Shown piece by piece: positions 1-64,000 of a stretch of DNA of 64,000 bases. The notes below the pieces were generated by a model. That model saw nothing but the letters and a program-made list of their open reading frames with translations, was not told the origin of the DNA and searched no databases. The position numbers and the translations under genes were made by a program. Each line of letters begins with the position of its first letter. The stretch's first letter is position 1. This stretch comes from Balanoglossus misakiensis (taxonomy: Eukaryota > Animalia > Hemichordata): positions 9,537,625 through 9,601,624 of the forward strand of contig CM082579.2 in assembly GCA_040954595.2 (NCBI GenBank). Reading direction: 5' to 3'.

Positions 1-493
1 CGGTACACGCCCGCGCCCGTTGGGGACTGCTCCGATCCCGGCCATAACCGTGCGACGGAGTCAGTGTCGGCGTTTTCAGCAACGCGTCATTCTCTTCCTT
101 CTCGTTCGAAGGTCGAAACTGGTGGGCCATCGTCTCGGCGTCTATCCTGCTCCCACGATCTTCGTCCAAGTCTCCCGATCGACTTTCCGCCTCCTCCTCC
201 CCTCCCCTCTTCGGTGCCCCCTTCTTGCGTTTCCGCTTCTCGATGCTCGCCTCCGCCTCCTCGTCGCCGACGGCAATGAAGTCGATCTCGCAAAAATCGG
301 CGATGCCGACCAGGGCGGCGGGCAAGAAGATGAATATGATGGCCAATATGAACGACACGTACCATCCCTGTTTGTAGTAGCGGATGCACGTCAGCACGTC
401 GAAGATAACGTCGGACATGACCAGCATCGCCGATCCGTAATACCACAGCACGTCGATGAAGAGCCACGCGCTGTAAGGTACACACGCCGCCAT
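1..493 (-). CDS. XK-related (XKR) scramblase-family protein, N-terminal part (runs off the window)
   Basis: Manual translation from the ATG at 493 gives MAACVPYSAWLFIDVLWYYGSAMLVMSDVIFDVLTCIRYYKQGWYVSFILAIIFIFLPAALVG followed by an acidic/basic loop. The D..D.....YY..G....F.L...F..LP pattern is typical of XK-family TM1-TM2. The frame is GC-rich and open to position 1, so it is missing from the ORF track. Confidence 0.75.
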   Translation of the reverse strand, partial: MAACVPYSAWLFIDVLWYYGSAMLVMSDVIFDVLTCIRYYKQGWYVSFILAIIFIFLPAALVGIADFCEIDFIAVGDEEAEASIEKRKRKKGAPKRGGEEEAESRSGDLDEDRGSRIDAETMAHQFRPSNEKEENDALLKTPTLTPSHGYGRDRSSPQRARACT

Positions 494-3400
494 GTTGTTT
501 TTGAGGCGACGACACAGGTGTCAGAACAAGACGCACTGTGATGAATCACATTTTCTGTTAAATTTTCACTAAAATCGGCCGTCGGACCCATCAATGGTGG
601 CCGTATATATACGTCGACGATTAGGTCTTTTCTCTGAAAACAAAACAGGGTAGAGGGCATATTATAATTATGCGGTAGTCATGGGCACGAAAGCATGTTG
701 TCTTACAAAAGTTTTTACAAAGAGATTTTCATAATTATCGATGGTACACACAAAACGCACCACAACTGTTCCTGACCCGCGGTTACTGGGGTGAGTTTAT
801 TTGTACCCCGACTGTTTGATAGTGGTCGCAAACAGTCCGTGTTATGTGCGCTTGGGTCATAGCTCCCTTATAGCCTATCAGATGAACTATTTCATTTACC
901 ATGATAGGGGATGACACCAGTAGCCTATTATACAAATATGACAGACTAACGGTATTTTTGTGCCGTTACCCAGTACATAATTAATTATAAGCGCTAAATC
1001 ACACTGCCCGCAGAAGAATTCTGAACAACGCAGAGGTCACTGACCCGCTCATTCCGATTAAACTACATTTGTCACGACTCAATAAATCATAAGCATTTAT
1101 AATGTAACCATATTAATAACTAAGCCGCCTGTCCGATTCACACAGAAACCAATTCAATAAGCGAATACACTGAAATGTAATACTAGTAGGCCTATACCGT
1201 AAACAATTCAAACGAAGCTGAGCCATTTTAATATTGGTTGACATAACGATATAATTTTCGCAACTAGTTCAATCCGTTTACAATCAGATGTAGGCCCTAT
1301 AACTCGCCTGACATTTGTCGGTTCTTTGCGCGCTGGTCTGTACTCGGATAGAGAGCGAACATCGAGAACAGAACTGAACAGCAGAGAAGCAGCAGATTGT
1401 ATTGATTGGCCCAACTCTATATCGGATTGTAATCATCAGAGGGCCCCTATATTTGCCCAATTTCCAGCAAAAAATGGTTCACGTATCCGCCTAGCGAGGG
1501 AGTACATAGGCTGGCTGGCCAATAAACGTAGTAATGATGGTAATGTTAACGACAGTATGACATGACTGAAAGTTTGGAGGTTGGTATACTTGACACCCCC
1601 CCCCCCCACTTATTCGAAGATGGCAAAAGTGATTATACAATTATAGTCGTCTCTCCACAATATAGCTGCGAGGAACTGTGTGCCCTTTGAACAATTCTAA
1701 CAGTGATGGAGATGTGAGAAACACAGAGATGCCAGGTCCAGGTTACTATAGAGGGCGTTTGTATGGACGAGTTACCACTTTATTGTTTGACAAGTACACA
1801 GCTTCCCTTTCCTGTGACCTTGTGTGTTGACCTTTTTATAGACTTTGCGATGTGTAATATCACATTCCCCTAATCATTAATTTCCTTCTGTTTCGAGAAT
1901 TATCATGGACTCTATATTTAGCGCAATTATGAGCCATAGACTCTCACTGTTATTTTCACCACCCAAAATGTAAATCAAATGCGCTAATCTCCTTCCTGTC
2001 CAAAACAAGGCAAGGTTTCATTACGATATACCTGAGACGAATATACCTTATTATTCACGAAATAACGATATTAAACGTAGACGTGCGATATTTTTAGAGT
2101 CACGCATTTCTTCAACAATGTCCCCGCCATTCCCGACGGCGGGGAATCCCAGTACCAGTCGGCGTCAACGGCTGAGAGATGCCGGCCCGACAGTCGGTAA
2201 AACACGCCGCGGCGTCGTTCAAGTGAGGGTACAAAGTCCACCTCGTATAATGCCCCAATGCGAGATGACAGTTCTGTTGTGAGTGCTGCCTGAATCGCCC
2301 CCATAGTGTCTTCACTGATAAATTAATACATTATAAAAGGGCATGACGTGTCCTCACAAACATCACTGATAAAAACACAATGATGTTTATTAATCGTAGT
2401 ACGTAGCCATATTCGACTCGGGCATACGTTCAAGGGTGGGCAAACAGTATGTGGTCCATATTTGATTATTATTGACAGTTTCCTGAACAGAGTTGCTGAC
2501 ACACTTAATACGAAACAAACTCAGGTCGTAAAAATCAAATTTAAAGAATACATCATGGCAATCACGCACCCTATTTCATGATTATAGTAGGTACTAATGT
2601 AATTCACGTAGTAGAAGAAAATAACTGATGAGTCTGCGAAACCGGTCTAACCTTGGCCTTTTATATACTAGTAAACATAAATTTATATATACATGCAGGA
2701 GTGGCCTCTAGTGCCTAATATACGACAAGCAACCACTTTGGAGCCAGCTGTGACCATCTTTAAAAAAAGCCATCGACATAATCTATTTCCAGACAATTAA
2801 CATCGGTCCTAAAACTGCACGCGATATAATATAATAAAACGTATACAACATGCCAAGAAACAATTTTGAATTATCGAGATGACACGATTTCTCACTTACG
2901 AGAACAAATATCCTGGATCTAGGCCTACAGACGTGCTCGCACTTTGACATGTAGGCCTAATGAAGGCGTGATGCGAATGTTGTCTGACGAACAGTGCGAC
3001 TCATCTCCGTCATGTTTCATTTATGGGGTCGACGAAAATCGTTTTAATCACTTAAAGTCGCGTGTAGCATAAAATGAGGCCAACCAAATCGTAGTGATGG
3101 TTACAGAGTATTGCTAATATTAGAGCTGTAATATTATATGTCTTGCTGTTATAACAGACTCTTGCCTACATTGTTTTGTTGTCCAGCTTATTATGGTACA
3201 AGCACTCCCTATTTATTCGATTACATAACAGAGCTCTTTCATGCAAAGTGCATTGTGATACCAATACGTACCGGGTAACCACTTTCAGACTCTCAAAGAA
3301 TCAGGCGAGGCAATTTGGCTGGCCACTACTTACCATTACATCTAGGCCTGGGTTCTTAGAAATTCCCACAAGACAACCATTGACCAAGTCAAGATTTTGC

Positions 3401-4927
3401 TCACAGTGTGCAAATGCTCTGACAGGCTTTAGCGGGTTTTTTATTCCCCAAAGCTTACGTAACACATTTATATCTGGATGTGGAAAAGTGAAGCTATCTC
3501 TGCAGCCCACCTAGGGCCTACATGCCCCGACTATTGTACCTCCATGCCCCGACATAGCCCCACATATAAACACGTATTTTCACAATAGTAATATAATGAT
3601 GTTAACAAACAAAGGGGAACATGGAAATGGAATTAGCTGGCAACCGCAAAATCATGTTAATATATGCCGTGGCGGCATTCTCATGCATTGTCATTGTCAG
3701 CACGTACATGTATTGCACTGTGAGTCATCAGATAGGTCTTGCGAGGTCTGGAAATCGAGACTACAGCATCGCCACACATACAATGGTACACATAGCCTAC
3801 TGATTGTACACTGTTTCATAAGTCGACGATACATCATATAGACATACATAAATAATCAAATTGATCATACCTTGCTGGAATTGTGAAACAGTCCTACAAC
3901 GCCAGGTTTTCTGTACACGCATGTTACATAATAGTTACTTCTTGCCTGCCCCAAGCAGACTCGTACCGGCAGCTGGCGTGCTTGCCAAAACAACTCTCAC
4001 GACCTTTGACGCATGAACTCTTCTGGGTTACGGCACGTGGTTACGGTGAGTCACATGATACATATGAGTCATGACGTGCCAAGATGTACCTGTGATGAGT
4101 GACCACAGGTTCAACCAACCGTGCCTGTGCGCGAGTCTACATACATGTAGATACGTACACCACTTGTAAAGTAGGCTATGAAGCGTGCTGTAACCCAGTA
4201 TGTTGATGACAGCTTCCCTTATGCAGTTTATATGGTGTGCCATCTGTCTCACACACTGACATGCCAGTCGGGCCGTCATCGCCAGCTGCGCAAACGAAAC
4301 CGCTTTTTGATGTTGCGCCCTCAACGGGGGAAGGGACAAACGTCAAACTGCTGACTTTGCCAATTATAATTACAGGCAGGAGCCTACTAACGAAAAGTAT
4401 ATTTTATCTCCAATAGTATTGTTAATGTAGAGTGTTGTCCTTTCTTCAACGGCTAATGTATGATATGTGCAGCGAAGACGTGGCAAGTCAAATTTAAATT
4501 ATGAAATTTTAATACATGACGAACTCATAATTCGCCACTTTCTTTCCTACTCTGTGTAATTCTCTCCCTCTATTTTTTCTCTTGTGCTGTCATTTTTACT
4601 TTCTTATATTTCCCTTGCACCAGAGAATATGTCCATACTGTGAAAAGCAAGGTATAGCTATTGTTGAGGACGAGTGTCATTTTTTGCTATTTTGTCCATT
4701 GTATAAGGAGGATAGGTCAGAGCTTATACCTCTAAAATACCTTATTAACCCTACATGAGAAAAATGTTTTGCTTTGTAACTTTTAAAACACAGCAACTTC
4801 AATATACACTTGCATAAGTTCATAAAAGTGATATGCTGGCTTGTAGCTTAATTTTCATGTAGTATTTCTCTCTGTAAACATGTTTTCTTTATGTGATGGG
4901 CTGAGGCTCTGACATTTGAAATAAACA

Positions 4928-4963
<36 letters not shown>
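4928..4963. repeat. (TTG)n microsatellite
   Basis: Directly visible run of about 12 TTG units. Confidence 0.95.
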
Positions 4964-4965
<2 letters not shown>

Positions 4966-6504
4966 TATTGCAAGTGTTACGTTAGTAACCGACATAATCG
5001 GGGGTCGGGGTAGCTCTGAGTGACCGAGGCTGTATGTAATTAACGGCAGCGCCTCCACCGACAAGCGCATGGCAGCCGTTGTAAAAACGCCACCTCGGTC
5101 AAAATATTGACTCATGCGCACATTATCCACTGGAAGTTACACTAAAAAAAAAACTAACGTAATCCAGTGGAGATTCACAGTGATGCGACATGTGAGCCAC
5201 TTATGGCATACTTGTCGAACTTCAAAGAGAGAAAGATACTGCCATTAATTCAACAGTTTTTAACTTCATTCACGTGCAGTAAAACTGTTGTGGCCTTCAA
5301 TTCAAGTTAGCAACAAACATTATTCCATATTGCCATATTGTGGAAAATCTAAATATATCCAATTCATATTCCATTATAAAAGACCCCAAATAGATCCAGA
5401 TACCCACTGATATCAAAATGGTTACATTTTAACGATAGAGAATATGTGAATTTGCTGTAAACAAAAATTATTTGCAATTATATGAAAACGTATCTGAATG
5501 ATTTAGAGAAACGGGTTCAGTTGTTTTTAAGGGACTTTCCTTAATTAAAGAAAAGTAGGAAACTTAGCGGATATGCATTCAACTGCGGGACATATTTATT
5601 TATTTTTTGCTATGTTTGTGTTTTGTTTAATTTTAAGTCGACATAAAATGCAATCACATAGATTCATGAGAGTATTAGTTATGCACGAAGCAACGTGTCG
5701 TAGTCAAGTATCAATTGCAACTGAAGGGCAACGATCGTCTTAGGCGCATGTGCCACACCAGAGACTCAGGTTACAAAAGTTGTATAGAGTCAATGCCATA
5801 AGGCAATTTGCTGCCAGGCCCAACAACAGACAAGGTGGCGGAGGACCATAGTCTGTGTCGGAGATCATAAAAAGACAGAAAATTCGGTGAAAACAAGGGA
5901 CACAACTAAGGTCTACCTGTTCTAATTTAAGCAGCAGCTATGTGATATAAATCAAGCCAAAGCAGGCAGCCTACTGGTGCTCGTAAAATCTAGTAATTGT
6001 GTTTTATTTTAGCAGTCATTTCTATGCTAATATAAAATAATAATAACAACACCACAGTTCCCTTTTTAAGCTGACCAACTTATAATGCTGGTCAGTTCTT
6101 GTTTGCAAAGCCAACAGGTATCTGTGCTTCGGTTATTTGTAGTTTGAAGCTGTTGTTTCAATCTTCTAAAGCTGCAGTAATTGAAGAGGTGAGCATGAAT
6201 TGTTGTCTATTTTCTGGTATTTGATAAACTTGTGTGCAAGTCTTACAAAACGGGTGATGATTTAGAGGAAGAAAGTGGGTTTTGTTTTTTTGTTTTGTTT
6301 TGGGCGACACTTTCTTATCACGGAAGCATTCATTGCGGTCTACAACACATTTGGCTTTTATTTTTGCCTTTAATGGGAAAATCATACAACGTGCTACCTT
6401 CTTACTGTGCTTGTCGATAAAACATCTGTGGTTTAGTACGTTCCATCTTTGCAGCAGCTCAATCCGGTTTCATTGAAATTCTTTACTCTACAGGTTAACT
6501 CACC

Positions 6505-9246
6505 ATGAGATTTTTGTTTGCGGTATGCGCTCTGCTGGTCACCGTAGCTTGCGGTGTCGACGTCGAAAATCCATTTAATTCCCATCCATGGATATGTTCG
6601 TCCGTTGAAGTTAGGGGATATGACGCCACCATATACGACCTAGTTGTTACAAATGGTGTTCAGTGTTTGGACGAAATCATGGCGTTACCGGACACAATAG
6701 AAAACGAGACTCCAACTCACACTATCAGTAGCCTGAAGGTTATTGGTGGTTACATCGGACCAACCAATTCATTCAGAGTGGTAGACATCGTCAGTGACAA
6801 GTTGGATATGATCACAAACCTGGTAAGATATATAACAGCCCCAATAGGTGCCATTTACACATATTTTAATCGACGACATATTTGAATCTTCTAAGTTTAA
6901 TACAGACGACAATGTATATTGAATGTTTTGAGATTCTAAAACCCGTGTTCAAATTCAGCGAGAGTTGCAACAGGCACCTGAACACACGGGTGTGGCACTA
7001 TTTTATTATTTAACTTGTCAATATTTTACAGCCACAATCTGAGGTTGATAGTATGTTTTTTATCAGTATGCCCATTTCAGTAACCATGCATTCTAAATTT
7101 GAAGATAAAATCTTGAAAATAATGTACAAAAATGGCATCTATTGGAACTCAAATAGCGGTACATGTATTTAAATAATTTCTCAGATTATCACGAACAAGT
7201 CTGAGTTCGACAAAGACGAGTAGTTCTCTCAGTTAACCTGGCACAAACCCCGAAAATCAAAGTTTTGAAAGTGTTTTTTAATCAATGTTTTTTTTTACAA
7301 ATTTTCGCTTTGAAAATTGACAATTGGGGGTCGCCATGCAACATTTTGAATGAGACAGCAAACTATATTGAAATTCGAAGTTAAAATGACCGCCATATGG
7401 AGAACTTTTAAAGATGATATTTCTTTTTTGTTTCCGACTTTGATTTTCGAGGTGAATTCTACATTAAGATATGCTAAATGTGTTATCTGTGGTTGGCTGT
7501 GGCGTGCGCACAAAGTCCAGTGCATGCTTGTGATAGACCATTGACCACCAGTATACATTTGACTACTAGATAACATCACCAGTTAACATTTGTTGCATGC
7601 GAAATCACTTTGCTCAAAACTTGCATGGGTTTGTTAGTTGGTTGTTTGGATACGTCGGTGCGTCGGAGTATGGGCGAATGGGTTTCGGGCGAGCCGTTAA
7701 ATGGGTTATTGGGGCGGTTGGAGCTTGTATGCTTTAGCGGGAAGGATGCATGGATGATATGTTTTAGCTTCCACCAAATCAGTCACAATGGGTTATTGGG
7801 GCGGTTGGAGCTTGTATGCTTTAGCGGGAAGGATGCATGGATGATATGTTTTAGCTTCCACCAAATCAGTCACAATGGGTTATTGGGGCGGTTGGAGCTT
7901 GTATGCTTTAGCGGGAAGGATGCATGGATGATATGTTTTAGCTTCCACCAAATCAGTCGACATAAACTCTATAATATCATAGAACAGTTATGCTATATAC
8001 ATGATTGCCTTCCGTGGCAGACACAACCTTGCAGGAACTAACTGGCATGATCAGGAAAAAATGTAAATAATGCATTTTTCCTTCTTTTCAATGTTTTGTC
8101 TCTCTTCAAACTTGTTAGCAAACTGCATTATTGTCATGGATGAACATCCTTGAAAATAATTTAATACATTTTGTGACGTTTTTTGCACATATTTGCATTT
8201 TACAGGGTTCAATAATATCCGAGGATGAAGAAGTAGTTATAGAGTGTTTAACTTGTACGTCGGACTTCTATGCTGGCCATATAGTCGTTCAAGCGTGCGA
8301 TGAGCTAGATGTAAGTTTTTCATTAAAACCACTATGTTGCATATGCAAATTAGTTTCTACCGGATTTATGTGTAAAGGGACAAAGTCGCTATGGGCTTAA
8401 TTTTTTATTGCGCTCTTGATGTTGTTCTACTCACTTGAACATATTCCCAGTCCTGTTGTCGTGGCTCAATTTATACAATTATATGAAATTGATATTTACT
8501 CAATACATTTATCATTCAACTTTTATTAATTACCAAAATGCGAATATTGACTGTACTGTCGTTCAATGGCTTCCTTCACGATCAGTCAACTCTCGCATAT
8601 ACGGCTTCAAAGCGACACACAGGATTAACACCTGTTCAACTGGACGATATTTTACCGCAAACGGACAGTAAATACCAAAATCGCAAACAACTGCGTGGTT
8701 TCCTCAAAATTATCTGAGTTCGAAGTAGGTATATACAGGGAGACATTTTAGTTCTCTGCATGCAACGTACGACATGGACCATCCCTCGTGCAGGCTAAAG
8801 ATCATGATTTTGCCCTCGCTAACATATGTTATTATTTAAATAAGACTTAGTGCATTTTCATCTCTTAAGATGGCATATATACAACACCTGAGAATAGATA
8901 TGTTAACAAACTCAATTTGTAACAGACACTGCACTGGGGAAAATGTTTTGATTTGATTAAATTTTGATTTACGAAGGTAAGATGTTGTTTGTCAACAACA
9001 TCTCAATTTGGAATTGTCAAATCTGTGGGCGTTTTCATATTGCCAAGGCAGGATTCTTAATTTGTTTTTCTTTATCATTAATTACTTTAGACATGTCCCG
9101 AGAAGCTTGCTAAGGCAATATACTGGGATCCACCAGGACACATTACATTTGCTACAGATATTCAGATGTGTTCCTACAGACGCCATGAAGATACTCACAC
9201 CTATTACTGCAAGTACTATCAACCTGAACACGAGTTGGAGGTGTAG
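6505..9246 (+). CDS. Uncharacterised secreted Cys-rich protein, copy 1 (about 192 aa; exons 6505-6822, 8206-8310, 9091-9246)
   Basis: Signal peptide [17 protein letters not shown]. All GT-AG junctions are phase 0 and keep the frame (..ITNL|GSIISEDEE..DELD|TCPEKLAK..HELEV*). Exon lengths are identical in the paralog. Confidence 0.8.
7700..7958. repeat. 87-bp tandem repeat, 3 copies (intronic)
   Basis: The unit AATGGGTTATTGGGGCGG...CCAAATCAGTC starts at 7700, 7787 and 7874. Confidence 0.95.
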
Positions 9247-12200
9247 AGCGCAGCCAATATGCAAGCTTATAGCAATGGATATGAGGCCTATGTATGACAG
9301 CAATTAAGCCTCACAAGGGGCAATGTGTTACGCAGGTCAATAAAACATGATCACATGAAAAACAATTCACCATTGGTCTGTGTTTTGATTCCACAAGTGT
9401 ATAGTCAAATGCTTTGTAGGCTTCCTGACTGGACACAAGTAAATAAGCTAACTGACACCACACGACGCTGAACTCACTTCTTTTTTACTACTCCGGTGAT
9501 TTCTTGCGTGTTCTATTCCTGAGATGGATTTCCCAGAACTATCGTAGCTTGTCTTTTTGCAACAGAATATTGCCAGTGGTGGGTTTTTCTGAATCCATAC
9601 ATTTTCAGACCAGCCACTTCTTCATATGAAATATTGCATGACAACTGGCTAAATTTCTTCCTCCGATTGGCGTTTTACGTCTCTCCACATCAAAAATTCA
9701 CAATCACATAAAACGCCATGATGCATTTTGTGGCTGACTGATATTTCATTAGCAATTAAAGCAATTAAAGGCTTCAAAATGAATTGATTCATAATCGTAA
9801 GAGATAAGCTTTAAGATATCGTCTTTAAATATGCTTTGAGTAAAATCAAATAACGCAAATTTGGTGTACAGGAAGTAATTAAAAAAATTATGTTTCATTT
9901 CTGGATTCCTTGCCCCTGCACGTATATTTCTGCCTTACAATTCAATAGATGTATTCAACGAGTAATTTGTAATTAAAAAAAATCGTCCCCTTCGGCTATA
10001 CTTTAAATAGCTCAAATTTGACAGTTCATGGAATGTACACGTCATGGATTATAATTTTGATACGATTTTACAATAGTCGTTCATTTTCCATGCAAAATGT
10101 GCCTACTCGCCAAATACACTGCACATTTCTCTATTCGAAAAATAATGCACACATTATCCTGCAGTTGTATAGGATTGCCCAGATCACATCGAATCAAGTA
10201 CCACAATGCAATTTGGCCACATTTGCACATATTCGTCATGTCATGTTTATCATTTGGTGCTTCGTACGGACTGGGAAATATCATTTGTATTGACATTTAT
10301 ACATGACGTTACATTGACGTTACCAGTCACCTATTCGGTAGATATTACATGGTGGAGAATCTCCGGGGAGATCGGAACGTTGTCACTGGCATGGCCTGAG
10401 CCCCGAGTGCCGGGGCTGTATGTAATGACGGCGCGCCAAACCACAAGCGCAGTCGATATATTAACGCCACCTCGTTCAAAATGTTGACTCATACGCACAT
10501 TATCCACTGGAAGTTACACTAAAAAGACAGTGATGCGACATGTGAGCAACTTATGGCATACTTGACGAACCTCAAAGAGAGAAAGATACTGCCATTAATT
10601 CAACAGTTTTTTGCTTATTTTTCCTGAACAACAAATTGCTCTTTTTTAACTTCATTCACGTGCAGAAAAACTGTTGTGGCCTTCAATTCAAGTTAGCAAC
10701 AAACATTATTCCATATTGCCATATTGTGGAAAATCTAAATATATCCAATTCATATTCCATTATAAAAGACCCCAAATAGATCCAGATACCCACTGATATC
10801 AAAATGGTTACATTTTAACGATAGAGAATATGTGAATTTGCTGTAAACAAAAATTATTTGCAATTATATGAAAACGTATCTGAAAATTTTGGAGAAACGG
10901 GTTCAGTTGTTTTAAGGGGCTTACCTTAATTAAAGAAAAGTAAGAAACTTAGCGGATATGCATTCAACTGCGGGGCAAATTGTTTATTTTTATATTAACG
11001 GGATAATTAACGGGAATGTTAGTTATGCACGAAGCAACGTGTCGTAGTCAAATATCAATTGCAACGATCGTCTTATAGGCGCATGTGCCAAACCAGAGAC
11101 ATAAATCGAGCCAAAGAAGGCAACCTACTGGTACTCGTAAAATCTAATATTAGTTATGTTTTATTGAACAGTCATTTATATGTTAATATAAAATAATTAA
11201 CAATTCCCAAACATATATTGGTAAGTTATTGTTTGCAAAGCCAACAGGTATCTGTGCTCCGGTTATTTGTAGTTTGAAGCTGTTGTTTCACTCTTCTAAA
11301 GCCAAAAAAACTGTTTGGCTTTCCTTAATCAAAGAAAAGTAGGAAACTTAGCGGATATGTTCTGGTTTATATTTTATGCAGTACTTTCCCCATTGTAGAC
11401 AGGTAACTTTTATAAACATGTCAAATCATGCATATACATGTATAATTTGCACAGGGAGAGTAACTGTTGAAAATGTGGTCTCTGGACGCTATATATAGGT
11501 ATATAGCCTGTAACACATTTGACTGTATATGTCAGATGTCTACATCATATCCGAATGCAAAATTGAAACAACAGCAAACTTGCACAATATACCATCAATC
11601 ATGATCACCTGGTGCGGTGTTAATAAACAAACATAAAATATCAGGATGACAGAGAAGAGAAACAGACCATGCCAGCATCTCTCTGCCATTAAAGTACACA
11701 TTGTCTGATCACTTGTCCTGAAATATTAAGCACTCAAAGTATTAAATGTGTAAGAAAAAACACACGTACAGTCAACAGAAAATTACATTATACCATGCTA
11801 CCGTCCGCCATTCTGATTGGACGAGAGCTCAATCCAGCGATGGTAAATGCTGTTTTACCACGACTGGAAGTGGTAAAACGGGCCCCTGAACCAGAATGCG
11901 ACAGGGAAATTTGCGGTTAAACCACAGTCGAGTGGGGTTAAACTAAATAAATAAAATAAAATCTACGGATGTTTTATTTTGGAACTGCTCTGTGGGCATA
12001 TTTGCAAAACAAAATGCATTCAACCGCGGGGCAAATTGTTAATTTTTATATCAACATAAAATGCAATCATATAATTTTATGTGTGTGAGAATATTAATTA
12101 TGCGACAGTTAAATGGCGACGATAGTCTTAGGCGCATGTGCCAAACCAGAGACATACATCAAGCCAAAGAAGGCAGCCTACTGGTGCTCGTAAAATCTAG

Positions 12201-12678
12201 TAATTGTGTTTTATTTTAGCAGTCATTTCTATGCTAATATAAACTAATAATAACAACACCACAGTTCCCTTTTTAAGCTAACCAACTATATAATGCTGGT
12301 CAGTTCTTGTTTGCAAAGCCAACAGGTATCTGTGCTTCGGTTATTTGTAGTTTGAAGCTGTTGTTTCACTCTTCTAAAGCTGAAGTAATTGAAGAGGTGA
12401 GCATGAATTGTTGTCTATTTTCTGGTATTTGATAAACTTTTGTGCAAGTCTTACAAATTTAGAGGAAGAAAGTGGGTTTTGTTTTGTTTTGTTTTGTTTT
12501 GTTTTGGGCGATACTTTCTTATCACGAAAGCATTCTACAACACATTTGGCTTTTGTTTTTGCCTTTAATGGGAACATCATACAAAGTGCTACCTTTGTAC
12601 TGTGCTAATCGAGTACGTTCCATATGTCCAGCTCAATTCGGTTTCATTGAAATTCTTTACTCTACAGGTTAACTCACC

Positions 12679-14733
12679 ATGAGATTTTTGTTTGCGGTAT
12701 GCGCTCTGCTGGTCACCGTAGCTTGCGGTGTCGACGTCGACAATCCATTTCATTCCGAGCCATGGATATGTTCGTCTGTTGAAGTTAGGGGATATGACGC
12801 CACCATATATGACATACTTGTTACACACGGTGTTCAGTGTTTCGACGAAATCATGGCGTTACCGGACACAATAGGAAATGAGACTCCAACTCACACTATC
12901 AAATCCCTGAAGGTTGTTGGCGGTTTCATCGAACCAACCACTTCATTCAGAGTGGTAGACATCGTCACTGACAAGTTGGACGTGGTCACAGACCTGGTAA
13001 AATATATAACAACCCAAATAAGATATGCTAAATGTGTTATCTATGGTTGGCTGTGGCGTGCGCACAAAGCACAGTGCATGCTTGTGATAGACCATTGACC
13101 ACCAGTATACCTTTCTACTAGATAACATCACCAGTTATAACATTTGTTGAATGCGAAATCACTTTGCTCAAAACTTGCATGGGTTTGTTGGTTGTATAGT
13201 CGTTTGGATTGGTCGGTGCGTCGAAGTGTGGGCGAATGGGTTTCGGGCGAGCCGTTCATTGGGGAGTGGGACAGGTTCGCGCATGTTGGCTTTGGATGGA
13301 TCAATGTTTGGATGGATAAATGGATGGATCGATGGATCGATGAATGGATGGATGGATGGATGGATGGATGGATGGATGGATGGATGGATGGATGGATGGA
13401 TGGATGGATCAATGTTTGTTTGGATGGATGGATGGATGGATGGATGGATGGATGGATGGATGGATGGATGGATGGATGGATGAATGGATGGATGGATGGA
13501 TGGATGGATGGATGGATGGATGGATGGATGGATGGATGGATGGATGGATGGATGGATGGATGGATGGATGGATCAATGTTTGTTTTGATGGATGGATGGA
13601 TGGATGGATGGATGGATGGATTGGTGGATCGACGGATGGGTCGATGGATCGATGGATGGATGGAAATTTGTTAGCAAACTGCATTATTGTCATGAAAAGT
13701 AATACATTTTGTGACGTTTTATTGCACATATTTGCATTTTACAGGGTCCATTGATATCAGAGGAGGAAGAAGAAGTTAAAGGGTGTTTACATTGTACGTC
13801 GGACTTCTATGCTGGCCATATAGTCGTTCAAGCGTGCAATGAGCTGGAAGTAAGTTTTTATTAAAATCGCTATTTTGCATATGCAAATTAGTTTCTACCG
13901 CATGTATGTGAAAAGGGACAAAGTCGCTAAGGGCTTAATTTTTTATTGCGCTCTGGATGTTGTTCTACTAACTTGAACATATTCCAAGTCCTGTTGTCGC
14001 GGCTCAATTTATACAATAATATGAAATTGATATTTACTCAATACATTTATCATTAAACTTTTCTTAATTACCAAAAATTAAATTTCTGGCAATTGAGCAT
14101 GTTTCAGTGAGCAAAATAACGTTAATAGCCAATCAAAGGAAATTATTAAAATAACCACAATTAGCGACTTTCCCCTTTAACATTACATGCGATTATTGAC
14201 TGAACATCATAAATTAAGTGCGTTTATCCTGGGGTTCAAATTATCAAGATAATCCGGTTATTGCCAGTTCCGCAATTCACATGAAGAGAAATACAAATAA
14301 ATGCATTTTCATCTCTTAAGATGGCATATATACAACACGTCACCTGAGAATATATATGTTAAACAAAATCAATTTGTAACAGACACTGCACAGGGGAAAA
14401 TGTTTTGATTTGATTTGATTTACGAAGGTAAGATGTTGTTTTGTCTACAACATCTCAATTTTGAATTGTTAAATCTTGTGGTCGTTTTTATATTTCCCAG
14501 GCTATAGGAAATTTGTTTGGAAAATCCGAAACGGCAGGATTCTCAATTTGTTTTTTTTTTATCATTAATTAATTTAGATATGTCCTGAGAACCTCTCCAA
14601 GGCAATACACTGGCATCCACCAGGACACATTACATTTGCTACAGACATTCAGATGTGTTCCTACAGACGTCATGAAAATACTCACACCTACTACTGCAAG
14701 TACTATCAACCTGAACACGAGTTGGAGGTGTAG
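12679..14733 (+). CDS. Uncharacterised secreted Cys-rich protein, copy 2 (exons 12679-12996, 13745-13849, 14578-14733)
   Basis: Same signal peptide, same exon sizes (318/105/156 nt), intact GT-AG sites and no stops. It differs from copy 1 by scattered substitutions. Confidence 0.8.
13294..13662. repeat. (GGAT)n tetranucleotide microsatellite with interruptions
   Basis: Directly visible; it produces the spurious WMDG and HPSI ORFs. Confidence 0.97.
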
Positions 14734-15865
14734 AGCGCAGCCAATATGCAGGCTTTATAGCAATGGATATGAGGCCTATGACATGTATGACAGCAATTAA
14801 ACCTCACAAGGGGCAATGTGTTACGCAGGTCAATAAAACATGATCACATGAAAAACAATTCACCAATGGTCTGTGTTTTGATTCCACAAGTGTATAGTCA
14901 AATGCTTAGTAGGCTTCCTGACTGGACACAAGTAAATAAGCTAACGGACACCACACGACGCTGAACTCACCTCCTTTTTACTACTCTGGTGATTTCTTGC
15001 GTGTTCTATTCCTGAGATGGATTTCCCAGAATTGTCGTTATAGCTTTTTTTTCAAAAGAATATTGCCAATGGTGGGTTTTCTGAATCCATTCCTTTTTTA
15101 GACCAGCCATTTCTTCATATGGAATATTGACATGTGGCTAAATTTCTTCCTTCGATTGGCGTTTTACGTCTTTCCACATCAACAATTTGCAATTACATAA
15201 AACGCCATGATGCATTTCGGAAAATTAATTAAATAGTTGTGACTCCCAGTTTCACCATCCCCACAGCGTGAAACTCGGAGTCACAACTCCACCACCGGTC
15301 ACCTATATATGTGTCGTATTAACGCCCACAACGCGTTGTACTCCCCCTTTTTTCTGTAGTGTGTGCTTCAAGAGATATTATAGTTTGATATACCTTACAA
15401 ATGTGTTTGGTTACTGTTTGTTTGGGGTTCAAAATATTGACTCATGCACACGCTGTCTACTGGAAATTGCACCGAGAATGGGTCATGTGATCCACTTTAG
15501 ATTCAGTGATATAACTTGTGAGTCATTTATGTCTAATTTGTCAAACTTCAAATCCATAAGACTCTCGTAAGATTGAACAGTAAGACAAGTTAGACATAAG
15601 TGGCTCACATATCAAAACTATAATGTCTGTTGAAGGGCACACTGCACCACATTCAAGTGCATAATTCAACAGAAGCGAAACTAGTCTTGTCACAGGGCCA
15701 GGGGGCGTTAATACAGAATACACATAAATACCGAAAGTACGGAACACAAAATTCATTTGCTAGGTTTCTACTATACTCATAGTAATTTCTTTACTGTGAA
15801 GCTTTTCCTGTGCTGAATTCTCCTTTCCAGAACGCTGTCGCTGTCCTAGCCTTCTTTTTCAGTTC

Positions 15866-18283
15866 ATGCTGATTGCCGTCCTTTATAGAGAGATGAACAT
15901 CGCAGGACTTTTCGTGTTCTTCGTTGCGGTAACCGTTGTTTTGCAGCTACCTGATGGCAGCTATTCACAAGAAACGTCGGTCACTGTTACATCTGTGAAT
16001 CACACATCTGTAGACTCTCCCACCATCGCAGTCACCAGGACACCCGCCGACTACGTCTTCGACGCCACGTGTGAGAACGTGCTGATCTCACTGCACACCA
16101 AGAAGCCATTCGCCGAGCTGGTTAACCAGTTCAATGACTACCTGGTGAAATTGAAAGAAGAAGTGGTGACGTTTTATCTGGACATGCCGGACTTCAACGG
16201 CGAGGATCCGTTACTGTACAACAGTACAAACACACGGATATATGGTCTGTGGTCGTGGAGATGGATCCATGACCAGTATGGCGAGGCACTGGTCCTGTTA
16301 CCGCCATCCGCATACTACTTCTCAGCTGGTCTGCTCTACATAAGGTCTAAGGACATGATAATTGAATTCACGAACAAGACCAATGTGGCGGAAATAGCGC
16401 AACTATCCACAGACTGTAAACGTGATGTAGCTGCAACGTTTCTGATAACACTTGTAACATCAGCTAAAGCAAGCACACGGAGGAACTGCCTTTGCCACAG
16501 ATACGTTTCCGACTCTGATTTGATAGTTCCATCTTGTTGTTGTATAGACAGCGTCGATGAAATGAGAAACATCACCCAGAAATGCCGTCTTTTGGAGGAA
16601 CCGGAGTGGTTTGATACGGCACACGGATTTCTTATTTTTCTAGTAATAGCAATGTCTTGCATAGTAATACCAATTACCAGCTGGTCGCTACTTCCAACCA
16701 AATCAGATGTAAAGCATGTCTTTGAAGAACAAGCAGAACCTGACCAAAAAATCATAATTAATCATCACTGTCTAATATCCCGCGATACGGCACCAATTAC
16801 CTTGAGAAACATTTGTCAATACTGTTGTAATCAACGAAAAGCATGCTATAGGATAATGGAAACATCCATGCGGTTTGTCTTTTATTGGGTCTTGGTTCCT
16901 TGCTTTGCATGGTTTTTCTTCTTATTTGCTGAGTATCAGCATCGGTTAAGATCAGTGGAAACGTTAGAACAGGATGCTTGGTATGAGTATGCTGGTAGCA
17001 AACCTCACTATGTACACTTTAAGCTATTATTTAAAGACTCGCATTTATTCCTGACTATCCTTGTACCTTACGTAGTAGTCATGCTTTTTTTTGCGGCTTT
17101 TCATTGGAAATTATCAGGTCACAAACTTTGTATATTTCATGGAAGGGATTGCTCTTGCGTGCCAAATAATGGATCTGACGATGGATCTGACGATGGATCT
17201 GACGAATATATGAAACTTGTTCACAGAAGGTTCTGCATGGGATTGCCCAGCAATAGAAGAAATCTTCATATATACGAGAATTATGTAGGCATTGGGCGTT
17301 ATCTTCAGTTATATTGCTTCAAGGATATGTTTGCTTGTTGCGCCTTGAAAAACAATAGTTGCTTGAAAAACAAAGGTTGTTTTCCTGCCTTGAAAAACAA
17401 ATGTTGCTTCCGAGCATTTAAAATTATATTGTCCTTCGTGTGCTTTGTTTTCACATACTTGTGGCACGTGATACTCAAGCCCTTCTACATGGCATGTAAA
17501 CGATTTGGATGTAACGCATGGTTATTTTTCACTTACGTCACTGCCCTCTCAACTTGGTTTGTCCTATATCTCGATATTTGTGTGCTGATTGAAGTCGGTG
17601 CATTTTTAATGGCAGGAATAACACTGAATATTTCCATGTTAAGTCCCTATCTCACGCTGACTGCACTAATTGTATTCTATGTGATAAGCATCTATAAAGG
17701 ATTTGTAGATCACTATGATAACTTGAAAAACCTAACTTTTATGGCATTAGACAACTCGGAAGGACAATTTTCGGCAATCTATAAAACTGATGTCTTGCAT
17801 AGTAATACCAATGTCAGGAATAGCGTAGGAACCACAGAGAAAGCTCTGTTTTTGTTCAAACATGTCCCTTTTGTCACTGAATCGAAGTGGAAAGATTGCA
17901 TCACAAAAGAATTATTTCATGAAATATGTGAAATTGTTTCTCCTGTCCGTTTGAAGTTCATGGCAGATGTTCTTCGATTATTGATATTAAGTTCTGTGTT
18001 GCTGTTTACGTTTTTTGTGATACAAACTTTTGAGCAGGAACCGGTGATAGCCGCCCTGATAACAGTTTTAATGGGTCTTTTCCCGGTCATCACTGGTCTT
18101 ACTAAGGGAACTCATGGGATGAGACGAGATAAAATAACAAATAGGGATCTGCAAAAAGAAATAGAAGATGTTTTGCCAATTTTGAAGTTGGAATTTTCCG
18201 AACTTTCTGAGGTTATCACGGATACCACCTATATCGGCGAAAATATAGAAATGAGACGACTGTCAGCATCAAGCCATATTTAA
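15866..18283 (+). CDS. Uncharacterised intronless multi-pass membrane protein (805 aa; probable start at the ATG at 15893)
   Basis: 2.4-kb open frame in AT-rich DNA. It has a signal peptide (MNIAGLFVFFVAVTVVLQL), an ectodomain with N-glycosylation sites and a Cys cluster, then roughly 8 hydrophobic segments. AATAAA lies downstream at about 19307 and 19367. Confidence 0.85.
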   Translation: MLIAVLYREMNIAGLFVFFVAVTVVLQLPDGSYSQETSVTVTSVNHTSVDSPTIAVTRTPADYVFDATCENVLISLHTKKPFAELVNQFNDYLVKLKEEVVTFYLDMPDFNGEDPLLYNSTNTRIYGLWSWRWIHDQYGEALVLLPPSAYYFSAGLLYIRSKDMIIEFTNKTNVAEIAQLSTDCKRDVAATFLITLVTSAKASTRRNCLCHRYVSDSDLIVPSCCCIDSVDEMRNITQKCRLLEEPEWFDTAHGFLIFLVIAMSCIVIPITSWSLLPTKSDVKHVFEEQAEPDQKIIINHHCLISRDTAPITLRNICQYCCNQRKACYRIMETSMRFVFYWVLVPCFAWFFFLFAEYQHRLRSVETLEQDAWYEYAGSKPHYVHFKLLFKDSHLFLTILVPYVVVMLFFAAFHWKLSGHKLCIFHGRDCSCVPNNGSDDGSDDGSDEYMKLVHRRFCMGLPSNRRNLHIYENYVGIGRYLQLYCFKDMFACCALKNNSCLKNKGCFPALKNKCCFRAFKIILSFVCFVFTYLWHVILKPFYMACKRFGCNAWLFFTYVTALSTWFVLYLDICVLIEVGAFLMAGITLNISMLSPYLTLTALIVFYVISIYKGFVDHYDNLKNLTFMALDNSEGQFSAIYKTDVLHSNTNVRNSVGTTEKALFLFKHVPFVTESKWKDCITKELFHEICEIVSPVRLKFMADVLRLLILSSVLLFTFFVIQTFEQEPVIAALITVLMGLFPVITGLTKGTHGMRRDKITNRDLQKEIEDVLPILKLEFSELSEVITDTTYIGENIEMRRLSASSHI

Positions 18284-19914
18284 CTAAATGTTGGGAACGG
18301 TAATGAACATGTTGAGGTTCAAGATGATAGAGAAAAAACCAAGTTGTGAGACAATACTGACCCGAGCATAAAAAATAATATCTTGATCTAGGTCATGCAT
18401 GTTTCTTCAACACAAAGTGTATGTATATCTGGAATATTTAATACTATAATCGATGTTTTACATCACCCATAGTGATATAATTTTAGTTTCAATGTCAACT
18501 AAAATAATTTGTGCAACTTCTGAATAATTCAAGGGAATGTTTACTTCTTCGATGAAAAAGTAATTTTCTGTGTAATGTTGAGCATTTTTCATTTAGACAC
18601 TTTCACATGTTACACTGGAGAGAGAGCTAATAATTCTTGGAATCTCGTTTAAAAAAATAGTTTTGTTTGGGAAATGTTGTAAATTGGAAACATTGCTACG
18701 TTTTAAATTTACAAATCATGGTTAATTTGTCGAAGCAAGAAGTTGTACACTTTTAAGAATTTGTGCGCATTTTCAACGAAGATTTTGTATGTAGAAACTA
18801 GGATGAGAATCGGAAACGAATTTACTTGAAAAAATGGGAATGCTTTTTGATAATTATTTCTTAAATACTTCTCTGACACTCCTTAGTTTAAATGGTCTAA
18901 CAAGAGTACATTTTGTGATACTTAGATGAAATGAATGAAAAGGTTTTCTTGTTTAAAAATTGGCATAATTAAGCACAAAAGTCATAATTTTAATTCAATC
19001 GCTTTTTGGGCTTGATAGTCACGAGTTCCTGATATAGATTTTTTTTCACTGGAGTCTTGCCTGAGTGCAATTCTGTGTATTAAAATGGTCTAACTATGTG
19101 TGCACATATTACTCTTGATTTATATTTTTCTGATATTGTTTTTGCAAAACTTTAAATTTAAGCCTGTGTGTTTGAAGTTTACATCTTTATTTCTAGTACT
19201 TTGACTGTTTTCATATTCTAGCTTTTTGTAGTATTCTAGTATTTTCTAGATAATCAAAAAAGGGATTTATTTTTTTATATTTTCGCTGGACTCATTTTTC
19301 AGCTTAAATAAAATCCCAGTGTAAATTTTTATTCCCTTTGCACATAAGTTGACGAGAAATACTGAAAATAAACTGTGAATTTTGTTGTCATATTATTAAT
19401 TCATTTGAGGTAAAATGTACTTTGCATTTTATTACATAAAATTTTCACATGATACAAAAAGACATCGGCTCTATGCAATAATTGTTCCCCAAAGGTCACA
19501 TGGTGTTGACAGTCCATATTCCACCACTGACCTGATCAGTACACTCTGGCAATATCAGCGCAATGGCAGAGAAAATTTGCAGTTCCAGTTCAGCTCAGTT
19601 GATGACATGATTTGTGTTTCTGAGCGTTTATTGTTAGAACAGAAGTAGTCCCAACGATCCAGACAACCATCCAAAGCAAAACTTTCACATTTTTTGCCCC
19701 CACCCGTGGCCTATGTCCTGTTCTTCATAACGATGCAGATTGTAAAATACAGATGTACTCCGCATTGAACTTCCGACGTCTGGAAGAACTTTCACTGGTT
19801 AATAACTCTGATGGCCGCATGGTATTTTGAATTGTCCTTGGTACCTTCCACCTTCCTCTCAAAATCCTCACTTGACGCAACAGATAAGAACACTCCTGCA
19901 GGTAGCTCGCATAA

Positions 19915-22900
19915 TCATGGTGATAGTTTGGCTTTTAATTGATCATACTGAAATAAAATATACAGGATTGGCATAACTACATGTAACAAAGTTTTGATAA
20001 GATCTGGTGTCAATATGACGGTCATTTTTGCACGATACAAAAATCATTTGACATACTGTTATTCGATTGTATAGACTGTCAATTAACATGTTAATACTAG
20101 TAACGTCTCAACAGCAGTCTTTTTCAGAATATTTGATGTTTTTGGTGAAACCCTGGACAACAAAAGAGCTACAGAAATTTGTTCCTCATTGTACTTTTCA
20201 AAGTCCTGAATATCTGCGAACCGTATGCACACAAAGTCCACCACTGTTAACAGGGGCATCGTAACAAGATGGAGGGGGGAAATCTTGGAACGTGAACCGA
20301 GACGGCTCATTATGAGCGTAACAGATGCAAACTCGCTAAGAAGAGCAACACTGACGCATCAGCAATGTGAATTCAATGAAGCGGCTCTAGAATATCGGAT
20401 CAAAGTCTTTACCTCTGTTTGTTTCTTCTGTTCTTCCTCCCTTATCCTGGCCAAGGCTTCTTGAAATCGTTGCTGAAAGACAAACACAGAGTGGCAAAGA
20501 GTTACCACAACATACCCGATGCACCGATGGAGCTTTTATAGTCTTGTCATAGCGATGGAACAAGAATATTGAATTCCTAGGCTCTGATAGCAGAAGTGAC
20601 GCAATACTCTCAAACCTGAGCCATGATCTCATATCTGACATCCCAAAACTGGCAGATTTTGTGACGTAACATGGCAGGCAACCTCATACGCTGAGGTTTA
20701 CGGAATTCAACCAATTGACAAAATTGCGCAGTTTCATTCCAGAACCCCCCTTGTACTCTACTCAGTAGCTGCACAACACTGCGGCTGGTATAGTAAAAGT
20801 TTCCAGGGTGTCCAACAGCCATGTGGAAAAATCATCAGTCCAATACACAGGACGGTCCCTGGAAATCTGTAGTTGTACTCCCATCATAAAAGTAATTATA
20901 GAGTGAGTACGCATTATAACACCATTCCAGGCAATTTTCCCTGAGTACACTGAAAGTTTGGTGTACAATGCATGTAGAGACAGTGTCCCAGTCTTCCGAA
21001 TGTGATACACACAAACACTTACTTTTAATGCTGGGTTTTCAACATTAGCTATTGCCTCTTCCTGTGTCCTCTGTCTGTCCTGTAAAGCCTCAATTTCTTG
21101 TTCTAGTTCGTCTAGCTTTGTCATCAACTCTGGAAACACACAAAACATCAGCATTATGAACATACATGTACAACCAAATGCAGTGTGAAGATTGTCATTT
21201 ATTACTGTTCTTAATTTTAATAAATAACAAGCTAGGGAGTCTTGCGGGAAGCCATCGTCAAGAAATTCGCTGGTATAAACACATAACACTATAACACGAT
21301 AATGTGCAGAATGCTTTACACTATGTTGCTATGTACAGTTACGTGTAAGGGCAGATAATATTTCTAGCTACTGGGTGACGTCAGATTTCTTGATCGTAAC
21401 AAATGATAGTCAAAACAGGCTGAATTCAAAATGGAGGTTGAAGTTGTAATGGGGCTAACCTAATGGACACATACATCAGGTACATTGCAAACTGCAGGAA
21501 AGTGCATCAGCATTTTTTGTTCGCAGTTAGAAAGGTACCCACTGAAATGTCCAGGCGATTGAGAATGACATTGAACTAAAATTAAGCTAACTCCCCATCA
21601 AGCTGTAAAGAGATCACTGATGGCTGACACAAAATCCACGACAACTTGAACTCTCACCTTGTTGATTGGATTGTTGCAGGTCTTCGCTGACCGCCGACTG
21701 CTGGCTCAAATTGCTGTCGTCCAGAATCGGTTGACTGCTGCTGGCACCGTCTTCGTTGTCGTCAAAGTCCATGATGTTCACGTCCTCGTCTTCATTCTCT
21801 GAGCTGCTGATGTCTTGGAAGATTTCTCGAAGCTCGTCATGTTCAGCTGTGATAGGAATTTTAAATGGAAAAATGTAAGACAAAAGGCATCAGTAGTATC
21901 GGCATGCTGACCTTTGGATTTCCGACCTACACCAACCAACACTGACTCTAACATCAGGGTGCACAGTCACATTTTTTACATGTAAAGCTAGCAAATGGCC
22001 CAAAATCTTGCTTGTCTTTAATACTACTCAGAACAACACTATCAAGGTGATAAGCTGGGTAAGATGTAAATTTAACATGCCTATATATATAAAATGATGT
22101 CACCTTTACAGTGTAGACGAACAAGATACAGAATAAATAGTTTGGCATACAAATGCACCATGTGAAAAAAACAATGGCCGAGTGACAGTGAATGCAAGCT
22201 GGCACGACAAGAAGAAATTGTAGAATATACCTCACTCCAGATCGAAAATTACAACACAGCATCAAAGCCAGGTGGGCATGACTGGTTTCTGAACGATGAA
22301 TACATTAAATGACAGAAATAGTCTCACTTTTCTGACAGCTGTGACAGTTCAAAAGACTTACCGAGACTCTGGGGACCCGATAGATTGGCTGGCGACATTG
22401 TATTGGAGTCAATGTCCAGTAAACCCGGCTTGCTGTCGTCTTTGCCCTCCTCATCAGCCAACACTTCGTAGCCTGGATGAACCATTGTCAAGGATGGATA
22501 CACGATACACACACGCTTACATCTAGTCTGAACTACTGTAAAACGGGTAATTTGTCACGACAGGAAATTTTTGCAATATCAAAAGAGGCCACTGTTACGC
22601 GAGTATTAATTTTCACATTCTCTTATTTCATGTACTGCATCGTCATCGGCAAAAAATTTTTTACGTGACTTTTTATTTTCACGTTATTTTGGCTCTCGCC
22701 TATTTCGCGAAAATGTATTGCTCCCAAAAATAACATGTTTTACAGTATTGGGCGTTTCTGACCCAGTTCTGTGCTGTGGTTATCATTTGCTCGAATGAAA
22801 ACACTACTCATGCAGTGAGGCTGAAAATGTTTACAAATGTCTTGTCTTTAGAAATGCAATCATTATTCCAATCCTGGTGGAGATACAAGTAACTGTACAT

Positions 22901-25900
22901 TGTAGAGAAGACATATTTTTGGCATTCTTCAAATCCTGCATGCACTAGCGGTGAGAAAAAGTTATCGTCTGAAAAGCAAATTTTATTCCAATCCTGCTGA
23001 CGACACATGTACCTGTAAACTATTAAGATGACATATTTTTGACATTCTCAAATCCTGCATGAACATTCATGGGTAATAAATGCATTTCAATTTACACAAA
23101 AAAATGACAGATTGCAACTTTTTGATCATTTGCAAAGGAGATCACGATATGACCTTTCAACTCAAATCAGCAAACAACGTGAAGTGTACACAGAGGTCAA
23201 AGATCATGTCTCCCTCTGACATCTGTCATTGCAAATGTTGAGAGAGAGAAAAATAAAAGGATACGGACAACAAAGGCTTCGGTATCAGTTCTGAAGAGTC
23301 GCTTCACTTCCTTCTCTGTGTCAGGTGATTCAATGTACTGGAAAATGCAAATAAAAATATGAAACAAGAAACTGAATCAAGACATCCCAGATTTATTATA
23401 CAAAAATCAACATCTGTAGAATGTCACTCCATGATAGAAATTCTGCCTTCTGAATGACAGAGTTTGACACCATGTACCATAGATTGAGACTGAGAAGTGA
23501 GTTTGGTTTTCAATTTTGATCATGTGATCATCGTGGTATGCACCGGTACTATTTGTTTGGTAAAGTTTCTTTTCTATTATGACTTCAGGCTACAACTGAT
23601 ATAGGTCAGGTAGATTGATTAGTGTGTTCAATTTCGTTGGATATAATGGTACTGCAATAAAACATAGACACAAATACACATATCAGACAGCTGAAGTGTA
23701 CACTAGGTGAGTGTGTTTGTACTGACCTGAAACTAACACTTCTTGTGGGTGGGGACATTTTTTTGGCAAAGAAGCTATCATGTGACCCGGTTGATTATTG
23801 GAAAAATGCCTGCATAACGCCCAGCCAATCGCTAACCTTTGACCTTTCACAAGAAACATTGAGTGGTACCGGGATTTTCAGTCGTCAGTGGGTACCTACT
23901 CACTAATGTGCTGCCAATCCTTCCTTTCATGTTTGTCAGTATGTCCTGCTGAATTGCATGAATCCAACAGTCCAGTAGAAACACTGAACAGTACAATATC
24001 AATAAACGCCATCAGGACACTGCTAAAATTCCACTGCATTGGTTGAGGGGCTGACAATGAAAGCTGACAACCTTAACGTGGTTGACTATTGCAAGGAGTT
24101 CTACTCACCTTTTTCTTGGCCGTTTTCCTGAACCTCCGTTTTCTGACATTTTTTAACGGTGGCGTGACTGGAATGGAAGAAAAACCCATTCAATGACACT
24201 GTGACACGATGCAATTCATTTGATGACGTACTTTACGCAAGAACTCTCCAAAAATATGATGCAGACTAACACAGAATTATTAATATATTGGAAATACGCA
24301 CGGATGACATTTAGGCAACAATGAGGCAATAGAATACCACGCACTTTCATAATTCCAGAAAGTAGCTGGGAATTTGGTGAATCATGCGGAAATATAATTA
24401 CAGGTATACAGCCACCTCTAATTTGCATATGCCTATATATGGCCAAAGGGACGTGCTAATGCTTATATCTGTTGAAAAGGGTAGGTCTAAGTATTCAGAT
24501 GACTATGTGGCGGCGCACTTTTTTGGCGTGTGTGCCACCCACTGAAAATCTGTGATTGGCTGAATTTGAATTTACCATGGTAACAGTGGTTAAATTTGTG
24601 TAGGTGACTATCTACCTTTGATATGTCCTACCAGTAGTTAATACTGCTGAAGGAAATGGGAATACATGTGTACTCACTGCCATGATTCCACTGAAATTTC
24701 TTCTCTAGTTTTTCTTTCTTCTTTGGATGCAACTCGTCTTCTTCGGGCAATGGTTCTTGTTCTTCTGTCGTACACAACAGCATCTGGAGGTGGGGAGATT
24801 TGAAAGAGGAATGTTTAAAAAGTTCACATGTGAGACAACTGCAACGTAGAGTCACATCAAAAACATTATGCACAAGGCAGTCTTTACAATCAGAATGTGG
24901 CTTAAGGTTGGATGTGCCTCCAAATTGAAGTTTCTCTCTGACTAAATTGGAAGTTATACTGTAAACAGGTTGGTTGGAGATGGTTGAAATATATGGTAGT
25001 CATCAAGCTAATGTCAAAGTAGTCTGGTTCCCTGCCCCAATCCCACCGCTGGCTGCGCTACGCTAAAGGGAAAGGGGTCAGGTACGGCCCGATTTCACAC
25101 CCAGAAACCTGGGTGTGAAACAAGATGGATGCCTCCAATGTCCGTATGCCAGTCAAGATTCATCCAGGCAGTTTATTTTGTTTCGTTTGTTGTAAAGTTG
25201 GAAATCGAATGATAAACATTCATGGAGGTGAAGGAGAGAACGGGAAATGAGTATCTTACAACAACTTATCAATTCAACAACTTAATTTTCGTATGTATTG
25301 ACCAATGAGAGCCATGTTTACAATAGGCCGTGCCTGACCCTTTCCCTTTAGCGTAGCGCAGCCAGCGGTGGGATTGGGGCAGGGAACCAGACTAATGTCA
25401 AAGAAAAGCGCCCTCTACAGGTCAGTATTCTTCTACTGGGAAATCTTTCTTTTTTTATCAGTTATAAAAGTTTCTTTTGTTGAATCTTGCATTATGATTT
25501 ATGAAAGACACGTTTAATTAAGGAAAACGTCAGGGGTAACCATGGACACACACAGGATGAATTGTATGGAATGTCACCAACCCTTTGCAGTTACAATTCA
25601 ATAACACCATACATGTACCTGTGACATATCGGCTGTTTTGTAGAATGTTTTTCTGTCAGTGGTCTTGTGCGCTTCTATGGTACACGGCATATCTACCAGC
25701 TAAGAAAAAAAAGAAATGACAGTGAACAAAAACCCATCACTCGGTACTACCCTAATGGATGAGCAATAATGTATGATTTAAAAGGTCACCTGTCTACAAA
25801 GGACGAGACAAGAAAATAGCTGGGCAAAGCCCACAGTATTTGCACGTTTTTGTGGCATTTATAAAGTTTATAGCTTGTCATATGGCATTTTGACTAGTGA

Positions 25901-27085
25901 CAGGCTATTATGTATACATGTAGCACTGCAATGTAAGTGTAGTTTCAAAATTTTACAACTTTCTCTCTTTATTTTTACCTTGGCTGCATATGCCTCTCCT
26001 TCAAATCGCACAGTGCCATGTCTTCCATCAGCTATAAGCAACAAATAGGAAATAAAACCTTAGAATGATGAAAAGCATTTGTCCTAATGCACGGTAGCGT
26101 GATTTAAGGTACATTATGTAGCATACTTGCCATCATAATTTCACATTTTGGGAAATAACACAATAAGGTTACATGTATATGTATCACTTTAGTGAAAATG
26201 GGTAATTTGTAGTTATTTGCAGTCAGTGGATACTTGCCTTGTAATTCAATAGACAGTTTATCTTTTAGATTCATGTTGCCAGACTGTATTAATTTCCTCA
26301 GGCCATCAGATTTGTCCTGCGAGTGAACAAGAGAGTGGAATGAGAATTCATCACGCACACACAGCACCTTGAGGTCAGCACAATATTTTTTTAAAATTAT
26401 GAATCAACAATTCCATTATTCTTTCAGGAAAAAAAATCGCGTCAAGGACCGGGCATAATGAATCTGACGTAGGTAAATCTGCAATACCGAGGGGACAGCA
26501 AAAAAAAACATACAAAAACCTCGAGCTTAGCTACGGTACTGCAGTACCACTTTCTCATATAGTTGTGGTAACGCAGCTGTACCGTTGAGGGTAATCAGCC
26601 CCCCCCCCCCACAAACACACACACACACCACTGTACACCTGCGTTACCACAGCTATTTTCCATAATATATGTACAATCATAGACCCTAGAGAAAGGGTCT
26701 GTCTATGGTACAATATCATTGTCTAACACACAATCCTCCAGGCAAAACCTCGAGCTACTGAATTGCGGCTAGTATCATCGTAGCTGCAATAATTGTATCC
26801 TTGGTGGGTTGGGTGGATGGATGGCGTTGATGCCCCACCAAAGCGCGATCCAGCCACCCAAACCACCAAATCTACAGTATTATTGCAGCTACTATCATTG
26901 TATTGTATTTACATGTACATCATTGTACATTTTACAATGTACACACACCAACAAGACAGGGGTGGGCATCTAAAACTTTCAAAGTAGCTCACCTTGGGCA
27001 TTCGTAAGATAAACTGGTTTTCAAGCTCTGGCGGTAGCTCGGATTTCTTTGGTCTGGGAGGTGCTTTCTTGGATTTTGAAGACAT
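19915..27085 (-). CDS. TAF7: Transcription initiation factor TFIID subunit 7 (TAFII55); coding exons 27085-26993, 26316-26238, 26031-25979, 25699-25619, 24783-24678, 24167-24109, 23337-23265, 22472-22362, 21846-21658, 21129-21023, 20472-20413, 19947-19915
   Basis: The spliced product contains the hallmark TAF7 segments [90 protein letters not shown] and EHDELREIF.D.SSS, plus the C-terminal coiled coil with EN.ALK.RFQ. All exon phases are consistent. Confidence 0.96.
22473..23264 (-). other. U12-type (minor spliceosome) GT-AG intron in TAF7
   Basis: The 5' splice site is GTATCCTTT. The branch site TCCTTGAC (22494-22487) lies about 14 nt before the CAG, with no polypyrimidine tract. Splicing joins C|GC to give the expected VRYEVLADE. 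Confidence 0.92.
22534..22747. mobile_element. MITE with TACTGTAAAAC...GTTTTACAGTA termini
   Basis: Terminal inverted repeats ending in TA; a related copy lies at 32603-32802. Confidence 0.7.
25020..25394. mobile_element. Non-autonomous DNA transposon (MITE) with about 70-bp TIRs and 9-bp TSD ATGTCAAAG
   Basis: TAGTCTGGTTCCCTGCCCCAATCCCACCGCTGGCTGCGCTACGCTAAAGGGAAAG... is mirrored at 25325-25394. ATGTCAAAG occurs at 25011-25019 and 25395-25403. Confidence 0.93.
26032..26237 (-). other. GC-AG intron in TAF7
   Basis: The donor is CAAG|GCAAGT. Only this donor restores the frame (ELQ-A-DGRHG); the nearby GT gives an immediate stop. Confidence 0.85.
26558..26892. mobile_element. Cluster of three tiny palindromic (MITE-like) inserts in TAF7 intron 1
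   Basis: Inverted repeats ATAGTTGTGGTAACGCAG/CTGCGTTACCACAGCTAT (about 26558-26656); CATAGAC...GTCTATG flanked by a GTACAAT duplication (about 26671-26714); GTAGCTGCAATAAT/ATTATTGCAGCTAC (about 26780-26892). Confidence 0.7.
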
Positions 27086-30000
27086 GATTACTGTGGCTAC
27101 ACGTACGAATGCGTTATTCACCGTCTGATGTTTTCAAGCAAGCTAACCTTTGACCTTTGTTCACCACAACCATGGGTAACTTTCCAGTCTGTGTTTTCTA
27201 CCGACATAAAATTTATTCCCGTACACATTTTTGACTTGTTTGAAAAAAAAATATAATAACAACTATGTTTTATGGAAAACAAACGGTCATTTTCCTTATT
27301 ATTGTTTGCGAATTCTTCGTAAATTATTTCTACATTGGTGTCGAACGACGTTTTGACAATATGAGAATTTTTATGCATGATTTGCTTCTTTTATATTCTG
27401 ATTCGTGTTCGAATTTCGATTTGATATATTCAGCACCACTTTCTCGTATCGTTTTACCGATCCCAATTGTGTTTTAATAATGACAGATATCACAATTCAA
27501 GCAAGGGTGTGGTTATTACTGCAAAACACATAACTTTGGTCCTGATTATCGAGTCGTGTGTAACTGTCATGGAACGTGAATATGAATTCGAAACGCGGGA
27601 CAAGTGACCCAAATAATGACTCATTTATTGCTCTTGGGCGATTAGCATGGGTACGGCAGAATGGAGATAAAGAGTGAGTGAATTGCTTTTATTTTGAGCC
27701 CGTATTTTAAAGGGGAGATATGTTCACGATTTTATTGTAGCGGGGAAACAAATGTGTAATGGTGGTGTTGGAATCGTTTGACGTCAGATGGATAATTCAC
27801 CCAGTCTATTGTCAGTCACACTGTACTGTGCTGTCACTGGGCCGAGTCAGTCGGGATTCCAGACTAAGAGCATTGTGTGGGTACACGTTAATACCAGGAG
27901 AAAAGTAGTTGAACTGAAGCCCGGGTCAGGAATGATTATCAGAACTACGCGGAGAACTGAATGGCCGGCCACTCTTGACTGACCCATAATCGTGGCAACG
28001 AGTAAAATATTTTGTAAGAAAAACGCCCCCAACGGAAGAATTTGAAAGCGGCCTTGTTCGATCACGTCTCCATCCTCTGACCATTTCCTGGGTTGCACAA
28101 GTTGCTGGTTGTTATTTGCCTTCTGATCCCACATTGCACATAAAATATCGAAAATATCAGTTTTATCGAGATGTTTTGGTTTATTATTTCTATGTTTTTC
28201 TCCCTGACTTGGTACCATTGTACAGGCAATTTGATTGTAATTGATAGTATACAGAATGTTGTACTACTGGTAAACTGAATATTTTGCCTTTATTTTTGAC
28301 TTACATTTATAGTTTACTATATTATTATTTATATGCAATGAATAAGTAATACTGTATGACAATTTGTCATGCCTCGTTTGCTACAAGAATACAGCTTATA
28401 GTGGCATTGGTATAAAATGCAACATGTGTGTGTAAAAAAATGCATTGTTTCTTAGAGTGTAAGGGCATGTGCATGTTCAGTTGGGTTCTGGGACAGTATG
28501 AGTTACCACCACCTGACATTTGCCCTAAGCCAGACACAGACTGATGGGTGGGGCATGTTTTGGGTGGTTAATAAATTAATTAATTGATTGATTGATTGAT
28601 TAATTAATTAATTAATTAAGCCATTATAATACCCTGCAGAATAAATAAGACCCCATTAGAGATTTAGAAAAGAGCCGGCAGCCGACAAAAACAACCTGCT
28701 GTCAGCAAAATTAAGACCTAATTAACAATATCCTGTGAATGGTCTTGTTTTTGTTTTTTTTCAGAAAAATGACTTCGGAAATTTCATGGTAACTAATGCA
28801 TGTGTTCTTTCTCTCTTTCTACTTTCCAATTTTTTTTGTATTCACAATTTCACAGGTGTCACTCGTTGACTTTGATGATAACGATTCAGTGGAGTTGTCT
28901 TTGCTGCACAGCGTATAGATACACCAGGTATTTGTTGCGATGGTCTTCACTGTCACATTTTCTTGTTTCTCTTGTTCTGTGATGTCCCGTGAGCCGAGAA
29001 TGAAGTCGGCACTCAAAGAGTTTGACCACCCAGCGGAAAAAATTTCGCTGCGGGTCGACCACTAACACAGAGTACAAGAGCACGACTTGTCTTTGTCTTC
29101 TTTTCCCCTTTTCTCTTACTTACTAGCATGCACCGATGTACGTGTGTGTTTTAATGCACTAGAAAATTATTAATATCACACACCCGCACACTGTCAACCG
29201 ACGGCACAACTTTCAGTGCCCCGTTCTTTTCACCCCGTTTTTAGCTGCACTTAACTGTACATAGCTGCACTCTAGACAAAGTCTGTATTTTGTGCACAGA
29301 GGCAGTGGTATGGGGGAGGGGGGGCTCAACACACAAAGCTGCCCTGTGTAATCAGCAAATTATACAAACTCAGCTGCCTCGATTGTGTATTGCATTGACC
29401 TTGAGACTGGGAAAAAAATAATTCAAAAGTGACCAGCGGCAGGGGTTCGGACTGTAGTCTGGGGCTGACAATTACTGGATAACAGGCTTTATAGGGTTAC
29501 AATTTTTTTGTTTTACAAGAAAATAAGTTTATACATGTCTAGGTGTTTTCTGTCTCACGGCCATTGGCAAAGGGTCGTACATTCATATGGAAATATAAAA
29601 CATTTCCGAAGGACACGATAAATTTGTACATGACTGTGAGATATGCTGAAAGAATACTGTTACATTTGCCACTTGTCAGAACTCTGTTCACGTAGATGCA
29701 GCATTGCAATAATTCAACTCCAAGGACATAATGTCTGGTATGTACTTTTAGCTCTGTCAATCTGAGTATTTACCTTTTACATCCATAAAATTAAAGCAGA
29801 ACAGGGCCTAGTTTAATTGATGTGGCATGTGTCCTTGTTAAAAATAACACTTGTGAATAGATTATCAACTAGAGTTCAAAATACAAACTACAACAAAAAA
29901 ACATTAAGTAATTTTTTTCCTACAATTTATTAATGATAAACAGCATAGCACATTGAATGTAGAACTCTAGCTATGTCAAAGCTGGCATTGTACGACATTA

Positions 30001-32318
30001 AAAATACTTAGTACCTCTCACGATAAAAATCTTTGACATTCTTCCATATGTAACCAACAATAATCATTTAAAGTTTACAATATATGTTGTAAGCACTGCA
30101 CTGCTAGGATGTATTGAAACACATTTGTAATATCACAGTCCATGATTCATCAGTGTTGGTTCTAGTCCTACTATTAGTCATGGTAATGGTCACTTACATG
30201 TACCTGTTGATATACAATATTGTCAGCCCCAGAATTACTGAAACGGCCTTGGTCGAAAAACAACAGCTTTGCCTCTTCGGTCATTATTTCTGTCCTGTGT
30301 ACGTACCACACTTTCTTATTCTACTCTGTAAATCTTGTGGAATGATTCCAGTCCAGAGTTCAGCTTGTCAGCGCTTCATTAATAGGGTCCATGGTGTTTG
30401 ATATTTCGACATTATCAGTGGAGTAGAACCAGAAAGTGTAGTCGCCGCATTGGACACAAATGCAGATGAAAATTTTTCGGTTACTCGCACAGCACCTGAA
30501 AGCATGCGTAAATAAAAACACTTGATGTACTAACTAAATCTCTTCCACTAACCTGCACGGATTTCTTTTTATTTTTCCGTTGTTCTGCATGTTGCATTTA
30601 GATTTGCATTTGTTTTGTGAATGATGCTAATTTTATGTGAGTTGAGAATACTAACAGTTTGTTTATTTTTTTGTAGTGTAATAAATAATACATCCATGTT
30701 GGCACACGTTGTCTTGTGTGAAATGTTGTCGTTTGAAATAACTGTAACACTTTCTGTTTTTTCATACTCTAGCTTTGTCGGAACCTGTAAACTAACAAAT
30801 AAGGTTTTTAACTTGTATTCGTAATCTGTAGAAGGGCACTTACGCGTAATTTCTATATTCTGACACATAACCCACTTGTCATTCAATCTTTTTCTCATCA
30901 TCTATAGCAGTGTTTAAATTTCATAAGGGAGAGTCTTACCGAAGACTTTGGTTATCCATGTTATCTGCATCTCTTTAACACATAAAAATTGTCTGTTTAT
31001 CCTTTAACTGTTAATTTTATTTTATAACTTATCTATTCTTTAGTTGTCTGTGGTACATTTTGTAAGCCTTGTATTAAAATCAGGCAATGTTTTTCCTCAG
31101 GCATATTTTTTTACCCAAAAATTGTCACAATTTTCCTCTTAGTTCACAATGTGCATGCAGTTAAAAAGCAACAGCAGAACCTAGTCTGTGTGAAAAATTC
31201 ATGTATCCGATTCTTAACTTTTTGTTACAACTTTGTGTTTCACTGCACAGTTTCAAAAACAACCAATTTTACAAATTCATTTCCAAGTAACACTGTCCAC
31301 TCTTAGTGAAAGATTGTGGTTCAAAAAACAATACACGTAATTATGCAAAATATTTATACTTCACTTTCATTACAGACATAGATAAAGCCACGAATGTGAA
31401 TGTCCGGAGCAGATATTTTGGGGGTTTGTACTGGGAGTATTATGTTATTTGCAACGTGTGGATCCTTGTTGCCTGCTATACTTCTTTGTCTGCCACTGAA
31501 AATACGTCCTATCATCCCTCATTGAACTTTATAAAAATTGCAATGTTTTCTTCAGAGACACATTTGAACCAGAGAACTGATATCAGGTTACAGCCAGCTC
31601 TGATCAGATTTTGGGAAAATATTATTATGGAATATATCCAGTTTTTGACAAGAACGGTAGGAAATTTACTGAACAAATTTAAATTCTCAGAATAATCAAA
31701 ATTAAAGTGTTGCAGCAGCATTATATTTAATGCCAAATTCAGATCACCAAATTCCAGCCATAGTGCTAATGCAGTAATGTGTCTAATAATAATGTGTCAG
31801 CAAAAGATCAATCACCCCTTTGACAGAACACTGTAAATGTGTGAGTCTCCCAAATATGAATGAAGATGATTGATTTTAATGTTCGACCATAATTAATTTG
31901 ACAATACCAAGGCACTTACAAAATGCTACCAAACATTAGTTTTCAATTAGTGTGAAGTGCACACTGTATATAAACCAGTATGATTCTGGTCATCACATCA
32001 TTTTTTTAGACTGAAACCAGGGAAAAGCAGGATTAGTTGCAGGTGTGGGATGTACATGTGCACCATGTGCTGCTCCACCAGCTGTTGAAGCACGTTTTTG
32101 CATTTTAATTTATCCGTGTAAGAAAAACAAGCATTGAAATGTCGGCCCCTGTTCTGCGTTCAGCAGAACCACCATTGCTGTTGATTTTGCCAGTTAAACT
32201 TCCAGTAACCCCCATGGATATCTGCTCCAAGCGAGTCCGTTATTTTCTGTGTGTGCGACGATGTCGAGTTTTGACATGAATAATCTGACCTCTGCTTGAT
32301 TGCTGTGTGTGGCCGTAG

Positions 32319-35503
<3,185 letters not shown>

Positions 35504-38500
35504 CCGTCTCTCTCAAATCAGCCAGGTTCACTCAGATTGTCATGTCGTTCGAAGTGGTTAATTCCTGCCCAGACGATGAAAATCGCATTTGGTCTGTTTT
35601 TAAATTTTTAGGTCCGATTGGTATGTACCATGGGACCTTATGGAATCAGTTGTGTCTGTATGTATGTATGTATGGATGGATGGATGGATGGATGTCTGCA
35701 CGTATAACCTCGATATTTTTTAAAGCCTGCAATGGGTTCACCTTTGCTTGAGTTGCTTCAGTAAAATCAAATGTGTGCGCAAAGTCTATGGTGGTGGAAA
35801 TTTCCATCTGATCTGAACTAAAATGTCTGCGATTTGCCAGTATTCTCCAATATTTTCACTTGGGATGATATGAAATCAACAATTTGTTTGTTTTTTATTT
35901 AGAAATACCTTGCCACTTCCTGAAAAATTCCCTTGACAGAATGAAATGCTCAAAATCCTTGCCTCTACCTGAGAAAAATTCCATTGAAAGAATGAAAATT
36001 AAAATACTTACTTTGTGCAAATCTTCAAAACTGCAAATGTGGCCTGCTTCAAAATTTCAATGTTTTCCCCAGTGTAAAATAGTGAATAGATTTTTATACC
36101 ATTTCAGTGTAGATATTAGAATGGATAATGGCTCTTTATAAATAATAGATGATATTGATGAGATGTAACCGCTAACTAGTGCATTATACATGTACCCTCG
36201 CAATTTGACAACGTTTATACTTTAAATTTAACAGGTCAGAAAGATTTATTCAATTTTCTTATTCGCTTGCTTGCCTGGCTTTTAACAACTCAAATTAATC
36301 GTTTTTTAAAGTTGCATACCGTAAGGATTAATTTTTATGTATTAGTTGGATGAAAAGCCTATGAAAATTTTGAGCTTTTCCCAAACCAGACTTCAGTCAG
36401 ACTTTATTGTTTTCAGTTGTGTGGTTGTGTTTGTGTACAGGGAAATGAGTGTAATTGGCTTAAATGGGTGTGAATACCCATTTAGCTGCCACTTTCAAAC
36501 TTTGTAAATATTTGTCTATTTTCTGTTTGTTGTATTTTGAACGAAATATTTGCCTCTGTGTGTGTGTATGTGTGTGTGTGGGGGGGGGGGTAAAGTAGCT
36601 TGAGAGATATTTGCACATTCCATACCTGCAATGTCTCAGTCATAATTTAATTCAGCTCTCTTTTAGACAATCATGGATAATAATAATCCTGAAGACACTG
36701 TAAGTTTCAGCAGTGCTGCAGACTTGGGTATCTGTAAAAAAAAAACCTGTAGTAGGATTTCCTCGTAATTAATGTAAACTTTCCTGACTGTATCATGTTG
36801 CCTTTTCTCCAGAGATACATTTTGAGGAAAGACATGCCAAACAGATTATAGGTGCTGGATATTTGATGCATATTTTTCCCCATTGGAAAATGCGTTGATA
36901 CTTATCTGACAAAAACCAGCAAACTACACCCAGTCATGACGACAACTGTACAGATCTAGTGTTGGGTTTGTCTGAGATGCGCAGTTAAGTTAATTTTTGA
37001 TTAATTATATGGCAGTTAATGAATCATGGGTGAGATTACATGTCAGTACTTCACATTATATTTTAAAACTGGAAATTTCTTTTATAGGACAGCAGAATGA
37101 TTTTATTATAATAAATTATTCCAATGGCCTCTGGCTTCATATTCTTACATTTGCAACATTTTGGAGAATCACCTTAAAAATAATAAATGTAAACGGGAAA
37201 TTATGACAATCTGGTGAGGGTTTTTTTCGAATAGGGTAAATTAAAGTGTGAAATCGTTACTGTATGATTTGTAAAATTACAGTTACAACTCAAACTGCAA
37301 ATTTATGAGAATCGTGGCAAACCTTCTGCAGAAATGTACACCGACATTGTCATTGTAGATTACTGATTTTATACCTGCTCTGGGAAGCGCGGTCTGTTGC
37401 CAACAATGACTGAGATTATGCTACAAATGTACGAACCGTCAGATAGTAGCATGTGAAACTAATTTATATGCACGGAATTGAACCTTAGCTCCAACTGTCG
37501 TTACCTCAAATCAAGAAATATGTTGTATGGAGTTTTCATTGTGTGTTTGTGACTCTATTTTTTTTTTCTGAAGCTCACCCACTTCAGAGCTATTTGTGTA
37601 CATCAAGTTCCCTGTCTTTCTTGTACACCTGTACTAAGTATATACACGTATCGCCTAATTCTTTTAACTTAATTTATCATTGGATATGTTTAGCAGAAAA
37701 ATGTAGTTTTTATTATAAATAAAACCGCTCTTAAAAACTGATAAAATTAAGTTGTTTCCTGTAGTATCTTCAGATCACCATCTTTTCTCGTGTCAACACA
37801 CTCTTTTCTATTGACATACATACAGATCTATGCACTGATATAATTCCCCGTACTTCGAACGAGTGTGCCTGCATCGCGGACGAGTGATTCGATTCCCTGT
37901 AGGCGAGGAGGGATACAGCTGTACGGGGAATTACGAGTTTACGACGCAGTTACACGAGTGAGGAATACGGGGAAATGATATGTTTATCACATACATAGAT
38001 CCGCTAATTTTGATTTTCAAATAAAACTCTTTGTGATTCGATACAAATTGGAACTATTTCGTGCAGGCTAAAGATCATGATATTGCCCTCGCTAACACGT
38101 GTTATTATTTAACCCTTATATCATCTAAGTGTTATGACAAAGTAATCTCTTCAGATGACCCCCCCCCCCCTCAAATTAGAAACGGCTGTTATAGCTTCTT
38201 TTGATCTCAAAGATGATAAATCTTTGCATAAAAACAACCTTTCTTGGGATTTATATTGACGCTACATTTGTATATTCAATGAATGCCACCTTGATAATTT
38301 CTGCGATCTACATTCAAAAACAACATTGGGGTAAAAGACAATCGCAATGGTAAATGTGTTGATTAATTTTGGAGTCAAAGATTACATGTGCCGGCGGGCA
38401 AGTGTTTTCGTTGATTCAACTGTGTATATATATTTATTTATTTATTTATTTATTTGAATCAGGCTCCAAGCCCATACATGTTCCTTAACAGTGTGTACTG

Positions 38501-40784
38501 TGAGTCTGTAACTGCCTTCTGAATGGTCAAAATGTTGAATGACGTCGACCTTTATCACTGCTACACATGATAAAGATCGGGGACTAAAAGCATCCCGGTT
38601 TTAAATGTAAGGGGTCACAAAAACATTGCCAGGGGAGCTGGGGGGGGGGAATCATAATTATTTTTGTGCTTTAAACTTAAATTTCTTAATACAGTCTCCC
38701 TACATATTATTGCACTGCTTCATGAAAGAGGACTGTCAAAACACATCACTCAGCTCTTAGTACCTCCATGGTACGAACCACTATGGTCAGTAATGTTGTG
38801 GTTGGTCTTGAATTGTGTATTCATATCATCAAAGTCTGATTACATAACAGATACAGACTGTGTTGATAAGGCAGATAAGGCAGTGACTGGTATTTCTGCA
38901 AGGAGTGGGGAAAGAATACCCGACACTGTGTTTTAAGAAGGAGAGCGTCAAACTATGTTTGATCATGGAGAAGGTGGAGTGGTAGCATTTTTCGGTCAAT
39001 CAATTGAGGGAGGCCAAGTATTTTTCCGTGGACTCTTCAGTTTTCGAAAAACACCAGCCCCACCCACTGTTAATTCTGTTCAGGCCCAATGGCTTACAGA
39101 AGGTTCCGGGAATCTCTGAGACAAAGGTTAAAAAAAGTAACGGCTAGGTGAGTACGCATGATCACCAACGCAACTTACAGAGAAGAGTACTACGGCCGCA
39201 ACGGTGATTTTGTATTCGAATCGTTCTGGGTGACAGACACATGACCGTGACTTGCTATAGGAAACACCATCTGGACATAGATTTTGTACTACTTGAAATT
39301 TGAAGTTGCATCTGATACTTGAAGCAATTCAGTGTATCTCTGAGACAAGGGATAATTATAACAGGTGGGACCCAGACAGACAAGCCCTAAAAGTCGCTTG
39401 GCGATTCTCAACACTTTTCGCGTGTTTGTCTGCTTTGAGCGAGCTTCTGGTATACTGAGTTTTGAATTCGGGGATGAGTTGGTAGTATCGGTCACCATCC
39501 ACACGCGTTACATAGAGAGACTGGGAACACAATTTTCTGTAATGCATTTATGATGAAATTATGAAACCCATAGACTTGGAGCAAGTCTAAGTGGAACCGT
39601 ATACTGCAAAAAAAGTGTAGTGCATACAGATCGTTACCTATACCCATATCAAAGGCGATAATTCGGGTTCAGAACTTTATATGAAGAATTTACAATGAAC
39701 ACTCCCAATAGCATAACTCGTAAATTACGGCTGTAAAGTTATCAGTCATGACTACTAGGGAAAGGGGAAAACGGTTTACGTGGACAACGTGAAGATCGAG
39801 TTTAAGTGATTTGGCTTTCTACAAATTGAAAAAATAGGATAACCCCTCCCCGAAAACATTACACAACTACTTGTGGAGGGAAAAAACTTGTTTCCAAGAG
39901 CCTGCTCGCCGTCCTGATCTTATGTACACTATGCAATAAAGGGAAAGAGGCTCCCACCTCATTTATAAATTGCTTTAAGAAATTTATAATTGAGGTTTAT
40001 AATAGTATAGTGTTGCAAAACGATTGGGTGTGTGAGGGGTGTCCCCCTCCCGCATAAGACAATTTTGTAAAATAAGGAGCTCAAAGTCGCATTTTAATGG
40101 AGGACAATTTTTACTTTTGCTGCTGAAAGTTAGCATCGGTGCGATGGCTAGTACTCTGCCCTGGTACACTAGACAAACCAGCTAATACATGTAAATGAAA
40201 TGTGGCGAAGAATGAAAGGGTGGGTGTGGGAGGGGGTATTTGTAAAAAATAACTTAACCAGTTGACCGTGACATTATTCTAGACGACATAGTACTTATAC
40301 AGAACACGCCACCAACTTCAGTCGTGCAGTGTGTTGACCTTTCCGTCAATTTATTTTCCAAAATCGCATACATACTGTATTCCCATCAAAGTTGCTTGCC
40401 AAAGTCCTATTTAACATGTTTATCGTCTCTTTCGTCTACATTACGTTTTACATAATAGATTCTACCATCCATCGAGACAATGTTAACGAGGGTCAACAAG
40501 AAACACCTGGTGATTCTGACGTCATCGCTTCTTCTAATCGCAGGTTTTATCATCTATTGGCAAAGGTAACTTTACCATGATCACGTAACGACATTTTATA
40601 CAATACGAATAGGTCTACGAAATTGGCAAATATTGTAAAGTCGTCTACAGTCAAAATCAAACAATAGTTTCGCAAATGCAAATACTTCTATATTACGATA
40701 GCAGTGAAAGGCCAAATGATTCACTTCGATTAAAATTTTATTCACCAACTACAACTTTCATTCTCTTTTTTCAGTTCTGGATTA

Positions 40785-41867
40785 TTGAAGCTGACGCTTC
40801 TATTTCGTCACGTGATCAGTATAAAACCACCACTTGAAGTTGCCTGCAACGAAACTAGACAGATCATTTTCATTAAAACTCACAAGACAGCTAGTTCTAC
40901 AACTAATAATATCATTCAACGATTTGGATATAGTCGTGGCTTAGCCTTTGCCTTACCGAAAGGTAATCATATATTTAATGAAAAAAAGGCGTTCTCGAGG
41001 GATCTGCTCTATCAGCAAACTCCTGCAGACGAAAAGGGGAAATACTTCAACATTATAGCAAATCATTTGCGATATAATAGACCGGAACTAGACAAAGTTG
41101 TTCCTAATGCAACATATATAACCGTATTACGAGAACCAGTACGGAGATTTGGGTCGGCATTCGGATATTACAATTTCGCGCGTTCCGCTGGCCTCAGAAA
41201 ATCCAAAAATCCACTGGCGGATTTCATGAAGAGTCCCGATAAGTACATTCGGAGAGGGGGCATTCACAAAAATCTCCTGAGAAACGGTATGCTTTATACT
41301 TTGGGGTTTGATACTCGTTTCAGTGACAATGAGAATGTAATTAATGCCACGATAAAAACACTGGACAAGGAACTTGACCTTGTTCTCATCACTGATTACT
41401 ACGAGGAGTCACTTGTGTTGTTGAAAAATGTGTTGTGTTGGAAAATCCAAGACCTTCTTTACATAAGCAAAGGTATACGGAGCGAAAACAGACTCTTTGA
41501 AATCCCCAAACCAGTTGCAGATAAGATATTGAAATGGAATAAGGCTGACGCTCTGTTGTACAACCATTTCAACGACACGTTTTGGAGAAGGGTGCACAGC
41601 TACGGGGATGGGTTCTATCAAGATTTGAACGAATTTCGACTGCAGCAGCAGCAGTTCTACGAGGAGTGCGTGGATGCCAATCGAACAACGATTATCCAAA
41701 AGCGTGAAGAAGGACTAGTCATGAAAACCAACGCCAGCATAGTATGTAAAATCGCATTCCATCGCAATGTTGAATTCACAGATTTGTTGAAGAAGGAAAG
41801 TTGCCGTGGAAGAAATAAGAACTACACAGAAAGTGTATGCATTGAAAAGCAACACTCGGAGGGTTAA
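40785..41867 (+). CDS. Galactose-3-O-sulfotransferase (Gal3ST/cerebroside sulfotransferase family), copy 1, catalytic domain
   Basis: 5'-PSB motif IFIKTHKTASST, 3'-PB motif YITVLREP..RF.SAF.YY, plus LDLVLITDYYEESLVLLK..LCW and WNKAD..LY.HFN.TFW. The N-terminal exon is unresolved (candidate TM-like stretch at 40416-40565). Confidence 0.92.
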   Translation: MKLTLLFRHVISIKPPLEVACNETRQIIFIKTHKTASSTTNNIIQRFGYSRGLAFALPKGNHIFNEKKAFSRDLLYQQTPADEKGKYFNIIANHLRYNRPELDKVVPNATYITVLREPVRRFGSAFGYYNFARSAGLRKSKNPLADFMKSPDKYIRRGGIHKNLLRNGMLYTLGFDTRFSDNENVINATIKTLDKELDLVLITDYYEESLVLLKNVLCWKIQDLLYISKGIRSENRLFEIPKPVADKILKWNKADALLYNHFNDTFWRRVHSYGDGFYQDLNEFRLQQQQFYEECVDANRTTIIQKREEGLVMKTNASIVCKIAFHRNVEFTDLLKKESCRGRNKNYTESVCIEKQHSEG

Positions 41868-44246
41868 GGCCACAACGCCAAGGGTGTCACGTGTTAGTTC
41901 CAATTATATTTGCATGTTAAAGAGGCAAAGTCTCTCTCTCGCGTCATTATATATATATATGTTTGATACAAGACACCGTTTATGTTAACGTACATGTGGA
42001 TATACATGTATAGTGAATCAACGTTCAACCACACACACCTTCAATCCAACTTGTAGACACGAGAGTGAAAAACTCGCCAAAATGAATAATCAGTCTCTAC
42101 CGTTTATTCATTTTGGCGAGATTTTTACTCTCTTATATTCACATTTATGCATTTGTCTTTTACAATCAATTATTGAAAAATATAGTACAAGAGTAAAAAT
42201 GTCTTGGGTAGTGGTCTGCTCTTTATGAGTTCTGTGAAAATATCTCTGGAAAGTTTAATTACATTCGGTGGTGGAACTCTGGCGTTATGGGGCAAATTTA
42301 ATTTTTTTTAAAAATTAAATGCAAATTATTGATTAACATGGCAGAGGTTTGTGGGTAAAATCTGATGTTGATCAACAAACACAGTGTGTATAAGCGCAGT
42401 GCTGCAACTGCACTGTAAATACATATATCTCAAACTGCTTCCAGATAACTGTAGTGATGTCCAAATTAAGAGTGGTAATTTGGAATTATTGCACTATTGT
42501 CATGATACAACCATTCGGATGCTGTTTGGACCCCAGACTCTCACATCACAGCCCACGGTACGCTACAAGCCTGTTTACATTCGGGTATGGGCTGATAGTT
42601 TGGGTCACCGTCCACACACGCTACATAGAGAGACTGGGAACACAATTTTCTCAAATCTATTTATTGTGAAATAATGAAGCCCTTATAGACTTGGAGCAAG
42701 TCTAAGTGGAACCGTATACTACACTAAAAGCGGAGGGCATACAGATCGTTACCTATACCCATATCAAAGGCGATAATTCGGGTTCAGAATATATAAGGAA
42801 TTTACAACGAACACTGCAAATAGGATAATTCGTAAATCACGGCCGTTTTCATTGCAATATTTCATTTTTTTTGATAGCAGGAAATTTTAAATTTTATGTA
42901 CTGATATTTCTTTAATTTATTGGCCATTTTTGTATCAGACAATATCATTTATTGGACAGAATTTAAAGCAATTCCGAGATTTAAGTGGAGAAATTTACAG
43001 CTGAACAAATTTTATCGAATTCCAGGTACGCTATGGGATAGCCCAGGTACATGTACATGGTATTAGATCTTCTGTTTTTTGTTGTTTTTTTTAATGTATT
43101 TTTTAGGAGTGGCGCGTAGCGCCCTCTATTACCAATTTTTAAAAATCTTGTTAAAGTACGCCCTCATCACGCACATCTCACGAGGAAATAGGCTTTCCTT
43201 GGCCTTGTTTATTACCGTGTAACCTGTTACCGTGGAATACAATCGCTGTCTGCAGGAAAACATATTGACTTATACATACAACTCGCGAACGATGAAGAGC
43301 TGAGACTCCTTACTATTATAAGGTGGCCGTTGCTGGGGTGAGTGTGATCGTCGGGCACGGCGGAACGAGTGTTCAACAAGGCTGAACATTTACCGTGTGC
43401 AACCCGTGACATTTTGTCTGAGTGTGATAGCTAGCTGCAACGTGTACTTTTTTGCTTGTGTCGTGTCTTGTCGAATGAATACTGTATTAACACACTGCAA
43501 GACTTCTAAGTTAGAAACGAAAAGGAGAAATCCGACTACCAGCAGGTACAGGCATGACAGGGTCAGTGACCATTGGTGCGAATGCCATATGTCACGTCAC
43601 TGCTCAGACGAAGACGACAGCTCGCTGGGAGAGACTGATTTGAGACTTAGTGCACCAGCCAGGCAGTTGCGTGATTTCTTTCACACAAGTGTGTGTGCAT
43701 CAGCATTATTTGTCGTGATTCCACAATTCTGTGGGTGTATATAATACGTATACGTGATCAATATTTTGGCAGGATTTCTTTCGAATTCTTATCCTTTGTG
43801 CTAATGTCTGATAGTTGTCGATTGGTGGCGCTGTGGCCGCCATCAAACTTCAGCTATGTGGAACCTATTTATTCCAAAACTAGCATTATTATTATACATC
43901 CGTATATAATTTTTGTGGCAGATTAATTATTTTAAAAACTCAGTGATGTTTTATTCATATTCCCACTTAATTAATTTGATGCTGATTGATTGATTGATTG
44001 ATTTTTACTGTCTGATAATTTGTTGTGTCTTTACCTTAATTGGTCTGATTTGCCCAAAATAGCTACACTGTGAATAACAACAGTTTACAATGTGTTAGTT
44101 AGTTTTAATTAATTAATTTTATTGGTTGATTAATTAATTAATCAATTAATTCAATGCCTATTGATTGGTTGATTGATTTTATGGTCAGTGTTATTCTGAC
44201 TTAATTAATGTTTATAATTGTTTTTTTTTATTAGAAATAATTCAAG

Positions 44247-47200
44247 ATGGCTGACCCCCAGCTGTACCACAGTCTGCATTCCTGTGCTGTAAGAGCAGGG
44301 AAGCATAAGAAGTATAATATTTCAGGTAAGATGCCCAGTCATTGCTGTGTTATTTGCGTATTGTGTAAGTCAAACTTTGTATGAAACTAGAATAGGTGCA
44401 GAGTTTAAAAGCAAAGTTGTGACTTTTGTGCCGTTAAAAACAATGGGCCATGTGTTGTTTGTTCTTTTTCCTGCGCTACATGCATATCCTCCCATAAAAA
44501 CTGCGCAGCTACACCAGATCTGGCCGGGACTCGTGGAGTTCGGAAAATGGTCTGTAGCGAAACAGGCGTTACTAATGCCTTATTGCCTGATGATGTTGCT
44601 GTTGTGGCTTCATTGACTTCACAGCACATCACTCCTCGCTACACCCATCACACATGATGCAAGACTCGGACGAGGAGACGTCGAGCGAGGAAGACATCGA
44701 TGAACCGCTAGACTTCAGCCTGAAATCCTCCCATTCGAACGCCAGCACGGCCTACACCAACGAGGTGCTGCAGCCCTTAGACTACAGCTGCCGCAATCAG
44801 GGGACGGCAGACGAGGAGCTGCGACACTTCACCTTCCCCCCGGAGGACTTGCTCTTTGACGAACACCCCCAAGACTACACCCCGGAGTACAGTCAGGTTA
44901 CCTCAAAGGCTGACCGCATTCCGGGGAGGGGTGGTGAGCAGCCCTTGGCGGCGGAGGGGTTCGCCAGACCGCCAGAGAGAGACGACAGCGACGGGGACAG
45001 CCAAGCAGACGAACCCCCCAGCGGACAAAGTGAACTCATCTGCAGACAGTGCAAAGACACCAACACGCAGCATTTGTTCATCACAGTAATCTGTGGCCAT
45101 GTCAGATGTCGGCGGTGCGTTTGTAGATGGAGTCGGTGTCCCTGTGCTGCTGAGGAAGAAGGTATTGGTTGTTGTGTATTTTGTAAATAATAACAGAAAC
45201 AAACTATCAGTATCGATAATGTGCGTTGAAAATCTCACTGTTATTTTAGAATAAGTACTGATCGTGGTTTGTATTTCAGGTTCACACAGCCATGGAAGAT
45301 GCTAATTCTGTTTCCTTGGTTACAGGTTACACCAGTGAGGAAGCAAGAGATGAACCAGAATCGCCTCCGCGAATCAGCGTTAAGCGGGAACCAGTGGAAC
45401 TCAGCAGTGACGAGACGGTGGACACGGATGTAGACACGAGGGAGGAGGACATTAACAATCACACCAGGACTGAGTCTGACACCGACGCAGCAAGCGCAAG
45501 TGTCGGCGAGGAGGCCAGGCCAGGCCCAGCGTTGAATATCAAAGAAGAGGGGGAGGAGTCGCCCTGTCTCTTCGACGCCCCTCCAGGTGCAGATTCCGAT
45601 GCGGAAGTCGGCACTGATGCAGTCGCAGCCTCCGAGCCAGTCGCCGAGGAAACACCGCAGAACGGGGACGCGGATGTCAAACCGGCGATTGCTCCTCCCC
45701 CGTCTTTTGCCAGTGTGGCAGTCGGCACGGAGTCTGTCGCTACGGCGGACGTCGGCACTGATGCTGTAGCAGCAGCAGCAGCCTTGTCGGTCACCGTGGA
45801 TACACCCCGAAGCTGGGATGTTGACGTCAAGCCTGTCGTGGCTCCCCCGTCTGTTGTCAGCGTGGGGGTCGGCACCGAGTCTGCGGCGAGGGCCGAAGTT
45901 GGAATCGGGACTGTCGCAGCATTGACATTTGGTAGGGGAGTGCCGGCAGACGTGGACGTTCATGTCAAGCCGGCCATCTCGTCCACTCTTGTCGACGTGG
46001 GAGTGGGCACAGACTTTGTAATCACGCCTGACGTTTGCCCCGATGCCCCCACTGCCACTAACAGCAGTCTCGATGTCAGAGCTGACACTGCCATTTGTGA
46101 CTCTGCAAATCTGAACAGGGTGGGAGACACTACAATTATTGCAAATCAGACATGTAAACACTGCCGTGCCAAACTTTCAGCAGACGGCGCACCGGCTGCT
46201 GGGAATACGGTCGAGAAGGTTGACGTGGGCGTTTGCACAACGCACAGCATTGTAACCATGGACACCAGTGTCGACGGGTCGCCGTTTACTCTCTTTGTGA
46301 CCAATATTGACGACAGCCCGGAGGACGTTCCGACGCGTGCTTCCCACGCGCTGGTCGTCGACGTCAAGGATATCACCGTGTCAACGTCCGATGTGGGTGT
46401 CGATACCGGGGATTTACCTGACAGAACGCTTGGAATGAGCGCCATGGCCGCCAGCACTGTGGCCGGTTCAGCGGTGTTACGAACCCATGTTAGCGTGGAC
46501 ACGCAGGATTTGCGTGGCGCGACCAAGGCTGCACTCACTGTCGACGTTGCGGTAGGGAACGATACGGCGCCAAACTGCGCGGATGTCGCCACGGATACAG
46601 GGGTCACAAAGTGTGACGCGAGTGTTGACACCCGAGGCCTGGTGGCGACGTTCACCGTCAGTACAGCGGCTGGACGTGATGCTGCGACCGGCTGCGTGGA
46701 TGCGTCCACGAACACGAAGATTGCGCAGAGTGACGTGAATGTGGACACCCAGGACTTCATCGCCACGTTCACGGTCAGTACATCAAGCTGCACCGACCCC
46801 CGGCCGGACTGTGTAGACGTCGCCACGAATACGAAGGTCATACAGAGTGACGCTTACGTAGATACGAAAGACTTCCTGGCGATGTTCACCATGGAGATGT
46901 CGACGTGCACCGACGCACCCCCGGGGAGAGTGGACGCTACTACTGACACGGAGATTGTGCAGGGTGATGCGAACGTTGACACTCAGGACTTCGTGGCTAT
47001 GTTCACTGTCAGTTCAGCAACGTGTACAAATCCTCCTCCAGAGTCTGTAGATGTTGCGATTAATACACGGGTCGCACAAAGTGATGTGAACGTTGACACG
47101 CGAGACTTCGCGGCCATGAGAACTGCCTGTAGGTCGACATGCACCAATCCTCTGCCAGACTCGGTAGATGCTGCCACCAATACAAAAATACTTCAGAGCG

Positions 47201-50200
47201 ACGTGAACGTTGACACAAAAGACTTTGTGGCCTTGTTCACTGTCAGTACAGGAATGTGCACCAATCCTCTGCCCGACTCGGTCGATGCTGCAACCGACGC
47301 CACGGTTACTCAGAGTGATGCAACCGTCGACACGAGGGACTTTCTGGCAAGGACGACCGTCGACTCTGCAGCAGGAAGCGACACTTTGCCGAACTGTACT
47401 GTGGATGCTGCCACCCTTACGGAGGTCATGCAAAGTGACGTGATCGTGGACACGCGAGACTTGGTGTCGCGGACGACTGCGGATGCAACCACTGGAAACA
47501 GAGCTGTACATGAGTGTGTAAATGCGGCAACTAATACTGTTGTCGCTCCAAAATCCGTACAGCCTGATGTCTGCATTGACAGTGAAGTCGTAGACAAGGC
47601 AACGGTTCGTCTGGCATCTGGGGTTCATGGTTCCAGCAACACACGAAGCAGCCCACGCGTGGATTCAGACTATTCAGACACTGCCGGCAAGACGTTTGTC
47701 AGTCAAAATAGCGCACAGCGCTTGACTAATAGTGCGGAATCTTTTGCGGCGGGTTTCGGCGTCGACGATCGTGTATCAGCTGTTCCACAGATGACATCCC
47801 ACTCCCAAGGAACATCTCCACTGTCTGCGGATTTAAATCAAGAAAGTACTCTGACCGAAACCATCGCATGTGCGCTGTTGTCCCTTGAAGATACGCCCTT
47901 TGAGGAACTGCATACCGATGTCTCCAGGAGTGAGGAATTTGCCGGTCTACCCCTTTTGCCCGACGTAGCGGACATCAGCCAGGTGACGCGAGAGGAGGAG
48001 GTGCACACGGAAGAACACATCGCTGCAACAGACACGTCCAATGCAGAGAACAGAAACACTGGGCCTCGTTTCACAGAGCTGCCGTGTGAATCAAGCACAC
48101 TGTTGAAACTATTGGCCGAGGTAGCACGTAGTGTGGAAACGTCCGCTGAGGAAGTGACCCGAGTTGAAATGTCTGACTCAGAAAAAGTAGCGCCTGCTTC
48201 TGAAGCATTCACTCTTGAAAACCCCAATGTAGAAGTGTCCCAAGTAGGAAACGTGAACTTAGAAACACCGACGGTTGAAAAAAGACCGTGTGTCGAAAAA
48301 ACAGGAACCGTCAGTGTTAACAGGCCCCAGAGAAGGGTCTCCCGCACAGAGAAACCCAATGCAGAACGATCTAACTCTGAAAACTCGCAAAGAAAGATTT
48401 CCACTGTGGAGAAGTCCGATGCCGAGATGCACCACGTGGGGAAGGCAGTGAGGAAAAAATCGAATATGCGAAGTCCCGCAAAAACGTCCCTGATTGGGTT
48501 GCTTCTTGGCGACACTGAAGATGCAGAGGTGACCGCGGCAAAAACCTCATATGCTGCATTCACGGCTGGTGACAGTAACACAGATTTGTCCCACCATGAT
48601 CAAAACCGTTCAGAAGTTGTGCCCTGCGTAGTGTCCCAAGATTTGTCTAACACAGAAAGCAGCATCGGTAAAACGAATTCCGCCAACTGTACAACGGGTG
48701 CGGATGATCAAGTATCGAATGATAACCAAGGCTGTTCAGAAGTAGTTTCTGGCGTAGAGACATCTCTGGACACTGGGGATGGCGCGATCTCAACCGGCGA
48801 AAGCCGGAAGCGCGACAGAGAACATGTAAAAATGTCATCGGGATGCACACTCACACCCACAACCAGACCTTCACTGTTGAACGAAAAAGCCATTCCCTCT
48901 GAGGATGGTGACAGTGATGATGGAATTGGTGGTGGTGGTGATAGCAACGACGATGAACAATTAACACCGGGTAATGATAATACAGACTCGGCCACGACAG
49001 CGGCCTCCTCCAAGGACAATGCTGAGAACACCACCTCATCCTCTTCCCAGGACAAGGCTGAGAGTTCCGGTTCCAGAAAGAGAAAGGGGGAATATATCGA
49101 CAGCAATATCAAGCGGGCAAGGATAGCTTTAACTGATGGTCGTGGAGACAGTGAAACTGATGACCAGACGGAAGGAGAATCAGTCCAAAGTCACCATGTT
49201 ACTCGCTCACGGAACCGAAATCCATTGACGATCACAAAGGATATGGCGCATGATCGGACTGAACGGCACAAATTGGCTCTGGTGAGGGCTTTCCTCCTCG
49301 TACACTACAAGAATTCGTCCGACGGAAACAGCCAGGTGAGGTTGTCGCAGATGATGGCAGAATTCGAGAAGTATTGTGAGAACCACGGATTCAAGGGCTG
49401 CGCAAGTGTGGACGGTGATGCCATAACGTACGCCGCGCAAACCACTTTCAAAGACTGCGATTATTGCGGACAGCGCAAGCTCTTTACAGGGATCGAGAAA
49501 GCGTCGCCAGCGTCCGTACTATCCTTGTTCAAGCCTGGCACCGCGCTGGTTGTGGAGGACTTCGAAACCGCGGCCGTTGATTTCTTGGCGCGGAATTACG
49601 AGCCGTGCGCGGGTAGTCTGTTGTCGGCAGGCTTCATCACACAGCATTTCATGCGGGAGTTAAGAGCCAAGGACTTGGAGCTCATACCTCCGTTACAGAG
49701 CACGAGTTACTTGCACCGGCAGTTCGGACTGAACCAGTGTTCAGTGGCGTTTGCCAACTGCAGATACGACGTGTCGCTGGCAATGGTGCACGGGCTGCGA
49801 ATGAGACAGGACGGAGTTGCAGAATTCAGAGACGTCGGCGGCGGCCGCCAGAAAACGGCCAAGAACCCCAGGAAGAGAACAAAAACTGCCGCAGCTGGGG
49901 ACGGCAGAAGGAGACAGGCGGCCAAACCTCGCATAGCGGAGACCGCAGTCAACCACATCGAACGGTGCAAAGACGGCAGGATAGTGATATCGAAGGGCAA
50001 AGTTTACGAGGTGCTGTTTCGGTCTTTCATCATGGTGAACTACGAGGCCACCGACTCCGCTGAGGACCAGGTGGATCTTGTCTACGTTGAAAACTCTTTT
50101 AAGCGAGAGTGCGACAAACAGGGTCGCCACCGGTTCCCGCTCGCGATCCTTCACAAACTGCGCATCATGGGGATCATCAAGACCAAGTTCCCGACGTGTG

Positions 50201-50592
50201 TGTATGACCAGGGCAGCTTCGCCAAGCTCAAGAAGGTACCGGTGTGCGACATCATGGCTAAGGTCAACAAGTCCAAGCAGAACGTGCTGGATTTCTTGGC
50301 CGTCGTCACCTTCTTCATCAGTCGGCTGCTGCTGGGGTCGCTACAGAATTTTGTGCTGGCCACCGACTTGGTGGCCACCTTCAGGGAGTACTGCGAGGTG
50401 CACCACTACAAGATACCCGGGCCCTACCACGAGGACGTCGTCTTGAAGACCATATCCGGGCAGATCTGCACCTCGCTGTTCCGGAACTGCTTCTTTGATG
50501 ACAAACTCTTCATCGTGTACGGCGTCTGCAAGAAGTCGAACAATGTCAGAACGCTGGATGAGGGCGTCGGTGACTTCTACCCGGTGTCGTAG
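44247..50592 (+). CDS. Uncharacterised nuclear protein of about 1960 aa: PLDxS motifs, RING finger, Thr/Asp/Val repeats, four RFX-like winged helices (exons 44247-44325, 44625-45161, 45326-50592)
   Basis: 5.3-kb open last exon. Two phase-1 GT-AG introns (TCAG|GTAAG..ACAG and GAAG|GTATT..GCTAAT-pyrimidine tract-TACAG) join the 178-aa and 1766-aa ORFs in frame. Domains were recognised by eye. Confidence 0.8.
46480..47540 (+). repeat. Coding minisatellite, 117-bp (39-aa) period, about 8-9 units
   Basis: DxxVDT[QRK]D[FL] recurs at 46615, 46732, 46849, 46966, 47083, 47200, 47317 and 47437. Confidence 0.9.
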
Positions 50593-51574
50593 CTGCAGTG
50601 TGACCCCGTACTTACCAGACACAGGTGACACTGGTGTTTTTCGACAGGAAATGGTCTCTCTTTCTCGAAATGACAGTGTTGATTCCTGAACAAAATGGCT
50701 CCCTGTGCACGTCATGAGTTGCAACCATTGCCAAATTTTATGACTGATCGAAGTGTTTTTCCTTGTCTGCATCAGTCATTTTGAAAACTCCTAGTTACAG
50801 ATAACCTTGCGTTGGTCAATCGTGCTGGACAATTATTCTTACAATTCAAAATGCCAAAACAACTCCAAATGCTATATAATATGTATGATATCAAGCAGTA
50901 TCATAAAAATTTGCCAGTTGCAGTTTTATTCCAGCAGGTGTATGCAAATTCAAAAATCATACCAGAACGTCATTTTTTATATCTTTATTATAATGTATAG
51001 CAAATTTGATAAAAACTTGCACAAATAATGGACAGATATATTTAAGGTATACTTGTGTGTGTAGGCAGTCCTTGATCGGTTAAACTTAATTAACATACAT
51101 ATCATACTACTTTTTTTCTGTAATATGCCCAAATTATATTTTTCAGATTATGTAATGATGTTTATATATTCTGCATGGAGTTTTACATGTAATCCGTGTC
51201 ATAAATTCAGATATCTATTTTTTTAAATTTGTGCTAGTAGTGAAGTGATTTTTTGAGAAAAATCTTTTAACAAAGTTATGTTTTATTTATCTGTAACACC
51301 CAAATGTGCCAATAGCAATCAAACTCGTGATCATGACATCATGAAATAAATGTTCCATGTTGCATATCAGAAACCATTGTGTGAGGGAGTGTTATGGGAT
51401 GGGTTGAGTGTGAGTATTTACAGTGCAGTTGCAGCACTGCGCTTATACACACTGTGTTTGTTGATCAACATCAGATTTTACCCACAAATCTCTGCCATGT
51501 TAATCAATAATTTGCATTTCAAAATATTTTAAAAGTGCTGACTCGGCAAAAATCAGAAAGAGCAGACCACTGCC

Positions 51575-51681
51575 TGGACTAAAAGATTCAGTCGTGTGCG
51601 GGCGCTCCGACAATGCCTCGTCCCGAAAGGGTCTTAGGCGGAGAGCCAGAGCGCCCGCACAAGACTGAATCTGTCAGTCTC
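51575..51681. mobile_element. 107-bp palindromic MITE with imperfect 9-bp TSD (second, internally deleted copy at about 60076-60168)
   Basis: Inverted repeat AGATTCAGTCGTGTGCGGGCGCTC/GAGCGCCCGCACAAGACTGAATCT, flanked by ACCACTGCC/ACCACTACC. The empty site is present in the inverted paralog at about 42205-42225. Confidence 0.8.
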
Positions 51682-53516
51682 ACCACTACCGTAACCTTTT
51701 ACTCTTGTACTATAACTTTCAATAATTGATTGTAAAAACTACATATATAAATGTAAAACGAAACCTTCGCCCTGATGGAGATTGTCTATAAAGGAATGAT
51801 TCTATCATTAACAAACTAGGCCTATATCTAGAGAAATTTGCTGCTTAGACAGAATGTCTAATAAGGTCACTGTTAACTACAAACATTCTGCAATAATAGA
51901 TTGATTTCGCGCATTATATCTGATTCTGAAATACACTGTTTTGGGGTAAATCGTCGTCCGGTCCGCACGGCTTGGCTAGCTCGTTGTTTATTTATAGCCT
52001 ACACGCTCCCTAATCTCCGGACCCTACCCTCGCCCGCCCGAGATAACATATAATGGCCATGCAGCAAAGATAGGGTAAATTTAATTTGGTCATCACTTCA
52101 ACGATAATCATTTAACACGCGAGTATAATTGGAACTAACACGTGACACCCTTGGCGTTGTGGCCTTAACCCTCCGACTGTTGCTTTTCAATGCATACACT
52201 TGTTGTGTAGTTCTTATTGCTTCCACGGCAACTTTCCTTCTTCAACAAATCTGTGAATTCAACATTGCGATAGAATGCGATCTCACATACTGTGCTGGCG
52301 TTGGTTTTCATGACTAGTCCTTCTTCACGTCCTTGGATAATCGTTGTTCGATTGACATCCACGCACTCTTCATAGAACTGCTGCTGCTGCATTCGAAATT
52401 CGTTCAAATCTTGATAGAACCCATCCCCGTAGCTGTGCACCCTTCTCCAAAACGTGTCGTTGAAATGGTTGTACAACAGAGCGTCTGCCTTATTCCATTT
52501 CAATATCTTATCTGCAACTGGTTTGGGGATTTCAAAGAGTCTGTTTTCGCTCCGTATACCTTTGCTTATGTAAAGAAGATCTTGGATTTTCCAACACAAC
52601 ACATTTTTCAACAACACAAGTGACTCCTCGTAGTAATCAGTGATGAGAACAAGGTCAAGTTCCTTGTCCAATGTTTTTATCGTGGCATTAATTACATTCT
52701 CATTGTCACTGAAACGAGTATCAAACCCCAAATTATAAATCATACCGTTTCTCAGGAGAGTTTTGTAAATGCCCCCTTTCCGAATGTACTTATCGGGACT
52801 CTTCATGAAATCCGCCAGTGGATTTTTGGATTTGTTGAGGCCAGCGGAACGCCCGAAATTGTAATATCCGAATGCCGACCCAAATCTCCGTACTGGTTCT
52901 CGTAATATAGTGATATATGTTGCATTAGGAACTACCTTGTCTAGTTCCGGTCGATTATATCGCAAATGACTTGCTATAATGTTGAAGTACTGTTACGATC
53001 TGTATAAAGGTCAAATACGATTTCAAGGGTTAATTAATCCAGAGCTCGGGAATGTCAATGTTTGATAGTATTTGATTTTATGTATTTGAAGTAGATAGGG
53101 AGAGCGGGTGTTTACCTGACTGCTCTGGTTGTCAATCATCACCGAACTGACTTTCTTATATAACACTTTATGTAAATTGGTACGTATAGAGTTGACTGAT
53201 GCCCAATGAAATTGTAACACATATATTTTACATTATTAACCACGCCTTGAGAAAAGTAATTATAAGAGAACTTTGTTTCCAAAGTTGAAAAAAAAAGAAT
53301 AATCTAACGGGAGATGGGAGTACCTCAGGCTACTGAGTTCGTTCCCTTCCTCATGTACTTTACTGGGCGTATTTGATGTACTATATAATTCCGGACAATA
53401 AATGAACGTGAATCAGATACGTGTCTCCGTGGATCACTGTTCTCGTCAGAGCCCGATACCTCATCGCTACAGATTCCCCGATGCATGAACAATCATGAGA
53501 AACCAGCCGTAATACA

Positions 53517-53526
53517 TGGTGGAGAT
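53517..53526 (+). promoter_or_regulatory. Primer-binding site, complementary to a tRNA 3' end (tRNA-Ala-like, ...CTCCACCA)
   Basis: TGGTGGAGAT immediately 3' of the 5' LTR; the tRNA identity is from memory of tRNA-Ala acceptor ends. Confidence 0.7.
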
Positions 53527-53591
53527 ACGTGGGTAGACGAAACAAATCCATCGGAGACAGAAACGGCGACGTCCAGCGGAAAGATTACAGC

Positions 53592-54461
53592 ATGGATCGC
53601 GAGATGCTAAACGACATGAACAGTCAAATATCGGAAATACGACAGGTTACACTCAGAGCTGGAGGTCAGGTAGGCCCAGGTTTCTTTTCGGGTACAGAGA
53701 CTGAGAATGCACACCGATGGTGGAAAAGATATATAGACTTTGCTGACTTTAAGCAATGGTCAGACGAGAAACGGCTTAAAGGAATCGGACTATATTTGAC
53801 TGGTGAAGCGGAGCGATGGTTCTACAGACTGTCTGCAGAAAAGAAAAACGACTTGACGACACTGCAAAATGTCTTCCTCGCTTGTTTTGATAAGTGCGGT
53901 CCGATGTGGCTGTATGACGAGAAACTGTTTCGCCTGAAGCAACTGCCGGACCAGACTGTTGAACAATATGCGGAATTAATATGCGAAAAAGCAGAAAAAG
54001 CGAAAAAGACTGATGAGGAAATACTATCTTTCTTCATGAACGGACTGAGACCGGACATACTAAAGTTCGTAGCGGGAATGTCACCTAAGGATTTCGAAAC
54101 AGCGTACAAACATGCTCGAACAGCAGAGGTCGTGGCAGGATTACCAGAGACAGACGAGCCAGAAGCGGGTCTTTTACAACAAATCTCGACACGGATTGAC
54201 GAGATGAAACAAGAAGATCAAGAAGTGAAGACCAAATCAAGCGCGGCAGATCATCGAGGACGATCGACAAAAAGAGAGAAGAAATCGCCGAATTACAGAG
54301 CAAGAGAACGAACAATAGACAATAAGGTAAAGAGGAACAGATATAATTTTACTGGGCACTCTACCCAACGTTTTCCTCGACATAGTCAATTTAATTCCCG
54401 TGCATGTTTTAATTGTGGGCGTTACGATCATATAGCTAGAAATTGTTCAAAATATGCGTAA
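53592..54461 (+). CDS. gag: Ty3/Gypsy-like Gag (capsid domain plus CCHC zinc knuckle)
   Basis: Capsid-type segments FFSG.E...A..WW, L.GEA.RWF and LKQ...QTVEQY...F..GL.PDI, and a C-terminal CFNCGRYDHIARNC (CX2CX4HX4C). The ORF is open from 53529; the first ATG is at 53592. Confidence 0.92.
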   Translation: MDREMLNDMNSQISEIRQVTLRAGGQVGPGFFSGTETENAHRWWKRYIDFADFKQWSDEKRLKGIGLYLTGEAERWFYRLSAEKKNDLTTLQNVFLACFDKCGPMWLYDEKLFRLKQLPDQTVEQYAELICEKAEKAKKTDEEILSFFMNGLRPDILKFVAGMSPKDFETAYKHARTAEVVAGLPETDEPEAGLLQQISTRIDEMKQEDQEVKTKSSAADHRGRSTKREKKSPNYRARERTIDNKVKRNRYNFTGHSTQRFPRHSQFNSRACFNCGRYDHIARNCSKYA

Positions 54462-57400
54462 CAGAAAAAAAACGGAAAAGGGAGACACGTGGTTGATTGA
54501 AATGAATATTTGAATATGACTGAGAGGTATGAGTGTATGCCGGCCTGTATGAGTGAGTGTACGATTGGCGTGTCCCTTGATTCGTTTAATGTTACGTAAG
54601 TTGTCAAATGACGTTTTATAGTCCGATATTTTCTGAGTTTAGTTGTAAGTGCTGTGCAACCTGGTTCCCGTGTCACTCTGTTTAAATGTGTTTATGTATT
54701 TGAGTTGTAAAGAAATTACCAGTGAAGTTTGAAGTTGCAGAGATTTTAACATTGGAGAAAAATGTTGTGAGTTGAATTTGCCGTTCGTTTGATGACCTAA
54801 ATAGATGGTCCAATTTGTGTAAATAGCCCCTTTTAATGGCTATGTGTTTGTATAAAGAAACCAAAGAAAATCCCATTTTCGAATGAAGAAAATGCCATTT
54901 TCGAAGTTGTAAAGAGTGGATTTTTGACAAAACGCTAAGATGTTTCAGTTTTAAATTTTTAAAGGTTATTGAATTTGCCCGACATGACGTAACTCGAGAA
55001 TAAGGAATGTCGGATGATCGTTCGATGTAAAAGAATGCAAGAGTATTTCGTTTGAGTCAATAAGACAACAGATATTAAGATTGTGTTCTATGATGGATAC
55101 AACGTTTTATGGGTTACAGAAGGAGTTGCGATTTTATTGTTTATATTAGTAGGTGGATATGTGTGCGAAGGTTTTATGTGCACATACTATTTTAAGTTTA
55201 TATGTACTTTTATTCTGTAGTAATTTTTGGATTGTAATTTTATATATTTTTAAGACGATCACTTCATAGACATGACTAGATTTTTTTTCCAAATATTTTA
55301 CTTCAATTTTGTTATATATATTGTACTCTTACATTTCAAAATCATACGGTACATCTTAATATACTCTTGGGATGGAATTGAACGATTACCCTTGGTGTAC
55401 TGCTCTTTAAGAGATTTGTGTCCAATGCGGGACGCATTGGTTTAAAAGGAGGGGAGTGTTACGATCTGTATAAAGGTCAAATACGATTTCAAGGGTTAAT
55501 TAATCCAGAGCTCGGGAATGTCAATGTTTGATAGTATTTGATTTTATGTATTTGAAGTAGATAGGGAGAGCGGGTGTTTACCTGACTGCTCTGGTTGTCA
55601 ATCATCACCGAACTGACTTTCTTATATAACACTTTATGTAAATTGGTACGTATAGAGTTGACTGATGCCCAATGAAATTGTAACACATATATTTTACATT
55701 ATTAACCACGCCTTGAGAAAAGTAATTATAAGAGAACTTTGTTTCCAAAGTTGAAAAAAAAAGAATAATCTAACGGGAGATGGGAGTACCTCAGGCTACT
55801 GAGCTCGTTCCCTTCCTCATGTACTTTACTGGGCGTATTTGATGTACTATAGTAATTCCGGACAATAAATGAACGTGAATCAGATACGTGTCTCCGTGGA
55901 TCACTGTTCTCGTCAGAGCCCGATACCTCATCGCTACAGATTCCCCGATGCATGAACAATCATGAGAAACCAGCCGTAATAACATTTCCCTTTATCGTCT
56001 GCAGGAGTTTGCTGATAGAGCAGACCCCTCGAGAACGCCTTGCTTTCATTAAATATCTGTGTACCTTTCGGTAAAGCAAAGGCTAAGCCACGAGTATATC
56101 CAAAACGTTGAATGATATTATTAGTTGTAGAACTAGCTGTCTTGTGAGTTTTAATGAAAATGATCTGTCTAGTTTCCTTGCAGGCAACTTCAAGTGGTGG
56201 TTTCATACTGATCCCTTGTCTAGTTACGTTGCCGGCGATTACGAAAAGCGTTTTCGTCAGCTTACCCATCGTGTGGCGAAATGTTAGAGTCAACTTCAAT
56301 AGCTTAGAACTGAAAAAGAGAGTGAAAGTTGTAGTTGGTGAATAAACTTTACATCGAAGTGAAACTTTTGGCCTTTCACTGTTATCGTAATATAGAAGTA
56401 TTTGCATTTGCGAAACTATTGTTTGATTGTGACTGTAAACAGCACGACTTTACAATATTTGCTAATTTCGTAGACCTATTCGTATTGTATAAAATGTCGT
56501 TACGTGATCATGGTAAAGTTACCTTTGCCAATAGATGTTAAAACTTGCGATGAGAAGAAGCGATGACGTCATAATCATCAGCCGTTTCTTGTTGACCCTC
56601 GGGAACATTGTCTCGATGGATGGTAGAATCTATATGGAAAACGTAATGTAGACGAAAAAGACGATAAACATGTTAAATAGGGCTGATTAGCCTAAATGAC
56701 ATAGGCTTTCAGATATATAAAGAGTGGGAAAACTTCACTAAATATAATGCATGCCTAATGATGGGATACTGTTCATTATTGCATACGTGTCACTGTATTC
56801 TATGTGACAGGTAATCTGTTATTTGTCCAATGCCCCAACTGTGATTTATGGGTTCACCAGACAATGTTTTTGTGACCCCACTATTATTAAAACGGGGACG
56901 CTTTTAGTCCCCGGTCCTTTGTATGGCAGTGATCGAGGTCGTTCAACATTTTGACCATTCAGAAGGCAGCTATCAGCCTCACAGTCAAGGAACATGTTCT
57001 AGTTACATGTCCTAGTTTGTTGTACTTGTGCCATGTATTTTGTTTTCTTTTTCTATATTTCTATGGGCTTGGATCCTGATTTAAATAAATAAATAAATAA
57101 ATATATACACAGTTGAATCAACGAAAATACTTGCCCACCGGCACATGTAATCTTTGACTCCAAATCAATACCTTTACCATTGCGATTGTCTTTTCCCCGT
57201 TGTTTTTGAGTGAAGACCGCAGAAATTATAAGGTGGCATTCATTGAATATACAAATGTAAAGTCAATATAAATCCCAATTACAAACATCTTTGAGATCAA
57301 CATAAGCTATAACAGCCGCTTCTAATTGGAGGGGGGTTCATCTGAAGACATCACTTTGTCATAACACGCAAATAATATATGGGTCCATGTTATTGCTAGG

Positions 57401-58897
57401 CGGGAATTCAATATTTAGCCCGCATTCCTCCGTCTCTTTATCAGAATTGTAACTTTAAAGTTTCGATTTGTATTTTTTCTCAGCTTAATAGGAGAGAAAT
57501 TTTCTCTTAAAGGGGATATGAGGAACGGCATAGATTGAGGTCACTTAGTCTGGGCGGGCCGGACCGTAGGTCTGGTCACTGCGGTCTGGTCCCCGCCCGG
57601 CCACTTTAGGTAGTATTAGCCAAGTCGATCTTCACGTTGTCGTCCACGTAAACCGTTTTCCCCTTTCCCTAGTAGTCATGATAACTTTACGGCCGTAATT
57701 TACGAGTTATGCTTTTGGGAGTGTTCATTGTAAATTCTTTGTATCAAGTTCTGAACCCGAATTATCGCCTTTGATAGGGGTATAGGTAACGATCTGTATT
57801 CACTCCACTTTTTGTGCAGTGTACGGTTCCACTTAGACTTGCTCCAAGTCTATGGGTTTCATAATTTCATCATAAATGCATTACAGAAAATTGTGTTCCC
57901 AGTCTCTCAATGTAACGCGTGTGGATGGTGACCGATACTACCAGCTCATCCCCGAATTCAAAACTCAGCTCAGTATATCAGAAACTCGCTGAAAGCAGGC
58001 AAACACGCGAAAAGTGTTGAGAATCGCAAAGCGACTTTTAGGGCTTGTCTGGGTTCCGCTCGAAAGAAAAGTTGTCCGCGTGTACTCACCCACCTGTTAT
58101 AATTAATCCCTTGTCTCAGAGATACACTGAATAGCTTCAAGTATCAGATGCAACTTCAAATTTCAAGTAGTACAAAATCTATGTCCAGATGGTGTTTCCT
58201 ACTGATAGCTAGTCACGGTCGCGTGTCTGTCACCCAGAACGATTCGAATACAAAATCACCGTGGCGGCCGTAGTAGGGCCTATTCGTCTCGGTACGTTGG
58301 TGATCATGCGTACTCACCTTTCTTTTTTGACAATTGCCCCAGAACCTGCCTAGAACCTTTTGAAAGCCATTGCCTTGGGCCTGAATGGAATTGACAGTGG
58401 GTTGGGCTGATGTTTTCCGAAAACTGAAGAGTCCACGGAAAAATACCCCGGTCCTTTTATATGGCAGTCATCGAGGTCGTTCAACATTTTGTCCATTCAG
58501 AAGGCAGCTATCAGCTCACAGCACACATTGTTAGGGACCGTTCAGTTTTTACGGCTGAGGGGGGGGGGCGGCAAGTTTGTGTTATCGGTTTTTAAAATCA
58601 GGCCGACCCCCCCCCCTTCACCCAGCACCAAAAAATGATGACCCCCTCCCCTTTTGACAGACCCCAAAATATGATGACCCCTCCCCCACGCCGTAAACAT
58701 TCGCCGTCCTGATCCTATGTACACTGTATGCAATAAAGGGAATGAGGCTCCTCACACCTCAATTATAAATTTCTTAAAGTAATTGAAGTATATAATGGTA
58801 TATCGTTGCAATAAAGAAATCTATGAACAAAATAAAATGACTAGTCAATACAATAGTTGCTAGAATTTGTAAAAGAAGAAAAGTGGCGGGGTGGGCG

Positions 58898-59078
58898 AGA
58901 TACCCGGGCCCTACCACGAGGACGTCGTCTTGAAGACCATATCCGGGCAGATCTGCACCTCGCTGTTCCGGAACTGCTTCTTTGATGACAAACTCTTCAT
59001 CGTGTACGGCGTCTGCAAGAAGTCGAACAATGTCGGAACGCTGGATGAGGGCGTCGGTGACTTCTACCCGGTGTCGTA
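58898..59078 (+). pseudogene. Duplicated 3' fragment (last about 59 codons) of the RING/RFX-like gene
   Basis: IPGPYHEDVVLKTISGQICTSLF...FYPVS* is nearly identical to 50411-50592, with no upstream exons. Confidence 0.85.
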
Positions 59079-60651
59079 GCTGCAGTGTGACCCGTACTTT
59101 ACCAGACACAGGTGACACTGGTGTTTTTCGACAGGAAATGGTCTCTCTTTCTCGAAATGACAGTGTTAATTCCTGAACAAAATGGCTCCCTGTGCACGTC
59201 ATGAGTTGCAACCATTGCCAAATTTTGTGACTGATCGAAGTGTTTTTCCTTGTCTGCATCAGTCATTTTGAACACTCCTTGTTACAGATAACCTTGTGTT
59301 GGTCAATCGTGCTGGACAATTATTCTTACAATTAAAAATGCCAAAACAACTCCAAATAATATATAGGCCTAATATGTATGATAACAAGCAGTATCATAAC
59401 AATTTTCCACTTGCATAGTTTTATTCCAGCAGGTGTATGCCAATTCAAAAATCATTATACCAGAATAGATTATAGTTATTTTTTATATCTTTATTATAAT
59501 ATATAGCAAATTTGATAAAAACATGCACAAATAATGGACAGATATATTTAAGGTATACTTGTGTGTGTAGGCAGTCCTTGATCGGTTAAACTTAATTAAC
59601 ATATCATACACCTTTTTTTCTGTAATATGCCCAAATTATATTTTTCAGATTATGTAATGATGTTTATATATTCTGCATGGAGTTTTACATGTAATCCGTG
59701 TCATAAATTCAGATATCTATTTTTTTAAATTTGTGCTAGTAGTGAAGTGATATTTTGAGACAAATCTTTTAACAAAGTTATGTTTTATTTATCTCTAACA
59801 CGCAAATATGCTAATAACAATCAAACTCGTGATCATGACATCATGAAATAAATGTTCCATGTTGCATATCAGAAACCATTGTGTGACGGAGTGTTATGGG
59901 ATGGGTTGAGTGTGAGTATTTACAGTGCAGTAGCAGCACTGCGCTTATACACACTCTGTTTGTTGATCAACATCAGATTTTACCCACAAATCTCTGCCAT
60001 GTTAATCAATAATTTGCATTTCAAAATATTTTAAAAGTGCTGACTCGGCAAAAATCAGAAAGAGCAGACCACTGCCTGGACTAAAAGATTCAGTCGTGTG
60101 CGGGCGCTCCGACAATGCCTCGTCCCGAAAGGGTCTTAGGCCCACACAAGACTGAATCTGTCAGTCTCACCACTACCGTAACCTTTTACTCTTGTACTAT
60201 AACTTTCAATAATTGATTGTAAAAACTACATATATAAATGTAAAACGAAACCTTCGCCCTGATGGAGATTGTCTATAAAGGAACGATTCTATCATTAACA
60301 AACTAGGCCTATATCTAGAGAAATTTGCTGCTTAGACAGAATGTCTAATAAGGTCACTGTTAACTACAAACATTCTGCAATAATAGATTGATTTCGCGCA
60401 TTATATCTGATTCTGAAATACACTGTTTTGGGGTAAATCGTCGTCCGGTCCGCACGGCTTGGCTAGCTCGTTGTTTCTTTATAGCCTACAGTCTCCCTAA
60501 TCTCCGGACCCCACCCTCGCCCGCCCGAGATAACATATAATGGCCATGCAGCAAAGATAGGGTAAATTTAATTTGGTCATCACTTCAACGATAATCATTT
60601 AACACGCGAGTATAATTGGAAGAAACACGTGACACCCTTGGCGTTGTGGCC

Positions 60652-61899
60652 TTAACCCTCCGACTGTTGTTTTTCAATGCATACACTTTCCGTGTAGTTC
60701 TTATTTCTTCCACGGCAACTTTCCTTCTTCAACAAAGCTGTGAATTCAACATCGCGATGGAATGCGATCTCGCATACTATGCTGGCGTTGGTTTTCATGA
60801 CTAGTCCTTCTTCATGTCCATGGATAATTGTTGTTCGATTGACATCTACGCATTCCTCGTAGAACTTCTGCTGCTGCATTCGAAATTCGTTCAAATCTTG
60901 ATAGAACCCATCCCCGTAGCTGTGCACCCTTCTCCAAAACGTGTCGTTGAAATGGTTGTACAACAGAGCGTCAGCCTTATTCCATTTCAATATCTTATCT
61001 GCAACTGGTTTGGTGATTTCAAAGATTCTGTTTTCGCTCCGTATAGCCTTGCTTATGTAAAGAAGGTCTTGTATTTTCCAACACAACACATTTTTCAACA
61101 ACACAAGTGACTCCTCGTAGTAATCAGTGATTAGAACTAGGTCAAGTTCCTTGTCCAGTGTTTTTATCGTGGCATTAATTACATTCTCATTGTCACTGAA
61201 ACGAGTAGCAAACCCCAAATTATAAAGCATACCGTTTCTCAGGAGATTTTTGTGAGTGCCCCCTTTCCGAATGTACTTATCGGGACTCTTCATGAAATCC
61301 GCCAGTGGATTTTTGGATTTGTCTAGGCCAGTGTAATGCGCGAAATTGTAATATCCGAATGCCGACTCAAATCTCCGTACTGGTTCTCGTAATATAGTAA
61401 TATATGTTGCATTTGGAACAACTTTGTCTAGTTCCGGTCTATTATATCGCAAATGGTTTGCTATAATATTGAAGTATTTCCCTTTATCGTCTGCGGGGCT
61501 TTGTTGATAGAGCATATCCCTCAAGAACGCATTGTTTTCATTAAATCTATGTGTACCTTTCGGTAAGGCAAAGGCTAAGCCACGAGTATATCCAAATCGT
61601 TGAAAGATATTATTAGTTGTAGAACTAGCTGTCTTGTAAGTTTTAATGAAAATGATCTGTCTAGTTTCCTTGCAGGCAACTTCAAGTGGTGGTTTCATAC
61701 TGATCCCTTGTCTAGTTACGTTGCCGGCGATTACGAAACGCGTTTTCGTCAGCTTACCCATCGTGTGGCGAAACGTTAGAGTCAACTTCAATAGCTTAGA
61801 ACTGAAAAAGAGAATGAAAGTTGTAGTTGGTGAATAAACTTTACATCGAAGTGAAACTTTTGGCCTTTCACTGTTATCGTAATATAGAAGTATTTGCAT
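60652..61899 (-). CDS. Gal3ST copy 3 (open frame, but KTHKT changed to KTYKT)
   Basis: Uninterrupted 415-aa ORF highly similar to copies 1 and 2; the start codon is uncertain. Confidence 0.85.
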   Translation of the reverse strand: MQILLYYDNSERPKVSLRCKVYSPTTTFILFFSSKLLKLTLTFRHTMGKLTKTRFVIAGNVTRQGISMKPPLEVACKETRQIIFIKTYKTASSTTNNIFQRFGYTRGLAFALPKGTHRFNENNAFLRDMLYQQSPADDKGKYFNIIANHLRYNRPELDKVVPNATYITILREPVRRFESAFGYYNFAHYTGLDKSKNPLADFMKSPDKYIRKGGTHKNLLRNGMLYNLGFATRFSDNENVINATIKTLDKELDLVLITDYYEESLVLLKNVLCWKIQDLLYISKAIRSENRIFEITKPVADKILKWNKADALLYNHFNDTFWRRVHSYGDGFYQDLNEFRMQQQKFYEECVDVNRTTIIHGHEEGLVMKTNASIVCEIAFHRDVEFTALLKKESCRGRNKNYTESVCIEKQQSEG

Positions 61900-64000
61900 T
61901 TGCGAAACTATTGTTTGATTTTGACTGTAAACAGCACGACTTTACAATATTTGCTTATTTCGTAGACCTATTCGTATTGTATAAAATGTCGTTACGTGAT
62001 CATGGTAAAGTTACCTTTGCCAATAGATGTTAAAACTTGCGATGAGAAGAAGCGATGACGTCATAATCATCAGCCGTTTCTTGTTGACCCTCGGGAACAT
62101 TGTCTCGATGGATGGTAGAATCTATATGGAAAACGTAATGTAGACGAAAAAGACGATAAACATGTTAAATAGGGCTGATTAGCCTCAATGACATAGGCTT
62201 TCAGATATATCAAAAGTGGCAAATCGAGGTCGTTCAACATTTTGACCATTCAGAAGGCAGCTATCAGCCTCACAGTCAAGGAACATGTGTTCTAGTTACA
62301 TGTCCTAGTTTGTTGTACTTGTGCCATGTAATTTGTTTTCTTTTTCTATATTTCTATGGGCTTGGAGCCTGATTTAAATAAATAAATAAATAAATATATA
62401 CACAGTTGAATCAACGAAAATACTTGCCCACGTGCACATGTAATCTTTGACTCCAAATCAATACCTTTACCATTGCGATTGTCTTTTCCCCGTTGTTTTT
62501 GAGTGAAGACCGCAGAAATTATAAGGTGGTATTCATTGAATATACAAATGTAAAGTCAATATAAATCCCAATTGCAAACATCTTTGAGATCAACATAAGC
62601 TATAACAGCCGCTTCTAATTGGAGGGGGGTTCATCTGAAGACATCACTTTGTCATAACACGCAAATAATATATGGGTCCATGTTATTGCTAGGCGGGAAT
62701 TCAATATTTAGCCCGCATTCCTCCGTCTCTTTATCAGAATTGTAACTTTACAGTTTCGATTTGTATTTTTTATCAGCTTAATAGGAGAGAAATTTTCTCT
62801 TAAAGGGGATATGAGGAACGGCATAGATTGAGGTCACTTAGTCTGGGCGGGCCGGACCGTAGGTCTGGTCACTGCGGTCTGGTCCCCGCCCGGCCACTTT
62901 AGGTAGTATTAGCCAAGTCGATCTTCACGTTGTCGTCCACGTAAACCGTTTTCCCCTTTCCCTAGTAGTCATGATAACTTTACGGCCGTAATTTACGAGT
63001 TATGCTTTTGGGAGTGTTCATTGTAAATTCTTTGTATCAAGTTCTGAACCCGAATTATCGCCTTTGATAGGGGTATAGGTAACGATCTGTATTCACTCCA
63101 CTTTTTGTGCAGTGTACGGTTCCACTTAGACTTGCTCCAAGTCTATGGGTTTCATAATTTCACCATAAATGCATTACAGAAAATTGTGTTCCCAGTCTCT
63201 CTATGTAGCGCGTGTGGATGGTGACCGATACTACCAGCTCATCCCCGAATTCAAAACTCAGTATACCAGAAGCTCGCTCAAACGGCAGACAAACACGCGA
63301 AAAGTGTTGAGAATCGCCAAGCGACTTTGGGTTCCTCTAGTAAGAAAAGTTGTCCGCATGTACTCACCCACCTGTTATAATTAATCCCTTGTCTCAGAGA
63401 TACACTGAATAGCTTCAAGTATCAGATGCACCTTCAAATTTCAAGTAGTACAAAATCTATGTCCAGATGGTGTTTCCTACTGATAGCTAGTCACGGTCGC
63501 GTGTCTGTCACCCAGAACGATTCGAATACAAAATCACCGTGGCGGCCGTAGTAGGGCCTATTCGTCTCGGTACGTTGGTGATCATGCGTACTCACCTAGC
63601 CGTTTTTTTGTTCTTTTTTTACACTTGCCCCAGAACCTGCCTAGAACCTTTTGAAAGCCATAGGGCTTGAATAGAATTAACAGTGGGTGGGGCTGATGTT
63701 TTCCGAAAACTGAAGAGTCCACGGAAAAATACTTGGCCTCCCCCACTTGATTGCCCGAAAATGCTACCACTCCACCTTCTCCATGATCAAACATAACAGG
63801 TTCCCCTGAAAATGCTCTTATACGTGACCCCACTTCATTTAAAACAGGGATGCTTTTATATAATTAGTCCCCGGTCCTTTTGTATGGCAGTCATCGAGGT
63901 CATTCAACATTTTGACCATTCAGAAGGCAGCTATCAGGCTCACAGCACACATTGTTAAGTGTCCTAGATTTTTATACACAATTTAATCAACGACAAACAT

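Follow-up and report, generated by a model that had tools for sequence, protein, structure and literature searches.

A 64,000-nucleotide stretch of Balanoglossus misakiensis DNA (the window) contains, at 44-50 kb, a real, intron-containing animal gene, whose predicted product of 1960 aa combines paired CtBP-like motifs, a RING-like finger, a central repeat array and four related C-terminal blocks, one of which is confidently modelled as a winged helix of the RFX/D5 type. Searches of open-licence papers listed no description of the protein or of its architecture, and the searches run returned no described family, in agreement with the initial annotation, where the architecture had gone unrecognised; the supplements of hemichordate genome papers (TF catalogues) could list the gene. 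What is new is the combination, together with the occurrence of four domains read as RFX/D5-type in one animal protein, each part having a known analogue.

Gene structure and the Ptychodera flava ortholog

The window has the character of animal-type DNA (~39% GC), with the 44-50 kb region standing out as a GC-rich coding island. An open reading frame scan recovered two frames on the plus strand, 44594-45190 and 45262-50592, the longer of which spans 1776 codons, compared with a longest frame of 289 across 200 shuffles. Joining the three exons listed in Table 1 through the GT/AG junctions 44325/44625 and 45161/45326, both of phase 1, gives the in-frame product of 1960 aa. This confirms the gene model first proposed, in which two frames and a small upstream exon were joined via two phase-1 introns into a protein of ~1960 aa, and the ortholog in the acorn worm Ptychodera flava is likewise continuous.

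The choice of junctions is not fixed by the sequence alone, because many other GT/AG pairs stay in frame, and a competing acceptor at 45280 leads to a stop after 213 aa. We favour 45161/45326 because the distance between the last Cys and a Y-x-S-E-E motif is six residues in both the window protein and its P. flava ortholog. For exon 2, a tblastn search with residues 33-214 of the P. flava protein matched the window at 44615-45160 with 42% identity; this exon is symmetric, such that its skipping would keep the frame and leave a product of 1781 aa. The first exon is an uncertain candidate and the weakest part of the gene model, with 6 of its 26 residues (23%) identical to P. flava.

The P. flava protein (XP_070553990.1/XP_070553991.1, 1941 aa) was the only homolog found when two protein sets, of 5.8 billion and 1.84 billion entries, were searched, with the C-terminus as query against both and exon 2 against the larger one; one homolog search used an alignment containing the entire P. 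flava protein, which makes its profile not specific to the blocks. Judged from these sequence searches, the gene is likely lineage-restricted. The annotated P. flava model has an identical order of parts and runs continuously across the second junction, supporting the earlier proposal of a single polypeptide with this domain order and supplying the ortholog that the proposal called for. Its database name, 'serine-rich adhesin for platelets-like', reflects low complexity only, and we rejected a secreted adhesin, as a hydrophobic N-terminus is absent from both the window protein and the P. flava protein.

Identity between the two proteins is 43% over the N-terminal alignment and 53% over the C-terminal alignment. 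Within this single pair of sequences, conservation is highest on the named parts (58% in the CtBP-like stretch, and the values in Table 1 for the finger and the blocks), compared with 21% in the long spacer; the repeats are at 38%. The segment-wise pattern, estimated from these two sequences, indicates selection on a working gene. The C-terminal third carries a net charge of +16 in both species, and the remainder of the chain is acidic. The 3' end of the gene also takes part in a local 2.6-kb duplication, in which 50411-52989 is repeated at 58898-61476 (95%).

Table 1. Features of the gene and its surroundings, in window positions; identities are to P. flava.
Feature	Position	Strand	Basis
Candidate first coding exon, 26 codons + 1 nt, donor CAG/GTAAGA	44247..44325	+	In-frame join
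Intron 1, GT-AG, phase 1	44326..44624	+	Sequence
Exon 2, 537 nt, both CtBP-like motifs and RING-like finger	44625..45161	+	tblastn
PLDFS, PxDLS-like motif 1, aa 54	44705..44719	+	Identical in P. flava
PLDYS, PxDLS-like motif 2, aa 77	44774..44788	+	Identical in P. flava
RING-like zinc finger C-x2-C-x13-C-x-H-x2-C-x2-C-x6-C-x-C, aa 166-200	45041..45145	+	71% identity
Intron 2, GT-AG, phase 1; contains acceptor 45280 and ATG 45292 in GCC-ATG-G context	45162..45325	+	Sequence
Exon 3, ends at stop codon	45326..50592	+	Frame and P. flava match
Two SUMO-acceptor-like sites, VKRE (45379-45390) and IKEE (45538-45549)	45379..45549	+	Sequence pattern
Conserved island and scattered D/S-V-G-V-G-T-type motifs	45712..46407	+	Island aa 500-570, 65% identity
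Repeat array, ~8 units of 39 aa (117 nt)	46573..47559	+	Lag-39 identity 45%; TRF period 117
RKRK basic patch ahead of block 1, candidate NLS	49075..49086	+	Sequence; longer basic cluster in P. flava
Block 1, winged helix, low-confidence model	49261..49509	+	Model; 65% identity
Block 2, RFX/D5-type winged helix, confident model	49558..49815	+	Model and fold searches; 62% identity
Basic linker between pairs	49846..49932	+	Sequence; 26% identity
Block 3, paralog of block 1	49996..50244	+	hhalign 87%, E 3.9e-6; 66% identity
Block 4, paralog of block 2	50281..50544	+	hhalign 65%, E 6.1e-5; 49% identity
Truncated copy of the gene's last 60 codons	58898..59079	+	Part of local duplication

Four C-terminal blocks and their predicted RFX/D5 fold

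Relatedness among the four blocks, whose borders were set by eye, was scored as the summed alignment score against 500 shuffles. Blocks 1 and 3 (z 11.4), blocks 2 and 4 (z 12.1) and blocks 1 and 4 (z 8.3) exceeded every shuffle (0/500 each), and the last of these pairs reached 21% in profile comparison. Scores were lower between blocks 2 and 3 (z 3.6; 2/500), and similarity was not significant between blocks 3 and 4 (z 1.8; 28/500) or blocks 1 and 2 (z -0.5; 355/500). The relatedness of block 1 to block 3 and of block 2 to block 4 suggests that a tandem pair was probably duplicated, and the arrangement of four related blocks in two pairs, as originally described, holds up under these shuffle tests. 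The linker between the pairs, which had been called NLS-like, is indeed basic; it is poorly conserved (Table 1) and has no 7-residue window with at least five K/R.

Sequence searches gave little for these blocks. Taken singly, the blocks had no Pfam match at E <= 10, and PDB sequence searches with the C-terminus, with blocks 1 and 2 and with a 4-block profile gave a best E of 0.049, to a designed protein. Phage genomes searched by tblastn returned no useful match, none of 8 pattern matches in viral contigs was confirmed, and an 8-block profile failed to detect P4 alpha.

Structure prediction was more informative for block 2. A four-block model built from the two sequences was poor (pLDDT 41) and uninformative in Foldseek; within it, block 1 drew mostly winged-helix matches, among which cullin WHB and ESCRT-II, at Z 7.6, were on a par with RFX5 (6.8), and one row for block 4 matched E2F8 (Z 5.8). 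Folded alone from a five-row alignment, block 2 reached a pLDDT of 90.8 and a pTM of 0.82 (two of five models >90, the rest 65-75), with the element order helix-strand-helix-helix-strand-strand. Foldseek placed RFX1 (1dp7) first (E 4.5e-3), followed by RFX5 (8zjr, E 0.09) and a next match at E 1.5, and in the viral library (BFVD) the named rows were mostly D5-type helicase-primases (best E 2.5e-3); none of the three Foldseek searches gave a match at E <= 0.001.

A comparison by VIA of the block 2 model with 48,161 chains ranked RFX5 (Z 9.1, rmsd 2.4, 76 aligned) and RFX1 (Z 7.7, 2.5, 70) above the P4 origin-binding domain (Z 6.0, 3.1, 79), ASFV PrimPol (Z 5.4, 3.6, 83) and the next match (5.2), with cullin-type WHB domains at Z 4.8 or less; further ASFV PrimPol chains, listed by Foldseek itself, scored Z 7.5, level with RFX1 at 7.7. 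In the Atlas, 22 of 30 matches lay in Pox_D5-bearing clusters (up to 0.93), where Pox_D5 is found on 14-18% of members in the listed rows, and one cluster (0.91) mixed Pox_D5 and RFX; the shared-feature counts of 158-161 are under the 170 typical for same-family matches. The initial Atlas search fell under its own recognition level. ARID2- or Rsc9-type domains were not among the fold-search matches listed.

By VIA, Foldseek-BFVD and the Atlas, block 2 fits the D5/P4-alpha C-terminal winged-helix subgroup, and the model assigns it firmly to the RFX/D5 type. Block 1 is weakly modelled as a winged helix, and blocks 3 and 4 are predicted to be winged helices through their homology to blocks 1 and 2. 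The original claim of four RFX- or D5-like winged helices is in this way upheld with confidence for block 2 and weakly for block 1, and extends to blocks 3 and 4 by homology, the four-block model itself being poor.

Membership of the RFX family is defined by at least 40% identity to known RFX DNA-binding domains together with nine DNA contacts, according to excerpts of PMC2873420, the contacts being R19, K45, R48, R57, R58, G60, R62, K66 and Y67 in an excerpt of PMC12311785; excerpts of PMC10530576 and PMC5838959 also define the family. Structure-based identity was 23% to RFX1 and 13% to RFX5 for block 2 and 13% to RFX5 for block 1, a range of 13-23% that covers these two blocks. The RFX wing contact pattern, strict or relaxed, was found in none of the eight blocks of the two species, and a pattern R...K-Y, like R62/K66/Y67 of RFX1, occurred in one of the eight, block 1 of P. 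flava. An end-anchored, approximate mapping of block 2 on the RFX contacts recovered none of them, and an RFX-wing DNA pattern had 0 matches in genome contigs.

The protein shares the fold and, on both identity and contacts, lies outside the RFX family. The suggestion that it binds DNA in the RFX manner is weakened by the missing wing pattern, and any DNA binding must use another surface because the RFX contacts are absent; such a surface might be provided by block 3 through its basic helix, by block 1 through its wing or by the basic linkers, block 2 being neutral to acidic (net charge -1 and -2 in the two species). On the D5 side, Pfam detected no primase or SF3 helicase domain in the 1775-aa frame, exon 2 or the P. 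flava protein, and the winged helices may stem from RFX or have a remote viral origin.

N-terminal motifs and the central repeat array

PxDLS motifs recruit the CtBP corepressor. Both species carry PLDFS and PLDYS at the N-terminus, and two such motifs by composition arose in 0 of 20,000 shuffles of either N-terminus, with a pattern that was written after the motifs had been seen. The CtBP motifs of the initial annotation are accordingly present and conserved, with F or Y in place of L at position 4, so that a literal PxDLS is found in neither protein, which weakens the predicted CtBP binding. PLDFS and CtBP did not co-occur in the open-licence papers searched. Repressive domains bearing PxDLS bind CtBP and need it, according to an excerpt of PMC9890238.

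The finger that follows keeps eight Cys/His and a helix Trp, and its final ligand pair is an atypical C-x-C in both species. Pfam RING models matched it at E 0.05-0.6, the best at 14.1 bits against a cut-off of 27.9. Active RINGs usually carry a basic residue after the last Cys, and this residue is missing here. From its sequence, the finger likely binds zinc, and E3 activity is doubtful; of the C3HC4 RING E3 first read at this position, the string of eight Cys/His stands, while the C-x-C pair and the sub-cut-off scores depart from it. Two candidate SUMO-type sites downstream are conserved by pattern across both species, their P. flava counterpart being IKQE, twice.

The initial annotation named the central array and assigned it no function. 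It repeats every 39 aa in the window protein, and 37 aa is the main period of its P. flava counterpart. Within each unit, three short motifs follow one another at spacings of 11-15 residues; examples are DVATNT and DVNVDT, and the third is a T-rich stretch. A pattern of acidic-x-small-T/V-anchor-T matched 16 times in the window protein and 41 times in the P. flava protein, with shuffle means of 0.5 and 0.8; the pattern was derived from the repeats after viewing them, and these counts merely formalise the repeats. No match fell beyond the repeat region. The motifs are, we presume, comparable to LC8 (dynein light chain) sites, and they resemble non-canonical ones as in KANK1 and ASCIZ.

The window protein holds no canonical TQT-type site, and the P. 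flava protein contains a single V-Q-T site, at aa 255, that looks canonical. In an excerpt of PMC12057147, the LC8 motif spans 8-10 residues and is anchored by Q, with N, M, S and G as variants; many of the repeat motifs have a D anchor, which is absent from the variants listed there. In KANK1, weak sites of the VNT/TNT type, separated by linkers of 3-4 residues, bind 15 LC8 dimers (excerpt of PMC12803091), and ASCIZ is tuned by occupancy, its activity dropping as LC8 occupancy rises (excerpt of PMC5963919). By analogy, it is about evenly balanced whether the central repeats bind LC8 as a multivalent array. The LC8-like pattern had 0 matches in viral contigs, and Pfam Dynein_light had 0 in phage P4 and 14 control genomes.

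Proposed function and comparison with known systems

On balance, we lean towards a nuclear, chromatin-bound repressor scaffold that acts through CtBP and whose two winged-helix pairs hold DNA or nucleosomes. The tandem pairs and basic linkers would do so outside the RFX X-box code, a non-X-box mode being proposed because the wing contacts are gone, and PLDFS and PLDYS would recruit CtBP. SUMO/ubiquitin control or partner binding may come from the RING-like finger together with the two SUMO-type sites, which are conserved. With about even odds, the central repeats would bind many LC8 dimers, pair two chains and space the effector end from the DNA-binding end. Such an array could serve as a tunable switch like that of ASCIZ or as a rod like that of KANK1.

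Alternatively, the winged helices could be protein-docking modules in a RING-based ubiquitin/SUMO adaptor with no DNA binding, loosely a one-chain cullin-RING or Nse1-type ligase. This would suit the finger being the most conserved segment (71%), the first-ranked match of block 1 to cullin WHB in the weak model, and the lost RFX DNA contacts and non-basic block 2. However, the blocks are homologous and the block 2 model ranks RFX/D5 far over cullin-type WHB (Z 9.1 vs 4.8 or less), the finger ends in C-x-C with no basic residue behind it, and the C-terminal third is basic, which together make the adaptor unlikely.

A further reading, which we regard as decidedly unlikely, is that an acorn-worm lineage acquired an origin-binding winged helix of the D5/RFX type, for which a DNA virus or a mobile element is a possible source, quadrupled it, and wired CtBP, RING and SUMO effectors to it via 25-40 LC8 sites, with LC8 loading zipping two chains into an LC8-set repressor rod. 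If this were true, the rod would measure ~90-140 nm, scaled from the 53 nm of 15 dimers (excerpt of PMC12803091). One end would bear eight winged helices and the opposite end the corepressor sites, and the LC8 level would set the reach and activity of the repressor.

It is very unlikely that the locus makes mainly separate products, namely a 213-aa CtBP-motif/RING protein from the 45280 acceptor and a winged-helix protein from ATG 45292 or by exon-2 skipping: the pyrimidine tract at 45280 looks strong, the ATG has a good context and exon 2 can be skipped in frame, yet the annotated P. flava model crosses the junction with the same spacing. Separate isoforms may coexist with the full-length form. 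Against a diverged RFX paralog in which one or more domains still read X-box-like DNA stand the 13-23% identity, the wing pattern in 0/8 blocks and the lack of any Pfam RFX match; even with RFX5 and RFX1 as the top structural matches of block 2, and the R...K-Y pattern in one of eight blocks, we find it highly improbable. That the gene is an inserted viral or transposon relative of D5-type primase-helicases instead of a working host gene is barely credible: viral D5 C-terminal domains prevail among the BFVD and Atlas matches, ASFV PrimPol (Z 7.5) is level with RFX1 (7.7) and the gene was found in two genomes only, but the long frame has no primase or helicase domain, the introns are GT-AG, the neighbours are host-type, and the ortholog is intact and selectively conserved.

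In animals, RFX-type winged helices are known as single domains, in RFX factors and in a small number of RFX-like proteins; in viruses they are known as the tails of D5 primase-helicases. A host gene with four such domains, unseen by Pfam and wrongly named as an adhesin, would mean that the domain was multiplied and reused in one animal lineage, and would give the question of how RFX and viral D5 domains relate a third branch to draw on. If the repeats bind LC8, few LC8 clients would be as multivalent as this protein, and its number of units, which is regular and varies between species, would make the rules of LC8 cooperativity testable. The breadth of these points is that of two species, with function predicted from sequence and models.

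For the repressor scaffold that we favour, known systems provide partial parallels. Like PxDLS-type CtBP recruiters, the protein carries a pair of motifs near its N-terminus, which lie in an acidic region and are more conserved than their flanks, with the difference that F or Y replaces L. Similarly to ASCIZ/ATMIN and KANK1, it has a long, acidic low-complexity region with many closely spaced T-x-T-type motifs, and ASCIZ also couples its LC8-motif region with DNA-binding domains; unlike in ASCIZ and KANK1, the motifs lie in a regular 37-40-aa tandem unit with anchors N, D or G, a likeness of motifs and not sequence homology. With D5-type primase-helicases (P4 alpha OBD 1ka8, ASFV PrimPol, Pfam Pox_D5) it shares a fold subgroup, whereas the window gene is a spliced host gene with neither primase nor helicase.

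RFX1 (1dp7) and RFX5 (8zjr) have the winged-helix topology in common with block 2 and are its best structural matches. RFX factors carry one such domain, whereas the window protein has four, with 13-23% identity and the nine DNA contacts not kept, and adds the RING-like finger, the CtBP-like motifs and the repeat array. ARID2 and choanoflagellate cRFX3 are RFX-like proteins excluded from the RFX family that keep five of the nine contacts, according to an excerpt of PMC2873420. The window protein is like them in having an RFX-like domain of <30% identity within a non-RFX protein, and unlike them in lacking the contact pattern and in having four copies of the domain.

Conserved island and possible alternative products of the winged-helix gene

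Residues 500-570 of the predicted winged-helix protein (about 46210-46420) share 65% identity with its Ptychodera flava homolog. This island lies between the scattered D/S-V-G-V-G-T type motifs and the repeat array.

At 45280-45303 the gene presents a competing splice acceptor together with a well-placed ATG which, judged from the sequence, could yield a RING-only product, or a form devoid of the CtBP-like motifs and RING. Skipping of exon 2, which encodes these motifs and the RING-like finger, preserves the reading frame.

Sulfotransferase copies and a probable LTR-type element

The winged-helix locus is flanked by galactose-3-O-sulfotransferase gene copies in tandem and inverted arrangement. 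Furthermore, a 2.6-kb copy of 50411-52989 (95%) was found at 58898-61476. This duplicate holds the final 60 codons of the winged-helix gene together with that gene's 3' end, and it also includes a copy of the sulfotransferase.

One minus-strand sulfotransferase copy, detected in two parts, is interrupted by an element of roughly 3 kb (52991-55983) carrying 525-bp direct repeats that are 99.6% identical and have TG...CA ends. One gag-like frame is present and a pol-sized frame is absent; the element is likely a young non-autonomous LTR element.

Features in the window
Feature	Position	Strand	Details
Single frame	15800-18283	+	827 codons
NIPA magnesium-transporter gene, exons	33715-35503	+	
Galactose-3-O-sulfotransferase copy	40734-41867	+	
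Sulfotransferase copy split by the element, part	52165-52992	-	
Gag-like frame of element	53499-54461		Retrotrans_gag, zf-CCHC
Split sulfotransferase copy, other part	55934-56449	-	
Galactose-3-O-sulfotransferase, further copy	60652-61941	-	

Remaining frames and duplicated stretches

The 827-codon frame matched no Pfam family at E <= 0.01 and apparently encodes a multi-pass membrane protein. Several duplicated local stretches (0.4-0.9 kb each, 76-89% identity) occur within 5012-15217. The same interval also has a simple repeat of the GGAT type, at about 13.1-13.7 kb.
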